Assembly (NCBI GenBank): GCA_034520945.1 | Contig: JAXHNB010000009.1 | Coordinates: 32,001-96,000, forward strand | From: Trueperaceae bacterium | Lineage (GTDB): Bacteria; Deinococcota; Deinococci; Deinococcales; Trueperaceae | DNA length: 64,000 nt | Direction of reading: 5' to 3' | Part shown: in pieces, positions 1-64,000 of the stretch | Layout of the letters: every line of letters starts with the position of its first letter | Position numbering within the stretch: position 1 is the first letter of the stretch | The notes under the pieces: model-generated | Told to the model about the DNA's origin: nothing | Seen by the model: only the letters and a program-made list of their open reading frames with translations | Databases searched by the model: none | Made by a program: the position numbers and the translations under genes

Positions 1-2019
1 GGCGTAGCAGTCCGCAGGGTCGTCGGGCTGGACGTCGAAGTTGGCGCTGTCGGTGCTGTCCCAGCAGTACCCCGGCTTCTGACGTGCGTACACGTCGAAC
101 TCGAGCTCGACCTGTTCATCCTGGAGCACGTCCTGCAAGGCCGGCGAAGAGTTGAAGTCCCACGTGACCACGTGGTTTTGGGAATCGTAGGTGCCGCCAT
201 TGCTGATGGTGCTCTCGACGACGCCAAGCTCGGCCGGCACGGCGTCCCGAATGGTCACGTTGTAGATGTCGCTGCCACTGTCGTTCGACACCGTCACATG
301 CACGGTAGACGTCCACGGATCAACCGATGCCGTCGACGCGTTCGCCGCATCGAGCGTGACGTCAGGGCCAGCCCACGTCAGAACGTGGTTGTCAACTTCC
401 TTGTCGAGCGTGAGGAAGCCACCGACCCATTCCTTCGTGAAGGTGTAGTCCTTGAGCTCGAAGGTGTACAGCTCGTTGCCGTACGGGAACACCGCTACGT
501 ACGTCGCCTCGACGTCCACTTCGATGGGCAGGTCCTCGAGTGAAACATCGTCGTCGGGGACCAACGACACGCCAGTCTGCGTGCCGGATGCAACGTCATC
601 GATGCAGACGGAGCCGTCGTCACTCAAGGCGTCGCACCTCGTCTCGTTCCACGAAACGACATCGTCGTTCTCGCCGGACAGCTCGTACCTCATGTAACCA
701 GGGAAGCCCGGGAAGTCCCACGCGTATCCGTAATCCGCGATGACGCTTTGCAACCCCGATCCACCATTCAGACCCAGGACCGTGGCGTCTGGGGTATTGC
801 CTGGGGTTGCGCCGTTGAACAGGAATTCCTGCCAGCAGCCTTCCGGGAGGAAGGTCAACTCGCCTTCATCGTCGAACTCGATGTCGCAATCGAGCGTGTC
901 CCCAACAGCGAACGGCCCTTCGGACGGCTGCTTCTGCAGCGCGAACGTACCGAAGTGGTGGGCATTGTCGCCTTGCGGATCCCAAATGTTGATGATCGTG
1001 CCAAAGTCGGCCCCGAGCCTCTGGTCGGTGTACTGGAGTTCGGGCTCGAAGTCTTCGTACTCGGCCTCCGGGCCCTGGGTCTCATCGACCCAACTTTCGG
1101 AGCCGACGAGCACGTAGTCCGGGGAGGACTCTTCCTCGTCGATCTGCTCCAGCGGGAACATCTCGCCGAGCCACAAGTGCGACATGTTCAGGAAGAACGT
1201 CTTGAACTCGACGCGCTTCGCGACATTGTCACCACCGACGGCGCTCACGATCAGCTTGGTCGGCTCGGCCTGGAACTCGTCGTCCTCAAAGGCGTTCAGG
1301 ATCTCCTGCCACGAAATGTCCGCGTTCGTCGCCTCGATGACGAAGTGCGCCATCCCCGCATCGTCCGTGACGAGGCCCTGGAAGGTCTGGGTCGCGGAGG
1401 CCGAAAGCCCGGCCGTCGGCTGCCCCGAGTAGATCGCGAGCGCGTCGCTGAAGTCGCCCGTAATGCTCACGGTGACCGGAGCGTTGGTCACGGGATCGCC
1501 GTTCTCGTCCAAGACGAGCACGGACACGCCGACCATCTCTTCGGTCTGCGCGGCGACAAGAGTCGCATCCTTGACGTCATTGACCTCGTCCACTGTGTCG
1601 TAGGCATTGCCGTCGACATCCGCGAAGCTCAACTCGAGAGAGTCGACGTTTGCGACACCTTCGCTCTCAGCCACGAGCGTGACGTTGACGACCGTCTCAT
1701 CGCCTGCAGACACCGTGACACTCTGTTGGCCACCGTCGAGATACCCATCCGCTGTCGCCTCGACGGCGTACGTGCCTGCGGCCACGTCGGGAATGGTGAA
1801 CGTACTAGCGTTGGATTGGCTTCCGAGCTCGTTGCCCTCGGAGTCCGTGACGACGATTTGGGCGTCGACGGGGTTACCGGTGTTGGCATCCGACACGTTG
1901 ACCACGAGGGTGCCCGTGTCAGGGCCGTTGCCTCCGTTGTCCCCGTCGTCGCTGGTCCCGCAGGCGGCCAGAATCATGGCCGACGCTACGAGCAGCAACA
2001 GATACTTGAGCATATTCAT
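1..2019 (-). CDS. Large acidic surface lipoprotein with Ig-like/DUF11-type domains (partial, runs off window start)
   Basis: Not in the ORF track. Translated by hand at both ends: AGGAGG RBS, then MNMLKYLLLLVASAMILAAC (lipobox) GTSDDGDNGG...; the same frame near base 1 reads NVTIRDAVPAELGVVESTISNGGTYD...VVTWD, a DUF11-like motif. Confidence 0.8.
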   Translation of the reverse strand, partial: MNMLKYLLLLVASAMILAACGTSDDGDNGGNGPDTGTLVVNVSDANTGNPVDAQIVVTDSEGNELGSQSNASTFTIPDVAAGTYAVEATADGYLDGGQQSVTVSAGDETVVNVTLVAESEGVANVDSLELSFADVDGNAYDTVDEVNDVKDATLVAAQTEEMVGVSVLVLDENGDPVTNAPVTVSITGDFSDALAIYSGQPTAGLSASATQTFQGLVTDDAGMAHFVIEATNADISWQEILNAFEDDEFQAEPTKLIVSAVGGDNVAKRVEFKTFFLNMSHLWLGEMFPLEQIDEEESSPDYVLVGSESWVDETQGPEAEYEDFEPELQYTDQRLGADFGTIINIWDPQGDNAHHFGTFALQKQPSEGPFAVGDTLDCDIEFDDEGELTFLPEGCWQEFLFNGATPGNTPDATVLGLNGGSGLQSVIADYGYAWDFPGFPGYMRYELSGENDDVVSWNETRCDALSDDGSVCIDDVASGTQTGVSLVPDDDVSLEDLPIEVDVEATYVAVFPYGNELYTFELKDYTFTKEWVGGFLTLDKEVDNHVLTWAGPDVTLDAANASTASVDPWTSTVHVTVSNDSGSDIYNVTIRDAVPAELGVVESTISNGGTYDSQNHVVTWDFNSSPALQDVLQDEQVELEFDVYARQKPGYCWDSTDSANFDVQPDDPADCYA

Positions 2020-2684
2020 TGCTTCCTCCTGCTTTGGGTTTTTTGCGACCACGTTTGTGTCATGGCTTTCAAGTGCGAACCCTCCCTTGACCTGAGCGGT
2101 CGTCTAGCTCCTCCGTCGCGATGTCGGCGCGCGGCCGAAGCCACCACGTAGGCGTGGCGCCCTAGGGTACCACGATACGGGCAACCCCCTCATGGAGCAA
2201 GACGAGAAAGGTTGCGAGCCACGCACGGGTCCTGCGTGTAGAGAACGGATGGTCACGAATGATCAGTCCCGCTGGTCGGAAACGCGAGTGGTCCGAGTTT
2301 CCTCTGCTTCCGAGCCCCGGGCACGTCACCCGCGCCAAGACTGCTGACGGTTGCCAGACCGCTGTCCCGCACCTCCTTCCGCGCCAGTCCACACAAGCGC
2401 CAACATCCGCCTGCGACTATCGCACGCGGACACGTCCCTGTCAACGAAAATGCCACTCCATGAGGGCTTCTTGTGAGCGAGTTCGCATTGGCACGGACGC
2501 ACTTGACCCACGCACTCGTGCCCAAACGCACAGGCCGGACGTGCTCCCGTCGCGGCCCAGGGTTGGCCGCGAGCCGCGGTCCGTGTGGCCTGTCGGCGCA
2601 CACGGACGCTGGACGGCACCTCGCGCGTCTCGCTCCCCCGCACGATCATGCGACGTTCGCGGGGAAAACCCTCATCTCCTTGCA

Positions 2685-4119
2685 TCATCTCACCTCCTTT
2701 CCAGCCACGGCCGTTTCGCCTCCCGACTCGGGTGCCTCGACGCTGGCGGCGAAGGTCGGCAACGTCACCACGAAGGTGGCGCCGTGCCCGGGCTCGGACC
2801 GGACCGCGATGGTCCCGCCGAGCAGCGTGGTCAGGCGACGGACGACGGCCAAGCCCAACCCGGTGCCGCCGGAGCCGGTGACGTAGCGACCGAAGATGGC
2901 CTCGCGCTCTTCCGGGCGCAGGCCGGGCCCGTCGTCCTCCACCTCGAGGCGGAGCGTCTCGCCCGGCAGGCTTTTGCCGTCGTCTGCTTCAGGCGGGCCG
3001 TCCTCGGGCGTCCCCACGCGCACGGTCACGCCCTGTGGCCGGCCGGCCGCGCGGACGGCGTTGCGCACCAGGTTGCGAAGCACCTGGCGCATCCGGACGG
3101 GATCCACGACCACCCGCAGGTCCGCGTCGTCCGCGTCCTGCGACCCGTCCACCAGGGGCACGCCCTCGAGGTGAACGCCGGGATAGGCAGCGGTGACCTG
3201 GCGCGCCAGCTGGCCCAGGTCCACCACCTCCCACGAAAGCTCGGCGTCCAGGTCACCGCGCGCCAACGTCAGCAGGTCCTTCGAGGCGTGCAACAACTCG
3301 TCGGAGGCGGCCTCGGCGGCGCGGAGGCGCTCGCGTTCCTCGGGGGTGGCAGCGTCGGACCACCGGCGGGCCAGATGGCTCAGGTGCCCCGTCACCACGG
3401 TGAGCGGCGCGGCCAACTCGTGCGCCACGTCCGCCAACCGTTCGCGTTCCGCCTGCCGGTACGACCGGATCGCGTCCAGGGCGCGGTTCAGGCCGCTCGC
3501 GACCATGCCGACCTCGTCCTGCGGCCCGTCGTAGCGGGCCATGTGCGGGTCGACGGGATCCACCGCCGACGCCTCCTGCGCCAGACGGGTGAGGGGCCGC
3601 AAGGTCCGCCGGACGGACAGCACCACGAAAGCTCCGGCCAGCAGCACGAACGCCGCCCCCGTCCAGGCCAGGGTGCGGCGGAGCGTGGCGCGGGCCGCGG
3701 CGGCGTCCGCCATCGACACCGCGATGCGGATGGTGCCGGCCTCCACGCCGGAGGGCAGCACCCACGGGGCGGAGGCCACCGTCCACGGGCCCCTCCTCCA
3801 CCTGCTGCAGGCGCTCGGCGTCCATGGGGGTCGGCTCCTGGGCCAGGGGGAGCGCCGGCTGGGTCGGGTCCGGCAGCTGCACCCGGCCGTCGCGGGACAC
3901 GAACTGCAGCATGAAGTCGTCGCGCGGCCCCAGCAGCCTCTCGCCCGGCGATCCCGCCTCCACGACCGACGCTACGCGCTCCAGGTCGCGTTGGGCCAGC
4001 GAGGCGTACTCGCGGCGTTGCAACTCGCCGAAGGCGGCGTCGGTGGTGAGAATCACCGCGGCGACCGTGACCACCAGCGTGCACAGCACCAGCAGGGTGA
4101 GGCGGTCCCTCAGGAGCAC
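2685..4119 (-). pseudogene. HAMP sensor histidine kinase, split by an apparent +1 frameshift near 3786-3793
   Basis: N-terminal TM/periplasmic part in ORF 3253..4119; TM2-HAMP-HisKA (ADVAHELAAPL)-HATPase (NLVRNA, DDGPG, GTGLGL) in ORF 2685..3779. Real lesion or sequencing error. Confidence 0.8.
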
Positions 4120-4159
4120 GCGGGGCGCCTCCTTCCCACACCGCGGGTCTTCGGGGCGC

Positions 4160-4819
4160 TCATGCGACCGTGTACCCCTTGCCGCGGACCGTCTGGATCA
4201 CGTCGTTCTCGCCCAGGTCCGCCAGTTTCCTGCGCACCTGCGACACGAACACCTGCACCGTGTTGGACTCCGGCAACTCGCCGTCGTAGAGGCGCCGTTC
4301 CAGCTCGTCGCGCGTGAACACCTTGCCGGGGTGCGCCAGCAACAGCCGCAGCAGTTCCGCCTCCCGCTCGGGCAGCACCACTTCGCGGCCGCCCGCCCGC
4401 AGGGTACGAGTCTCGACCTGCAGGCGCAGCGAGCCGTACTCGAGCACGTCGCTGCCGGCACTCTCGCGCATCCGGACGTGCACGCGCGCCACCAGTTCAC
4501 GCACGTCGAACGGCTTGGGGACGTAATCGCTGGCGCCGGCGTACAACCCGGCCACGCGGCTGTCCACGTCGGTGCGCGCGGTCAGCATCAAGATAGGCAC
4601 CTCGTCGTCGCGAAGCCGTTCCGCCACCTCGAGGCCGTCCATGTCCGGCAGGTTCAGGTCCAGCACGGCCAGGTCGAAGGCCTTGAGGGCCGCCTCGCCC
4701 AGGCCGTCGCCGCCCGTGCCGGCCTCGATCACCTCGTACCCCAGCGTCCGCAGCTCGCGGGCGACGAGGTCCCGCAGTGCGCCGTCGTCCTCGATGAACA
4801 GGATCCGTCCGCGCGTCAC
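4160..4819 (-). CDS. OmpR-family response regulator
   Basis: ILFIEDD, LDLNLPDMDG, KPF receiver motifs; winged-helix C-terminus IQTVRGKGY. Confidence 0.95.
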   Translation of the reverse strand: MTRGRILFIEDDGALRDLVARELRTLGYEVIEAGTGGDGLGEAALKAFDLAVLDLNLPDMDGLEVAERLRDDEVPILMLTARTDVDSRVAGLYAGASDYVPKPFDVRELVARVHVRMRESAGSDVLEYGSLRLQVETRTLRAGGREVVLPEREAELLRLLLAHPGKVFTRDELERRLYDGELPESNTVQVFVSQVRRKLADLGENDVIQTVRGKGYTVA

Positions 4820-5760
4820 GGCAGGTCCAGGTCGACCGATCCGGAAGCGTCGTCCTCATCTTCGTCGTCCTGATCTGCGTCCTCGCCGGACGCATCCTCG
4901 TCGCCTTCATCCTCGTCGTCGTCTTCCCCACCGACGTCCACGTCCGCATCCACGCCCACGTCGACGCCGCCGTCCCCGTCGTTCTGCTCGTCCGGGACGT
5001 CCTGGTCGTCTTGCTCGTCTTGGGCGGGCTCGTCGTCGCCGCCGTCCTGTGGCGCGTCCGAACCGGGGACGTCCGGCGCCTCGTCCGGAACGTCATCCGG
5101 CACCTCGTCCGGCAGGTCGGGGCGGGCGGGTCCGGCGCCGTCTTCGTCTCCGCCTTCGTCCTCGGGGTCGGCCTGCGGCGGGCGGCGATCGTCGTCCTGC
5201 CGTGGGCTGCCGTCGCCTGCCCCGTCGCCTGGGCGATCCCCCGGCGCGTCGGCGCTGCGGCCGGGCGCATCGTCGTCGGGTGCGCCCTCGGGCGCCGCGT
5301 CGGCAGCACCCCCGTCGCTCGCCTGGCTGGGCATTGCGTCCGGCAAGACCACCTGCCTGCGACCGTCGGGCCAGGACAGGCTCAGGATGCGCCCCTCGTC
5401 CGCCAGCGCGGCGGCCACGTCCACCTCGCTACCGCCGGCGTCCGTGAGCGTCAGCGACTGTCCATTCCACCGACCCCGGTACGGCTGCGAAGCTCCCTCC
5501 GGCGTGACCACCACGACGCGGAACTCCGCCAGCTCCTCCGACAGTTCCAGGTTCAGGCCGGACTCGCTCAGCGTGCCGTACCCGACGAACCGACTGCCGC
5601 TGGTGTCGGTGATCAGCACCTCGCTGCCGAGGGGCGGCGAGAACGCCAAGACCCAGGCCGTGCAGGCCAAGGCCAGCACCCCCAGGACCAGGCGCCGCGC
5701 CACCTCGGAAGACCCGTGCCCCCCCTGCGTACTTCGAACTGTCTTCGGCCGAACGATCAT
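4816..5760 (-). CDS. Exported protein with a long Asp/Glu-rich low-complexity tail
   Basis: Signal-like segment RRLVLGVLALACTAWVLA; GGAG RBS; stop overlaps the regulator start. Confidence 0.75.
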   Translation of the reverse strand: MIVRPKTVRSTQGGHGSSEVARRLVLGVLALACTAWVLAFSPPLGSEVLITDTSGSRFVGYGTLSESGLNLELSEELAEFRVVVVTPEGASQPYRGRWNGQSLTLTDAGGSEVDVAAALADEGRILSLSWPDGRRQVVLPDAMPSQASDGGAADAAPEGAPDDDAPGRSADAPGDRPGDGAGDGSPRQDDDRRPPQADPEDEGGDEDGAGPARPDLPDEVPDDVPDEAPDVPGSDAPQDGGDDEPAQDEQDDQDVPDEQNDGDGGVDVGVDADVDVGGEDDDEDEGDEDASGEDADQDDEDEDDASGSVDLDLP

Positions 5761-5850
5761 CGGCGCTCCTCCTTCGAGTTTTCCTCATCATGCCGGCCCC
5801 CCGCGTGGCGCGTGGGGCTCTGGGCTCACAGCCCAGTGCACCGTGCCGAC

Positions 5851-5921
5851 CTGAAGGCCGCCTGAAGCGCGCCCCAGCCGGGCCACACCGAGCCGGCGGC
5901 TCGACTTCAGCGAGGCTTAAG
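5851..5921. promoter_or_regulatory. Two OmpR-type direct-repeat boxes (CTT[C/A]AG-N5-CTT[C/A]AG), one facing each divergent gene
   Basis: CTGAAG-gccgc-CTGAAG at 5851-5867 (reads CTTCAG-N5-CTTCAG on minus) and CTTCAG-cgagg-CTTAAG at 5905-5921. Confidence 0.65.
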
Positions 5922-6024
5922 CAACGGCGTCCAAGGTGAAGGGTGAACGCGCCAGGAGAAGGCGCGGGAGGCGCAGGCGACGCCCATCAGGGACGCACCG
6001 CACGCGCCGGAAAGGAGACGAACA

Positions 6025-6921
6025 ATGTTCAAGCGACTTACGTTCACGGTGATGCTGGTCTTGTTCCTGCCGCTCGCGGCAGCGCAGGAGGTCAGCGCTG
6101 AGTCGACGCTCGAGGCGGAGGGGAACCTCACGTTCTACGACGGCGAGGGCAACGTCCTTGACCTGGACGGCGAGCTTTCGCAGGCGACGAGCGTGGAGTT
6201 CACCACCGAGAGTGGCAACACGTTCACCTTCGACCTCGAAGGCGGCGCCGAGTCGGTCGCCGACATGCGCGTGAACGTCGACAGCGACGACGGCGAGGCG
6301 CCGAGCCTGGCGTCGATCGTGGCGCGCCTGACCGCTGCCGAGCGGCAAGAGCTCGACGTGACCACGATGGTCGAGGACGGCATCGTGACCTACGTGGCGA
6401 TCTCCGGCCCGGCCGGTCCCGCAAAGAGCTCGGTCAGCGTCGACGGTGAGGAAGAAACCGACGTCGAGGCCGACGCGGAAATTGAAGGCGATGCCGAAGC
6501 GAAAGTCGGCGCCAGCGTCTCGGTAAACGTGAACGAGGAGACGGGCGAGACCACCCAAACCGTCGATACGCCCTCGGGCGCGACCGTGACCGTGACGAAG
6601 GACACCGACGTCGAAGGTGAAGAGAACGCCGGCGCCAGCGTCGAAGTGGAACTTCCCGACACGCCCGGCGCCTCCGACGAGCGCCCCGAGGACGAGGGCC
6701 AACGTCCGGACGAGCCCGGCCAGCCCGAAGACGAAGAAGACGGCGACGACAACGGCGCGGACGCCGAGGCGGAAGCCGAAGCGGAGACCGAAGCCGAAGG
6801 CAGCGCCGAGGTCGGCGAAGAGAACAGCCCTGACGCCGAGGGCAAAGCCGAAGTCGAAGTCGACATGGACGTCGACGCGGACGGCGAAGTCGACGTCGGC
6901 CAGGGCGGCGACGAAGACTGA
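6025..6921 (+). CDS. Secreted, extremely acidic hypothetical protein
   Basis: AAAGGAG RBS; signal peptide MFKRLTFTVMLVLFLPLAAA; E/D/A/V-rich body. Confidence 0.85.
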   Translation: MFKRLTFTVMLVLFLPLAAAQEVSAESTLEAEGNLTFYDGEGNVLDLDGELSQATSVEFTTESGNTFTFDLEGGAESVADMRVNVDSDDGEAPSLASIVARLTAAERQELDVTTMVEDGIVTYVAISGPAGPAKSSVSVDGEEETDVEADAEIEGDAEAKVGASVSVNVNEETGETTQTVDTPSGATVTVTKDTDVEGEENAGASVEVELPDTPGASDERPEDEGQRPDEPGQPEDEEDGDDNGADAEAEAEAETEAEGSAEVGEENSPDAEGKAEVEVDMDVDADGEVDVGQGGDED

Positions 6922-7065
6922 GCCTTACGGGCCTTCTCTCAGCACGTGACCGAGCGTCGCGTGCAGGTCCGAGTGACGACGCGGTGGGCGAACGTGCCCA
7001 CCGCGTCATTGTTTTGGCTGCGCCAGCAAAAACGTGCGCCCGCGCGGCGCGCCACGACCGATGGC

Positions 7066-8256
7066 TCAGGCCGAAAGCTGCGACCGGTTGCTGCGCAATA
7101 CGGCGAAGGCCAACCCCGCGGCCGGCAACAGGAAGGCGAAACCGGCGATCAGCGCCGGGCCGATCCCGACGGCCTGCTGCAGCGCGCCGAAGGCGATGTA
7201 CGCCACCCCCGCGATCCCCCAGGTGAACCCCATCAGCATGCCCGACGCGGTCGCGACGGCGTTGGGGGCGAGGTCCTGCGCGCTGACCACCAGCAGCGGG
7301 ATGGCCCCGTTGGTGAAGGCCCCGGCCGCGGCGACCACCAGGTAGAACTCGGCGGAGCCGGCCGGCAGGAGCAGGGTCGAGAGCAGCAACGGGAACGCCG
7401 TCAGCATGGTGCCGGTGATGAGCCGGATGCGGCCCACCCGGTGTTCCAGCGCGCCGGTCGTCAGCACGCCCAGCGAGGCGGCGACGCCGTACGCCCCCAA
7501 CGTCCAGCCGATGATGGGCGCGTCCGGCGCGAAGCCGCGCACGTTGACCAGAAACAGCGGCATGGCGTTCAAGAAGCTGATGAACGCCACGGCGCGCAGG
7601 ATGCCCACCCCCGCCAACAGCCCGACCGGCCCGAGGAACAGGGCTCGGTCGAAGATCTTGGGTCGGTGCGCGCGTTCCGGACGGTCCTGCGTCGGCGCCA
7701 GACCCAGCAGTGCCAGGCCCAATGCCACCCCGACGACGGCCAGCCAGGGGACGTACGCCGCGCCGTAGGTTCGCAGGATCCACAGCGCCACCACCGGCAT
7801 GGCGGCCGACCCGAGCGGCCCGCCGGCCGTGAACAACCCCACGGCGAAGCCCTTGCGGGAGCCGGCGCTGCGCGCCATCGAGGCGGCGGCGGGGTGGTAG
7901 ATGGCGGAGCCGAGCCCGCCGATGGCCAGCAACAGGAACAGCGCCCACACCGTGGGCACCACCGCCAGGAAGCTCATCAGCACCGAGCCAGTGATCAGGC
8001 CCAGGGCGGCGGCGCGGCGGCGGCCCCAGCGGTCGGCCAGGGCGCCGGCGAAGGCCTGCAGCACGTTGGAGGAGAACGAGATGAGCGCGACGAAGCCGGC
8101 CAGGGCCGCTTCGCCCAGGCCGAAGCGGGCCTGCAGCGTGGGCAGGAAGGCCGGAAGCACGTTGGTGAAGGCGTCGTTGGTGGCGTGCGTGAGGCTCAGC
8201 AGCAGTGCCAGGCTGGCGCCCCCGAGGACGGTGCGGCGTGCGGCGACCGGCATCAT
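7066..8256 (-). CDS. MFS transporter (Fsr-like)
   Basis: THATNDAF, GALADRWGRR, SAIYHP motifs; about 12 TM segments; start placed at MMPVAARR. Confidence 0.9.
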   Translation of the reverse strand: MMPVAARRTVLGGASLALLLSLTHATNDAFTNVLPAFLPTLQARFGLGEAALAGFVALISFSSNVLQAFAGALADRWGRRRAAALGLITGSVLMSFLAVVPTVWALFLLLAIGGLGSAIYHPAAASMARSAGSRKGFAVGLFTAGGPLGSAAMPVVALWILRTYGAAYVPWLAVVGVALGLALLGLAPTQDRPERAHRPKIFDRALFLGPVGLLAGVGILRAVAFISFLNAMPLFLVNVRGFAPDAPIIGWTLGAYGVAASLGVLTTGALEHRVGRIRLITGTMLTAFPLLLSTLLLPAGSAEFYLVVAAAGAFTNGAIPLLVVSAQDLAPNAVATASGMLMGFTWGIAGVAYIAFGALQQAVGIGPALIAGFAFLLPAAGLAFAVLRSNRSQLSA

Positions 8257-8348
8257 CCGCGCAGTGTACGCCCAGGCCGTCCGCGAGGTGGGCGCGGCGC
8301 CCCCGGTGCCGATCACGCGCCACCTCGCCAGGAGCTCGCTCCGTACGC

Positions 8349-9545
<1,197 letters not shown>

Positions 9546-9546
9546 G

Positions 9547-10321
<775 letters not shown>

Positions 10322-10335
<14 letters not shown>

Positions 10336-11689
10336 GTGGGTCCCCTCCCCCGGTTTGCGGATAGGTGACGGCCGCCCCGTCGGACAACATGTCGAGGCCC
10401 ACCACCGCGATCGGGTCGCCTTCGGCCAGCGGGGAGGCCGTGGGGTCCAGCGCCGCGACGGTGGCGTTGCGGTCCAGCACCGCGACCTCGACGCGCTCGG
10501 CCGTGCCGCGATCGCCCTCTTCGGCGGCATCGACGCGGTAGACGAAGGCGGGATCGTCATCGGGCTCGGTGATCGCCTCCAGCGGCACCAATAGCGCGTC
10601 TTGCCGTTCTGCCACGCGCACGCGGGCCGTGACGGTGTAGCCGGGACGGACCGCGCCGCCCGCCTGCGGGTCGTCGCCGGTGAACTGGAGCATCACCTCG
10701 ACCTGCGCGCCGCCGCCCTCGCGGGTGGCGACGGGGCTCAGGCGCGCCACGCGCGCGGGCAGGCGCCGCCGCGTGTTCGCGTCGGGGACGATCTCGGCGG
10801 GTTGATCATTCGCCAGTTCGCTGGCGCGGTTCTCGTCGAAGGTGGCGCGGACGCGGAGTTCACGGGGGTCGGCCACGGTAACGACCGGTTGCGTACCGAC
10901 CGCGTCCCCCACCTCGACGTCCAACGTGGCGACGACGCCGTCGAACGGTGCGCGCAGCTCGGCGTCGGCCAGGCGCGCCTCCAGGTTGGCCACCTCGGTC
11001 TCCAGTTGCGCCACGTTGGCGTCGGCGCTGGAGCGTTGTGCCTCCGCCAGCGACTGCTGGTTGTCGAGGCGCGTGCGGGCCGACTCGAGGGCGAGCTCCG
11101 CCTGGCGCAGGCTGCGGGCGGCCGCGTCGCGGGCGTCGCGGGCGTCCTGCAGCTCGTCGCGCGAGGCGGCACCCAGCTCGAACAGCCGCTGCACGCGGTC
11201 CAGGTCCGCTTCGCGGCCGCGCAGGTCGCTGGCGGCCTGGGCGCGAGCGTCCTCCGCCTCGGCCACGGCGGACGCTGCGTCGAGCCTGTCCACACGAAGC
11301 TGCGCCTGCGTACGTTCACGCTCGGCACGGGCTGACGCCAGCGAGGCGCGGGTCGAGGCCAGGCTGCGCTCCAGCTCGGCCACGTCCAGCCGCACCAGCG
11401 GATCGCCTTCCGAGACTGGATCGCCCTCCTCGACCCGCACCTCGCCCACCGTGCCCGCGTTGCGAAACGCCAACGCCCGCTCGCGGACCGCTTCGACCAC
11501 GCCGCTTCCGGTGACCTCCCGCAGAAACGCCCCCCGCGGGAGCGGCTCGACCACCACCGAGACGGGGGCGGGCCCCCCGCCGCCCCGCAGCGCGATCGCC
11601 ACGGCGGCGCCCGCCACCACGAGCAAACCCACGCCCCAGAACCACCGCCGCCGGCGTCGCCGCCGCGCGGCGCTCGCGTCCGTACTCAC
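10322..11689 (-). CDS. Efflux membrane fusion protein (HlyD/MacA-like)
   Basis: N-terminal TM, lipoyl half-motifs (VEEGDPVSEGDPLVRLD; LRAPFDGVV), long coiled coil. Confidence 0.93.
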
Positions 11690-12765
11690 GAGCCGGCCCC
11701 CAGGATCGCCATCTCGAGCGAACGCAGGGCGTCCAGCAGATCGTGCCGCGCCGCGCGAAGCTGGTTCTCGCTCCGCATCGCGTCCAACCGGCTGCGTTCG
11801 AGTTCGATGGCGGCGATGCTGCCCGCCTCGAAGCGCACCTCCTGCACCTCGACGTCCTCCCGGGCGGTGGCGCGCTGCTCGCGGGCGTTCGCCAGGCTGC
11901 CCTCGGCGGCCAGCGCGGCGTCGTGCGCCTGCCGGATCGACAACGCCAACGTGCGGGCCAACTCGTCGGCACGCAACCGGGCCGTCTCGAGGCGGTCGCG
12001 CGCCGCCTCGATCTCCGAGGGCGGCGTCGTGAACGGCACGTCGGTCGCGGCCAGCCGCGCCTCGGCCAGCACCACCGAGCGCCGCGCGGATCGCAGGGAG
12101 GCGTTCTCCTCCAGGCGATCGAGGGCGTCCTCGACCGAACCCACGTCGGGCACGTCGGTCACGTTCCGCAACGGCGGCAACGCCTGCGTGACGTCCAAGA
12201 GGCTGCCCAGGCGATCCTGCGCCAGGTCGCGGGCCTGCACGGCGTTTCGCACGTCGCGCTCCGTCTCCCGGACGGCGTCCTCGGCGCGCCGCACGTCGCT
12301 CTGCGTGGCGGCGCCGGCCTCCAGGCGGATGCGGGTGGCCTCGGCTTCGGTGCGGGCGATATCACGGGCCGTCTCGGCCACCGCCACCCGCCCCTCGGCG
12401 TCGACCCCCTCGGCGAAGGCGTCGCCGGCGCCGTCACGGGCGGCGGCCTCTGCGTTGCGGAGCGTGTCCCGCGCCGCCTCCACGGCGTGGCGCGCCTCCA
12501 ACAGCGGGACGCGCAGACTGGTGGGGTCGGATTCGACCCGCGCCAACGCCCGCTCGGCGCTGGCGAGGTCCAAGCGCGCGGTGCGCACGTCGGTCGAGGC
12601 CTCGACGGCCAGGTTCATGACGCTCGCCAGGTCCAAGGGGTCGGGCACGGCCTCGCGTTCGACGTCGGACGCACCCGACTGGGCCGCGGCCGCGCTCAGA
12701 ACGGCAAAAATCAACAGAAGGCGAAGGGCGAGCCCGAGGGGGCGACGGGAAATCATCATGTTCAC
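11686..12765 (-). CDS. TolC-family outer membrane efflux protein
   Basis: Signal peptide, repeated helical segments (RLEAGAATQSDV; RFEAGSIAAIEL), operon context. Confidence 0.8.
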   Translation of the reverse strand: MNMMISRRPLGLALRLLLIFAVLSAAAAQSGASDVEREAVPDPLDLASVMNLAVEASTDVRTARLDLASAERALARVESDPTSLRVPLLEARHAVEAARDTLRNAEAAARDGAGDAFAEGVDAEGRVAVAETARDIARTEAEATRIRLEAGAATQSDVRRAEDAVRETERDVRNAVQARDLAQDRLGSLLDVTQALPPLRNVTDVPDVGSVEDALDRLEENASLRSARRSVVLAEARLAATDVPFTTPPSEIEAARDRLETARLRADELARTLALSIRQAHDAALAAEGSLANAREQRATAREDVEVQEVRFEAGSIAAIELERSRLDAMRSENQLRAARHDLLDALRSLEMAILGAGS

Positions 12766-14219
12766 TCCAGACGTTCCGGCGCGACGGCCAAGGCGTCGAG
12801 CAGGCGAAAGACGGCGAGTCGGGCCTCATCTCGAGCGCGCGCGGCATCGAGCTCGGCCCGCTGCGCCTCCAGTTGCGAGCGGCGCGCATCGGCTTCGGAC
12901 GCGCTGCCGGCGTCGCGGCGCGAGGCCACCAGTTCGGCCGAAAGGCGGGCCAACTCGGCCGAACGGGCGGCGAGCTCGGCCCCTTCGAGGGCGTCCTCGG
13001 CGGCGGCGTAGGCCCGGTCCACGGCCAAGGCCGCCTGATCACGCGCCGACGCTTCGCGGGCGCGGGCCTGTCGTTCTCCCAGGCGTGCCGCCGACAATGC
13101 GCTCGGCACCGCGGGTGACAGCGGCACCTCCAGCTGCACGCCGATCTCGAAGCTACGGCTCGACGCGCCGGGCCCCAGGCCCTGCAGGCCGTCGTCCGGG
13201 TCGAACGACGCCTCCAGCGTGGGGGTGAACTCCGCCGAGTCCAGCGAGGCGCCGACGCGAAGGTTGCGGGCGTCGCTGCCGCTTGCGAACGCGACGTTCA
13301 GGCTGGCGACGGGCAGCGCGTCCCGAACCGCCGCGTTCGCGTCACGCTCGGCGGCGTCCACGTCGCGGGCGGCCGCACGAAGGTCGGGCCGCTCCGCCGG
13401 CGCGACCGCTTCCTCGCGCGGGGGGAGGGGGGGCGGGTCCGGCAGCGGCCCGCGGGGCGCGGGCACATCCGCGCCGAGCTGCGTGCGGAGCGCGCGCAGC
13501 GCCAGTCGGTGCTTTCGCTCGGCGGCGCGCAGCGACTGCTCGGCGCGGGCCAAGGCCAGTTCGGCCTCGCGCACGTCGAGATCGCTGGCGGCACCGGCTC
13601 TGCGCCGCTCGCGGGCGGCCGCCGTTTCTCGCGCGGCCAACGCGGCCTCCTGCCCGGCCAGGTCGGCGGCACGCCCGGCGCGCGCCGCCTCCTGGAACGC
13701 CCGCACGGTTTCGATGCGGGCGGTCCGCCGTGCCGCCGCCAGTTCGTCCCGGGCGGCCTCGAGGCCGGCGCGCGCCCGCGCCAACTGATCCGCGCCGGAC
13801 CCCGCCGCCGTGCCGGCGAAGCGGGCCGCGACGCGGATCGGCACGACGTCGCCCCCCGACGAGTCCTCGCTGCCCCCACCAGGCAGGTCCGTACGGCCGA
13901 ATCGTTGATCGAAGCCCCCCGACAGGGTCACGTCGACGGGCGCAGCGGCCGCCGACGCGCGTGCCTCGGCCTGCGCCAAGGCCAACTCGGCTCGTTGGAC
14001 GCCGGGGGATTGGTCGGCCAAGCGCACGGCGTCCTCGTACGTCAGCGGGGCGCCCGGCGACTGGCCGAACGCCAACGATGCAACGACGAACGCAGCGCCG
14101 AGCAAGACCCCGCGGAGGCGCGCCCACGAGCGTACCGGCGGATCGAGGGGGAGGCGGTTGGGGGAACGATGCACGATGAACGACTCCTGTGCGCGAGGAT
14201 GGGGTTGCGTCGCACGCAC
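12762..14219 (-). CDS. TolC-family outer membrane efflux protein (start uncertain)
   Basis: LTYEDAVRLA...SPGV; RRRAGAASDLDV; RRDAGSASEAD; overlaps the next gene. Confidence 0.8.
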   Translation of the reverse strand: MRATQPHPRAQESFIVHRSPNRLPLDPPVRSWARLRGVLLGAAFVVASLAFGQSPGAPLTYEDAVRLADQSPGVQRAELALAQAEARASAAAAPVDVTLSGGFDQRFGRTDLPGGGSEDSSGGDVVPIRVAARFAGTAAGSGADQLARARAGLEAARDELAAARRTARIETVRAFQEAARAGRAADLAGQEAALAARETAAARERRRAGAASDLDVREAELALARAEQSLRAAERKHRLALRALRTQLGADVPAPRGPLPDPPPLPPREEAVAPAERPDLRAAARDVDAAERDANAAVRDALPVASLNVAFASGSDARNLRVGASLDSAEFTPTLEASFDPDDGLQGLGPGASSRSFEIGVQLEVPLSPAVPSALSAARLGERQARAREASARDQAALAVDRAYAAAEDALEGAELAARSAELARLSAELVASRRDAGSASEADARRSQLEAQRAELDAARARDEARLAVFRLLDALAVAPERLE

Positions 14220-14417
14220 GCGACGTGCGTGGCGCGCCGGGCGTCCGGCCGGACACCGGGGCCTAGCGCGCGACCCAGCATCGCAGCCGCCACCGGGCCT
14301 GTCCTCCGACCTCAGGAGGAGACCGCCCCCGTCCCGAGACCCGGCAGGGGTCTTCGCCGCGTCGGCCGCCTCGACGCGCGTTCGATGGTGGTGAGATCGA
14401 CCCGTACGCCGACGCCT

Positions 14418-15191
14418 CTAGCGACCCGTCGCGTTCACGCTGAACACGGCCCCGAACGGGTCGTTCAGAACCGTAATGCGTCCATAAAGCGTATCGAAGG
14501 GCGGAACCGACACCGTCCCGCCGGCCGCTTCGGTGGTGCTCGCGGCTTCGTCGGCGTCGCGCACCTCGAAGTACGGCATCCAGTGCGGCGGCACGCCCGC
14601 CCATTCCTCGGTCATCTGCAGGATGCCTCCCACGTCCTCGCCGTCCTTCGAGAGCACGTAGTAGGTGGTCGGCACGCCCTCCTCGAGGCGGCGAGCCTGG
14701 GCGCCCATCGACCCCGTGTAGAAGTCCCGCGCCGCCTCGGCGTCGGGCACGTTCACCTCGCACCACCCCATCGCGCCGGGTTCGTGAGCAACCTCCGCAC
14801 CTCGATGCGCCAGCGGTTGCCACAGCCCGAACACCGCCCCCGCGGGATCCTGCACGATCGCCAGGTGTCCCATGCCCGGCACCTCGAAGGGTTTTTGCAT
14901 CACCGACCCACCCCTGGCGCGGACGTCGTCGGCCATGGCGGCGACGTCGTCCGCCATCAGGTAGACCGTCCAACTGGACGGCATGTCGGCCCCGGCAGGG
15001 ATCTGGCCCAGCCCGGCCGCCGCGGCACCCCGCACCTTGGCGACGTGGTAGTGCCCTATCTCTGGACCGCTCACATCGTACGTCCATCCGAACAGATCGG
15101 CGTAGAACGACGCCGCGCGTTCTACGCCGGAAGACATGAGGTCGAACCAACACGGGACCCCGTGGGGCCGGGGCGTCTCGACTTTGGCCAT
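14418..15191 (-). CDS. VOC/glyoxalase family protein (two domains)
   Basis: GVPCWFDLM...FYADLFGW; DPAGAVFGLWQ; GAMGWCEV; DPFGAVF. Confidence 0.92.
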   Translation of the reverse strand: MAKVETPRPHGVPCWFDLMSSGVERAASFYADLFGWTYDVSGPEIGHYHVAKVRGAAAAGLGQIPAGADMPSSWTVYLMADDVAAMADDVRARGGSVMQKPFEVPGMGHLAIVQDPAGAVFGLWQPLAHRGAEVAHEPGAMGWCEVNVPDAEAARDFYTGSMGAQARRLEEGVPTTYYVLSKDGEDVGGILQMTEEWAGVPPHWMPYFEVRDADEAASTTEAAGGTVSVPPFDTLYGRITVLNDPFGAVFSVNATGR

Positions 15192-15433
15192 GGCGACCCT
15201 CCGCTTCCTCGTCCCAGGTACTTCGGACGAATCCCCACTATAGGCCGTCGCCCGCTCCGCACCCTCGACCTGCCGCCACGCCGCCATACCCATTTCCACA
15301 CGATTCGGAGCAAAGCGGCTAGACTCGAGTCCATCATGATGCGGTCCCCCTCCTTCGCCTGCCCGCCGCCCACGCGACGTACGTGTCGCATGCGAACGTG
15401 CCGGCCGCGGCGACGGCATCGCGGGGCACCGTC

Positions 15434-17260
15434 ATGACCTCCGACGACGGCGCTGAGACCCACACGTCCGTACAGGTCGACCTGGAGAAGCTCACCGAAC
15501 TGGTGCCCGGCATGGTCTACCAGTTCCGTCTCGAGGCCGACGGTCGTGCCAGGCTCCCCTACGTCAGCCGCGGCATTCGCGACCTGTTCGGGTTGTCGCC
15601 CGCGGACGTGGAGGTGAACGCCGAACCGGTGTTCGCGTGCATCCACCCCGAGGACCGCGAGGCCTTTCACGCCTCCATCCAAGAGTCGGCTGCCAGCCTG
15701 CATCCATGGATGCACGAGTTCCGCGTGGCGCTCCCAGAGGGGGAGGTCCGGTGGTTGCGCGCCCACGCCAACCCGGAACGCCTGGACGACGGTGCCACGG
15801 TGTGGCACGGTTTCGTGACCAACGTGACCGAGCGACGCACGCAGGAGGAGCGGCTCCGTCAGCGCGAACAGGTCCTGCAGCGCATGACCGACGCCCTGCA
15901 GGACCTGGTGGTGATGGCGGACGCCGAGCGGCGCATCACCTTCGTCACGCCCAGCGTGCGCACGGTCCTGGGACTCGATCCCGACGAGTTGCCGGGCACG
16001 CCGGTCCTGGACCTCTTCGCCGACCATGAGCGCCCACGTGTGGCCGAAGCCCTGAACGTCGCGCAGCAGGAGCCCGGCGGCCATGCGCTGGAGGCACGCG
16101 GCGCGCACCGGGATGGCCACGACGTGTGGCTGGACACGACCTTCGAATGGCTCGGCTCCGGCGAAGGCGTGGTGCTGGCGTCCCGCGACGTGACGGACCG
16201 AATACGGGATCGCCAGGCCCTTGAGCGCGAGGCCGCCTACCGCCGCGCCCTGGTCGAGATCACCAACGACATGCTCTCCGCCCGCCTGGACAAGGGCTTC
16301 TACCAGCAACTCATGAAGCGCACCATCGAAGTGGTCCCCGACGCGGAAGGCGGCAGCATGGTGTTGTGGGACGACGCGGGGCACTACCGTTTCGTGGCTG
16401 CGGAGGAGTTCGACCTCGACGTGCTGCGCGAGTTGCGCCTGGAACCCGACGAGATCGGCCGGAGCCATCCGCCGCGCGTGGAACGCATCCAGGTCCATGA
16501 CACGCACGGGCGTTTGTCGGAGAAGAAGGTCGAGGTGTTTCGCCGCGCCGGCAACCTGCTCGACATCAAGATGACGTTGTCGGTCCCGATCCTCGCGGCG
16601 GGCGAGCCGCGCGGGTTCATGAATCTGGACAACTTCCACGACGAAGACGCGTTTGGCGCGGAGGCGATCGAGGTCGCCGAAGCGTTGGCGGCGCAGGTCG
16701 GGATCGCGCTGCAGCGCCTGCAGCTCGAGGATTGGCTGGAAGAGGAGCGGGCCCGGTACCGTCACCTGGCGAGCCACGACCCGCTGACGGGCCTGCCGAA
16801 CCGCCGGCTGTTCCAGGACCGCCTGGACCAGGCCACCTTACGTGCGCAGCGCCGCTCGTTGCGGGTGGGGCTCGTCTACGTCGATCTGAACGCCTTCAAG
16901 TCCGTCAACGACTCCTACGGCCACGGTGTGGGCGACGACCTGCTGGTCGAGGTGGCACGCCGCCTGCAGACGCAGGTGCGGGCCGAGGACACCGTCGCCC
17001 GCCTCGGTGGGGACGAGTTCGCAGTGGTGCTGTCGGACCTCCCCTCTCCCGACGACGCGCAACGGATCATCGACGCGTTCGCGCATGAACTCAGGGTTCC
17101 CTACGTGCTGGATGGGCGCGGGTTGCGCGTGGACGCCAGCCTCGGCGTGGCGTTCTATCCCGACGACGGCACCGACCGCGAAGCGCTGATGCGGGCCGCG
17201 GACGACGCGATGTACGCGGCCAAGCCGAACCGTACGCGGGATCTGCGCGGCCACGCCTGA
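15434..17260 (+). CDS. PAS-PAS-GAF diguanylate cyclase
   Basis: HPEDR PAS motif, GAF domain, HDPLTGLPNRR, intact RLGGDEF; start may be 15383. Confidence 0.93.
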   Translation: MTSDDGAETHTSVQVDLEKLTELVPGMVYQFRLEADGRARLPYVSRGIRDLFGLSPADVEVNAEPVFACIHPEDREAFHASIQESAASLHPWMHEFRVALPEGEVRWLRAHANPERLDDGATVWHGFVTNVTERRTQEERLRQREQVLQRMTDALQDLVVMADAERRITFVTPSVRTVLGLDPDELPGTPVLDLFADHERPRVAEALNVAQQEPGGHALEARGAHRDGHDVWLDTTFEWLGSGEGVVLASRDVTDRIRDRQALEREAAYRRALVEITNDMLSARLDKGFYQQLMKRTIEVVPDAEGGSMVLWDDAGHYRFVAAEEFDLDVLRELRLEPDEIGRSHPPRVERIQVHDTHGRLSEKKVEVFRRAGNLLDIKMTLSVPILAAGEPRGFMNLDNFHDEDAFGAEAIEVAEALAAQVGIALQRLQLEDWLEEERARYRHLASHDPLTGLPNRRLFQDRLDQATLRAQRRSLRVGLVYVDLNAFKSVNDSYGHGVGDDLLVEVARRLQTQVRAEDTVARLGGDEFAVVLSDLPSPDDAQRIIDAFAHELRVPYVLDGRGLRVDASLGVAFYPDDGTDREALMRAADDAMYAAKPNRTRDLRGHA

Positions 17261-17264
17261 GCGT

Positions 17265-17792
17265 TCAGGCGGCGGTGTCGTTGAGCTCCTTGAACCCACC
17301 GAGATCCAGCATGCATACGGACAAGGCCTCGTCGTTGCGCGTTGCCCGAGCCAAGGCGCGCGCCAGTTCGACTTCCGCGCCGCGCCGGTTGGTGAGCCCC
17401 GTCAACGAATCGGTCAAGGCGTCACGCCGAGCCGCATCGCGGTCGAACGCCACCCAGAGCGTCGACGCGGCCGCCGCGAACCCTTCGAGCGCCCGGCGCG
17501 TCGCGCATGGGCGGGACCTCCCAGCCCGTGCGCAGGGCCGCTTCGATCTCGGTGGCGCCGGGAACCAACCCGGATCCGCTGGACCGTCGGGATGGTGCGC
17601 GACCCAGTCGCACCCTCCGAGGCGGCGTTCCAGCACGCAGCTTCGCGCCCCGAACGATTCGGCCAGCGCGTGGACCACGCGCCACCACAGGGCCTGGCGC
17701 CGAAACGTGGTGGGCAGGTCGGCGCAGGCCTGCCCCGGACCGACCCACGTTCCCGTGGCCGCGCCTACCTCGTCGAGAAGCTTGCGCTCCAT
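17265..17792 (-). pseudogene. Truncated, degenerate GGDEF protein fragment
   Basis: ALTDSLTGLTNRRG...MLDLGGFKELNDT then stop before the GH..GD and GGDEF motifs. Confidence 0.65.
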
Positions 17793-17939
17793 GTCACCGA
17801 GTATGCCCGAGCCCCACTTCCCGATTCCTTACCGCGCCCCGGAGCATGGGTACCCGGGGGGCGTCCGCCGGGCGGGGACGTCCCCCGGGACATTCGAACG
17901 CTGCGACGTCCAGGACGCATCCCGTAAGCTCGCGGCATC

Positions 17940-19559
17940 ATGCACACATCATTGCGCCCCATTACCGACGTCGCCCACGAGTTGGGCCTAGACCCCGCCC
18001 GCCTCCTCCCCCTCGGCCATCACAAGGCCAAGGTCGTCCCCCTGGCGCAAGGCGTGGACGGGGCGCCACGCGGCCGGCTGGTGCTCGTGAGCGCCATCGG
18101 CCCCACCAAGGCCGGCGAGGGCAAGACCACCGTCAGCGTCGGCCTCACCGACGGCCTCCGCCGGACGGGCGTGCGCGTCGCGGCCTGCCTGCGGGAACCG
18201 TCGCTGGGACCCGTGTTCGGCATCAAGGGCGGCGGCACCGGCGGCGGGGCCGCCCAGGTGGAGCCGGCCGAGGACATCAACCTGCACTTCACCGGCGACC
18301 TGCACGCCGTCACCGCCGCGCACGACCTGTTGGCGGCCCTGATCGACAACGATCTGCACTTCGGCGGCGCCAGCGGCCTGACGCCCGAGCGGGTCACCTG
18401 GCCGCGGGTGCTGGACCTGAACGACCGCGCACTCCGCAAGATCATGGTCTCCGCCGGCAAACCCACGGAACGCACCACGCGCTTCGACATCACCGCCGCC
18501 AGCGAGATCATGGCCATCCTGGCGCTGGCCGAATCGCTGGACGACCTCCGTGCCCGCTTGGCCCGAGTCGTGGTCGGCACGCGCCCCGACGACAGCGTCG
18601 TCACCGCTGGCGATCTCGGCGCGGTCGACGCCATGTTGGCGCTGTTGCGGGACGCCCTACACCCCAACCTGGTCCAGACGCGTGAGGGGGCCCCCGCCTT
18701 CGTGCACGCCGGCCCGTTCGGCAACATCGCCCACGGCTGCTCCAGCGTGATCGCGACCCGCACGGCCCTTGCCCACGCCGACGTGGTCGTCACCGAAGCA
18801 GGCTTCGGCTTCGACCTGGGGGGCGAGAAGTTCCTCGACATCAAGATGCGCCAATCCGGCCTGTGGCCGCGCGCCGTCGTGCTGGTCGCCACCGTTCGCG
18901 CCCTGGCCGCGCACGGCGACGGCGACGTGGCCCGCGGCCTGGCGCACCTGGATCGGCAGCTCGCCAATGTGCGCGCCTTCCGCCTCCCCGTGCTGGTGGC
19001 GATCAACGTGTTCGCGGGCGACGCCGAAGCGGACCTTCAGGCGCTGGAACGCCACTGCGAAGCGGCCGGAGTACCCTCGGCCCGCGTCACCTCGTTCGTG
19101 GACGGCGGCGCGGGCGGCGAGGCGCTGGCCCAGCAACTCATGACCCTGTTGGACGCGACCGAGTCGTGCCCGGCCGAACCGCACTTCGTCTACGCCGACG
19201 ACGAGCCCCTGCCCGAGAAGCTGCACGCCCTCGCGACCCGCATCTACGGCGCCGGGGCGGTCACCTACACCGAGCGGGCCGAGCACGACCTCGCCCTGCT
19301 CCGTGCCGGGGGCCACGACCGCCTGCCGGTCTGCGTCGCCAAAACGCACCTGTCGTTCAGCGGCGACCCCAAAGCCGGCGGGCTGGCGGAAGGGTTCCCC
19401 CTCGAAGTACGCGGCCTGCGCCTCTCCGCCGGCGCGGGCTTCGTGGTGGCCCTCGTCGGCCGCATCGTCACCATGCCGGCGCTGCCCCGCGACCCGGCCG
19501 CGAAGCACGTCCGCGTCGCCCCCGACGGTTCGATCCGGGGTCTGATGCAAGGCGACTGA
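17940..19559 (+). CDS. fhs: Formate--tetrahydrofolate ligase
   Basis: PTKAGEGKTT, REPSLGPVFGIKGG, INLHFTGDLHA, HAGPFGNIAHG, TEAGFGFDLGGEKF. Confidence 0.97.
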   Translation: MHTSLRPITDVAHELGLDPARLLPLGHHKAKVVPLAQGVDGAPRGRLVLVSAIGPTKAGEGKTTVSVGLTDGLRRTGVRVAACLREPSLGPVFGIKGGGTGGGAAQVEPAEDINLHFTGDLHAVTAAHDLLAALIDNDLHFGGASGLTPERVTWPRVLDLNDRALRKIMVSAGKPTERTTRFDITAASEIMAILALAESLDDLRARLARVVVGTRPDDSVVTAGDLGAVDAMLALLRDALHPNLVQTREGAPAFVHAGPFGNIAHGCSSVIATRTALAHADVVVTEAGFGFDLGGEKFLDIKMRQSGLWPRAVVLVATVRALAAHGDGDVARGLAHLDRQLANVRAFRLPVLVAINVFAGDAEADLQALERHCEAAGVPSARVTSFVDGGAGGEALAQQLMTLLDATESCPAEPHFVYADDEPLPEKLHALATRIYGAGAVTYTERAEHDLALLRAGGHDRLPVCVAKTHLSFSGDPKAGGLAEGFPLEVRGLRLSAGAGFVVALVGRIVTMPALPRDPAAKHVRVAPDGSIRGLMQGD

Positions 19560-19596
19560 CGGCGGGCGGGGCGGGACGTACGGGTGCACGGCCCGA

Positions 19597-19724
19597 TGAT
19601 GCCCATGGGCATCAAGGCTGCCGCAATACCCATCTCGAAACCCTCGGTGCGTCCCTGACGGCATCTCGGCCCCCTTGCCGCGAAGATGAGGGCATTCTGA
19701 GCGCGCTGATGCCCATGGGCATCG
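19597..19724. repeat. Two copies of the palindrome GATGCCCATGGGCATC, 110 bp apart
   Basis: TGATGCCCATGGGCATCA at 19597-19614 and GATGCCCATGGGCATC at 19708-19723. Confidence 0.85.
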
Positions 19725-19813
19725 AGGTGGCCCGCAACGCATGTCGACCTCCGCCGGCGCCAGGGCGCGGGCCGGCCGAAGGCCCGAACGCCCCACGACC
19801 GGGACACGACGTG

Positions 19814-19871
19814 TTGCAGCCGGCGGTCTGATGATCTATGGTGGGCTCTAACCCCACCCCCCGAGGGGTGG
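19814..19871 (+). promoter_or_regulatory. Sigma70-type promoter with downstream CsoR-like operator
   Basis: TTGCAG-N17-TATGGT (19814-19842), then CCACCCC-N4-GGGGTGG (19854-19871). Confidence 0.6.
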
Positions 19872-19893
19872 ACGCCAACGGAGTCTCGGCTGG

Positions 19894-21918
19894 ATGGGAG
19901 CCCGCATGCACGACGCGCACGACGAACACGGCAACGGCGGTCACGCGGAAGGCGGCCACGACAAGCACGCGGGGCACAGCCCGGCCATGTTCCGCGACCG
20001 GCTGTGGTTCAGCCTGGTGCTGAGCGTGCCGATCCTCTACCTCTCCGAGGCGTTCCAGGCATGGTTCGGCTATCAGGCGGTGGCGTTTCCCGGTGCGGCG
20101 TGGGTGAACCCCGTGCTGGCCACGGCCATCTTCGTGTACGGCGGCATGCCGTTCCTGCGGGGCGCCCGGCACGAACTGGCGGAGCGGGCGCCCGCCATGA
20201 TGACCCTGATCGCGTTGGCGATCAGCGTGGCGTACCTGTTCTCGATGGCCGTCACGTTGGGGTTCCCGGGGACGCCGTTCTTCTGGGAGCTGGCGACGCT
20301 CATCGACGTGATGCTGCTGGGGCACTGGATCGAGATGCGCAGCGTGCAGAACGCCAGCCGGGCGTTGGACGAACTGAGCGAGCTGATGCCGTCGGTGGCG
20401 CATCGGTACGTGGGTGACCAGCAGGTGGAGGACGTGCCCGTCGATCGCCTGCGCCTCGGCGATCGCATCCTGGTCCGGCCCGGCGAACAGATCCCCGCCG
20501 ACGGCGAGGTGCAGGACGGCACCAGCAGCGTGAACGAAGCCTTCCTCACCGGCGAGTCCCGGCCGGTGACGAAGGAGTCCGGCAGCGAGGTGGTCGCCGG
20601 CGCGGTCAACGGCGAAGGCGCCCTCGACGTCGAGATCACCCGCACCGGCGACGAGACCACCCTGAGCCAGGTCATGCGCCTGGTGGACGAAGCGCGCACC
20701 AGCCGCAGCCGCTTCCAGGGGTTGGCCGACCGCGCCGCGGGCTGGTTGGCCTACGTCGCCGTCGCGGTCGGCGCCATCACCTTCCTGACCTGGCTCGGTG
20801 TGCGCGGCGACGTGTCGTTCGCGGTGACGCTCGCCGTCACGGTGCTGGTGATCGCCTGCCCGCACGCCCTGGGGCTGGCCATTCCGCTGGTCACCGTGAA
20901 CGCCACCAGCGTGTCCGCGCGGAACGGCATCCTGGTCCGCAACCGCGACGCCTTCGAGCGGGCGCGCGACCTCCGCTTCGTGGCGTTCGACAAGACCGGC
21001 ACGTTGACCGAGGGCGCCTTCGCCGTCACGCACGTCGAGACCGACGACATCGGCGAGGACGAGGCGTACCGATTGGCCCTCGGCCTGGAGGCGAAGAGCG
21101 AGCATCCCCTCGCCCAGGCGGTGATGGAGGCCGGGGCGGGCCGCGACGCGGCCGCCGTCGACGATTTCACGGTGGAGTCCGGCAAGGGCGTCGAAGCCCG
21201 CGTCGAGGGTGTCACCTACCGCATGGGCCGCCCCGAATGGCCCGACGAACTGGGACTCCAGACCTCCCCGTCGCTTCGCGAGGCGTTGGAGCGCGCGGAA
21301 GGGCGCGGCGAGAGCGTGATCGCCCTCATGAACGAGCGCCGCACGCTGGCGCTGTTCGCGTTGGCGGACCAGGTCCGGCCCAGCGCCAAGCGCGCCGTGG
21401 CGCGCCTCCAAGAGCTCGGCATCGAGCCGGTCATGATCACCGGCGACGCCGAGGCGGTCGCCGCGTCCGTCGCCGCTGAGCTCGGCATCGAACGCTACTC
21501 GGCGCGCGTCCTGCCGCAGGACAAGTCGGAGAAGGTGAAGGAGCTCCAACGCACGGGCCCCACCGCGTTCGTCGGCGACGGCATCAACGACGCACCCGCC
21601 CTGCTCCAGGCAAACCTTGGCGTCGCCATCGGCGCCGGCACCAACGTCGCGATCGAAAGCGCGGACCTGGTCCTCGTCCACGACGACCCCGAGGACGTGC
21701 TGCGGGCCCTGCAGCTCAGCCGCGCCACCTACGCCAAGATGATCCAGAACCTGATCTGGGCGACCGGCTACAACGTGGTCGCGCTTCCGCTGGCCGCCGG
21801 CGTGCTCTACCCCATCGGCATCACGCTGTCCCCCGCCGTCGGCGCGCTGCTGATGAGTGCCAGCACCGTCATCGTCGCGATCAACGCGATGACCTTGCGA
21901 CGCGTGCGGTTGACGTAA
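19894..21918 (+). CDS. copB: Copper-translocating P1B-type ATPase (CopB-like, CPH motif)
   Basis: His-rich N-terminus, [35 protein letters not shown] and MSAST motifs; start may be 19907. Confidence 0.92.
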
Positions 21919-22297
21919 CGGTCGATGTGCGGCCACGACCGGCCGAAAACGCCGGTGTCCTGCCTACCGTAGGTTCAGGCTTCTGAGCGGAGCCGCGGTC
22001 TTCCCGCGAGGCCTGCTCGCACCGGTTGGCGCGCACGGTTCCAGACCGGACCATACCCGAGTCGTACACTCATGTTTGTGCGCCCCTGACAGGACAGATG
22101 CCCCGGCGAATTGCCTGAACCATGCCGTATTTTGCGGTATCGGAACCACGCAGCGTCGCGGGCCTGGCCGTGCCGTTGAACCGTGACGCAAAAGGGGGTT
22201 TCACGTCCGTCCAACACGAGCCTGCCTCGAGGCGCCGGGACTCGGGCCCGCTTGCCGGTGCATCGCGCCACCGGTCCACACCCGCAAGGAGGAGCGC

Positions 22298-23551
22298 ATG
22301 AGCCGACCGCATCCGGACCCAGGAGCCCCCCGCGACGACAGGGCGCTCGACCGCGCCACACGCGAGCACTACGAACGGCTGGCCGCCGAGGCCGACCGGC
22401 ACCTCGACGAGTTGGAGGCCCGCGCGCCGCTGAACGACGTCACGTTGGAGGACGTCCTGGCGCGCCGCGGCATCTCGCGACGCGACTTCTTGAAGCTGTC
22501 GGCCGTGATGACCACCACCATGGCGCTTCCCTCCATCTTCGACCTGCGCGTGGCACGGGCGGCCGAGTTGAGCACGCGATTGCCGGTCATCTGGCAGGAG
22601 TTGCAGTCGTGCACCGGCAACAGCATGGCGCTGATCCGGAACGCCGACCCCGGCATCGATACGCTGATCCTGGACCTGTTGAGCCTGGAGTACGCCGAGG
22701 TGCTGATGGCCCCCTCGGGCCAGGCGGCCGAGGACGTGCTGGAGGCGGCGATCGAACGCAACGACGGCCAGTACATCGCCGTGTTCGAAGGCTCAGTGCC
22801 GGTGGCCGCCGACGGGTCGTTCCTGACGATCGGCCCGGCGGGCGAGACGGGCGCCGACAAGGTCGTGCACGTGGCGTCGCACGCGGCCGCCGTGATCACC
22901 GCCGGGACGTGCGCGTCCTACGGCGGCATCCCCGCGGCCAACCCCAACCCCACCGCGGCGCTCGGCGTGGGCGACTTCCTGAACACCCGTGGGGTCCGCA
23001 AGCCGGTCGTGAACCTGCCGGCCTGCCCGGTGTCCAGCACCAACGTGGTGGGCACCATCCTGGAGTACGCCATGTTCGGGCGGCTGCCCTCGCTGGACGC
23101 GTACGGGCGTCCCTTGTGGGCGTACAGCCAGCGGATCCACGACAAGTGCGAACGGCGCGGCCACTTCGACGCCGGCGAGTTCGTGGAGGGATGGAGCGAC
23201 ATCGAAGGCATGAAGCGCGGCTTGTGCCTGTTCAAGGTCGGCTGCAAGGGCCCGATGGCCTACAACAACTGCAGCGTGGTCCGCTACAACGAGGGCGCCT
23301 CCTGGCCGATCATGGCCGGCCACGGCTGCATCGGCTGCAGCGAGCCGAACTTCTGGGATTCGATGAGCCCCTTCGAGGTCCCCCTGGCGCGGCGCGTGTA
23401 CCAAGCACCGTTCGGGACCGACGCGGACGCCGACACCATCGGCCGCGTGGCCCTGGGCGCTGCCGCCGTCGGGGTCGCGGCCCACGCGGGCGTGACCGCC
23501 GCGAAGGGCGTTCGCGAGCGGCGCGAGGCATCTCGCGAGAAGGAGGAGTGA
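22298..23551 (+). CDS. hyaA: [NiFe] uptake hydrogenase small subunit (Tat-exported, C-terminal TM anchor)
   Basis: SRRDFLK Tat motif; CTGN, GTCASYGG, PACP, HDKC, CLFKVGCKGP, NNC, WP..AGHGCIGCSEP. Confidence 0.97.
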   Translation: MSRPHPDPGAPRDDRALDRATREHYERLAAEADRHLDELEARAPLNDVTLEDVLARRGISRRDFLKLSAVMTTTMALPSIFDLRVARAAELSTRLPVIWQELQSCTGNSMALIRNADPGIDTLILDLLSLEYAEVLMAPSGQAAEDVLEAAIERNDGQYIAVFEGSVPVAADGSFLTIGPAGETGADKVVHVASHAAAVITAGTCASYGGIPAANPNPTAALGVGDFLNTRGVRKPVVNLPACPVSSTNVVGTILEYAMFGRLPSLDAYGRPLWAYSQRIHDKCERRGHFDAGEFVEGWSDIEGMKRGLCLFKVGCKGPMAYNNCSVVRYNEGASWPIMAGHGCIGCSEPNFWDSMSPFEVPLARRVYQAPFGTDADADTIGRVALGAAAVGVAAHAGVTAAKGVRERREASREKEE

Positions 23552-23554
23552 GCC

Positions 23555-25246
23555 GTGGCCAGCAAGCACGTGATCGACCCCATCACCCGCATCGAGGGGC
23601 ACCTGCGCATCGAAATCGACGTCGGCGACGGCGGGCAGGTCGAGGAAGCCGCCAGCAGCAGCACCGCCTTCCGCGGGTTCGAGACGATCATGAAAGGACG
23701 CGATCCGCGCGACGTCGGCCTGTTCGCCCAGCGGATCTGCGGCGTGTGCACCTACCATCACTACGAACGCGGGGTGGAGGCGACCGAGCGGGCCTATGAC
23801 GTCCAAATTCCGCCGAACGCCCGCCTGCTGCGCAACCTCATCTGGGCGGCGCAGCTGGTGAACGACCACACCACGCACTTCTACCAACTGCACTCGATGG
23901 ACTGGTGGGACGTCATCTCCGCCTTGGACGCCGACCCGGTGCTGGCCACCGCCGTGGCGCACCAGTACCACGAAACCCCGTACAACGCCTCCGAGAGTCA
24001 CTACCGGCAGGTGCTGGCGCGCCTGAGCGCGTTCGCGCAGAGCGGGCAGTTGGGGCCGTTCGCGGGCGGCTACTGGGGGCACCCGAAGTACGCCCTGACG
24101 CCCGAGGAGAACCTGGTCCTGGCCTCGCACTACCTGGACAACCTCGCCGTGCAGCGGGCCAGCGCCAAAGCCAGCGCCATCTTCGGCGGCAAGAACCCGC
24201 ACCCGCAGAGCCTGATCGTGGGCGGCGTGACCTCGGTGCGTGACGCGTTGGACGCGCACCGGCTGGCCGAGTACCAGTTCCTGATGAAGCAGGCCATGGA
24301 CTTCGTGAACCGCGCCTACCTGCCGGACATGGAACTGTTGGCCGACCGCTACCGCGACGAGGCGTTGGCAGGGCACGGCGGCGGCCTGCGCAACTACATG
24401 AGCTTCGGCGCCCTGTCGCTGGACGAGCAGCCGTGGGACCGCCGAGCGTTCTTCCTGCCCGCCGGGTTGGTGCTGGACCGAAACCTGGACGAGGTGCAGT
24501 CGGTCGACCCGATGCGGATCGGCGAGGAGGTCGCGCACGCCTGGTACGACTACGAGGGCGACGAGGCGTCGCTCCACCCGCTCCAGGGACAGACGAACCC
24601 CGCCTACGAGGGCCTGAACGACGATGGCACCCTCAAGACCGAGGGCGGCTACAGCTGGGTCAAGTCGCCCCGCTACGACGGCACGCCGGTCGAGGTCGGC
24701 CCGCTGGCCCGCCTGATCATCGCCTACGCCAGCGGCCACGAAGGCGTCCGTCAGAGCATGGACGACTTCACCTCGCGCCTGGGCGTGCCGTTCGAGTTCT
24801 GGTACTCGACCGTCGGCCGCACCGTCGCCCGCGGGCTCGAGACGAAGTTGGTCGGCGACCGGCTGCCCGGCCTGATCGAGGAGCTGACCGGCAACGTCGG
24901 CGGCGGGGACGACCGCTTCTTCGCGCGCTACGACGCGCAGGACGGCGAGGGCTGGGCGATGGGCGAGGCGCCGCGCGGCAGCCTGAGCCACTGGTTGACC
25001 GTCCGCGACGGCGCGGTCGACAACTACCAGGCGATCGTGCCCTCCACCTGGAACGCCAGCCCCAAGGACGGACGTGAGCAACGCGGCGCCTATGAGGCGG
25101 CGCTGGTGGGCCAGCCGATGGCCGACCCGACCCGGCCGCTGGAGGTGGTGCGGACCGTCCACTCGTTCGATCCCTGCCTGGCCTGCGCCGTGCACATCCT
25201 GAACCGCGACGGCCAGGAGATCGCCCACCACGAAGTGGAGGTGTGA
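23555..25246 (+). CDS. hyaB: [NiFe] uptake hydrogenase large subunit (group 1, 1b-like motifs)
   Basis: DPITRIEGH; L1 QRICGVCTYHH; L2 SFDPCLACAVH plus cleavable C-terminal extension. Confidence 0.98.
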   Translation: MASKHVIDPITRIEGHLRIEIDVGDGGQVEEAASSSTAFRGFETIMKGRDPRDVGLFAQRICGVCTYHHYERGVEATERAYDVQIPPNARLLRNLIWAAQLVNDHTTHFYQLHSMDWWDVISALDADPVLATAVAHQYHETPYNASESHYRQVLARLSAFAQSGQLGPFAGGYWGHPKYALTPEENLVLASHYLDNLAVQRASAKASAIFGGKNPHPQSLIVGGVTSVRDALDAHRLAEYQFLMKQAMDFVNRAYLPDMELLADRYRDEALAGHGGGLRNYMSFGALSLDEQPWDRRAFFLPAGLVLDRNLDEVQSVDPMRIGEEVAHAWYDYEGDEASLHPLQGQTNPAYEGLNDDGTLKTEGGYSWVKSPRYDGTPVEVGPLARLIIAYASGHEGVRQSMDDFTSRLGVPFEFWYSTVGRTVARGLETKLVGDRLPGLIEELTGNVGGGDDRFFARYDAQDGEGWAMGEAPRGSLSHWLTVRDGAVDNYQAIVPSTWNASPKDGREQRGAYEAALVGQPMADPTRPLEVVRTVHSFDPCLACAVHILNRDGQEIAHHEVEV

Positions 25247-26115
25247 TCGTGGCGAGCCGTGCCCGCCGCACCCGGCCGGAAGCCGTGGTCGTGCAGCGGC
25301 CGGGGCGACCGAGGATGGTGATGTACGTCTTCGGGCGCTTCATCCGGGCCGCGCACTGGATCCGCAACGGCCTGTTGATCTGGCTGGTGATCAGCGGTTT
25401 CTACCTGGCGAATCCGTTCCTGGCGCGGAACCCCGTCACCGACACCAGCAGCAACTTCGTCCTGGCGCAGGTCCGTGGCCTGCACGTGATGGCGGGGTGG
25501 CTGCTGCTGGCGTTCACGCTGGTGCGCATCTACCAGTTCCTGTTCATCCGCCGGGACGGGCGCCTGGGCCTCGGCGCCGAGCTGCGCATGGCGCCGATCC
25601 TGCTGAACTGGAAGGCGTGGCGCGACCAGCTGGCGTTCTATCTGCTGCTCCGGCGCGACCATCCGCACTTCACCTACAGCAACTACGGGCCGCTGCAGTA
25701 CCTGGTGTACACGCTGCTGTACGCGGCGCTGCTGGTGATCAGCGTCACCGGCATCCTGTTGGCCGCGCCGTACGTGCAGGGCGGGCTGGCCAGCTTCGGC
25801 GCCGGCCTGCTGCGGCCGATCGAAGTCGCACTGGGCGGCCTGGCCAACGTGCGAGCCCTGCATCACTTCACGATGTGGTTCTTCATCGTGTTCACGCTGA
25901 TTCACATCTACATGGCGGTGTGGAACAGTTTGCGCACGGGCAACATGCTGATCGAAGGCATCATCTCGGGCTTCAAGGCGGTGGACACCGAGGTCGAGCG
26001 GGCCACGGAGGCCGACGTGGCCCCGGACGCGGCCGATGACACGACGAACGCGACATCGAAGGACACCAAGGCGCAAGGGAAGGCGCAAGGCAAGGCGAAG
26101 GGCTCGAAGCGGTGA
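25243..26115 (+). CDS. hyaC: Hydrogenase cytochrome b subunit
   Basis: RAAHW, RGLHVMAGW, GPLQ, RALHHFTMWFF..HIYM heme-ligand histidines; 4 TM. Confidence 0.93.
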   Translation: MIVASRARRTRPEAVVVQRPGRPRMVMYVFGRFIRAAHWIRNGLLIWLVISGFYLANPFLARNPVTDTSSNFVLAQVRGLHVMAGWLLLAFTLVRIYQFLFIRRDGRLGLGAELRMAPILLNWKAWRDQLAFYLLLRRDHPHFTYSNYGPLQYLVYTLLYAALLVISVTGILLAAPYVQGGLASFGAGLLRPIEVALGGLANVRALHHFTMWFFIVFTLIHIYMAVWNSLRTGNMLIEGIISGFKAVDTEVERATEADVAPDAADDTTNATSKDTKAQGKAQGKAKGSKR

Positions 26116-26669
26116 GCGGCGCACGCCCCCTCCTGGTCCTCGGCGTCGGCAACCTGTACTACGGCGACGAAGGGGCGGGCGTGCACCTGGTGCACCATCT
26201 GCGCCGCAAGTACGCCTTCCCCGAAGGCGTCGACGTCGTCGACGGCGGGACGCTGGGCTGGGACCTGCTGGGCATGATCGCCGAACACCACCACGTCATC
26301 CTGCTCGACGCCGTCGCGGCCCCGCCCGGCAAGATCTACCGCTTCGGCCGCGACGACGTGCCCGACGAGATCGGCTACGGCAAGCTCTCCTCGCACGAGT
26401 GGGAGGTGCCGGACCTGCTGAGCGCCATGGCGCTGTTGGGCGATCTGCCGGACGTGACCATCATCGCCATCGGCGTCGCGCCGCTGGAGTTCGAAACGGG
26501 ACGGGTCGGGGTCGCACTGAGCGCCCCCATTTTGGCCCGGATGGGGGCATGGGCCGAGGTGGTGCTCCGCGAATTGGCGCGCCACGGGGTCGCGCCGATC
26601 ACGGTCCGACCCGAGCTTCGCGCCGAACGTCCCCTCACCGCCGAGGAGATCGTGTTGCATCATGCATGA
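26112..26669 (+). CDS. hyaD: Hydrogenase maturation protease
   Basis: LVLGVGNLYYGDEGAG, VDGGTLG, LLDAV, SSHE. Confidence 0.95.
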   Translation: MSGARPLLVLGVGNLYYGDEGAGVHLVHHLRRKYAFPEGVDVVDGGTLGWDLLGMIAEHHHVILLDAVAAPPGKIYRFGRDDVPDEIGYGKLSSHEWEVPDLLSAMALLGDLPDVTIIAIGVAPLEFETGRVGVALSAPILARMGAWAEVVLRELARHGVAPITVRPELRAERPLTAEEIVLHHA

Positions 26670-27009
26670 GTTCGGGCTGGCCGTGAGCATGCTGGATCTC
26701 GCCGAACGCAGCGCGCGGGCGGACGGCGCGCAGCGCATCGACGTGATCCACGTCGAGATCGGCGCCTTGGCCGCCGTGGTGCCCGAAGCGCTCACGTTCG
26801 CGTTCGAGGGGGCACGCCTGGGCACCATGGCGGAGGGGGCACGCCTGGAGGTCACCTACCTCCCCGCCATCGCGTTTTGCGCGTCGTGCCAGCGCGAATT
26901 CGAGGCGTACGATGGCTTCGGCGTCGCGCTGTGCCCCGACTGCGACACGCCGTCGGCGGATCTGCGCCAGGGGCGCGAGCTGCGCCTGAGCCACTTGGAG
27001 GTGGCCTGA
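26662..27009 (+). CDS. hypA: Hydrogenase nickel chaperone HypA
   Basis: MHE start, CASC...CPDC, GREL. Confidence 0.96.
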   Translation: MHEFGLAVSMLDLAERSARADGAQRIDVIHVEIGALAAVVPEALTFAFEGARLGTMAEGARLEVTYLPAIAFCASCQREFEAYDGFGVALCPDCDTPSADLRQGRELRLSHLEVA

Positions 27010-27728
27010 TGGCCGACACCCCGAACGTCCGCGACGTCCACCTCAGCGCTCACGGCACCGGCGTGGCGCCCGACCCCCGGGTCGTGCAGGTCCAGAAGTC
27101 GCTGATGACGCACAACGACACCGTGGCGCGCGCCAACCGTGAGGCCTTCGCCGGCAGCCTGGTGCTGAACGTCGTCTCCTCGCCCGGCTCGGGCAAGACG
27201 GCCCTGCTGGAGGGCACCGTGCGCGCCTTGGCCGGCCAGCTGTCGGTGGCGGTCATCGTCGGCGACCTGGAGACCGACAACGACGCCACGCGCCTGCATG
27301 CGGCCGGGGCGCCCTCGGTGCAGATCGCGACGGGGGCGGTGTGCCACCTCGAGGCCGAGATGGTGGCGCGGGCCGCCGAGCGGCTCGACCTGGACGGCCT
27401 GGACGTGCTGGTGGTCGAGAACGTCGGCAACCTCGTCTGTCCCGCCGCCTGGGACCTCGGCGAGGACCTGCGGGTGGTGCTCCTGGCCGTCACGGAGGGC
27501 GAGGACAAGCCCCTGAAGTACCCGCGGATCTTCAAGGATGCGCACGCGGTGGTGATCAACAAGATCGACATCGCGGACGCCGTCGGCTTCGACCGCGACC
27601 TGGCGCTGGACGCCGTCCACCGCGTCACCCCCGCCGCGCAGGTGTTCGAGCTCTCGGCCCGCACGGGCGAGGGCATGAACGCCTGGCTGGACTTCCTGCG
27701 AGAGCGCCGCAGCAGCAAGCGGGGCTGA
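27009..27728 (+). CDS. hypB: Hydrogenase nickel-incorporation GTPase HypB
   Basis: SSPGSGKT, CHLEA, ENVGNLVCPA, EGEDKPLKYP; ATG overlaps the hypA stop. Confidence 0.96.
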   Translation: MADTPNVRDVHLSAHGTGVAPDPRVVQVQKSLMTHNDTVARANREAFAGSLVLNVVSSPGSGKTALLEGTVRALAGQLSVAVIVGDLETDNDATRLHAAGAPSVQIATGAVCHLEAEMVARAAERLDLDGLDVLVVENVGNLVCPAAWDLGEDLRVVLLAVTEGEDKPLKYPRIFKDAHAVVINKIDIADAVGFDRDLALDAVHRVTPAAQVFELSARTGEGMNAWLDFLRERRSSKRG

Positions 27729-27730
27729 GC

Positions 27731-30061
27731 GTGCCGGCCGAGCGGCTGCGCCTCCGCGTCACCGGCACGGTGCAGGGCGTCGGCTTCCGCCCGTTCGTGT
27801 ACCGGCTGGCCCGCGAGGCGCAACTGCGGGGCTGGGTCCGCAACGACGCGCGCGGCGTCACCATCGAAGTGAGCGGGGACGTTCAGGCGACGGCGCGCTT
27901 CGCGGACGCCCTCGCCAGCGATGCGCCGCCCGCCGCCCGCGTGGACGCCGTGACGGTCCTGGAGCGCGGGCCGCACACCGACGACGCACCCCCCGGCTTC
28001 GTGATCGTGCCCAGCGAGGACGCAGACGACGTCACCACCGACGTCTCGCCCGACCTGCCCGTGTGCGACGCCTGCCTGCGCGACATGCGCGACCCCACCG
28101 ACCGCCGCTACCGCTACCCGTTCGTGAACTGCACCGATTGCGGCCCGCGCTACTCGATCGTGGAGGCGCTGCCCTACGACCGTCCCCTCACCACCATGCG
28201 CGGCTTCACGATGTGCAACGACTGCGCGCGGGAGTACCACGACCCGAACGACCGGCGCTTTCACGCCCAACCGGTCGCCTGCCCCCGCTGCGGCCCGCGG
28301 CTGCGATTCGTGGCCTCGCCGAATCCGGACGCGTCTCACGCGGGAGACACGGCGCCCCCGGAAGAGGCGGCGCCGGCCGCCTGGGACGAGGCGGCGCTGG
28401 AGGCGACGGTGCGCGCCCTGCGCGAGGGGCGGATCGTGGCGGTCAAGGGCCTAGGCGGGTACCACCTGGCGTGCGATGCGCACGACGAGGCGGCGCTGCG
28501 GGCGCTCCGGGAACGCAAGTTCCGCAAGGAGAAGCCGTTCGCGGTGATGGCGCGCGACCTGGCGGCGCTGGACGGCGTGGTGGTCCTGAATGATGCCGAG
28601 CGGGCGCTGCTGGCGTCCACGGCGCGGCCGATCGTGCTGGCGCGCAAGGGAGAGGTGCCGCTGCCGGACGGGCTGGCGCCCGACAACGCCTCGCTGGGCG
28701 TGATGCTGCCCTACACGCCGGTGCACCACCTGCTGTTCGACGGCGGCGCGCCCGCGTTGCTGGTGATGACCAGCGCGAACCGTTCCTCCGAACCGATCGC
28801 CTACCGCGACGACGAGGCGCTGGCGCGCTTGGCCGGCCTGGCGGACGCCTTCCTGATCGGCCAGCGGCCGATCGCGCGGCGCGTCGACGACAGCGTGGCG
28901 CAGGTCGCGGCCGGCCAGGCGTCGGTGCTGCGGCGCGCGCGGGGGTACGCCCCCGCCCCGGTGGTGCGCGATACGCGCTTCGAGCGGCCGTCGTTGGCGC
29001 TGGGCGCCGAGTTGAAGAACGCCGTGACGCTGGCGGTGGGCGGCGCCGCCTACGTCAGCCAGCACCTCGGCGACCTGGGCGACCTGGCGTCGTTCGAGGC
29101 GTTCCAGGAGACGGTGCACGACCTGTGCGCCATGTACCGCGTCGACCCGCGCACGGTGCCGGTGGCGCACGACCTGCACCCGGCCTACCCCAGCACCCGC
29201 TTCGCGATGGAGCTGGGCGGCCCCCGCGTAGGCGTGCAGCACCACGAGGCCCACATCGCCAGCGTGCTGGCGGAGCGTGGCGCCTGGGAGGTGCCGGTGC
29301 TGGGGTTCGCGTTCGACGGTGCGGGCCTGGGTCACGACGGCACGGTCTGGGGCGGCGAGGTGTTCCACGGCAGCCTCGACGCCGGCCTGACGCGCGTGGC
29401 GCACCTGCGGCCCGCCCGCCTGCCGGGGGGCGACGCCGCGGCGCGCACGCCCGTGCAGGCCGCGGTCGGCTGGCTGGAGGCGCTGGGGGACGAGGCGCTG
29501 GAGCGGGTGACGGCCCCGCCGTTCGACTTCCCTGCAGCGCGGGTCAATGTCTCGCGGCAGTTGATCCAACGAGACACGCAAGCGCCGGTGACCACCAGCG
29601 TCGGCCGGTTGTTCGACACCGTCGCTGCGCTGACCGGCTTCGCGGGCTCAATGAGCTTCGAGGGGCAGGCGGCGATCTGGTTGGAGGCCGCCGCCTGGCG
29701 CTGTGCGGAGGCGCCGCCCTACCCCTGGCCGTTCGACGGGCGGCAGTGGGACCACGTCCCCTTGCTGCAGGCGGTGATGGACGACGTCGCGAACGGAACG
29801 GAGCGGGCGCGGGTGGCGCGCCGCTTCCACGAAAGCCTGGCGCAGGGCATCCTCGACGCGGTGATGACATTGCGTGGCCGACACGAGGTCGCCCACGTGG
29901 TGCTCTCCGGCGGGGTGTTCCAGAACCGCCTGCTGCTGGAGCGGACGGCGGCGCGGCTGGCGCGTCAGGACATCAGCCTCTGGTGGAACCGCGCGGTTCC
30001 GGCCAACGATGGGGGCATCTCGCTCGGTCAGTCCGCACTGGCCGCCATGTCAGGAGGGTGA
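27731..30061 (+). CDS. hypF: Carbamoyltransferase HypF
   Basis: GTVQGVGFRPFVY acylphosphatase domain, two Zn fingers, KGLGGYHL, QHHEAH, NDGGISLGQ. Confidence 0.97.
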   Translation: MPAERLRLRVTGTVQGVGFRPFVYRLAREAQLRGWVRNDARGVTIEVSGDVQATARFADALASDAPPAARVDAVTVLERGPHTDDAPPGFVIVPSEDADDVTTDVSPDLPVCDACLRDMRDPTDRRYRYPFVNCTDCGPRYSIVEALPYDRPLTTMRGFTMCNDCAREYHDPNDRRFHAQPVACPRCGPRLRFVASPNPDASHAGDTAPPEEAAPAAWDEAALEATVRALREGRIVAVKGLGGYHLACDAHDEAALRALRERKFRKEKPFAVMARDLAALDGVVVLNDAERALLASTARPIVLARKGEVPLPDGLAPDNASLGVMLPYTPVHHLLFDGGAPALLVMTSANRSSEPIAYRDDEALARLAGLADAFLIGQRPIARRVDDSVAQVAAGQASVLRRARGYAPAPVVRDTRFERPSLALGAELKNAVTLAVGGAAYVSQHLGDLGDLASFEAFQETVHDLCAMYRVDPRTVPVAHDLHPAYPSTRFAMELGGPRVGVQHHEAHIASVLAERGAWEVPVLGFAFDGAGLGHDGTVWGGEVFHGSLDAGLTRVAHLRPARLPGGDAAARTPVQAAVGWLEALGDEALERVTAPPFDFPAARVNVSRQLIQRDTQAPVTTSVGRLFDTVAALTGFAGSMSFEGQAAIWLEAAAWRCAEAPPYPWPFDGRQWDHVPLLQAVMDDVANGTERARVARRFHESLAQGILDAVMTLRGRHEVAHVVLSGGVFQNRLLLERTAARLARQDISLWWNRAVPANDGGISLGQSALAAMSGG

Positions 30062-30063
30062 CC

Positions 30064-30294
30064 ATGTGTCTGGGAATTCCACACGAAGTCGTCGAGGTGC
30101 TGGACGGTGATCGCTGCTTGATTCGCGTCGGCGACGGGGCACGTCACTGCTTCATCGGCCTGATCGAAGACTTGCAGGCGGGTGACTGGGTCGTGGTGCA
30201 CGCCGGCTTCGCCATCGACAAGATCGCGCCCGAGGACGCCAAGGCGAACCTGCGCCTGATCCAGCGCTACCTGGAGCCCGAGACCCGTGCTTGA
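30064..30294 (+). CDS. hypC: Hydrogenase chaperone HypC
   Basis: MCLGIP...GDWVVVHAGFAI; GGAGG RBS. Confidence 0.95.
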   Translation: MCLGIPHEVVEVLDGDRCLIRVGDGARHCFIGLIEDLQAGDWVVVHAGFAIDKIAPEDAKANLRLIQRYLEPETRA

Positions 30295-31465
30295 GAACGC
30301 GGCAGGGTCGTACCGCCCCGAGACGTACAAGGACCCGGCGCTGGTCGCCGGCCTTCGCACGCGCATCGCCACGCTGGCCGAGCAGATCGGCCGGCCGGTC
30401 AAGCTGATGCACATCTGCGGCACGCACGAGCACGAGATCGGACGCTACGCCCTGCGCGACCTGCTGCCGGACAGCGTGACGGTGCTGGCCGGCCCCGGCT
30501 GTCCGGTGTGCGTGTGCGACACCGAGTACATCGACACCGCGATCGCGCTGTCGCTCACGCCGGGCGTGATCCTGGCCTCCTTCGGCGACATGCTGGCGGT
30601 CCCCGGCAGCATTCCGCTGCAGGGCGAGCGCCGCGGCGACGTGCGCATGAGCCTGCTGGACGCGCGCGCCCAGGGCGGCGACGTGCGGGCCGTGTACAGC
30701 GTGTTCGACGCCGCGCGGCTGGCGGAGCGCACCCCGGACGCGGAGGTGGTGTTCTTCTCGGTCGGGTTCGAGACCACCGTAGTGGCGGTGGCGGCGATGC
30801 TGGCGCGCGGCGCGCCCGACAACCTCTCCATCATCGAAGCGAACTACTACACCCCGCCGGCGACGCGCATCCTGCCCGACCTGGACGGATTCGACGTCGA
30901 CGGGTTCATCCTGCCGGGCCACGCCGCGACGATCACCGGCCTGCGCGTGTACGAGCCGCTGGCCGAGCGCGGCATCGCCTGCGCCTGCGGCGGGTTCGAG
31001 CCGGTCGACGTGATGGCGGCCGTCGCGTCGCTGCTGGAGCAGATCCGTGACGGCGCGCCCACCGTCGCCAACCCGTATCAGCGGCTGGTGAAGTACGACG
31101 GCAACGAACGCGCCCAGCGGGAGCTGGACGAGGTGTTCGCGCTGGTGCCGATCCGCTGGCGCGGCATCGCGGAGATCCCCGCCTCGGGGTACGCGCTTCG
31201 CCCGCCGTACCAGCGTCACAGCGCCGCCCATCGCTTCGCCGGCACGCTGGCGGCGCGTTCCACGGAGGGCACCGAGCATCCCGCCGGCTGCCGCTGCGCC
31301 GAGGTGACGCTGGGCCAGATCCGACCCGATCAGTGCCGCGTGTTCGGCGTGCGCTGCACCCCCGACAGCCCGTACGGGCCGTGCATGGTCAGCCACGAGG
31401 GCACCTGCCGCGCCTGGTACGTGTACGGCATGCACAAGGAGAGGCTCCATGTCGAACCCGCCTGA
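30287..31465 (+). CDS. hypD: Hydrogenase formation protein HypD
   Basis: CGTHEH, GPGCPVC, GFETT, PGH, CMVSHEGTC. Confidence 0.97.
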   Translation: MLENAAGSYRPETYKDPALVAGLRTRIATLAEQIGRPVKLMHICGTHEHEIGRYALRDLLPDSVTVLAGPGCPVCVCDTEYIDTAIALSLTPGVILASFGDMLAVPGSIPLQGERRGDVRMSLLDARAQGGDVRAVYSVFDAARLAERTPDAEVVFFSVGFETTVVAVAAMLARGAPDNLSIIEANYYTPPATRILPDLDGFDVDGFILPGHAATITGLRVYEPLAERGIACACGGFEPVDVMAAVASLLEQIRDGAPTVANPYQRLVKYDGNERAQRELDEVFALVPIRWRGIAEIPASGYALRPPYQRHSAAHRFAGTLAARSTEGTEHPAGCRCAEVTLGQIRPDQCRVFGVRCTPDSPYGPCMVSHEGTCRAWYVYGMHKERLHVEPA

Positions 31466-32510
31466 CACCACGGCCACCGCGCCACGCCCCGCCTCGGTGT
31501 CTCGCTACGACACGGTGCGCCTCAGCCACGGCTCGGGCGGGCAGGCCACGCTGGAACTGATCGAGCAGCTGTTCGTCGCCACCTTCGCGAACGGTCCGCT
31601 GCGCGAACTGACCGACGCCGCCATCCTGGACAACCTCGGCGGGCGCCTGGCGTTCGCGACCGACTCTCACACCGTCAAACCCGCCGTCTTCCCGGGCGGC
31701 GACATCGGCCGCTTGGCGGTGGCCGGCACCATCAACGACCTGGCCGTGATGGGCGCGAGGCCCGCCTACCTGAGCGCCGCCTTCCTGCTGGAGGAGGGCT
31801 ACGACATGCGGGAGTTGGAGCGGGTGGTGCAGTCGATGAAGGCCACCGCGGACGAGGCGGGCGTGACCATCGTGGCCGGCGACACCAAGGTGTTGGGCCG
31901 CGGGCACGGCGACGGGATCTTCGTCAACACCACCGGCATCGGCTTCCTGCCGGACGACGTGCACCTGGGTGCCGATATGGTTCGACCCGGCGACAAGGTG
32001 CTGGTGAACGGCACGCTGGGCGATCACGGCATCGCGGTGATGTCGCGCCGCGAAGGATTGGACCTGGCGGTCGACCTGGTCTCCGACGTCGCCCCCTTGA
32101 ACGGACTGATCGACGCCGTGCGAACGGTCGCGCCGGGCGTGCGCTTCATGCGGGACGTGACGCGCGGTGGCCTGGCCGCCGTCGCGAACGAGGTGGTGAT
32201 GCACCGGCCGTTCGGGCTGCGGGTGTTCGACGTGGCCGTCCCCATCGACCCGCTGGTGGAGCAGTACAGCGAGATGCTGGGCATCGACCCGCTGCTGGCC
32301 GCCAACGAGGGCAAGGTGATGATGATCGTTCCCCCCGCGGAGGCGGAGGCCGCCCTGGGTGCGATGAAGGCCCACCCCTACGGGCGCGAGGCCGCCATCA
32401 TCGGCGACATCGTCAAGAGGCCCGAGGGCGTGGCGTTGGTGGAGACCGCCTACGGCAGCCACCGCGTGCTGGAGATGCCCATCGAAGAACAACTGCCGCG
32501 GATCTGCTGA
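31449..32510 (+). CDS. hypE: Carbamoyl dehydratase HypE
   Basis: HGSGG, TDSHTVKP..FPGGDIG, C-terminal LPRIC. Confidence 0.97.
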   Translation: MSNPPDTTATAPRPASVSRYDTVRLSHGSGGQATLELIEQLFVATFANGPLRELTDAAILDNLGGRLAFATDSHTVKPAVFPGGDIGRLAVAGTINDLAVMGARPAYLSAAFLLEEGYDMRELERVVQSMKATADEAGVTIVAGDTKVLGRGHGDGIFVNTTGIGFLPDDVHLGADMVRPGDKVLVNGTLGDHGIAVMSRREGLDLAVDLVSDVAPLNGLIDAVRTVAPGVRFMRDVTRGGLAAVANEVVMHRPFGLRVFDVAVPIDPLVEQYSEMLGIDPLLAANEGKVMMIVPPAEAEAALGAMKAHPYGREAAIIGDIVKRPEGVALVETAYGSHRVLEMPIEEQLPRIC

Positions 32511-33073
32511 TGTTCGCTACCCAGCGCGCCTTCATCGAGGCCGCCATCGCCGAGGTCCGCGAGGCGAAGGGGCTGCTCCTTCCGCTGCTGACGATCCAAA
32601 ACCCGCACGCCCCTTGGACCGCGGAGGCGCTGCGGGACCTCGACGATCACGTGGACGCGGACGCGGACGATCCGGTGCTACGCCGCGCGGTGACGCTGGT
32701 GGAGGCGTTCGAGCTGCCCTTCCTGGCCGAAGAGGCGCGCCTGGCCGAGCGGGGCCTCACCCTGGACACGGACATGGCCGGCTTCGAGGCCGCCATGGTC
32801 GACTTCGAACGCGCCTTCTGGGACCAGGCCTACGCGGCGTACCGGGCCGACCCCGGCCACTGGGACCTCCGCCCCGTGCCCAGCTACGACGTGTGCGAGA
32901 CCCACCGCCTGGACAGCGCCGACGTGCGCCGCGCCATCCGCGACCACGGCGCCACCTCGTTCGACGATCTGGCCCCCTACCTGGGCACGGACCGGGCGTG
33001 CAGCACCTGCCACACCGCGGTGAGCCGCCTGCTGATCCAGGCGCTGCGCCGGGCGAAGGGCGCGCCCGGCTGA
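32510..33073 (+). CDS. Uncharacterised protein with C-terminal BFD-like (2Fe-2S) domain, coupled to hypE
   Basis: TGATG overlap with hypE; VCETH...VRRAIRDHGATSFDDL...CSTCH. Confidence 0.75.
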   Translation: MFATQRAFIEAAIAEVREAKGLLLPLLTIQNPHAPWTAEALRDLDDHVDADADDPVLRRAVTLVEAFELPFLAEEARLAERGLTLDTDMAGFEAAMVDFERAFWDQAYAAYRADPGHWDLRPVPSYDVCETHRLDSADVRRAIRDHGATSFDDLAPYLGTDRACSTCHTAVSRLLIQALRRAKGAPG

Positions 33074-33081
33074 GCCACGGC

Positions 33082-34023
33082 TCAACCGGCCGGCGCGGCG
33101 CCCAGCACCTCCGTGGGGGTGTCGCTGCCGCCGTCGGGCTCCCGCGACACGGCCACGGCGTCGAACGTGTCCGCCTCGACCACGAGGGTACGGCCTTCGA
33201 GCACGCCGAGCGAGGTGACCGCGTCGCCGCGCACGCCCCAGGCTTGGAAGTCGCGCCCTTCCCCCGGGCTGGCGTGCATCACGACCAGGGCGCGCCCCTC
33301 CGGCGCAAACAAGACGCTGCCCTGCGCGAACGGCTCGCCTTCGCCCTCGGGCGGCAGCCTGCGCACGGTGACATCATTGCGGGCCAACCAGCGCGCCAAC
33401 CGCGCCTGGTCGTCCACGAGATCGTCGGCGCGCGCACGTATCGTGCCGACCTCGGTCTCGAGCAGCTCGACACGGGCGCGCGCGTCCCTCAGCTCGGCCC
33501 GCACCTCGAGCATCTCCTGGCGTTGCCACAGGCCCCAGCCCCCGACAGCGACGACCAGCACCAGGCCGGCGGCGAAGCCGGACGCCCACGGCCTTGAGCC
33601 GCGTTCACGCCAGCGCGCACCCCCGCCTTTCCTCGCCCGCCGAGCCGCTTCGGGGGCGCGTGCGGCACGGCCGAACGGCTGCGCCTCTTCGGCGGGCGCC
33701 CCTCGCAGCTCGTCGTCCGGTCGGGTCGAGGGCCCAAGCGGCGCGCTTTCGGGCGCGGTCGCCGCAGCGTCCGTCGTCGGCGCCGTAGCGTGGCCCCATA
33801 CACGCGACTCGATCCCGGCCCACGCGTCCTCGGAGGGGGGCGGACCCGGCAGACCCTCCACCGACGCGACGAACGCGTGCTCCAACCGGTCGCGCTCCTC
33901 CCGGCAGGCGCGACACGACCGCAGGTGCGCCTCGACGGCCTCCGCCTCCTCGCGGGACGACTCGCCGAGCAGATAGCCGGGCAGCTGATCCAGGGGGTGC
34001 GATTCGCGGGGCGTTTCGTTCAC
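33082..34023 (-). CDS. Anti-sigma factor (zinc-binding HxxxCxxC, TM, RskA-like C-terminus)
   Basis: HLRSCRAC; TM; DFQAWGV..SLGV..AVAVSREPDGGS..PT; GTG overlaps the sigma stop. Confidence 0.88.
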   Translation of the reverse strand: MNETPRESHPLDQLPGYLLGESSREEAEAVEAHLRSCRACREERDRLEHAFVASVEGLPGPPPSEDAWAGIESRVWGHATAPTTDAAATAPESAPLGPSTRPDDELRGAPAEEAQPFGRAARAPEAARRARKGGGARWRERGSRPWASGFAAGLVLVVAVGGWGLWQRQEMLEVRAELRDARARVELLETEVGTIRARADDLVDDQARLARWLARNDVTVRRLPPEGEGEPFAQGSVLFAPEGRALVVMHASPGEGRDFQAWGVRGDAVTSLGVLEGRTLVVEADTFDAVAVSREPDGGSDTPTEVLGAAPAG

Positions 34024-34598
34024 GTCGATCCCTCGCCCGCATCGGGGCCACGCCCTGTGAGCACGTCGCGCGCCTTGAGCATGGCGCGGCGGATGCGGCT
34101 CTTGATCGTGCCGACCGGCGCGCCCTCCCGGTCCGCGATCTCGGTGTAGCTGTACCCGCCGAAGAAGGCGTCGCTCAGCAGGCGGGCTTCGTCGCGCGAG
34201 AGTCCTTCGAACGCCTGCTGGACGGTGAGGCGGTCGGTGGGCGCCGCCCCATGGGGCCCGGCGCGCAAGGGGGATCCGGAATCGTGCGGATCGTGCCCGT
34301 CGGCCTTCGCCGGTCGGGAGCCACGTGCCCGAAGGCGCATGCGGCACGCGTTGCGCGCGATGGTGTACACCCACGCCCGCGCCGAGCCCCGCGCCGGGTC
34401 GAACCGGCCGGCGGCGTCATGCACCTTGACGAACACGTCCTGCACCACTTCCTCTGCGTCCTCTCTGCTGCCCATCATGCGCAGCGCGAGGGCATGGACG
34501 TTCCGCCCCAGCGCGTCGTACAGCGCCCGGAGGGCCTCGTCGTCGCCGCGCTGTAGTCGCTGAATGAGCTCGGCTTCGGCGTCCACGCCTTCTATCAA
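34020..34598 (-). CDS. ECF sigma factor (SigK-like)
   Basis: DAEEVVQDVF, FDPARGSARAWVYTIARN, GYSYTEIA..GAPVGTIKSRIRRA. Confidence 0.95.
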   Translation of the reverse strand: MIEGVDAEAELIQRLQRGDDEALRALYDALGRNVHALALRMMGSREDAEEVVQDVFVKVHDAAGRFDPARGSARAWVYTIARNACRMRLRARGSRPAKADGHDPHDSGSPLRAGPHGAAPTDRLTVQQAFEGLSRDEARLLSDAFFGGYSYTEIADREGAPVGTIKSRIRRAMLKARDVLTGRGPDAGEGST

Positions 34599-34603
34599 AG
34601 CAT

Positions 34604-34678
34604 ATGCGCCCTCGCCCGGACCGGATGCCCACCCCGGCGTGGCGGCACGCCATGCATCCGATCGCCGATCACGCGCAT
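34604..34678. promoter_or_regulatory. Back-to-back putative ECF promoters GCATCCG-N12-GCGCAT
   Basis: Plus copy at 34654-34678, minus copy at 34628-34604; both elements and the spacer length are identical. Confidence 0.65.
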
Positions 34679-34792
34679 TGCATGGAAGTGAAGGCCCCGC
34701 TGGGGACCTTCGACAGGCACCCGGCCACGAGGAGCGCTCACGCGCTCACCCCACGTCCGTCCCTCGCCCTGCGAGGAGGAAAGGAGCACACG

Positions 34793-35932
34793 ATGCAGAC
34801 GATCATCATCCGCACCCTGACCCTGTTGCTGGCCGCCGTGCCGGCCTTGGCATTCGCCCAGGAGGTGAGGTTGGAGGCGCAGGATCAGGAGATCCGCGGC
34901 ACCACGCTCACCCTGGATCACGTCACGTTGGCCCAGGACGGCTTCGTGGTCGTGCACGCCACCGACGCGTCGGGTGACCTGGTGCTGACGCCCCCCTTGG
35001 GCCTGACCTACCTCGAAGCGGGTGCGCACGACGACGTCGAGGTCGCGCTCCACGCAGGCGAGCTCGCGAAGTACAGCTACGAGCAGGGCGGCACAGTCGT
35101 CCCGATGCTCCACGTGGACGCGAACGGCGACGGCGCCTACCAGTTCCCGGACGGCGGTGACGTCCCCGTCACCCGCGACGAGGGGGCCGTGGTCGTGAGC
35201 ATCGACCTGACCGTGCTGCCGTCGCTGACCACCCTCGATCAGACCCTCGCCGGGCAACGCGTCACCATCGACACCGTCGTCGCCGCTCAGGACGGCTTCG
35301 TGGTGGTCCACGCGCTCGACCGGGAGGGCGACGCGGTCCTCACGCCCCCGCTCGGCGTGGCGCAGGTCGAGGCAGGCGTCACGCGCTTCCTCGCCGTCGA
35401 GCTCGACGACGCGCTCCTCGATGAATACGGCTACAGAGGCGGCCCCAAGGCGATCGTGCCGATGCTGCACGTCGACGACGGCGACGGGGCGTACGAGTTC
35501 CCGGACGGTCCCGACGTGCCCGTGACGGCGGACGGCGCGCCGCTCGTGTCGCCGTTGACGCTGTCCATGCCGGCCATGGGCCAGGCGTCGGTCGCGACGG
35601 GGCAGGGGAAGCTTTCCGTGGGCATGGACGGCCTGTCCGTCACCCTCCCCAGCGTGACGTTGACCCAACCGGGCTTCGTCGTCCTGCACGCCCAGAACGA
35701 GGACGGCAGCCTGCGCGGCCTGCCCGTGCTGGGGGCGAGCGACGCGCTGCCGGCCGGCACCTCGAACGACGTGACCATCGAAATCGCTCGTGATCAGGCG
35801 CCCATGGTGGGCGACACCGCCTACGCCATGGTCCACGTCGACGACGGGGACGGCGTCTACCGCTTCCCGGCCAGCGACCCGCCCTTCGAGCAGAACGGCG
35901 AGGTGCTGGTGGTGCCGTTCACCCTGAACTGA
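34793..35932 (+). CDS. Secreted protein of three tandem ~115-aa repeats (DUF7282-like)
   Basis: AAAGGAG RBS, signal peptide ending AFA; each repeat carries GFVV[V/L]H and M[L/V]HVD(x)xGDG.Y.FP. Confidence 0.85.
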   Translation: MQTIIIRTLTLLLAAVPALAFAQEVRLEAQDQEIRGTTLTLDHVTLAQDGFVVVHATDASGDLVLTPPLGLTYLEAGAHDDVEVALHAGELAKYSYEQGGTVVPMLHVDANGDGAYQFPDGGDVPVTRDEGAVVVSIDLTVLPSLTTLDQTLAGQRVTIDTVVAAQDGFVVVHALDREGDAVLTPPLGVAQVEAGVTRFLAVELDDALLDEYGYRGGPKAIVPMLHVDDGDGAYEFPDGPDVPVTADGAPLVSPLTLSMPAMGQASVATGQGKLSVGMDGLSVTLPSVTLTQPGFVVLHAQNEDGSLRGLPVLGASDALPAGTSNDVTIEIARDQAPMVGDTAYAMVHVDDGDGVYRFPASDPPFEQNGEVLVVPFTLN

Positions 35933-35969
35933 AAACGGAACCGCCGGGGCGCTACCAACCCCGATCTCC

Positions 35970-36002
35970 GCGTGCGCCGAGACGCTCCTCGGCGCACGCT
36001 TC
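35970..36002 (+). terminator. Probable intrinsic terminator between convergent genes
   Basis: 12-bp stem GCGTGCGCCGAG/CTCGGCGCACGC with 6-nt loop, then TTT. Confidence 0.6.
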
Positions 36003-36041
36003 ATGTCGGCCCCCTCGTACGCGGCGGGGACGGCGAGCCCG

Positions 36042-37496
36042 TCACCGGTCCCCGGCGCGCCCCACCTCCGCCGTTACCCGCGCCGCGACCCGCCCCGCGT
36101 CACGAACGCAGTCGTTCACGCCGATCCCGTGGTAGGCGTTGCCGGTGAGCAGCAGGCCGGGACGCTGATCGGCCGCGCCCATGATGCGGGCCACGCGGCT
36201 CTGGTGTCCCACCCGGTATTGCGGGATGGCCCGCGCCCAGCGGACGTGGTGCACCATCTCGGGCGCCGCCGTCACGTTCATGGTGCGCGCCAGGTCGTCG
36301 CGGGCCACTTGCAGCGCCTCCGCCTCGTCCAGCGCTACGAACTCGGGGTCCGGCACCCCGCCGGCGATGATGCGCAGCAGCACCTTGCCCTCCGGCGCCT
36401 GCCAGGGGAACAGCGTCGACGTCCATAGACACCCCAGCATGCGCACGCCCTGCCCGCGCGGGACCAGGAACCCGAAGCCGTCCAGCGGGCCCGGCACGTC
36501 GGCACGGTCGTAGCCCAACCCCAGCACGCGCACCCCGGCGTAGGGAATGGCCTCCAGATCGTCGCGAGCCTCGGGCAGCACGCCCTCCAGCAGCTGCGCG
36601 GCGGCGTAGGCCGGCGTGGCCACGATCACCACGTCGGCCGGCACGCGTTCGCCGCCCTCGAGCCGGACCTGATACCGCGCGCCCTCCTCGCCGGTCGTAA
36701 CGGCGCGGGCGGGCACACCGGTGCGCACATCGGTGCCGAGTCGGTCGCGCAACGCTTGGATCAGCCGTTCGATGCCGCCGCCCTGGAAGCTGGTGAGGCG
36801 CCCGCCCGGGCCGGCCGGACCGCCGCGCGTGGCCCGCTCGGCGCGGGCGGCCCGCCGGCGCGCCAGCATGCCGCGGACCAACCCGCCGTGCTCGTCCTCC
36901 AGGCGCTTCAGGCGTGGGAACAGCGCCGCCAGGCTGGTCTGGCGCGCATCCCCGGCGGTGATGCCCAGCACCATCGGCGCGATGAACGCGTCGGCGAAGG
37001 CGAGCCCCAGGCGGCGCTCGGCAAAGCGATGGACGGTCTCGTCGACGCCGGCCGGAGCCCGCCCCACGAACGGTTCCAGCGCCACGCGCGCCTTGGCGGG
37101 CAGGGACAACAGGTCGCTGCGGACGAACCCAGCTACCCCCTGCGGAAGGGCCCTCAGGGCGCGGTCCACGTACAGCATGCGGTGCTTCGCCGCCTCGGTG
37201 GCGGGCTGTAGCGCCTCCCCCAGGCCGAGGTCGTGGGCCAGTTCGACGGTGTCCGGCACGTTGGTCAGGAAGCCGTTGGGGCCGCGGTCCACGACGTAGC
37301 CCTGGACGGCGTCGCTTCGGGCAGCACCGCCGGCCTCCGCCTCTCCTTCGAGGACGGTCACGTCGGCGTGCGGTAGCGCCTGGCGTACACGGAACGCGCT
37401 GGCCAGGCCGGAGATGCCGCCGCCGATCACGACCACACGGGGGGCGCCGGCCACGTTCCCGGATGATGCGTCGTCGATTCCGCGCCGTTGGGTCAC
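36042..37496 (-). CDS. hemG: Protoporphyrinogen/coproporphyrinogen oxidase (HemY-type)
   Basis: VIGGGISGL FAD motif, GPNGFL, GFGFLVP, AIPQYRVGH, GNAYHGIGVNDC. Confidence 0.93.
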   Translation of the reverse strand: MTQRRGIDDASSGNVAGAPRVVVIGGGISGLASAFRVRQALPHADVTVLEGEAEAGGAARSDAVQGYVVDRGPNGFLTNVPDTVELAHDLGLGEALQPATEAAKHRMLYVDRALRALPQGVAGFVRSDLLSLPAKARVALEPFVGRAPAGVDETVHRFAERRLGLAFADAFIAPMVLGITAGDARQTSLAALFPRLKRLEDEHGGLVRGMLARRRAARAERATRGGPAGPGGRLTSFQGGGIERLIQALRDRLGTDVRTGVPARAVTTGEEGARYQVRLEGGERVPADVVIVATPAYAAAQLLEGVLPEARDDLEAIPYAGVRVLGLGYDRADVPGPLDGFGFLVPRGQGVRMLGCLWTSTLFPWQAPEGKVLLRIIAGGVPDPEFVALDEAEALQVARDDLARTMNVTAAPEMVHHVRWARAIPQYRVGHQSRVARIMGAADQRPGLLLTGNAYHGIGVNDCVRDAGRVAARVTAEVGRAGDR

Positions 37497-37656
37497 GCCT
37501 CACGGTACGCGTAGACGCACGCGCGCACGGCGGGCCAGATGTCCCCAAGCACGCGAACGGCGCGCACGTGAATCGTGCGCGCCGATGATCGTGAGGGTGC
37601 CGAGCGGGTGCCGGGTGGAACCACCACGCACCGGCACCTAGCCCGGGGGGCGAGGC

Positions 37657-38739
37657 TCAGCGCACGCCGAGACCCGGATAACGGACCAGCATTCCCGAGC
37701 CGGGGGCCCCGATGCCGTTCACGCTCAGGTAGGCATCCCCGTTCTGCGCGAAGGCGATGGCGGTGGGGAACATGAGGCCGTCCAGCACGACCTCCGTGCT
37801 GCCGTCCAGCGCGACGCGCGTCACCGCACCGCTGCCGGGCGTGGGACCCTGCTCGGTGAACTCGGCCAGCGTCACGGCGTACAGCGTGCCGTCCGGCGCG
37901 GCCTGCAGGTCGGTCAGTACGGTGAGGCCGCCTGCGAGGTTCGTCACCGACCCGTCGCTGGACAGGGCGTGCACGCCGGCCGAGCCGGGCAGGAACGGGA
38001 ACCCCGGAAGGCTGGCGACGTACATGCCGCCGTCGCGCGTCTGGGTAATGCCGGTGGGGACGGGGTCGGTCTCCTGCGCGCCGTCGCGCGCGGGGTTGGG
38101 CATGGGCGAGGGCACGCCGTCCATGACGGCGACCAGCTCGACCGCGCCGGTGCGCGGGTTGACGCGCAGGATGGTATTGGCGCCCGCGTCCGCGACGTAG
38201 AGGTTGCCGTCGCTGCCCCCGACGATGCCGTAGGGGTGCGAGTCCAGCACGAAGCCGTCGGGGTTGGACGCCGCCTCGATGTCCCAGGTGCTGGCCACCA
38301 CGGACGGCTCGTCGCCGTCGACGCGGACCACGGCGGCCATCATCGGCATGGGGTCAGGGCCCAGCTCGCCGAGCCAGCCACCGCTGGTGACGAACACCTG
38401 GGTGCCGAGGCGCGCCAAGCGCGAACCACCGGTGAACTCTTGCCCGACATGAACGGACGGCAGCATGGCGCGCACGCTCTGCTGGCCGTCGGGACCGATC
38501 CGCACCACCTGCGAGGTCATGCCGACCGTGGCGATGGTCGCCTCGCCGGTGTTGGGGTCGACCGTCTCGATCTCCTGGTCCCCGCCGACGCCCGAGTCGA
38601 CCACCCACACGCTTCCATCCGGCATGGCCAACACGCCCATGGGGTTGTTGAGCCCCTCCGCGACGACCTCTTGGGCGAACGCGGTGCCGAACCACGCGAT
38701 GACACCGAGCACGAACAGACCTACCACCGATGTGCGCAT
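37657..38739 (-). CDS. Secreted ScyD/ScyE-family beta-propeller protein
   Basis: Signal peptide; GLNNPMG, DSHPYG, VADAGAN, DPVPTG, GFPF motifs. Confidence 0.8.
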   Translation of the reverse strand: MRTSVVGLFVLGVIAWFGTAFAQEVVAEGLNNPMGVLAMPDGSVWVVDSGVGGDQEIETVDPNTGEATIATVGMTSQVVRIGPDGQQSVRAMLPSVHVGQEFTGGSRLARLGTQVFVTSGGWLGELGPDPMPMMAAVVRVDGDEPSVVASTWDIEAASNPDGFVLDSHPYGIVGGSDGNLYVADAGANTILRVNPRTGAVELVAVMDGVPSPMPNPARDGAQETDPVPTGITQTRDGGMYVASLPGFPFLPGSAGVHALSSDGSVTNLAGGLTVLTDLQAAPDGTLYAVTLAEFTEQGPTPGSGAVTRVALDGSTEVVLDGLMFPTAIAFAQNGDAYLSVNGIGAPGSGMLVRYPGLGVR

Positions 38740-38883
38740 ATGAACTCCCTCTCTCCTGGCCGGCCCGTCGCCTCACCCCGCGTCACGTCAGGACAGGTGC
38801 GAATCGCGCGTACGGATGCCGGAACGGTGCGGGTGGGGACGCCTCGAGCGTTCACGCCGAAGGCGATCGGTACGGGTGGACCC

Positions 38884-39318
38884 TCACCTCCCTTCGGGCG
38901 GCCGTGTCGCGCCGGGGGACGCGGCCTGCGCCAACAGGAACGCGACCAGCGCGTCCAGGTCCTGTTCGGAGAGGTCGTAGGCCGGCATGGCGTGGCTGGA
39001 CATCGCCCAGCCCGGCGCCAGGTAGGCGGCGGGGGCCGTGATCGACTCGCGCAGGTAGCCCGCCGCGTCGTCAGCGTCGCCGTGATAGCTGGGGTCGGCC
39101 ACCCGCGCCGCAGCGACGGCGCCGATGTCGTTGTGCTCGGGTCCGAACGACCCGCGCGTTTGGGCCGCGCCGAGCGTGTGGCACATGCCGCAGTACAGCT
39201 GCCGGTAGAGCTGCGCCCCGCGTTCCCGGAGGGGCGCCGACCCCTGGGCGCGCACCACGGCCGTCCCAACACCCACGACGATCGCCAGGACGCCGAACGA
39301 CCACACGATCCGATCCAC
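38884..39318 (-). CDS. Monoheme c-type cytochrome
   Basis: GAGGAGG RBS, signal segment, CGMCH, YLRESI, distal Met in HAMPAY. Confidence 0.85.
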   Translation of the reverse strand: MDRIVWSFGVLAIVVGVGTAVVRAQGSAPLRERGAQLYRQLYCGMCHTLGAAQTRGSFGPEHNDIGAVAAARVADPSYHGDADDAAGYLRESITAPAAYLAPGWAMSSHAMPAYDLSEQDLDALVAFLLAQAASPGATRPPEGR

Positions 39319-39583
39319 GCTGTCGTCCCCTCCCTCCTCGATTCGCGATCCCGCGCAAGCGCGCAAGCACGAGAGCGCGAATGATCGAATATACGGGATT
39401 TTCCTCGGAAGCGAGTACGCACATGCACCGAACTCGCGCACCATCGTGCCTCCGGGCGCCCACGAGGGACTTCGTACACCGTCGGTATGCTTCCGCCATG
39501 GGCTCGCACTCGCGTCGGTCGCGGCCCGCCGCCTGCCACCAGCCACGCCCCGAAAACGAGCGTCGGGTTCGCACCGTGCCCGC

Positions 39584-39940
39584 ATGACCCACGCAACGGC
39601 GGTCGTGGCGGTGCTCGCGTACTACCTGGTGGCGCTGGCGTTGCTGCCGGCGCTGGCCCGCGCGTGGCTTCGCCTGCCGGCCGAATCCGTCCGCAAGGGA
39701 CAGCACGTGGCCGTGTTCCTCGCGATCTTTTTGTGGTTGGAACTGTTCACGGCCTGGACGTGGGCGGTGGCGACGATCGGCGCGATCGCGTTGGCGGCCT
39801 ACGTGACGTTGTGCTGGCTCGAGGGCCGTGTTCCGCCGGGTGCACGGGCACGGTCTGAGCGCGGTGCGGCGACGCGAACTGGAAGGCGTCGCCAACCTGT
39901 TCGTGTCCGCGGCGGTGCGCGGAGAGGTGCGGGCGACCGG
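39584..39940 (+). pseudogene. N-terminal fragment of a membrane protein (phytol/dolichol kinase or CTP-transferase-like)
   Basis: Three hydrophobic helices with E..RK..H motif; the plausible reading frame is lost after ~39830; boundaries approximate. Confidence 0.4.
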
Positions 39941-39975
39941 GCAGGCGTCGACGGCCGCGCGGGAGCTTCCGCGCG

Positions 39976-40569
39976 CTACTGCGGCGTGTCGGCTCGCGCC
40001 GCCACACCGTCGAAGAACACCTCGACCATGGCGTCCACCAGGCTGTCCGCCCGCTCGGGGGGCGCGGAGAGACCGGCGAACGCCTGGCCCAACAGCAACC
40101 AGGTGACCTCGGGCACGTCCACCTCGCGCAGTTCGCCGCGCTCGACCCCTCGACGCAGGACGTCACGTATCGGCTCCACGAAGCGGGCGTAGTACGCGGC
40201 CAGCATGCGGGCGCGCGCCTCCTCGCTCAGGTGGACCGCGTCCTGCTCCGCCAGGCGCATGATCCGTTCGCTGCCCCGCATGCGGGTCACGATCGCGCGC
40301 AGCACGCGCCGCACCTGTGCCCGGGCGCGCCCGCCGCCGGCCGTCGCTTCGTCGACGTGGTCGCCGATCCGTGCGATGGCCCGCAGCAGGACGCCCAGGA
40401 ACAGGCGTTCCTTGTCGTGCACGTGGTAGTAGAGGCCCGCCTTCGACACCCCCGCGGCTTCGGCCACCTGCCGCATGGAGACGCCGTGGAAGCCGTGACG
40501 CTCGAACAGGATGGTGGCTTCGTCCAGGATGCGGTCGTGCACGTCGGGCCGATCGGGCGCCGTCGTCAT
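39976..40569 (-). CDS. TetR/AcrR family regulator
   Basis: ILDEATILFERHGFHGVSMRQVAEAAGVSKAGLYYH. Confidence 0.95.
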   Translation of the reverse strand: MTTAPDRPDVHDRILDEATILFERHGFHGVSMRQVAEAAGVSKAGLYYHVHDKERLFLGVLLRAIARIGDHVDEATAGGGRARAQVRRVLRAIVTRMRGSERIMRLAEQDAVHLSEEARARMLAAYYARFVEPIRDVLRRGVERGELREVDVPEVTWLLLGQAFAGLSAPPERADSLVDAMVEVFFDGVAARADTPQ

Positions 40570-41945
40570 GGCCCGTTCGCGTCCGAATGCGCGGCCCGGC
40601 CGGAGGCGCGGCCGTCGAGGGCGAGCGCCGGCAGGATCATGGCCGCCATGATGACGCCCAATGCCAGCAGGGCATGTTCGAAGCCACGACCCCCGGCGCT
40701 GGAGGCCGCCACCGCGCCGACGAGCGCGCTGCCGGTGAGCTGCCCGACGCTGGTGAAGATCGTCAGCAGGCCCTGCGACGCGCCGCGGTCCCCAGCGGCC
40801 GCCTCGCTCAGCAGGACGTAGCGAAGCGGCGCACCGAGGAGGGCGGCCAGGCCCATTCCGGCCAACACGGACCCTGCCGCGAACCCGCCGAGACTGCCGG
40901 CGGTTCCGCCGTACGTCGCCAGGCCGGCCGCGGTGAGCGCCAATCCCGCTGTGATCACGCGCCGGGCGCCGTGCGTGTCCAGGAGCCTGCCGGCCAGAGG
41001 CGCGCCCAGCGCCAGCACCACCACCAGCGGCAGAAGCATGAACGACGCCGTCGTTTCGGCCACACCCAACGACGTCACGGCCAGGGAGGGAAGGAACACC
41101 ACCGCCGCCTCACTCAGGCCGGCCCCCACTGCGAACAGCGCCACCAACCGCACCTGTCGCGCCTGCAGCAGGCGCAGCGGCACGATCGCGTCGGCAGCGC
41201 CTCGTTCGACGCGCCAGAACAGGGGCAGCAGCACCGCGGCCAACAAAAAGAGCGGGCCCACGGCTGGGTCCAGCAGCGTCGCCGGCAACCGGGCCGCGTC
41301 CACCTGGCTCAGGCCCAGCGCCAGACTCGCCAAGGCGGCCACCAGGAGCCCCGCGCCCGCCCAGTCGAAGGGGCGGACCGCGTCGGGGCGCGTGTCCGGC
41401 ACCAGCCACTGGGCCGCCACGATGAGGCCCGCCGCCACGGGGAGGTTGATCAGGAACAGCCATGGCCAACCGAAGCGCAGCAGCAACCCGCCCAGCACGG
41501 GCCCCAGCAAAAACGCCAGGCCGAACACCGCCCCGATGAGGCCGAGGGCGCGGCCCCGCCGCTCGACGGGGAAGGTGTCACCGATGATGGCGCTGGCCAC
41601 CGGAAAGATGCCGCCCGCCCCGATCGCCTGAAGGGCGCGCCCGCCCAGCAACACGCCGTACGTGGGCGACAAGGCCACCACCAGCGAACCGGCGGCGAAC
41701 AGCGCGACGTCGACCGTGTACACACGGCGGCGCCCAAAGCGGTCCGACGCCTTGGCCATCAACGGCGCCGACACCAGGTAGAACAGCACGAACACGGTGA
41801 AGATCCACGCGGTGGCGCGCGCGCCCACGGCGAAGTCGCGCTGGATCGCCGGCAGGGCCGGGCCGACGATGGCGATGTCCAACGCCGCCATGAGCACCCC
41901 GACGAACAAAAGCCCAAGGAGACGGGCGCGGCGTCGCTTCTGCAC
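40566..41945 (-). CDS. MFS drug-efflux type transporter (DHA2-like)
   Basis: MAALDIAIVGPALP, SDRFGRR, GRALQAIGAGG, WPWLFLINLPV. Confidence 0.92.
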   Translation of the reverse strand: MQKRRRARLLGLLFVGVLMAALDIAIVGPALPAIQRDFAVGARATAWIFTVFVLFYLVSAPLMAKASDRFGRRRVYTVDVALFAAGSLVVALSPTYGVLLGGRALQAIGAGGIFPVASAIIGDTFPVERRGRALGLIGAVFGLAFLLGPVLGGLLLRFGWPWLFLINLPVAAGLIVAAQWLVPDTRPDAVRPFDWAGAGLLVAALASLALGLSQVDAARLPATLLDPAVGPLFLLAAVLLPLFWRVERGAADAIVPLRLLQARQVRLVALFAVGAGLSEAAVVFLPSLAVTSLGVAETTASFMLLPLVVVLALGAPLAGRLLDTHGARRVITAGLALTAAGLATYGGTAGSLGGFAAGSVLAGMGLAALLGAPLRYVLLSEAAAGDRGASQGLLTIFTSVGQLTGSALVGAVAASSAGGRGFEHALLALGVIMAAMILPALALDGRASGRAAHSDANGP

Positions 41946-41998
41946 GATGGAAATCCCTTCGCATCTCCGAGTGGGGCCGCGCTCGCAACGCGCGCCCG

Positions 41999-42022
41999 TA
42001 CCAACCGACCGGTCGGTCGGTA
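41999..42022. promoter_or_regulatory. TetR-type palindromic operator
   Basis: Perfect ACCGACCGGTCGGT (42004-42017) inside TACC-a-...-c-GGTA, about 60 bp upstream of the MFS-TetR operon. Confidence 0.7.
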
Positions 42023-42155
42023 CGGCCGCATCATCACCGCGCATCGCGCCGGCGGTCAAGCAATGCCGCGTCCCGGCCTCCCGGCCGCGACCGCCCAAGA
42101 CGGGCAGGACGACGCGTCTACGCGCCGTCCAGCGAGCTTGGCCCGCAAGGCAATC

Positions 42156-42395
42156 TCAGCACCGGGCCGCCAGCCACCTCGCGATGTCGTCCCGACGCGG
42201 CCGGCCGCCGGCGTGGACGACCGTGCCGTCGATCACCACGCCGGGCGTCGACAGAATCCCGCAGGACACGATGACCCGCACGTCCTCCACCTTCTTGATG
42301 GTCACCTCGACGCCCATCTCGTCGGCGACCGCTTGGATGGTGTCTGCGGTCGCGTTGCAACTGGGGCACCCGGCGCCGAACACCTGGACGTTCAT
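42156..42395 (-). CDS. Small thioredoxin-like redox protein (MTH895 family)
   Basis: VFGAGCPSC, GILSTPGVVIDG..VHAG; AAGGAGG RBS. Confidence 0.88.
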   Translation of the reverse strand: MNVQVFGAGCPSCNATADTIQAVADEMGVEVTIKKVEDVRVIVSCGILSTPGVVIDGTVVHAGGRPRRDDIARWLAARC

Positions 42396-42640
42396 GCGGG
42401 CCTCCTTCGCGTCGCGGATCTTGGCCGCGCCGGCGTCGCTCCTGCATCCATGGGCCGTGGCCGCAGCCTAGGGAGGCGGGCGGCGCGCCCCAAGGTACAT
42501 TCGTCCCTGACGCGGCAGAGAACCGCCTTGCACGCGCGCGGACGCGAACGACCCGGACCGCCACGGATCGATCGACGACTGGATGCGCCCAGGTACACCT
42601 CGTGCCGCCGCACAGGGGGCACCGTTCGCCCCGCTGCCGT

Positions 42641-44065
42641 TCAGTCGAAGTTAGCCCGCCACCCCGCGTACACGCCCCGCGCTCGTACCAAGGCCTCCCG
42701 GTGCGCCTCCGCAGTCGGCCCCGGCGCTTCGGCCTCGCGGCTGGCGAAGCGCGGCATGGGCGCCCCCGCCAGCACGGCGGCGCCCTTCGCGGAGGCCTCC
42801 TGCACGTCGGCGCGGCGAACGGCACGCCCGGTGACGTCCGCCAGGATCTGACGCGTCAGCGCGGGCTCCGCCCCGCCGCCCGTGACCGCCAGCGCCTCGA
42901 CGGAACCGCCCGCTTCGGCGCATGCCGCGACCGCCTCGGCCACCGCGAACACCACCCCCTCCACCGCCGCCCGCGCCAGGTGATCCGGCGTGTGCGACAG
43001 GGCCAGGCCCGCCCACGACGCCCGGGCGCGCGGGTCCATGTGCGGCGTTCGCTCGCCCGTCAGGTAGGGCAGGAAGGTGACGCCTTCGGCGCCCGCCGGC
43101 ACCTCCGCGGCACGCGCGTACAGTTCCTCCCACCCCCACCCGAAGGCGCGGCGCACCCAGTCGAGCGCCAACCCCGCATTCTGCACCGCGCCGAGCAGGT
43201 GCCAGCGCTCGGGCACGGCGTGGCAGAACAGGTGCACCCGCAGCCGGGGATCGGCGACCGGCGTCGCCAGCGGCATGAACACCTGCCCCCCACTGCCGAT
43301 GGTGACCAGCATCGCGCCGGGGTCCACCAGGCCGCAGCCGCACGCGGCGGCGGCCTGGTCGCTGGCCCCCGTCACCACCGGCAGGCCGGCCGGCAGGCCC
43401 AGCGCCTCTGCCGCCTCGGCGTGCAGCGTGCCCGCCACCTCGCCCGACCCGATCAGGGGCGGCAGCATGCTCGTGTCGAGCCCCAGCACCTCCACGACGC
43501 CGGTGGCCCACGCTCGGCGGTAGGGATCGAACAGCAGCGTCGCCGAGGCGTCGGATACGTCCGTCGCCCACACGCCCGTCATGCGCAGGCGCAGGTAGTC
43601 CTTCGCCAACGCCACGCGCGTCGAGGCGGCGTACACGTCGGGCTCGTGTGCCTGGACCCAACGCAGGCTCGGGCCCGTGAACCCCGTGACCACCGGATTG
43701 CCCAGCACTTCGACCTGCGTGCGCCGGTCGACGCGCTCGGCGAACCTGCGCACCTCCGCCTCGCTTCGCGCGTCCGCCCAGCTGATCGCCGGGCGCGTCG
43801 GCCGTCCCGCGTCGTCCAACAGAACCAGGGTGTGCATCTGACCCGAGAAACCGACGGCGCGGACCTCGCCGGAACCGACGGCCTTCGCGACCTCGCGCAC
43901 CGCGTCCGCCGTCGCTGTCCACCACGACTCCGGGTCCTGCTCCGCCCAGCCGGGCCTGGGCGTGTCCAGCGCGTAGGCCCGCGAGGCACGCGCCGCGATG
44001 CGACCGTTCGCGTCGACGGCCACCACCTTGACGCTGGAGGTGCCGAGGTCGATGCCGAGAACCAT
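42641..44065 (-). CDS. xylB: Xylulokinase-like FGGY carbohydrate kinase
   Basis: LGIDLGTSSVK, SGQMH, TDVSDASAT, PYLTGERTPH. Confidence 0.85.
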   Translation of the reverse strand: MVLGIDLGTSSVKVVAVDANGRIAARASRAYALDTPRPGWAEQDPESWWTATADAVREVAKAVGSGEVRAVGFSGQMHTLVLLDDAGRPTRPAISWADARSEAEVRRFAERVDRRTQVEVLGNPVVTGFTGPSLRWVQAHEPDVYAASTRVALAKDYLRLRMTGVWATDVSDASATLLFDPYRRAWATGVVEVLGLDTSMLPPLIGSGEVAGTLHAEAAEALGLPAGLPVVTGASDQAAAACGCGLVDPGAMLVTIGSGGQVFMPLATPVADPRLRVHLFCHAVPERWHLLGAVQNAGLALDWVRRAFGWGWEELYARAAEVPAGAEGVTFLPYLTGERTPHMDPRARASWAGLALSHTPDHLARAAVEGVVFAVAEAVAACAEAGGSVEALAVTGGGAEPALTRQILADVTGRAVRRADVQEASAKGAAVLAGAPMPRFASREAEAPGPTAEAHREALVRARGVYAGWRANFD

Positions 44066-44138
44066 GATGCGGGAGGGTACCAGCGCCTCGCGACGGGCGA
44101 GGACGCGTCCACGTGCGCAGATGTGCGCGTCGTCGCCG

Positions 44139-46409
44139 TCATCGCTCGGTGGACCGCGCGGCCGCGGCCCGCAGGCTCGCCCCCACCGCCGCGCCTTCCC
44201 GGTAGAACACGGCCGGCTGCCCGAGCGGCGCCGGCACCTCGACCCAGTCGCCGTCGCCGCCGACGTGCACCTCCCCGCTCCACAGGTGCACCCAGCGCCC
44301 TTTCGGCAGGTAGAGGGAGACGGCCTCCTGGCCGGCGTCCAAGACGGGCGCCACCATGAGGTCAGGGCCGACCATGAACTGTCTCGTCAGGTCCAGCACC
44401 TCCGGATCGTGCGGGTAGTGCAGGAAGGGATGCCGCACGACGGGCAGGCCCGTCTCGCTGGCCTCCCGCACCAGCTCGCGGCGGTAGCCGGCCCAGGCGG
44501 CGTACAGCTGGGCCATCGAGGCGAAGTGTCGCAGCGTGTCGGCGGTGTCGTAGACCTGGTGGTTCTCGCCCGGCCGGTTGCCCTCGTGCGTGCGAAGCAC
44601 CGGGGTGAACGCGTTCAGTTCCGCCCAGCGCGCAAGCAGCTCGGGCGTGCGGCGGTAGTCGAACGGCCCGTCGGTGATGGCGGTGTACCCGCCGGTGTCG
44701 CCGTGATTCAGGCTAAAGCCGCTGAACCCGCTGGACAACAGACCCTTGACAGCGGTCTCGATGCCGTCGTGTCCGTCCCACGAGACCAGCTGATCGCCCA
44801 ACCAGAACAGGGTGGCGTGGCGCGGCGACCGCGTGGAACCCGAACGGTGGAAGGCGACCACGTCGCCCAGACGGCCGGCATCCTCGATGACCTCCCGGTT
44901 GAAGGCCGCCCACATCTCGGCGTAGCGGGCGTGGACCTCCGCGGCCTCCTCGCCGCTGTGCAGCACAGCGTCGTAGGGCAGCCCCTCCCCGAAGTCGGCC
45001 ATCCAGCCAGACACGCCGCTGGCCAGCAGGGTTTCGGTGACGATCCCCTTCAGCCACGCCCAGGCGGCCGGGTTGGTGAGGTCCACGAGGCCCGCGTCGA
45101 AATCGCCCTGGTCCAGGCGGTAGACCTCGCCGCCGGGCGTCCGTACCAAGTAGTCCGCCGCCTCGGCCTCTGCGAACAGATCACGGTCGTGGACGTGCTG
45201 GCCGGCGTCGTCCGCCAGCATGGGACCGAGGTAGGCCAGCACCCGCACGCCCTGATCGTTCCGTAGCTCGCGCACCCATGCCTCCCAACCCGGATAGCGG
45301 GCGCGGTCCACCTGCCAGTTCCACCACAGCCGGTCCCCGAAGCGGGTGCGCCGCTGCCCGACCCAGTCCTGCACCCAGACGGCCGCCAGGGGCACGTCGT
45401 ACGCACGCGCACGCCCCAGCACCTCGTCGACCCGTTCACGGCCGCCTTGGACCCCCAGGATGGCGCCCTGGTGGACCCAGTCGGGCAGCGGCGGCATGCG
45501 CCCGGCATACGCGGTGTAACGGCGGATCAGGGCGGCCGGGGTGTCGCCGTACACGATCTGGCCCCGCATGGTGCCGGAGAACAGCTCGATGGTCGCCGCC
45601 TCGTCTCGGCGCAGGTCGAACGCGGCGTAGGCCGAGCTCTCCAGGAACAGCGAGCGAAGCTCGCTGGTGAGGTAGTGCGGCACGGCGGCGTAGCTGGAAT
45701 GCCAAGATCCGCCCGCTCCTTCGGTGAGATCGGCCGCCAGCGTGAGGGGCTGCAGCCCGCGCCCGACCCCCTGCTCGCCGATGAATATGGGCAGGCGGCG
45801 GCCCTTCATGTCCAGGTGGCTGAACTGCATGCCGAAGCCGAAGAAGCGTTCGCCGGGGTCGCTGTGGTAGCTGAGGTAGCTTCGGTCGATCTCGGCGTCG
45901 TCGACGTGCAGCTCGAAGCGAAGGCGGTCCGGACCAGCCACGGTGAACTGGAGTCGGTAGGGCGCGCGCCGCTGGCCGTTCGGGCTTCGGACCTCGCCGC
46001 GAAGCGTAATCGTCTCTCCCCCGGCCTCGATGCGCGTGAGGTGCTGCTCGGAAAGGCGCACCTGCACGTCGTCCCGCACCGTGAAGTGTCCACGCGACAT
46101 GGACACCGTCTCGTCGCCGTCCGCCGCCGCCACGAATGCCCTCCCCGACTGGCTGGCCCACAGGCGACGACCGGGCTCCGCCCGGTGCGTGACGCTGAGG
46201 ACGAACCCCGCCTCGGTCTCCTCGGTCTCCTCGGTATGGAGTCGGAACGGTCCGACGGCGTGGGTGCGCGGCACGCGCACAGCGCCGTCCACCGTGATCT
46301 GCCCGGCCGCGCGCCCGGGGGGATGCCATCGCGCCCACATCCACCATGCCAAGGAGGCCACGACCAGGAGGGCGAGCACCACTACGGCGAGCGAACGACG
46401 GCGGCTCAC
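44139..46409 (-). CDS. GH31 glycosidase, YihQ/sulfoquinovosidase-like, with N-terminal membrane anchor
   Basis: WVQDWVG..FGDRLWWNW, WMADFGE nucleophile, WLGDQ acid/base, DTGGYT, RTHEGN. Confidence 0.88.
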   Translation of the reverse strand: MSRRRSLAVVVLALLVVASLAWWMWARWHPPGRAAGQITVDGAVRVPRTHAVGPFRLHTEETEETEAGFVLSVTHRAEPGRRLWASQSGRAFVAAADGDETVSMSRGHFTVRDDVQVRLSEQHLTRIEAGGETITLRGEVRSPNGQRRAPYRLQFTVAGPDRLRFELHVDDAEIDRSYLSYHSDPGERFFGFGMQFSHLDMKGRRLPIFIGEQGVGRGLQPLTLAADLTEGAGGSWHSSYAAVPHYLTSELRSLFLESSAYAAFDLRRDEAATIELFSGTMRGQIVYGDTPAALIRRYTAYAGRMPPLPDWVHQGAILGVQGGRERVDEVLGRARAYDVPLAAVWVQDWVGQRRTRFGDRLWWNWQVDRARYPGWEAWVRELRNDQGVRVLAYLGPMLADDAGQHVHDRDLFAEAEAADYLVRTPGGEVYRLDQGDFDAGLVDLTNPAAWAWLKGIVTETLLASGVSGWMADFGEGLPYDAVLHSGEEAAEVHARYAEMWAAFNREVIEDAGRLGDVVAFHRSGSTRSPRHATLFWLGDQLVSWDGHDGIETAVKGLLSSGFSGFSLNHGDTGGYTAITDGPFDYRRTPELLARWAELNAFTPVLRTHEGNRPGENHQVYDTADTLRHFASMAQLYAAWAGYRRELVREASETGLPVVRHPFLHYPHDPEVLDLTRQFMVGPDLMVAPVLDAGQEAVSLYLPKGRWVHLWSGEVHVGGDGDWVEVPAPLGQPAVFYREGAAVGASLRAAAARSTER

Positions 46410-46494
46410 GGGAGGGGCGACGGGCCGGGCGATATCGTGCCAGCTTCGATGCCCTCAGCCTACACGCACCCAGTGGCGTGTCGTCGGGGCAGCT

Positions 46495-49362
46495 TCAAGG
46501 CTGGCGATCCAGCGGAAGCCGTTCGCGCGCGACCAGCAACCGCCGGAACGCCGCCTGCTCGAGCGGCCGGCTGAAGTAGAAGCCCTGCCCGACGGAACAG
46601 CCGAGCCTCAAGAGGGCGTCGCGCTGCGCCCGCGTTTCGATGCCCTCCGCGATCGTGTGGGCACCGATCGATGTCGCCAGGCCCAGCACCGACGTCACCA
46701 CGCTGCGGCCGAAGGGATCCTCGGGCAGGCTTCCCACGAAGGCCCTGTCGATCTTGATCCGGTCGAACGGGTAGTCGCGGAGGTAGGCCAGCGACGAGAA
46801 CCCGGTTCCGAAGTCGTCCAGCGCGATCTGCACGCCGAGTTCGTGCAGGGCGTGAAGCTGGGCGCGGAGTTCCCGCGACTCGTACGCGAACACCGACTCG
46901 GTGATCTCGACGATGAGGGCGCCGGGGTCGAGTTCGTGTCGGGCGAGGGAGGCTCGAACGTCGCGCACGAAATCGCCGTCGCGAAGCTGCTCGACCGAGA
47001 CGTTGATGGCGAGGCGGACGGGGTCCAGCCCTTCGTCCTCCCAGTTCCGCAGGGTCCGGCACGCCTCGCCGAGAACCCAGCTCCCCATCGGGCCGATCCG
47101 TCCGCTTTGCTCGGCCACGCCGATGAACATCCCGGGCGGCACCAGGCCCCGCTCGGGATGCTGCCAGCGGATGAGCGCCTCGCACGCCACTAGGCGTCCG
47201 GTCGTCAGGTCGACCTGGGGCTGGTAATGCAGCACGAACTGTTCCTGTTCGAGGGCCGCGCCCAACTCCTGGACCAATCGCACGCGGGCGCGGGTCGCCT
47301 CGTGAAGCGCCTCGGTGTAGGCCTGGCCGTTGGCGTTGACGCCGTGCTTGGCGGCGTGGAGCGAGATCTCCGACTCGCGCAGAAGCGCTTCGGCGTCGCG
47401 GGACTGGTGCGACACCTGCGTGTAGCCCACACGCATCGCGACGGTCAGCTCCACGCCGGCCACATGGAATGGGTCCGCGAACATGCCGTCGCTGCGCCCG
47501 ACGAGCATACGGACCACGTCGCCTGGCGGCCCCTCGGAGGGGACGAGCGCCGCGAAGCCGTCGCCGCCCGTGCGCGCCACCAGCCCGCCGGGGCCGGCCC
47601 GTGCCTGTAGGCGCCGTCCGACGGCCCCGAGCAACGCATCGCCCACCGCGTATCCGTGCGCCTCGTTGACGTTGCGCAACTCCCTCAGGTCGAGAGACGC
47701 CAAGATGGCGCTCGGAGACGTGTCGCCCGCATCCAAACGCTCCTGAAGCATCCGCACCAGCCCGTCGCGGGAGTACAGCCCCGTGGTCCGATCGGTGTGG
47801 GCAAGTTTCTCCAACTCCAGCTCGGCCTGCTTCTCCGCCTCGATGTCTTGGATCGCCCCTCGAACGGCGACGACCACGCCGTTCGTGTCGCGTACCGGCT
47901 CGCCCACCACGCGGACCCACACGCGACGGTTCTTGGCGGTCACGATCTGCAGCTCCTCGTGGATCGGCGTGCCTTCGGCACTGGCACGCTCCATGGCGCG
48001 GGAGATCCGTGGTCGGTGCTCAGGCGGGTAGTACGCGAGTGCTGCCTGGGGCGTAGGGCGCGTGCCGGGTGGCTCGTCGTGAATCTCGCAGACGGTGTCG
48101 GACCAGGTGATCTCGCCTGTGCCGAGGTCGACGCTCCAGCCGCCAATGCTCGCCATTCGGCCCGCCATCTCGAGCAGCTCCCCTTGGCGGCCTACCGCAT
48201 CGTGCGCCTCGACGAGTTCGGTCACGTCCTGTACGGTGCCCGAGACCGACATAGGTCGACCGTTCTCGTCGTGCAGGCGTTCGCCGTACAGCTGCACGTG
48301 CCGGATCTCGCCGTCGGCTCGAACGATGCGGAACCTTCCCTCGCCGCGGCCCTCGCCCTCGACGAGGGTCGCGTGCAGCGCCTCCACGTTGGCGCGATCA
48401 CTGCGGTGCACAAGCTCATACAGGGAAGCGGAGCTCGGCCGGAAGCTGTTCGGGGCATGACCGAAGATGCGGTACGCCTCGCGGGTCCAGACGTACGCGT
48501 CGGTGCCGAGCTTGCGATACCAGGTCCCGATGCGGGCGATGCGCTGGGACTCGGCCAACATCCGTTCCCGTTCGGCCAGCTGGGCATGGGTGGCGGCCTG
48601 GCGGTCCAGCATGGCGTTCAGGCCAGCGCCGAGGCGGGCCACCTCGTCGTGCCCGGACACGTCGGCGCGGGCGCCCTCGTCGCCCCCCGCGACCCGGTCG
48701 ACGACCGCCGCCAGACGACCGACCGGCGCGCCCAGGCGCCGGTGCAGCAACCCCAAGGCCGCCAGGCTGAGCAGCGCGAAGGCGAGCGCCGCACCGAAGA
48801 ACCCCAGAACCGCGACGTACAAGGCGCGGTTCTCTATGTCGAAATGGGCACGAAGCATGGCGTCCATGGCGCTGTCGAGTTCGCCGCCGAGCGCCGCCAT
48901 GCGCGACATCACCTCCGCCATCTCGCGCGGAACGCCGAGCGCCCCCTGTCCGCCCTCGCGTTCTGCCAGGGATGCGCTGCCCGGACCCGCGTAGCGGTCT
49001 GCCAGGGCCAGCATCTCGCCGATCGCGCCGACGGCCTGCTCGGCCGCGGGGTCGGTGTCAGCCCGTTGCGCCAGCGCGTCCTGAACCGCGCGGGCTTCGC
49101 GCTGGAACGATTCATACGCCGATGCGGTGGCGCTTGAAAGAAGAAGCGCGTCGCTGGCGGCCGACAGGTCGTCCAGTCGAACCTGCAGGTGCGTGAGCTG
49201 ATCCAGCTCCTGCTGATGCTCGCGCACCTCACCCAGCGTCCACGCCCCGAACGTGGCCAGGCCGACCATAGCGACCAGGCTCGAGGCGATCAGGGCCAGC
49301 GACAAGCGGGCCAGCCTCACGGCGGCGATCCTTGTCGCGCGTGGCCCAGTGACGTGCGGCAC
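46495..49362 (-). CDS. Membrane HAMP-PAS-PAS-GGDEF(degenerate)-EAL protein, probable c-di-GMP phosphodiesterase
   Basis: GGDGF in place of GGDEF; intact EALIRW, EITES, DDFGTGFSSL, AEGIE. Confidence 0.92.
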   Translation of the reverse strand: MPHVTGPRATRIAAVRLARLSLALIASSLVAMVGLATFGAWTLGEVREHQQELDQLTHLQVRLDDLSAASDALLLSSATASAYESFQREARAVQDALAQRADTDPAAEQAVGAIGEMLALADRYAGPGSASLAEREGGQGALGVPREMAEVMSRMAALGGELDSAMDAMLRAHFDIENRALYVAVLGFFGAALAFALLSLAALGLLHRRLGAPVGRLAAVVDRVAGGDEGARADVSGHDEVARLGAGLNAMLDRQAATHAQLAERERMLAESQRIARIGTWYRKLGTDAYVWTREAYRIFGHAPNSFRPSSASLYELVHRSDRANVEALHATLVEGEGRGEGRFRIVRADGEIRHVQLYGERLHDENGRPMSVSGTVQDVTELVEAHDAVGRQGELLEMAGRMASIGGWSVDLGTGEITWSDTVCEIHDEPPGTRPTPQAALAYYPPEHRPRISRAMERASAEGTPIHEELQIVTAKNRRVWVRVVGEPVRDTNGVVVAVRGAIQDIEAEKQAELELEKLAHTDRTTGLYSRDGLVRMLQERLDAGDTSPSAILASLDLRELRNVNEAHGYAVGDALLGAVGRRLQARAGPGGLVARTGGDGFAALVPSEGPPGDVVRMLVGRSDGMFADPFHVAGVELTVAMRVGYTQVSHQSRDAEALLRESEISLHAAKHGVNANGQAYTEALHEATRARVRLVQELGAALEQEQFVLHYQPQVDLTTGRLVACEALIRWQHPERGLVPPGMFIGVAEQSGRIGPMGSWVLGEACRTLRNWEDEGLDPVRLAINVSVEQLRDGDFVRDVRASLARHELDPGALIVEITESVFAYESRELRAQLHALHELGVQIALDDFGTGFSSLAYLRDYPFDRIKIDRAFVGSLPEDPFGRSVVTSVLGLATSIGAHTIAEGIETRAQRDALLRLGCSVGQGFYFSRPLEQAAFRRLLVARERLPLDRQP

Positions 49363-49559
49363 GCCGCCCGCCTCGCGCCGGCCTCGTCATCCGCCGCGAT
49401 GCCCGCGCCCTGATGGCTACGCGCCGCCGTGGGCAACCTCAGCAACGTCCTCTCCCTCGCCCGAGATGCGAACCGCCCTGATCCCGTTACCGTACGACAT
49501 GATCGGCACCGAACGAGTCGCGGCGTCACACCCTGTTTCCGCCGAACCGGCCCTGACCG

Positions 49560-50540
49560 TCACGACACGAACGTTGACGACGCCCCCAGCCAATCCCGCG
49601 TCTGCGCTTCGGTGAGGTTCCCCCCGCACAGAATCGTTCCCACCGTCCCGCCCCGGAAGCGCTCCGGCTCCTCCAGCAGGGCCGCCACGCCCACCGCGCC
49701 CGAAGGCTCGATCACCACGCCGGCATGCCGGTGCACCAGGCGCATGGCCTCGATGATCGCGTCCTCGCTGACCAGCACGGCGTCGTCGACCAGGTCGCGC
49801 ATGTCGTGCAGCGCCTGCCGCACCGGAATGCGCACGCCGATGCCGTCCGCGATGGTGTCGACCGAGGCGTGCTCGACCGGCGCGCCCGTGCGCCAGGACT
49901 CGATCATGGCGGGTGCGCCGGCGGCCTGAACGGCGACCATGCGCGTGCGTGGGCTGCGGGCGTCGAGCACGGTCGCGACGCCGTTGAACATCGCGCCGTT
50001 GCCGAGCGCGACCAGGAGCGCGTCCAACGGTTCGGGGAAATCAAGCCACTCCAGGCCCATCGTGCCCGCCCCCTCGACCGTCTCGACGTCGAGGCCATCC
50101 TCTACGAAGCGCACACCGCGCTGCTCGGCCACGCGCTTCGCCTCGAGCTTGGCCGCGTCGAAGTCCTCCCCGTGCAGCACGACCTCGGCGCCCATGGCGC
50201 GCATGCGGCGGATCTTCAGTGGGTTGGCGTTCGTACTGGCGTACACGGTGAGCGGAACCCCGCGCGCGCGGCAGGCGTACGCCATGGCCTGCCCGAAGTT
50301 GCCGGCGCTGGCGCACATCAGCGGGGCGTCGTCCACCCGTTGCGACACGAAGAAGTCGGCGCCGCGCCCCTTGAACGAGCGGATCGGGTTCAGCGACTCG
50401 ACCTTGATGGCCGTCCGCACGCCCAGCGCCTCGCTGAGCGGTTCGCACACGAACTGCGGCGAGCGGGTGAACACGGGGTCGATCGTCCGGGCGGCCGTCT
50501 GGATCCGATTCCACCTCAGGCGAGGCTGCGCCTCGTGCAT
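49560..50540 (-). CDS. PLP-dependent threonine/serine dehydratase-family protein
   Basis: SFKGRGA, SAGNFGQ, TIADGI, EPSGA, CGGN. Confidence 0.9.
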   Translation of the reverse strand: MHEAQPRLRWNRIQTAARTIDPVFTRSPQFVCEPLSEALGVRTAIKVESLNPIRSFKGRGADFFVSQRVDDAPLMCASAGNFGQAMAYACRARGVPLTVYASTNANPLKIRRMRAMGAEVVLHGEDFDAAKLEAKRVAEQRGVRFVEDGLDVETVEGAGTMGLEWLDFPEPLDALLVALGNGAMFNGVATVLDARSPRTRMVAVQAAGAPAMIESWRTGAPVEHASVDTIADGIGVRIPVRQALHDMRDLVDDAVLVSEDAIIEAMRLVHRHAGVVIEPSGAVGVAALLEEPERFRGGTVGTILCGGNLTEAQTRDWLGASSTFVS

Positions 50541-50705
50541 GCGGCAACGCTACCAGCACCATGTACTCCATCGCGGGCCCGGGGAAGACGGACGTTCGCC
50601 CACGGTGTTCGGAACTTTGGCGCCACGATGCGCGCGTCGCTGCCGTAGCTTGCTAGCCTGCAGGATGAACACCGAGCGCTCGTCGCGTGCGGCGAAAGGA
50701 GGCTC

Positions 50706-51023
50706 ATGGAGGCCTGGATCGGCCCGATCCTGCTGGTCCTTTTGGTGGTCACCGGCGTGCTGGCGTTCGCGCCGGGCGGGCGCCGCGACCACGAGTGGGT
50801 GGAGTTCTCGGCGTCGCCCGCGCACCGTCCCGCAGCGACGGTGAACGCGTTCACCAAGCTCCGCGCCAACGGCGTCCGGTGCCGCCTGCGGAACCACCGC
50901 AGGACGTTTTTGGCGCTGGGAAGCCCCGGCTACGCGCAGGCCCTGCTGGTGCACCAAGACGACCTGCCCGAGGCACGCCGGCTGGTGCCGGACGCCCGCA
51001 TCGACGCGGGCGGTGGCGGGTAG
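50706..51023 (+). CDS. Small membrane-anchored hypothetical protein
   Basis: AAAGGAGG RBS, N-terminal TM, LRANGV...LLVHQDDLPEARRL. Confidence 0.7.
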   Translation: MEAWIGPILLVLLVVTGVLAFAPGGRRDHEWVEFSASPAHRPAATVNAFTKLRANGVRCRLRNHRRTFLALGSPGYAQALLVHQDDLPEARRLVPDARIDAGGGG

Positions 51024-51075
51024 CGCATCGGACCTGGGCGGGTCGTCGGGAGGCGTGACGGCACCTGCCATCGGT

Positions 51076-51789
51076 TCACCGCTCGCGTGCGTTTCCCTGT
51101 TCCCGTACCTCGACGTCCGTCGCGACGAGGCGGGCGCGGCGCAAGCCCCGGAGCGCGTTGCCGATCCACAGCGCCGCGCCGTCCCGCAGGTCGGCCGGCG
51201 TCACCTCGCCCGCGACGGCGCGGCCCTCCACCAGCAGGTCGGCCCGCAGCACGCCCGGCAACGCCCCCGCCGACACCGGCGGGGTGATCAGGTGCGCCCC
51301 CCGCGTCATGAACACGTTGCTGATCGCCCCCTCGGCCACCTGACCGCGCTGGTTCATGAACAGCACGTCGGCCCAACCGTAGCGCCGGGCCACGGTCGTG
51401 GCGGTGTCGTACACCTGCCGGTGCGTGGTCTTGTGCCGTCGCCACGGATCGTCGGCTGCGATGCGCTCGCGCGCCAACGCGACCGGCACCGGTTCGGGCG
51501 GGCCGGCCTCCAACCGCCGGGTTTGGCAGCGCACCTCGCCGTCGGCCCGCAGCTCGAGCCGAACCCGCCACACGCCGGGCGCGTCGGGGACGGCCTCCGC
51601 CAGGGCGCGCCGCACGTCGGGCTCGGCGTAGCGGTGGCCCAGCGTCTGCGCCGAAGCCCGAAGCCGGGCGAGGTGCCGCTCCAGGCGCGCGTACCCCTCC
51701 TCGTAGCGCAGCGTCTCGATCAGAGCGGGCGGCGCGTCGGGATCGGTGCCAAGCTCGTGCGGGTCTTGGCAACCGTGGCGCGCGGTCAT
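51076..51789 (-). CDS. Class IV aminotransferase-like protein (PabC-like)
   Basis: LIETLR, HLARL, HKTT, EGAISNVF, ALPGVLR, NALRG; ATG overlaps the comB stop. Confidence 0.85.
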   Translation of the reverse strand: MTARHGCQDPHELGTDPDAPPALIETLRYEEGYARLERHLARLRASAQTLGHRYAEPDVRRALAEAVPDAPGVWRVRLELRADGEVRCQTRRLEAGPPEPVPVALARERIAADDPWRRHKTTHRQVYDTATTVARRYGWADVLFMNQRGQVAEGAISNVFMTRGAHLITPPVSAGALPGVLRADLLVEGRAVAGEVTPADLRDGAALWIGNALRGLRRARLVATDVEVREQGNARER

Positions 51790-52506
51790 GGTCGGTCCCC
51801 CGCCACGACGAAGCGTGCCGGGTCCCGCGCCTGAAGGACCGGTACCTGCTGCACCACGTCGGGCCGTGCCGCGTAGGCGATGTCCGCGTCGAACCCCAAA
51901 CCGGCGAGCCCCCTGGCGTGACGGGCCGTGCGCACGACGGCCTCGATCCCCTCGGGATGCGTCGCGACCCTCATCGCCACCTGGGCGGCGTCCGACACCT
52001 CGAAGCGGTCCGTTCCCTCGCTCAGCACGTAGGCGATCCGGCCCGCCCCCACCACGTCGTCGATGGACACCCGGCCGTCCGTGCCGGCGCAGACGATCAG
52101 GACCTCCGTCCGTGCCAGCGTTCGCGCCTGCGCCGCGACGGCGTGGGCGTTGACGATGGCGCCCAGCAGCACGTGACGCGCGTTCGCGACCCGTTCGACG
52201 GCCTTCGATCCGTTGGTAGTGCAGAGGATCGCGTGGCGACCGGCCACGTCGCGTTCGGTCGTGTTCCAGCGGCGAGTTCCCGCCGTCGAAACCCGGCAGC
52301 GCCACCCCGCCCCGCTCCCCCCGAAGCAGCGCGCCGGTCGCCTCCGCGCGGGCGCGGGCGGCCGCCTCGTCCGCGATCACCGTCAACTCGGCCAGGCCGC
52401 GGGCGAACAGGCTGGCCGCGGTCGTGGTCATGCGCAGCACGTCGACGACGATGGCGACGTCGTCGGTGCGAGCGCCGGGGGTGAACGCCACGTCGAGGCG
52501 GATCAT
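51786..52506 (-). pseudogene. comB: 2-phosphosulfolactate phosphatase family, apparent +1 frameshift near 52260
   Basis: IVVDVLRMTTT, GERGG..PGFDGGNSP in one frame; TTNGS, CAG..SIDDVVGAG in another. Confidence 0.85.
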
Positions 52507-52626
52507 CGGGTCCTTCTATCACGTGCTGCGCAGGGCGCGCGTGGCGTTCGCCGTCGACGCGGCCCCCACGGGCGGGCGCCGTCACGGCACGCGCCACGCC
52601 GCCCCATGGCATGCTCGCGTCCATAC

Positions 52627-53550
52627 ATGCGTCCCCTGCTCATCGACACCGACACCGCCTCCGACGACGCGGTCGCCCTGATGATGGCGCTGCGCGAGCC
52701 CGCCGTGAGCGTCGAGGCGGTGACGGTGGTCGCGGGCAACTGCCCGCTGGAGACGTGCGTCCGCAACGCCCTGATCGCGGTCGAGGCGGCGGACACGTAC
52801 GCGCCGCCCGTGCACGCCGGCGCGGCCAAACCGATGCTGCGCCCGTTGGTGACGACCGAGTTCGTCCACGGCGCGGACGGCCTGGGCGACATGAACCTGC
52901 CCGACCCGCAGCTTCGGCCCGCGCCCGAACACGCCGTCGACGTGTTGATCGGCAAGGCCCACGCGTTCGAGGGGTTGCTGGAGGTCGTCACGCTGGGTCC
53001 GCTGACGAACGTCGCCATCGCGCTGCTGCGGGCGCCCGAACTGGCACGCCTGATCCGGCACATGTACGTGATGGGCGGCGCCGGCCTCGGGCCGGGCAAC
53101 ATGACGCCCGTGGCCGAGTACAACTTCTTCGCAGACGCCGAGGCGGCGCAGGTCCTGATGGCCTCGGGCGTGCCGACCACCGTGGTGGGCTGGGACGTCT
53201 GCACCGGCGAGGCGTTCCTGGACCTGGACGACGTGGAACGCCTGCGCGCGGTGGGGCCGCGCGGACGCTTCGCGGTGCGCTGCAACGCGTCGCTGCAGGC
53301 CATCAACGCGCGCATGGGCCGGCAGGGCCTGGACCTGGCCGACCCGAGCGCGATGGCGGTGGCGCTGTCCCCGGACCTGGTCACGGCCGCGTTGGAGGCC
53401 TACGCCTACGTGGAACACGGGGGCGGCGCGTCCTACGGCCAGTTCGTGATCGACCGCCTCGGGCTCTTGGAGAAGCCGCCGAACGTGACGATCTGCGCGG
53501 CCATCGACGCGGCCGCGTTCAAGGATCGTCTCCTACGACTGCTGGCGTGA
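52627..53550 (+). CDS. Nucleoside hydrolase (IUNH family)
   Basis: IDTDTASDDA, VHGADGLG, LGPLTN, AEYNFFAD. Confidence 0.93.
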   Translation: MRPLLIDTDTASDDAVALMMALREPAVSVEAVTVVAGNCPLETCVRNALIAVEAADTYAPPVHAGAAKPMLRPLVTTEFVHGADGLGDMNLPDPQLRPAPEHAVDVLIGKAHAFEGLLEVVTLGPLTNVAIALLRAPELARLIRHMYVMGGAGLGPGNMTPVAEYNFFADAEAAQVLMASGVPTTVVGWDVCTGEAFLDLDDVERLRAVGPRGRFAVRCNASLQAINARMGRQGLDLADPSAMAVALSPDLVTAALEAYAYVEHGGGASYGQFVIDRLGLLEKPPNVTICAAIDAAAFKDRLLRLLA

Positions 53551-53611
53551 GCCGGCCCTTCGCATCATTCACGACGGATTCCGGCACGCCGGAATCCTGT
53601 ACCCTCCGTGC

Positions 53612-53869
53612 ATGGACGTGGTCAAGCTAGGCCCGAAGGGTCAGGTTTCGATCCCAAAGTCGGTGTTGCAGCGCCTCGGCATGGAGGGCGAGCAGATCCT
53701 GCTCGTGGACGTGACCGGGGACGGCGCCATCGTCCTACGGCCGGCCGGGGCGTACCCACTGGAGCTGTACGACGACGAGCGGATCCAGGCGTTTCTCGAC
53801 GAGGACACCCTGCCAGAAGGCCTGCGCGAGCGCATGGCAGCCCGCGTGACCGACGACCCGGCGCGGTAG
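53612..53869 (+). CDS. AbrB/MazE/SpoVT-family antitoxin
   Basis: KLGPKGQVSIPKSVLQRLGM; upstream of a PIN remnant. Confidence 0.85.
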   Translation: MDVVKLGPKGQVSIPKSVLQRLGMEGEQILLVDVTGDGAIVLRPAGAYPLELYDDERIQAFLDEDTLPEGLRERMAARVTDDPAR

Positions 53870-53878
53870 GGCCGCTCC

Positions 53879-54098
53879 GTGCCGGAGCGTGCGTTTCTGG
53901 ACGCGAACGTTCTCTTCACGGCGGCCATTTCGCCCGAGGGGGCAGGGCGCGCCCATCCTCGCGGCCGCGGTCGAGGCGGAGGCCGAGGTGCTGGTCACGG
54001 GCGATCGCCGGCACTTCGGCGACCTGTTCAGCGCGTCCGTGGGTGGCGTGACGGTTCTCCCCCCTCGTGCGGCGCTCGAACGGCTTCTGAACGCGTGA
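53879..54098 (+). pseudogene. PIN-domain (VapC-like) toxin with internal deletion and frameshift
   Basis: FLDANVLF N-terminus joins out of frame at ~53945 to APILAAA...LVTGDRRHF; the central part is missing. Confidence 0.8.
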
Positions 54099-54137
54099 CC
54101 CGGTTTCGCAACGAGAGGTTCGGGCGAGTGCGGGCGT

Positions 54138-55058
54138 TCAGTCCGGGAACGCCTCGAACGTCAACCCGTCGCGCACGGCCTGAAGTAGGAAACGCGCGCC
54201 CGCGCCGTCCGACGGGTCACGCCGAAGCAGCCGCTCGAACACGCGGCCTCCCTCCTGCGCGTCACCCAGGGCCCAGGTGGCGAGCCCCAGGCCGTGCAGG
54301 CAGCGCAGGTAGGGGCGGTTATCCAGTAAGCCCTTGGGCGTGACGTCGTCCTCGCGCAGGACGCGCTCGGCAAGGTCCACGCCAACCAGGTAGTGGCGCC
54401 TCGCGCGCTCCCACCAGCGTGGCGAGACCTCGCCCATGGGGAACGCCTGGTTCCCAAGGTGGGCGTGGGCATCCAGGCAACGCAGGTCCTGGCGCGTCAG
54501 TTCGCACAGGCGCTTCTCGCTCTCGAATCCTTCGCCCATCTCGCGCCACGCGATCGTCTCGAGGATCGGGTCGTCCTCCCACGCCATCGGCGAGAAAAGG
54601 TCGGGGAGGACGCCTTGCAGCTCCACCTCGCGCCGGACCCGGCCGTCCCGGAGGACGTCGTACACGGGCTCGAGGTCGTCGGTGGTGAGCCCCAGGTCCT
54701 GCAACCAGCGCTCCAGGGTCCACGTGCCGTGTTCCTCGACGCGCAGATCCGGCAGGGAGGCGGCGTCGAGGTCGCGCCAACAACGCGTCACCTCCCCCTT
54801 GGCGTAGGGCGTGTGGCCGAAGCGCCAGGTCTTCTCCACGTTCAGGGTGAACCACTCGCCAGGTACGGGCAGCTCCCTGGAAATACCGGTCCGGATCACG
54901 GCGGTCCGACCCGCCGGTACGGCCCGTGCGTCGCGGCGGCTCAAGGATTCACGCTCGGTGCTCGCGTCCACCAGGCGGGCGTGCAGCACGTCGAGACTCG
55001 TGCCCACGCAGAGTAGCTGGGCGTCGTCGCCGGCGTCGAAGGGGAGGGGGCGAGCCAT
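54138..55058 (-). CDS. Conserved hypothetical protein with TPR-like C-terminus
   Basis: DLRCLDAHAHLGN, DNRPYLRCLHG, DPSDGAGARF; good codon bias. Confidence 0.75.
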   Translation of the reverse strand: MARPLPFDAGDDAQLLCVGTSLDVLHARLVDASTERESLSRRDARAVPAGRTAVIRTGISRELPVPGEWFTLNVEKTWRFGHTPYAKGEVTRCWRDLDAASLPDLRVEEHGTWTLERWLQDLGLTTDDLEPVYDVLRDGRVRREVELQGVLPDLFSPMAWEDDPILETIAWREMGEGFESEKRLCELTRQDLRCLDAHAHLGNQAFPMGEVSPRWWERARRHYLVGVDLAERVLREDDVTPKGLLDNRPYLRCLHGLGLATWALGDAQEGGRVFERLLRRDPSDGAGARFLLQAVRDGLTFEAFPD

Positions 55059-55094
55059 ACCGTTGCAGTGTACGCCTGTCCGTGCATGCCGGCC

Positions 55095-56135
55095 TTACGC
55101 TGCCGCCACCGCGATCACCACCTTGCCCCGCGCGTGCCGGCCGGCCAGGTACGCCATCGCGTCGGCCGTCTCCTCCAGCGGGTACGTCCTGCCGATCACG
55201 GGCGTCACCGTGCCGTCCTCGACCATGCCGGCCAGAAGCGCCAGGTCCTCGGCGTTCGTCGTGGACAGGAACGAGCGGACGCGCTGCCTGCCGATCAGGT
55301 CGTGCCACCGCGCCTTGAGCACCCTTGCGATCGCTCCGCCGTCGGGTCCAGCTTCGCCGCTGTTGGGAAGCAGCGTCCCATGGGGTGTGAGCAGGCGAAG
55401 GAGCGCGCCGATGCCGTGGTTGCCCACGTTGTCAAAGATCACGTCGTAGCGGCGGTCGCTCGCGGTGAGGGGCCGCTGCGTGTAGTCGATGACGTGATCG
55501 GCCCCCAGCTCGCGCACCAGTTCGACGTTGTCCGTGCTGCACACGCCGGTGACCTCGGCGCCGAAGGCCTTGGCGATCTGGACCGCGAAGGTGCCGATCC
55601 CGCCCGAGGCCCCGTTGACCAGTACGTGCTGTCCAGAGGCGATCTTCGCGGCGTCACGGAGGCCGTGGAGCGCCGCGAGGGCGGCCATGGGCATGGCGGC
55701 GGCATGCTCGAAGGAGAGGCCCGGCGGCTTAACGGCGAACACGCCTTCCTTGCCGCAAGCGAACTCGGCCAGGGCGCCACCTGTGGAGCCGAACACCTGC
55801 GCGCCCACCTGCAGGCGCGTGACGCCCTCCCCCACCGATACGACCGTTCCGGCCAGGTCGTGCCCGCGCACGCGATGGCCGGGCGCGGGACGGGCCAGGC
55901 CCATCATCAGCCGGATGGGCGCGGGCGCGCCGAGCATCATGAACTTGTCGGCCGGGTTGAGCGACGCGGCCGACACCCGTACCAGGACCTCCCCCGCCTT
56001 CGGCACGGGCACGGGCACCTCGGTGACCTCGAGCACACCTGCGTCGCCGTACCGCTGGTGCGTCACGGCGCGCATGGGGGCAGCGCGTGCCCCCGCGGCC
56101 GTCTCTCCCGTCGGGCCTTCCTCGTGATTCCTCAC
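55095..56135 (-). CDS. NAD(P)-dependent MDR/quinone oxidoreductase-like dehydrogenase
   Basis: ASLNPAD, GHDLAGTV, VLVNGASGGIG, GADHVIDY, GKVVI; start may be 56075. Confidence 0.92.
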   Translation of the reverse strand: MRNHEEGPTGETAAGARAAPMRAVTHQRYGDAGVLEVTEVPVPVPKAGEVLVRVSAASLNPADKFMMLGAPAPIRLMMGLARPAPGHRVRGHDLAGTVVSVGEGVTRLQVGAQVFGSTGGALAEFACGKEGVFAVKPPGLSFEHAAAMPMAALAALHGLRDAAKIASGQHVLVNGASGGIGTFAVQIAKAFGAEVTGVCSTDNVELVRELGADHVIDYTQRPLTASDRRYDVIFDNVGNHGIGALLRLLTPHGTLLPNSGEAGPDGGAIARVLKARWHDLIGRQRVRSFLSTTNAEDLALLAGMVEDGTVTPVIGRTYPLEETADAMAYLAGRHARGKVVIAVAAA

Positions 56136-56162
56136 CTGCGCACCCTGTCCTTTCAGCATCGG

Positions 56163-56203
56163 CCGTACGCTGTACGGTTCTTCGTACACCGTACGGCTGT
56201 CAA
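56163..56203 (-). promoter_or_regulatory. Tandem palindromic operators next to a TTGACA -35
   Basis: CCGTAC-gct-GTACGG (56163-56177), TCGTAC-acc-GTACGG (56182-56196), TTGACA on minus at 56198-56203. Confidence 0.72.
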
Positions 56204-56282
56204 GCGCGTCCCGAGAGGCGCGCCCCTCCGGCGTCGGCGGCGGCGTGACGCGGGGCGCGCCGGGCTGCCGGGCCTCCCGCGA

Positions 56283-57092
56283 TCAGAGCGCGTTCGCCTC
56301 CAGGCGTGCGTACAGCGGTGCGCACTCGTCCAGGAGGGGCTCGAGACGTGCGGGCAGCGGCTCCTGCTTGGGCCGGTACGGCGCGAAGCCGGTCGAGCGG
56401 TGGACGTGCGCGTACCAGGCATGCGCCCAGACGCCGTCCTCGGGCTTCGGCCCCGCCGGCCACGAGGTCATGGCCGGGTCGTACGGCAGGGCCAGCCGGT
56501 CACAAAGTCGGCGCAGCGTGCCCTCGGGATCCTCCAACAAGCGACGGGCGGTGAGCACCAGCGGCGTCCGGCCACGGGCCCGGCCTCGTTCCAGCAGCTC
56601 GACCTGCTCGGGCAGGCCGGTGTCGTCCAGCGTGGGGCGCTCCAGGCGTCGCGCCAGCGATGGCAGCATCTCGCGCGGGTCCCGCGTGAGAAGGACGTTC
56701 TCGAGGCCGTCCAGGAAGTCGCGGTCCACGACCCGCAGGTGGTGCGCCATGTTCTTGTACATCCGCACGCGGGTGCCTTCGGGCACACGGCCGGGCCGGC
56801 CGGTCTCGGCGAACGCGCGCGTGCCGGTCCCGCACAGGGGCGCGTCGCCCAGGAGCACCTCGCGGATGATGCGATCCGCGTCACCCTCGAGCTGGGCCAG
56901 CACCTGCTCGCGGTCGGGGTGGGGGGCGCGCGTCCGCTGCAAGTAGGGACCGTAGAGCGGCTCGTCGAACACGATCGTGTCCCGTCGCTGCCGGAAGGCG
57001 TACATCAGGGCGGTCGACACGTTGCGCGGGCCCGACCAGATCGACAGGCGAAGGATCTGGTCCGCCGGCCGGGCCGGTCGGGCGGCGCTCAC
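56283..57092 (-). CDS. Sulfotransferase-like P-loop protein
   Basis: WSGPRNVSTALMY, DEPLY, KNMAHH, RDP, DGVWAHAWY..VHRSTGF. Confidence 0.88.
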   Translation of the reverse strand: MSAARPARPADQILRLSIWSGPRNVSTALMYAFRQRRDTIVFDEPLYGPYLQRTRAPHPDREQVLAQLEGDADRIIREVLLGDAPLCGTGTRAFAETGRPGRVPEGTRVRMYKNMAHHLRVVDRDFLDGLENVLLTRDPREMLPSLARRLERPTLDDTGLPEQVELLERGRARGRTPLVLTARRLLEDPEGTLRRLCDRLALPYDPAMTSWPAGPKPEDGVWAHAWYAHVHRSTGFAPYRPKQEPLPARLEPLLDECAPLYARLEANAL

Positions 57093-58027
57093 GCGCCCCC
57101 TTGGGCCATCATCAACGCACCGTAGCGGTCGGCCAGCCGCTGCGTGACCGGTCCAGGCACCGCGCCGCCGATGCGACGGCCGTCCACGTGGGTGACAGGG
57201 GTGAGGCCGCCGAAGGTGCCGGTCACGAACGCCTCGTCGGCGTCGTACACCTCCGTGAGGGAGAAGTCGCACTCTCGGGCCGGCACGTTCAGGTCGCGTG
57301 CGATCTCCAATATCAGCGCGCGCGTGATGCCGTTGAGGCAGTACTGAGCGGTCGAGGTCCACACCTCGCCTTGCCGGACCACGAAGAAGTTGGTGGCGTT
57401 GCAGGTCGCGACGAACCCGCGCACGTCCAGCATCAACGCCTCATCGGCCCCGGCCTGGAGGGCCTGCACCAGGGCCACGACCTCGTGCAGTTTGCTGTGG
57501 CAGTTCAGCTTCGGATCGAGGGTGTCGGGCGGGGGGCGCCGGGTGGCGCTGGTTGCGAGGCGGATCCCCTCGCGCCCCACCTCGGGGTCGGCCCGCTTGT
57601 GCTCCGCGATGATCACGATCGTAGGGCCACCTCGCACCAGCCGGGGGTCCTGCGACGGAGTGCTCTTCTCGCCTCGGCTGACCATCAGGCGGACGTGGCA
57701 CCCGTCCTGCATGCCGTTGGCCTCGACCGTGGCCCGTAGGGCGTCGTGCAGCTCGGCGCGGGTGCGGCCGATGTCGAGGCCGATCGCGGCGGCGCCCTGG
57801 AACAGCCGATCGAGGTGCCGCTCCAGGTGCGCGAAGCGCCCGTTCACCAATCGGAGGCCCTCCCAAACGCCATCACCGACCAGGAAGGCGGAGTCGAACA
57901 CGGAGACCTTGGCGTCGGCGCGCCGCACCAGCTCACCGTCGATCCAGACCAGCACGTCACGGTTGCGGGGATCGGGCACGGCCTGGTGCGTACCGCGCGT
58001 CGAAGATTCCGGCATGTCGCTCAGCAT
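57089..58027 (-). CDS. Class IV (branched-chain-like) aminotransferase
   Basis: VSVFDSAFLVGDGVWEGLR, HSKL, ADEALMLD, LNGITR, ADEAFVTGTFGG. Confidence 0.92.
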   Translation of the reverse strand: MLSDMPESSTRGTHQAVPDPRNRDVLVWIDGELVRRADAKVSVFDSAFLVGDGVWEGLRLVNGRFAHLERHLDRLFQGAAAIGLDIGRTRAELHDALRATVEANGMQDGCHVRLMVSRGEKSTPSQDPRLVRGGPTIVIIAEHKRADPEVGREGIRLATSATRRPPPDTLDPKLNCHSKLHEVVALVQALQAGADEALMLDVRGFVATCNATNFFVVRQGEVWTSTAQYCLNGITRALILEIARDLNVPARECDFSLTEVYDADEAFVTGTFGGLTPVTHVDGRRIGGAVPGPVTQRLADRYGALMMAQGGA

Positions 58028-58105
58028 GGCACGTCGTCAGCGTGGGTGGGCGCCGGACGCCGGCCATCGGCCGCCGAAAAGCCTGGGCCTGCCCGCGCCC
58101 GGCGC

Positions 58106-58122
58106 GCCGTACACTGTACGGC
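58106..58122. promoter_or_regulatory. Operator palindrome overlapping a TACACT -10 element
   Basis: GCCGTAC-act-GTACGGC, same motif as at 56163 and 56182. Confidence 0.72.
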
Positions 58123-58161
58123 CATGAGCGAGCATGCCGACGCCGAGCCCCAGAGCGATTC

Positions 58162-58857
58162 GTGAGCTCCGAGCCGGCCCCACGGCGCAGGCCACGGCTC
58201 ACCCGCGAGCGGATCATCGAGGCGGCCGTCCTCTTCGCCGACGAGGCGGGCCTCGCCGTGCTCACCATGCGCAAGCTCGCACGGCACCTCGGCGTCGAGG
58301 CGATGTCCCTCTACCACCACGTTTGAAGCAAGGAAGACCTCCTGGGCGGCATGGTCGACGCGGTGTTCAGCGAGGTCGCGCTGCCCTGGTCGGACGACGA
58401 CTGGCGCGAAGCCATGCGACGGCGCGCCCACTCGGTCCGCGAGGTCCTGTCCCGCCACCCGTGGGCCATTGGGCTGCTGGAGTCACGGACGCAGCCGGGC
58501 CCCGCCACGCTGCGCCATCACGACGCCGTCCTCGGCGTGCTCCGCGGGGCCGGCTTCTCGGTCGCGATGGCCGCGCACGCCTTCTCCGTCCTGGACGCCT
58601 ACATCTACGGCTTCGCCCTGCAGGAGCAGGCCCTTCCTTTCGAGACTGCGGACGAGCGCGAGGAGGTGGCGGCCATGATCCTGGAGGCGATGCCCGCCGA
58701 TGCCTATCCCCACTTGCGGGAGTTGACGGCGGAGCACGTGTTGCAGCCCGGCTACGCGTACGCCGACGAGTTCGGGTTCGGCCTCGAGCTGATCCTGGAG
58801 GGGCTGGAAACGCTCCGGCGCGAAGAGGACAGGCCGCGCGGCCACGGCGCGCCGTAG
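58162..58857 (+). pseudogene. TetR family regulator (TetR_C type) with in-frame TGA at 58324-58326
   Basis: LTRERII...TMRKLARHLGVEAMSLYHHV*SKEDLLGGMVDAV...; the frame continues past the stop. Confidence 0.88.
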
Positions 58858-58987
58858 GCAGGGCGTGCCGGCGGAGCCGCGGCCCACATCGCCTCCGTGC
58901 CTCGAGCGCCCCCGCGCGATCGGCGGGGGCGCATGGCGGTCATGATGGTTCGTCACCGGGCTGCGACGTTCGTCGCGTGGCGTGTCT

Positions 58988-61720
58988 CTACTTCGGCACC
59001 GGCGCCACGTGGACCGGCGGCGTGATCACGGCCGACTTCGTCCCGTTCGGCGCGTCGATGGTCAGCCGGATCCAGACGTCGTCGTCCTCGTACGCGAACG
59101 TCACCTCCCAGAACTCCTGCCCCAGCCCCTTCTCGCCGCTCGGGATCATCGTGAGCACGTCGCCGCTCGCGACGGTCTCGTAGTCCACCTGGTTCGTCGA
59201 CACGGCCCACTCGTACGTGGCCGGCGTCTCGAAGACCTGGCTGATCTCGCCGCCGAGCCCGACGATGTCGCCGACGGCCAGAACGTCGCCGGGCGCCGGA
59301 TGGGTGATGCTGACCCACAACTCCGGCCCCTGCGTCACGTCGATGGTGACCTCGGCCGTGCCCGTCGCACCCTGGTCGTCGGTGGCGGTAACGGTCCACG
59401 TCCGCGCGCCCAGCGTCGAGAAGGCGACGGTCGGCTCGCATCCCTCCAGGTCCGGGTCGTCCGGATGGTCGCTCTCCCAGGCGAACGCCTCGCACGGCAC
59501 GCCCAGCTGGTTGACGTCGGACGCCTGGGCGTTGAACACCCAGGTCTTGTTGCTGGCGAGGGTCTCGCCTTCGGTCGGAAAGACGATCTCGGCCAGCGGC
59601 GGGTCGTTCAGGGCCGTGACGGTGACCGTGTCGGTGCCGGTCACCCCGTCCGAGTCGGTCGCGCTGGCCGTGACCTGGTGCACGCCGGCGGAGAGGGCGT
59701 TCAGCGCGCCGCTTCCCGTTCCGAGGAAGCCGTCGACGTCGGAGGTCCAGCGAACTACGCAGCAGTCCTCGCCGTCCTCGAGGTCGATGGCGGTCGCCTC
59801 GAACGTCGCGGGGAAGCCGTACGTCACCTCGGGACCGGGCTGAAGGATGACCACCTTGGGCGGGGTGTTGCCGAGCCGGCTCTTCACCGCGCCGATCGCG
59901 TTGACGTAGCGGTTGACGGCCGGGTCGTTGCTGGGGTGCGCGGTCGAGACGAGCACGCTCAGCACCTGACCTGCGTCCAGGCTCGGCTCGGCTGCCCAGA
60001 TCAGGGCGGCGACGCCGGCCGCGAACGGCGAGGCGACGCTCGTGCCGCCGGTGACGCCCATGACGCCGCTCTCGGGGTTCTGCGGATCGTCGGGCGTGAA
60101 GACGACGAAGGGGGCGTAGATGTCGACCTGCTCGTCCCCCCAGTTCGAGCCCACGTGTCGCCACTGCGACGCCATCCGGATCCCGCCGACGCAGGTCACG
60201 CCGACGTTCTCGCAGGGGGTGTGCCAGGCCTCCTCCCAGCAGAAGATGAAGCAGCTCTCGGCGTCGACGTCCTGGGCGTCGTTGCCCGCGGCGGCGAACA
60301 CGAGCGCGCCCGAGGCGCTCGCCGCTGCGGTGCTGGCGTTGAACGGCTCGACCGACCAAGCCACCGGGGCAGGCACGCGCGCGCCGAAGCTCATGTTGAC
60401 GATGTCGGCTCCGCGAGCCAGCGCCTCGGCCAGCGCGAGGTTGCCCATGAAGAAGTCGGGCGTGGTGTGGATCATCACGAGGTCGGCGATCGGCCCGGCG
60501 CTCCCGGCGGTCCCGAAGCCGTTGTCGGGAACGCCGGCGGCCGTGAGCGCGACGTTCGTCCCGTGGAACGGACAGGGATTGTCCCCGCCGCACGAGCCGG
60601 CGTTCTGGGTGAAGGTCGCCTGCAGGCCCGGGACCACCGAGGCGGACTCCCAGCCCTGCGGAAAATCGTCGTTCGGGAAGAAGCCGCCGTCCAGAACGGC
60701 GATCTTGACGCGCTGGTCCAGCAGGCCCCACGCCTCGAGCGCCCACCATGCCTCGGGCGCGCCGATGTCGAGGGAGCCGGCGAAGGCGCCCATGTACGAC
60801 CAGTCGAAGGCGTTTCCGGAGGTGTAGCGGCCGTCGCTGCCGGACATCGTGGGCGCCTCCTCCGACAGCGCGTCGGTGAACGTGTGGCCCTCCCCCACCC
60901 AGTTCACGCCGACCTGGACGCCGGACGCCCTCTCGGCTGCGGCGACGGCGACGAGGTCCAGGCCCGCCTGGCTCGCGAACGCGAGGTCGGCGCGCGGCTC
61001 GGGGTCGATCGCGGCCAGGTCGTCCACGAGGGCTTGCGCACGCAACCCCGCCGCCTGCGGGTCCACCCGCACCAGGTGCAGCGTCGGGCCGCCCGGCACG
61101 CCGCCGTCGGCCGGGCCGAGGCTGCGCAACAGCTCGCCATTGCGGCGCGCGAGGAAGTCGTCGAGCTCGTCCGGATCGTCGCTCATGAGCACCAACTCGT
61201 CGGCGACGAAGTCGGCCTGGATCCCGCGCGCATCCGTCAGCGTCGTCACGGGCCGGGGTCGCCCGTCGCCGAGCGGCGGGAGCGTCTCGACGTGCGGCGC
61301 GAGCGCCGGGTCGACGCGGACGGTGGTGGGGGGCGCCTCCTCGGCCACGGCCAGCCGCAGGGTGAACGCGCCCGAGGCGCGCCCAGCCGTAGCCTCGACA
61401 TTCAGATCGTACGTTCCGATCGGAACCTCGTCGCCCACGCGCAACGTGAGCGTGCTGGCCTCGCCGTCTACGGGATCGGGATCGAACGTGCCCTCGATGC
61501 CGGCCGCGCCGGACGCGAGCTGCAGCTCGACCGCTTCCTCCACGCCGCCGGCACGATCGATCGTCACGGCGAACGTCTCCTGCGTTCCCGGTGCCAGCGT
61601 CCGCTCGGCGGGACGCACCTCGACATCGACCCCTCCGCCGCCGGTCGTGCCGCCGCCGCTTCCGCAGCCGGAAAGCCACACCAGGACCGCAAGCACGAGG
61701 ACTGCCGTCGTTCCACGCAT
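58988..61720 (-). CDS. S8 subtilisin-like serine protease lipoprotein with C-terminal Ig/PKD-like domains
   Basis: Lipobox LSGC; catalytic IAVLDGG, HGTNVA, GTSVASP; AAAGN oxyanion motif. Confidence 0.92.
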   Translation of the reverse strand: MRGTTAVLVLAVLVWLSGCGSGGGTTGGGGVDVEVRPAERTLAPGTQETFAVTIDRAGGVEEAVELQLASGAAGIEGTFDPDPVDGEASTLTLRVGDEVPIGTYDLNVEATAGRASGAFTLRLAVAEEAPPTTVRVDPALAPHVETLPPLGDGRPRPVTTLTDARGIQADFVADELVLMSDDPDELDDFLARRNGELLRSLGPADGGVPGGPTLHLVRVDPQAAGLRAQALVDDLAAIDPEPRADLAFASQAGLDLVAVAAAERASGVQVGVNWVGEGHTFTDALSEEAPTMSGSDGRYTSGNAFDWSYMGAFAGSLDIGAPEAWWALEAWGLLDQRVKIAVLDGGFFPNDDFPQGWESASVVPGLQATFTQNAGSCGGDNPCPFHGTNVALTAAGVPDNGFGTAGSAGPIADLVMIHTTPDFFMGNLALAEALARGADIVNMSFGARVPAPVAWSVEPFNASTAAASASGALVFAAAGNDAQDVDAESCFIFCWEEAWHTPCENVGVTCVGGIRMASQWRHVGSNWGDEQVDIYAPFVVFTPDDPQNPESGVMGVTGGTSVASPFAAGVAALIWAAEPSLDAGQVLSVLVSTAHPSNDPAVNRYVNAIGAVKSRLGNTPPKVVILQPGPEVTYGFPATFEATAIDLEDGEDCCVVRWTSDVDGFLGTGSGALNALSAGVHQVTASATDSDGVTGTDTVTVTALNDPPLAEIVFPTEGETLASNKTWVFNAQASDVNQLGVPCEAFAWESDHPDDPDLEGCEPTVAFSTLGARTWTVTATDDQGATGTAEVTIDVTQGPELWVSITHPAPGDVLAVGDIVGLGGEISQVFETPATYEWAVSTNQVDYETVASGDVLTMIPSGEKGLGQEFWEVTFAYEDDDVWIRLTIDAPNGTKSAVITPPVHVAPVPK

Positions 61721-61853
61721 CGTCGCCTCCTTCCGGTCGGCGGGCTTCGGCGCGCCTCGGAATCCTCCGCGGCGCATGCGGGCCGACCGTGATGCGCGAA
61801 GGCTAGGATGGCGACCGTGTCGCGGCCGTGTCGCGAGGGGCGACGCCGTCGTG

Positions 61854-62870
61854 CTAACGCCAGGGCAATCCCGCGCGGCGCGCCCAGTACGCCTCCGGCG
61901 CTTCGATCAACGAATCGAGCGTCGCCCACACCCGTTCGTCCAGGACAAGCTCGAGAGCACGGAGGTTCGAGTGCAGCTGGTCCGGCGTCACGGCGCCGCT
62001 CAGGACGACGTCCGCCCACGGCTGGGCGAGCGCCGCGGCTAGGGCGAGCGCGTCGACCGGGACCTCGAGCCGTGTCGCCTCCGCCTGCAGGCGGGTCGTC
62101 ACCGCGGCATCGCGGGCCTCGTCGCTACGCGCCGCCAGCCGACCGTTGGCAAGCGCCTCCTTCACGATCACGCCCATGCCGGCGGCGTGCGCCTCGGCCA
62201 GCGCCGCGGCGGCCGATCGCTCGAGGACGTTCCAGGTCGACTGGACGGCGTCGAACACGCGGACGCCGTCCAGCTGCAGGTCGGTCGCCCGGGCGATGAC
62301 CTCGGCCTGGTCCGGACCGCTCGTGGACAGGCCCACGCGCACGCCCTTCTCCTTGAGGGCGGCCAGGGCCGCCAGCAGCGGGCGGTCCTCCAAGGCGCCG
62401 CTCGACAGGGTCAGGGAGTGCACCTGGTACAGGTCGAGGTGGTCGCCGAGGTGCTGCCGCGTCTCGGCCCACTGCGTCCGGAACCGTGGCAGCGAGAGCT
62501 CCTTGACCTCGTGCACGTCGGCGTCGATTTGCCAGTCCGCGGTGTAGGCGTAGCCCCACTTCGACCCCACCACCACCGCGGAAGGCGCGATCCCGTTCTT
62601 CGCGAGCCAACGACCCAGGAACGCCTCCGCCCGGCCGTACGACCGGGCCGCATCGAAGTAGCGCACCCCGGCCCTCCATGCCTCGTCCAACACCTGGTGC
62701 GCCCGCGCCTCCATCGCCGCCACGCTGCGCTCCCGGCCCAGGTCGGCGTCACGGCCGAGGTTGATGTAACCAGGGCGGCCCAGCGCCGCCAGGCCGAGGC
62801 CGAGCGGCGAGACGGCCGGGCCATTTGGGCCGAGGGTGCGCGGGCGGTCGGGTCGAGCGTGGGGCGTCAC
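61854..62870 (-). CDS. Aldo/keto reductase
   Basis: LGLGLAALGRPGYI, YFDAARSYG, SKWG, LDLYQVH, KEALANG. Confidence 0.92.
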   Translation of the reverse strand: MTPHARPDRPRTLGPNGPAVSPLGLGLAALGRPGYINLGRDADLGRERSVAAMEARAHQVLDEAWRAGVRYFDAARSYGRAEAFLGRWLAKNGIAPSAVVVGSKWGYAYTADWQIDADVHEVKELSLPRFRTQWAETRQHLGDHLDLYQVHSLTLSSGALEDRPLLAALAALKEKGVRVGLSTSGPDQAEVIARATDLQLDGVRVFDAVQSTWNVLERSAAAALAEAHAAGMGVIVKEALANGRLAARSDEARDAAVTTRLQAEATRLEVPVDALALAAALAQPWADVVLSGAVTPDQLHSNLRALELVLDERVWATLDSLIEAPEAYWARRAGLPWR

Positions 62871-62930
62871 GGGGTCAGCGTACCGGCTCCCGATGGGGTG
62901 CGCGGAGCGTCGCACGGATGCATTACGTCA

Positions 62931-62978
62931 TGGGCGGTACTGGATTCGAACCCGTCGCCCCTCGCGTACGAAGGGTGC
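62931..62978 (-). pseudogene. Degenerate tRNA 3' half (tRNA-Val-like relic)
   Basis: Minus strand reads ...GGTTCGAATCCAGTACCGCCCA (T loop and acceptor strand); T stem has a mismatch; no 5' half. Confidence 0.6.
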
Positions 62979-63039
62979 CGAGCCGTACCGTGTCGTCGCT
63001 CCGGTGCCGACATGTCCCCAGCACCAAGAAGGCGCACCC

Positions 63040-63057
63040 TTGTGAAACAAAGGACAA
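63040..63057. promoter_or_regulatory. Possible degenerate Rex operator
   Basis: TTGTGAA-ACAA-AGGACAA vs consensus TTGTGAA-N4-TTCACAA; AT-rich patch upstream of the pflB remnant. Confidence 0.45.
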
Positions 63058-63191
63058 TCGCCCGTGGGCCGGGCGCGCCGGCGTGCGTATCGTGTCGTTC
63101 AAGCGAGCGCGACCCCGGCCGTTGGTGCTCCCACCCACTCGCTCGGATGTCCGGAGCGCCGCCGTTCACGCCATGCACCGAGGTGCCGCGC

Positions 63192-63426
63192 ATGCCCACC
63201 CTCTCCCCCGACGTCCCCGTCACCGCTGCCACGTAGCCCGCCGCCTGGCGCAGCTTCACCTCCGGCCCGTGGACCGAGGGCATCGACGTGCGTGACTTCA
63301 TTCAGCGCAACTACGCCCTCTACGAGGGCAGTGCTTCCTTCCTGGCCCCCGCCACCGAGCGCACCCGGGAACTGTGGGCGCGCCTCGGCCTGATCTTCGA
63401 AGAGGACCGCCGCCGCGGCGTGCTGG
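63192..63426 (+). pseudogene. pflB: Pyruvate formate-lyase 5' remnant
   Basis: AWRSFTSGPWTEGIDVRDFIQRNYALYEGSASFLAPATERTRELW; in-frame TAG at 63234-63236; ends after RRGVL. Confidence 0.85.
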
Positions 63427-63807
63427 TTCATCCTCTTCTTCGCCGTCCAGTTGGTGGCCTTCCTCCTGTTGCTCCTGACATCGAACGCGCTCCTGTTCCA
63501 GGTCCTGCTCTTTACCGTGCTGACGATGTACGGCGGTGGGTTCGCGTCGCTCCCCGCCTTTATCGGCGACCCGTTCGGGACGAAGCACCTGGCCGCCATC
63601 CACGGCCTCCTGCTTACCGCCTGGTCGATGGCGGGCATCGTGGGACCGATGGTGGTCGCTAGCGTCCGGGACCGGGCCGGCAGCTACGAGCTGTCGTTCT
63701 ACCTCTTCGCGGGGCTGCTCCTACTGGCCCTCGCCACCTCCCTCGCCATGACCGCCGACCTACGGAGGGTCCGGCAACGGAACGCCCTGTCGTTCGCCGA
63801 GGCGTGA
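63427..63807 (+). pseudogene. 3' remnant of an OFA-family (oxalate/formate antiporter-like) MFS transporter
   Basis: MYGGGFASLPAFIGDPFGTKHLAAIHGLLLTAWSMAGIVGP; only the last ~4 TM remain. Confidence 0.8.
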
Positions 63808-64000
63808 GGGGCCTTACCCGCCCTCCCCCGTGCTCACGAGGTGACGGAAGTTTGCTGGTGGATAGACCGGCAGTTGCCCCGCCATCCCAAGTAGATGCCG
63901 ATCGCCAGAGACGATGACGGCCCGAGCGTGATCCGCGAGAGCGACGAGGTCGTCGTCGGGATCCTCCGCACGCAGCAACGGCGGTTGGACGGGATCACCC

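Follow-up and report, generated by a model that had tools for sequence, protein, structure and literature searches.

The final gene of a hydrogenase operon in a Trueperaceae bacterium encodes a previously undescribed two-domain protein, which is found only beside one unusual kind of [NiFe]-hydrogenase and probably helps to build that enzyme. A literature search on BFD-like or DUF302 hydrogenase accessory proteins, covering sources outside the subscription journals, returned no such paper. A hydrogenase-specific accessory role, which a preliminary description of the sequence had proposed, is very likely, given the conserved placement of the gene among the hyp genes and its co-occurrence with the hydrogenase small subunit in 32 of 33 genomes. 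Our best reading in full, namely that the protein is a lineage-specific cytoplasmic maturation factor of one hydrogenase lineage, is quite possible and is offered tentatively; we infer the type of its cluster, its client and its redox or donor role.

The window, meaning the whole stretch of 64,000 nucleotides that was analysed, carries a run of + strand genes in the order small subunit, large subunit, cytochrome b, hupD, hypA, hypB, hypF, hypC, hypD and hypE (assigned with Pfam), followed by the gene under study, which we call X (ORF 32510-33073, + strand, 187 aa, two-domain protein P0001):

22298-23551, + strand: small subunit with Tat signal (Pfam; PDB sequence matches)
23555-25246, + strand: large subunit (Pfam; PDB sequence matches)
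25243-26115, + strand: cytochrome b (Pfam)
22298..26115, + strand: the structural genes together (Pfam)
26112-26669, + strand: hupD protease (Pfam HycI)
26662-27009, + strand: hypA (Pfam HypA)
about 27009-27728, start not fixed, + strand: hypB (Pfam cobW on ORF 26877-27728)
about 27730-30061, start not fixed, + strand: hypF (Pfam HypF domains)
30064-30294, + strand: hypC (Pfam HupF_HypC)
30287-31465, + strand: hypD (Pfam HypD)
31449..32510, + strand: hypE, directly 5' of X (Pfam AIRS, AIRS_C; protein end PRIC)
32508..32512, + strand: TGATG, hypE stop and X start (read directly from the sequence)
32510..33073, + strand: gene X, last gene of the hydrogenase/hyp operon (ORF and translation)

ORF 32510-33073 is a real gene. 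A protein search gave 72 homologues, its N-terminus aligns with homologues from residue 1, its GC3 is 0.94 against 0.93-0.95 for hypE, hypD and the large-subunit gene, and its own genome holds a single copy. The TGA of hypE (32508-32510) and the ATG of X (32510-32512) have one base in common, in ...ATCTGCTGATGTTC..., an overlap that is, on the evidence of the sequence, translational coupling. The initial description of X, coupled to hypE and closing the operon, was correct. Its 3' neighbour is a convergent gene for an anti-sigma factor (33082-34374), and a promoter and terminator scan made no call near X. As the protein has no signal peptide and the small subunit of the enzyme has a Tat signal, X must act before export.

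X belongs to a tiny family, with 25 representatives among 1.84 billion proteins, and its members keep close company with hyp genes. The preliminary description had held that homologues mostly unlinked to hydrogenases would speak against a hydrogenase role; we found X inside hyp genes in 22/22 genome loci and in 8/8 metagenome loci. In all 22 genome loci the nearest upstream hyp gene is hypE, which adjoins X in 21 of them, the exception (L022) having an ORF for a 245-aa 2x[4Fe-4S] ferredoxin between the two. A metagenome clade whose proteins are 27-31% identical has X directly after hypC (8/8 loci), and a third arrangement, hypC-D-E-X-DUF302, is found in genome G214, so that X keeps its place among the hyp genes across three gene orders. 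Outside the Trueperaceae, a DUF302 protein follows X or is fused to it. Neither a search of the window's genome with one protein query nor an examination of 23 Trueperaceae loci (L001-L023, L001 being the window's own) turned up this partner. In Ca. Hydrogenisulfobacillus filiaventi, a gene labelled 'conserved protein of unknown function' is placed between hypC, a 4Fe-4S ferredoxin gene and hypA (PMC10080006), and CAB1128576.1 is a candidate for its product.

Occurrence across genomes follows the same pattern. The preliminary description had suggested checking whether homologues co-occur with small subunits of CxxN type, and among 364 Deinococcota genomes the correspondence is almost one to one: X is present in 33 and the orthologous small subunit (a match at E<1e-100) in 33, with an overlap of 32. 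Each of the two discordant genomes has its particulars. In G268, which has the small subunit and no X, the contig ends inside hypE. In G192, which has X and no orthologous small subunit, the small and large subunits are lost and cytochrome b is truncated; its X is itself decayed, with the invariant P70 lost and the BFD segment out of frame after a frameshift. X is found in 0/323 Deinococcota genomes without any small-subunit match, and in 1/7 genomes with distant small-subunit types only, a count that takes in the unpublished genome G325 and whose single case is G192. By placement and co-occurrence, X thus falls into the operational class of [NiFe]-hydrogenase accessory/maturation genes. These genomes all come from one phylum, and because kin are not independent, much of the co-occurrence may be due to a single operon having been inherited as a unit. 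The gene that X adjoins is hypE or hypC, not the small-subunit gene.

The position of X directly after hypE (21/22) or hypC (8/8), with overlapping stop and start codons, would also suit a dedicated electron donor to HypC-HypD-HypE, rather than a protein acting on the small subunit. Such a donor would feed the [4Fe-4S]/disulfide cascade of HypD during attachment of CN and CO to the iron; a small ferredoxin-like domain suits electron donation, and locus L022 has another ferredoxin gene between hypE and X. We nevertheless regard this explanation as unlikely. Although the chemistry of HypCDE is found universally, X, with its 25 representatives among 1.84 billion proteins, is limited to one hydrogenase lineage, and genomes with [NiFe]-hydrogenases of other types are without X, save G192 (1/7). 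Furthermore, X stays with hypC in the Meiothermus-like clade, where the nearby hypD and hypE are only 38-43% identical to those of the window (72-86% in Trueperaceae loci), and in L064 the rest of the locus downstream has no hypD or hypE match. By staying with hypC where hypD and hypE are divergent or were not found, X behaves like the enzyme-specific hypC and hupD and not like the shareable genes.

An enzyme-specific maturation factor raises the question of the enzyme itself, which is, as judged from its sequences, a distinctive group 1 [NiFe]-hydrogenase that is exported by Tat and linked to a cytochrome b. It was first assumed to belong to group 1f, an assignment we did not keep: the nearest canonical relatives of the small subunit in a protein search are of Campylobacter type, and among solved large subunits the best match is to Allochromatium vinosum (3myr_B). 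A protein named as Meiothermus cerbereus among the search results shows that cultured Meiothermus also has this enzyme type. The unusual feature of the small subunit lies at its proximal cluster:

22619..22621, + strand: codon of small-subunit Asn108 (alignment to PDB 8pou_S and 1h2a_S)

Asn108 stands where the CxxC of the proximal cluster would have its second Cys (SCTGNS vs ECTGCS). The pattern C[TSA]GN[ST] occurs in every orthologous small subunit with a readable site, the small subunit of locus L052 giving no match to it, and in 78 of the 120 small-subunit relatives listed; the 41 next relatives among those 120 are Campylobacter-like and have CTGCS. Ahead of the twin-arginine motif, the small subunits of this lineage also carry some 40 aa of additional conserved sequence, in which HYExLAAEADxxLDxL precedes the RR motif in 32/32 sequences (26 of them aligned). 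Whether this small subunit is the client of X is a matter on which we lean, with some reserve, towards doubt. When its precursor was modelled together with X, the median score was 0.51 (runs 0.51, 0.01, 0.56), termed 'weak support', in a band where, according to the calibration, wrong predictions outnumber right ones unless the pairing was already likely on other grounds. The calibrated mark is reached by 116/157 solved complexes and 2/215 mismatched pairs, with 18/157 solved complexes and both passing mismatches at 0.60 or under. The best of 3 controls scored 0.00, at least 51% of contacts are shared between the runs and the partner pLDDT is at least 79, for predictions made from unpaired alignments and output without a contact list. 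The models thus hint, weakly, at a direct tie between X and the small subunit.

The part of X that might make such a contact is its N-terminal domain:

32510..32875, + strand: N-terminal acidic five-helix domain, residues 1-122 (AF2 model)

Modelled alone, this domain reaches a pLDDT of 94.4 and a pTM of 0.85, and two family alignments give its invariant residues (F8, E10, P25, P35, L44, P70, E75, E100 and W104). It had been singled out at the start as an acidic stretch of ~125 aa with no recognised match, and both observations were borne out: residues 1-125 hold 24 D/E vs 11 K/R, and the domain resembles no family or solved fold, with no match above threshold in Pfam, NCBIfam, PDB sequences, Foldseek, VIA-align or the ESM Atlas. 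By sequence, X as a whole finds nothing among PDB chains (best E 0.63). In VIA, the best match to the domain is at Z 5.2 with the whole model of X and at Z 5.0 with the domain alone (the 1wp9 Hef insert, rmsd 3.9 A over 87 residues), and in Foldseek no match reaches E<=1e-3, values well short of what is quoted as noise for models of helical proteins. No usable feature match came from the ESM Atlas, whose structure rows are unrelated families at TM <= 0.51. Two candidates were tried and set aside, namely TetR_C_28, which Pfam scores at 15.3 bits vs a cut-off of 26.4, and TAL effectors, which top the search of the family profile against the PDB (E 1.4e-11). The latter match is a repeat-sum artefact, because each repeat gives only about 1-5 bits on a short 'LC-x-x-H-x-L' stretch. 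Relatives in Bacillota have the N-terminal domain without any BFD domain, so the redox module is dispensable for whatever the N-terminal domain does.

An acidic helical domain that stands on its own in Bacillota, together with the weak pass of the complex with the full precursor, would also fit a protein whose main task is to chaperone the small-subunit precursor, with its unusually long signal peptide, by Tat proofreading or as an escort; the Cys3His site of X would then be structural, or would sense redox state or iron and so set the moment of release. Group 1 enzymes that are exported by Tat are usually accompanied by a HybE, HyaE or HupH family member. The genome of X, which is 97.4% complete, has no such member, and the conserved HYExLAAEADxxLDxL extension ahead of the RR motif is a further point in favour. 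Against this explanation, X is unlike any chaperone family in Pfam and unlike HybE, with hhalign giving a probability of 0.13% for the N-terminal domain against the E. coli protein. All four ligand residues of X are invariant, moreover, which suggests that the metal site is central and not an add-on. We therefore think it rather improbable that chaperoning is the main role of X.

The metal site of X, around which our preferred reading of a maturation factor is built, lies in its C-terminal part:

32891..33037, + strand: BFD-like domain, residues 128-176 (PF04324; model match to Bfd)
32894..32896, + strand: Cys129 codon, putative ligand 1, equivalent to Bfd Cys4 (39/39 sequences; Bfd alignment)
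32903..32905, + strand: His132 codon, putative ligand 2, one residue past the Bfd Cys6 position (39/39 sequences)
32999..33001, + strand: Cys164 codon, putative ligand 3, equivalent to Bfd Cys38 (invariance; Bfd alignment)
33008..33010, + strand: Cys167 codon, putative ligand 4, equivalent to Bfd Cys41 (invariance; Bfd alignment)

The BFD pattern that had been noticed in the C-terminal ~50 aa is confirmed both by profile and by fold. PF04324 (Fer2_BFD) matches residues 128-176 at 29 bits vs a cut-off of 26 (E 1.4e-6) and scores 30.9 bits for X in the genome-wide scan, the BFD domain of a clade-2 homologue staying under the cut-off at 23.7 bits. The model of X (pLDDT 91.9) superposes residues 126-183 on Pseudomonas aeruginosa Bfd (4e6k_G) at Z 7.3 and rmsd 1.9 A over 56/57 residues, and Foldseek matches it to 6e6r (TMt 0.78, probability 0.97). 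In the profile alignment to the same Bfd, C129 corresponds to Cys4, T131 to Cys6, H132 to Gln7, C164 to Cys38 and C167 to Cys41, which agrees with the initial remark that Thr followed by His takes the place of the second Cys. Cys129, His132, Cys164 and Cys167 are invariant in 39/39 sequences, at identities down to 28%, and C-x2-H...C-x2-C (in X, C-x2-H-x31-C-x2-C) is present in 85 of 100 family proteins, these being all the full-length ones that bear a BFD domain. The motif first written as C-x-T-H...CxxCH accordingly holds for H132 and the three Cys and is to be amended elsewhere. The position of Bfd Cys6, Thr131 in X, is variable (Q/E/N/T/V/A/H/D/L/K/I/R, with Cys in 0/85 members), and so is H168, the His after CxxC (H 66, K 9, R 9, Y 1). 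X thus lacks the four-Cys C-x-C ... C-x2-C pattern of PF04324, and we think it likely from these alignments that its BFD-like domain binds a Cys3His [2Fe-2S] cluster, with Cys129, His132, Cys164 and Cys167 as predicted ligands.

Zn or Ni could instead occupy such a Cys3His site within a small helical domain. On this account Cys-x2-His...Cys-x2-Cys would bind a single Ni, Zn or Fe and X would be a nickel or iron metallochaperone or a storage protein; mononuclear sites of the Cys3His kind are common, the N-terminal domain is strongly acidic, and the canonical four-Cys cluster site of BFD proteins is not kept. The operon already encodes a nickel system in HypA and HypB, however, the Bfd fold is retained with three of four ligands in Bfd positions, and X has no His-rich or Cys-rich metal-storage stretches, which together make this account quite improbable. 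That X is a Bfd proper, docking on bacterioferritin so that its electrons release stored iron for hydrogenase synthesis, is least probable of all: the fold match is to Bfd in complex with BfrB (4e6k_G) and the automatic JGI name is 'bacterioferritin-associated ferredoxin', but X has an extra 125-aa domain, lacks the four-Cys site and follows the hydrogenase in its occurrence, and a search of the genome, 97.4% complete, for a bacterioferritin to serve in the classical role gave a Dps (NF006975, 199.7 bits) as the sole ferritin-superfamily (PF00210) match, which makes that role unlikely.

Comparison with known systems helps to place a maturation factor of this kind. With P. aeruginosa Bfd (4e6k, 6e6q) and PF04324, X residues 126-183 share the helix-turn-helix fold and three of four ligand positions, Cys6 being replaced by an invariant His one residue further on. 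Bfd, however, is a small stand-alone protein with bacterioferritin as its partner and a tie to iron storage, whereas X has 187 aa, an additional 122-aa N-terminal domain and a tie to hydrogenase. NifU offers a functional analogy, in that its central [2Fe-2S] domain is a BFD-like domain inside a metallocluster-assembly protein, a redox domain serving Fe-S assembly. NifU TIGR02000 is also the best NCBIfam match of X, on residues 128-180, at 21.5 bits vs a cut-off of 273.3; unlike NifU, which has a four-Cys site, X has no IscU-like or Nfu-like domains. The Cys3His ligand set proposed for X is that of mitoNEET/CDGSH proteins and IscR, whose folds are unrelated; in those proteins it gives rise to a labile cluster that can be transferred and responds to pH and redox state.

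Comparable in presumed task are HoxR/HupI, HoxO/HyaE, HoxQ/HyaF/HupH and HybE, which are small, cytoplasmic, enzyme-specific proteins encoded in the hydrogenase operons of aerobes and act on the Tat-dependent small subunit. The niche of HoxR/HupI and of the small-subunit chaperones appears to be empty in the genome of X, where rubredoxin, HybE, HyaE and HupH_C are all without a match. X shows no sequence or profile relation to these proteins and differs in its metal site: HybE (PF11939), HyaE (PF07449), HupH_C (PF04809) and rubredoxin (PF00301) are not among its Pfam matches at E<=10, nor are their families among the Foldseek and VIA matches of the N-terminal domain. HucE and HhyE, as described in passages of PMC6883350, are putative Fe-S proteins with Cys/His motifs, encoded in the structural operons of the cytosolic mycobacterial group 2a/1h hydrogenases Huc and Hhy, which have no cytochrome b; they combine a NifU-like domain with Rieske-type CxH...CxxC or two CxxC, are needed for H2 oxidation and are proposed as electron acceptors (PMC6883350). 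X differs from them by its BFD fold, its place among hyp genes and its Tat-exported enzyme with cytochrome b, and we rejected kinship because of domain content, X having no NifU-type domain beyond the BFD-like stretch and a different motif and spacing.

Taken as a mechanism, our reading of X as a maturation factor would run as follows. The acidic five-helix N-terminal domain would dock on a hydrogenase precursor that has yet to be exported, most likely the small subunit with its Asn for a proximal-cluster Cys and its extension of about 40 aa. The C-terminal Bfd-fold domain would hold a [2Fe-2S] cluster on Cys129, His132, Cys164 and Cys167, and this Cys3His cluster would give electrons, or labile cluster or iron, with which the Fe-S clusters of the subunit are assembled or protected before Tat export in an aerobe. 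X would thereby do, in one protein, the job shared in oxygen-tolerant hydrogenases by rubredoxin (HoxR/HupI) and the small-subunit chaperones, and its work in cluster assembly could be likened to that of the central domain of NifU. A bolder version, which we consider speculative and rather less than probable, is that X and, outside the Trueperaceae, its DUF302 partner form a new class of maturation factor for an Asn-ligated proximal cluster. The novel docking domain would bring the Bfd-fold Cys3His [2Fe-2S] to the small-subunit precursor, where X would build or guard the Asn-ligated proximal cluster, a variant not yet characterised; the lineage would then have evolved a helper of its own where oxygen-tolerant enzymes use rubredoxin and chaperones.

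No part of [NiFe]-hydrogenase biosynthesis is less well understood than maturation of the small subunit, and the chief means of approaching it are lineage-specific helpers, among them HoxR, HoxO/Q and HybE. If X proved to be dispensable, it would merely be a clade-restricted passenger of its operon. As it stands, X is a candidate helper of small size that models well, is strictly linked to its enzyme and combines a Bfd fold with an unusual Cys3His site, and it gives a first functional context to an unknown helical domain and to a DUF302 protein. If the link is functional, the factor and the cluster variant would form a testable pair for the installation of non-canonical Fe-S clusters in aerobes.

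P0001, the 187-aa protein under study, is encoded in a [NiFe]-hydrogenase operon with the following features and flanking gene:

22298-23551, + strand, Tat-signal [NiFe]-hydrogenase small subunit (Pfam)
22298-22462, N-terminal extension of the small subunit (residues 1-55)
22610-22621, S-C-T-G-N-S motif of the small subunit (residues 105-108)
23555-25246, + strand, hydrogenase large subunit (Pfam)
25243-26115, + strand, cytochrome b (Pfam)
upstream of the P0001 gene, + strand, HupD-type protease, then hypA, hypB, hypF, hypC, hypD and hypE (Pfam)
32510-33073, + strand, P0001 (ORF translation)
33082-34374, convergent, anti-sigma factor, the next gene downstream

The start codon (ATG) overlaps the hypE stop codon (TGA) by a single base (ATCTGCTGATGTTC, read directly from the sequence), and the gene is the last of its operon because its downstream neighbour is the convergent anti-sigma factor gene, after which comes an ECF sigma factor gene; the translational coupling and terminal position claimed in the preliminary description are thus upheld. 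Present in a single copy in this genome (3.47 Mb in 10 contigs, completeness 97.4%, contamination 5.1%), the gene has a third-position G+C of 0.94, in line with hypE, hypD and the gene for the large subunit (0.93-0.95), and the two long ORFs that overlap it in other frames are a usual by-product of 70% G+C. Just upstream of the operon are two genes, one (17940-19559) for a formate-tetrahydrofolate ligase and one (19894-21918) for a P-type ATPase whose N-terminus is rich in His, which might conceivably be linked to CO-ligand or metal supply. Beside the sigma/anti-sigma pair converging on P0001 lies a gene (34604-35932) whose 442-aa product contains three DUF7282 repeats.

Residues 128-176 match the BFD-like [2Fe-2S] family (PF04324) with 29 bits, above its gathering threshold of 26, and NCBIfam returned a central NifU stretch alone, at 21.5 bits against a cut-off of 273.3, on which grounds NifU was rejected. 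In an AlphaFold2 model built with 32 homologues as input (pLDDT 91.9, pTM 0.74), the segment 126-183 fits the structure of P. aeruginosa Bfd with a Z score of 7.3 and an rmsd of 1.9 Å over 56 of 57 residues (VIA-align; TM 0.78 by target in Foldseek); GlpD and an archaeal proline dehydrogenase follow, each matched through its BFD-like C-terminal domain. The family profile aligns C129 with Cys4 of Bfd, T131 with Cys6, H132 with Gln7, C164 with Cys38 and C167 with Cys41, so the motif had been described correctly as a BFD pattern in which the second Cys is Thr followed by His. C129, H132, C164 and C167 are invariant across 39 family sequences down to 28% identity, distant members at 27-37% identity retain C-x2-H...C-x2-C, and the position equivalent to Bfd Cys6 is never Cys in the 85 motif-bearing members. 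Among 100 proteins collected for the family, 85 carry C-x2-H-x(25-40)-C-x2-C, the others being nine fragments or frameshifted calls, five proteins of BFD-less architecture and one unrelated NirB-like protein. Since H132 is invariant and the residue after CxxC varies (H 66, K 9, R 9, Y 1), the conserved ligand set is three Cys and His132; the earlier proposal of three Cys plus a His holds for these residues but not for His168, which follows CxxC. Judging from the fold and the positions of these residues, the Cys3His site probably holds a [2Fe-2S] cluster.

The N-terminal domain (residues 1-122) is predicted to form five helices (5-30, 38-50, 55-67, 69-80 and 89-113), and folded by itself it reaches a pLDDT of 94.4 and a pTM of 0.85. 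Acidic residues prevail (24 D/E and 11 K/R among residues 1-125), and the domain has no obvious metal site, because none of its invariant residues (F8, E10, P25, P35, L44, P70, E75, E100 and W104) is Cys or His. Its reported lack of resemblance to known proteins was borne out: Pfam gave just one sub-threshold TetR_C match, PDB sequences gave none, Foldseek found no fold at E<=1e-3, the best Z score of VIA-align over 48,161 chains (5.0) is below what the tool rates as noise in helical models, the ESM Atlas returned no usable match, and hhalign against E. coli HybE gave a probability of 0.13%.

A word-indexed search returned 72 clusters of homologues at 48-96% identity, the named members being Trueperaceae, and only 25 proteins at E<=1e-3 emerged when 1.84 billion representatives were scanned in full with a HMMER profile. 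P0084 (313 aa) is a P0001-type protein with an additional C-terminal domain, to which the N-terminal domain is joined straight in the five BFD-less proteins: three of them (P0091, P0099 and P0100) come from MAGs of Bacillota or Clostridia, and the other two are P0092 and P0096, the second of which bears the name 'conserved protein of unknown function' in Ca. Hydrogenisulfobacillus filiaventi. This extra domain of P0084 and the Bacillota proteins is DUF302, which a distant clade encodes separately after P0001. The Ca. H. filiaventi paper places a 4Fe-4S ferredoxin beside an unknown protein after hypC (PMC10080006), and P0096 may be that protein.

The hydrogenase itself is unusual in its small subunit. 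Where solved small subunits read ECTGCSES at the proximal cluster, the subunit encoded here reads QSCTGNSM, and by this alignment Asn108 replaces the second Cys, which occupies that position (ECTGCS) in all solved group 1 small subunits; the best solved match to the large subunit is A. vinosum 3myr_B. Every orthologous small subunit (E<1e-100) with a readable site has the Asn motif; the pattern found no match in locus L052. Of the 120 listed relatives of residues 20-160, 78 carry C[TSA]GNS (one named Meiothermus cerbereus), 41 carry CTGCS and are the next, Campylobacter-like relatives, and one fits neither pattern; Asn-type clusters are about as many as P0001 clusters. Orthologous small subunits also share a conserved extension of ~40 aa (HYExLAAEADxxLDxL) ahead of the twin-arginine motif, which lies at residue ~61, against ~37-40 in Campylobacter-type relatives. 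Both distinguishing marks of the lineage, the Asn in the proximal motif and the extended signal peptide, are in the small subunit, and the extension is a possible chaperone docking site.

Across 364 Deinococcota genomes, P0001 was found in 32 of the 33 with an orthologous small subunit, in one (G192) of the seven with only distant types (the unpublished G325 among these seven), in none of the 323 without a match and not in G294, which has a small-subunit fragment only; these genomes are kin, and the operon may be inherited as a block. In the 33rd genome, G268, P0001 could not be seen because the contig ends inside hypE. The G192 locus (L062:7378-10844) comprises guanylate kinase, a truncated cytochrome b (138 aa), hupD, hypA, hypC, P0001 and DUF302, with neither small nor large subunit; its P0001 has lost the invariant P70, the BFD segment is out of frame, and a single 334-aa frame runs via a Pro/Arg/Gly-rich stretch into DUF302. 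This looks like decay following enzyme loss.

In 22 of 22 genome loci, all Trueperaceae or unnamed MAGs, the nearest same-strand upstream hyp gene is hypE, directly adjacent in 21; a 245-aa ORF with two [4Fe-4S] ferredoxin motifs lies between the two in a divergent Trueperaceae genome (L022:9241-9978). When metagenomes were scanned with the distant clade as seed, eight loci emerged, in all of which P0001 directly follows hypC (with an ATGA overlap in L027) near a structural operon 62-64% identical to that of the window. The refuting outcome named in the preliminary description, homologues mostly unlinked to hydrogenases, was not observed in these loci, and in the Deinococcota genomes the distribution of P0001 nearly coincides with that of the Asn-type small subunit. 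In the distant clade a 136-aa gene follows, assigned to DUF302 by Pfam (31.8 bits against 23; L027:10543-10953, L064:10585-10992 and, on the minus strand, L065:178-543). DUF302 directly follows P0001 in 10 of 10 non-Trueperaceae loci whose sequence continues downstream, but in 0 of the 23 loci from Trueperaceae (L001-L023, the window's own included), and a search of the window's genome with one protein query found no DUF302 partner. L023, from another divergent genome of the Trueperaceae, has a second gene for a HupD-type maturation protease (10628-11344) shortly after P0001.

The compared loci show three gene orders: hypC-D-E-P0001 in Trueperaceae, hypC-D-E-P0001-DUF302 in G214, and hypF-hypC-P0001-DUF302 in a Meiothermus-like genus. 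Nearby hypD/hypE in loci of the third order are 38-43% identical to those of the window, against 72-86% in Trueperaceae loci, and in L064 the remaining downstream part of the locus gave no hypD/hypE match. Downstream of P0001-DUF302, the Meiothermus-like clade (L027:11100-14037) has a glutaredoxin gene, a hypD and a hypE that are both divergent, and two additional genes of the HypC family (101 and 94 aa). The alternative that we rank first, an electron donor to HypCDE, would suit the coupling to hypE in the window; loci of the third order pair P0001 with hypC, the hypDE there being divergent or not found downstream, and P0001 therefore travels with enzyme-specific genes (hypC, hupD) rather than with the shareable hypDE. 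Restriction to one enzyme lineage, enzyme-specific neighbours and decay on loss of the structural genes fit a protein that handles a structural subunit.

P0001 has no signal peptide and the enzyme is Tat-exported, so P0001 can act only in the cytoplasm, before export; it would therefore serve in maturation or escort rather than accept electrons from the enzyme, a role that belongs to the cytochrome b. When the small-subunit precursor (26-row alignment) was folded with P0001 (39 rows), the two alignments being unpaired, the median score was 0.51 (runs 0.51, 0.01 and 0.56), against 0.00 for the best of three controls, with contact agreement of at least 51% and partner pLDDT of at least 79. Of 157 solved complexes 116 reach the mark, as do 2 of 215 mismatched pairs; those that reach it at 0.60 or below include only 18 of the 157 and both passing mismatches. 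The prediction lends weak support, nudging the odds for the pairing and deciding nothing. A pure Tat chaperone with a sensing site, our second-ranked alternative, would share this client and could use the extension, and would leave the invariant Cys3His site to sensing. A mononuclear-metal chaperone, ranked third, would also employ Cys3His, in a fold whose relatives are [2Fe-2S] domains. A true Bfd, ranked last, has the fold in its favour yet is rejected for want of the family-defining four-Cys signature, and no bacterioferritin was found in this 97.4% complete genome, where a Dps that scores 199.7 bits on NF006975 (cut-off 114) is the sole gene found of the ferritin superfamily.

The genome's only other BFD domain is in a 578-aa FAD-dependent glycerol-3-phosphate-oxidase-like ORF. 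Rubredoxin (PF00301), HybE (PF11939), HyaE (PF07449) and HupH_C (PF04809) had no match in this 97.4% complete genome, and the same profiles did match in control genomes; the helpers that usually serve the small subunit were thus not found here. P0001 itself matched no known hydrogenase accessory family and was rejected as HucE/HhyE on domain content (PMC6883350), and the listings of our literature search contained no description of such a hydrogenase-linked protein.

In the most economical mechanism for a maturation or escort factor, the N-terminal domain would dock on the small-subunit precursor, and the Cys3His Bfd-fold domain would donate electrons, or else a labile cluster, so that Fe-S clusters can be assembled or protected under air. 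Of this picture the gene, its fold, the conserved residues, the linkage and the co-occurrence are shown, and the cluster, the client and the chemistry are inferred. Overall, P0001 is a probable accessory protein specific to this hydrogenase and bears a small domain of redox type that is predicted to bind metal, combining one unknown domain with one known fold whose ligand set is altered.
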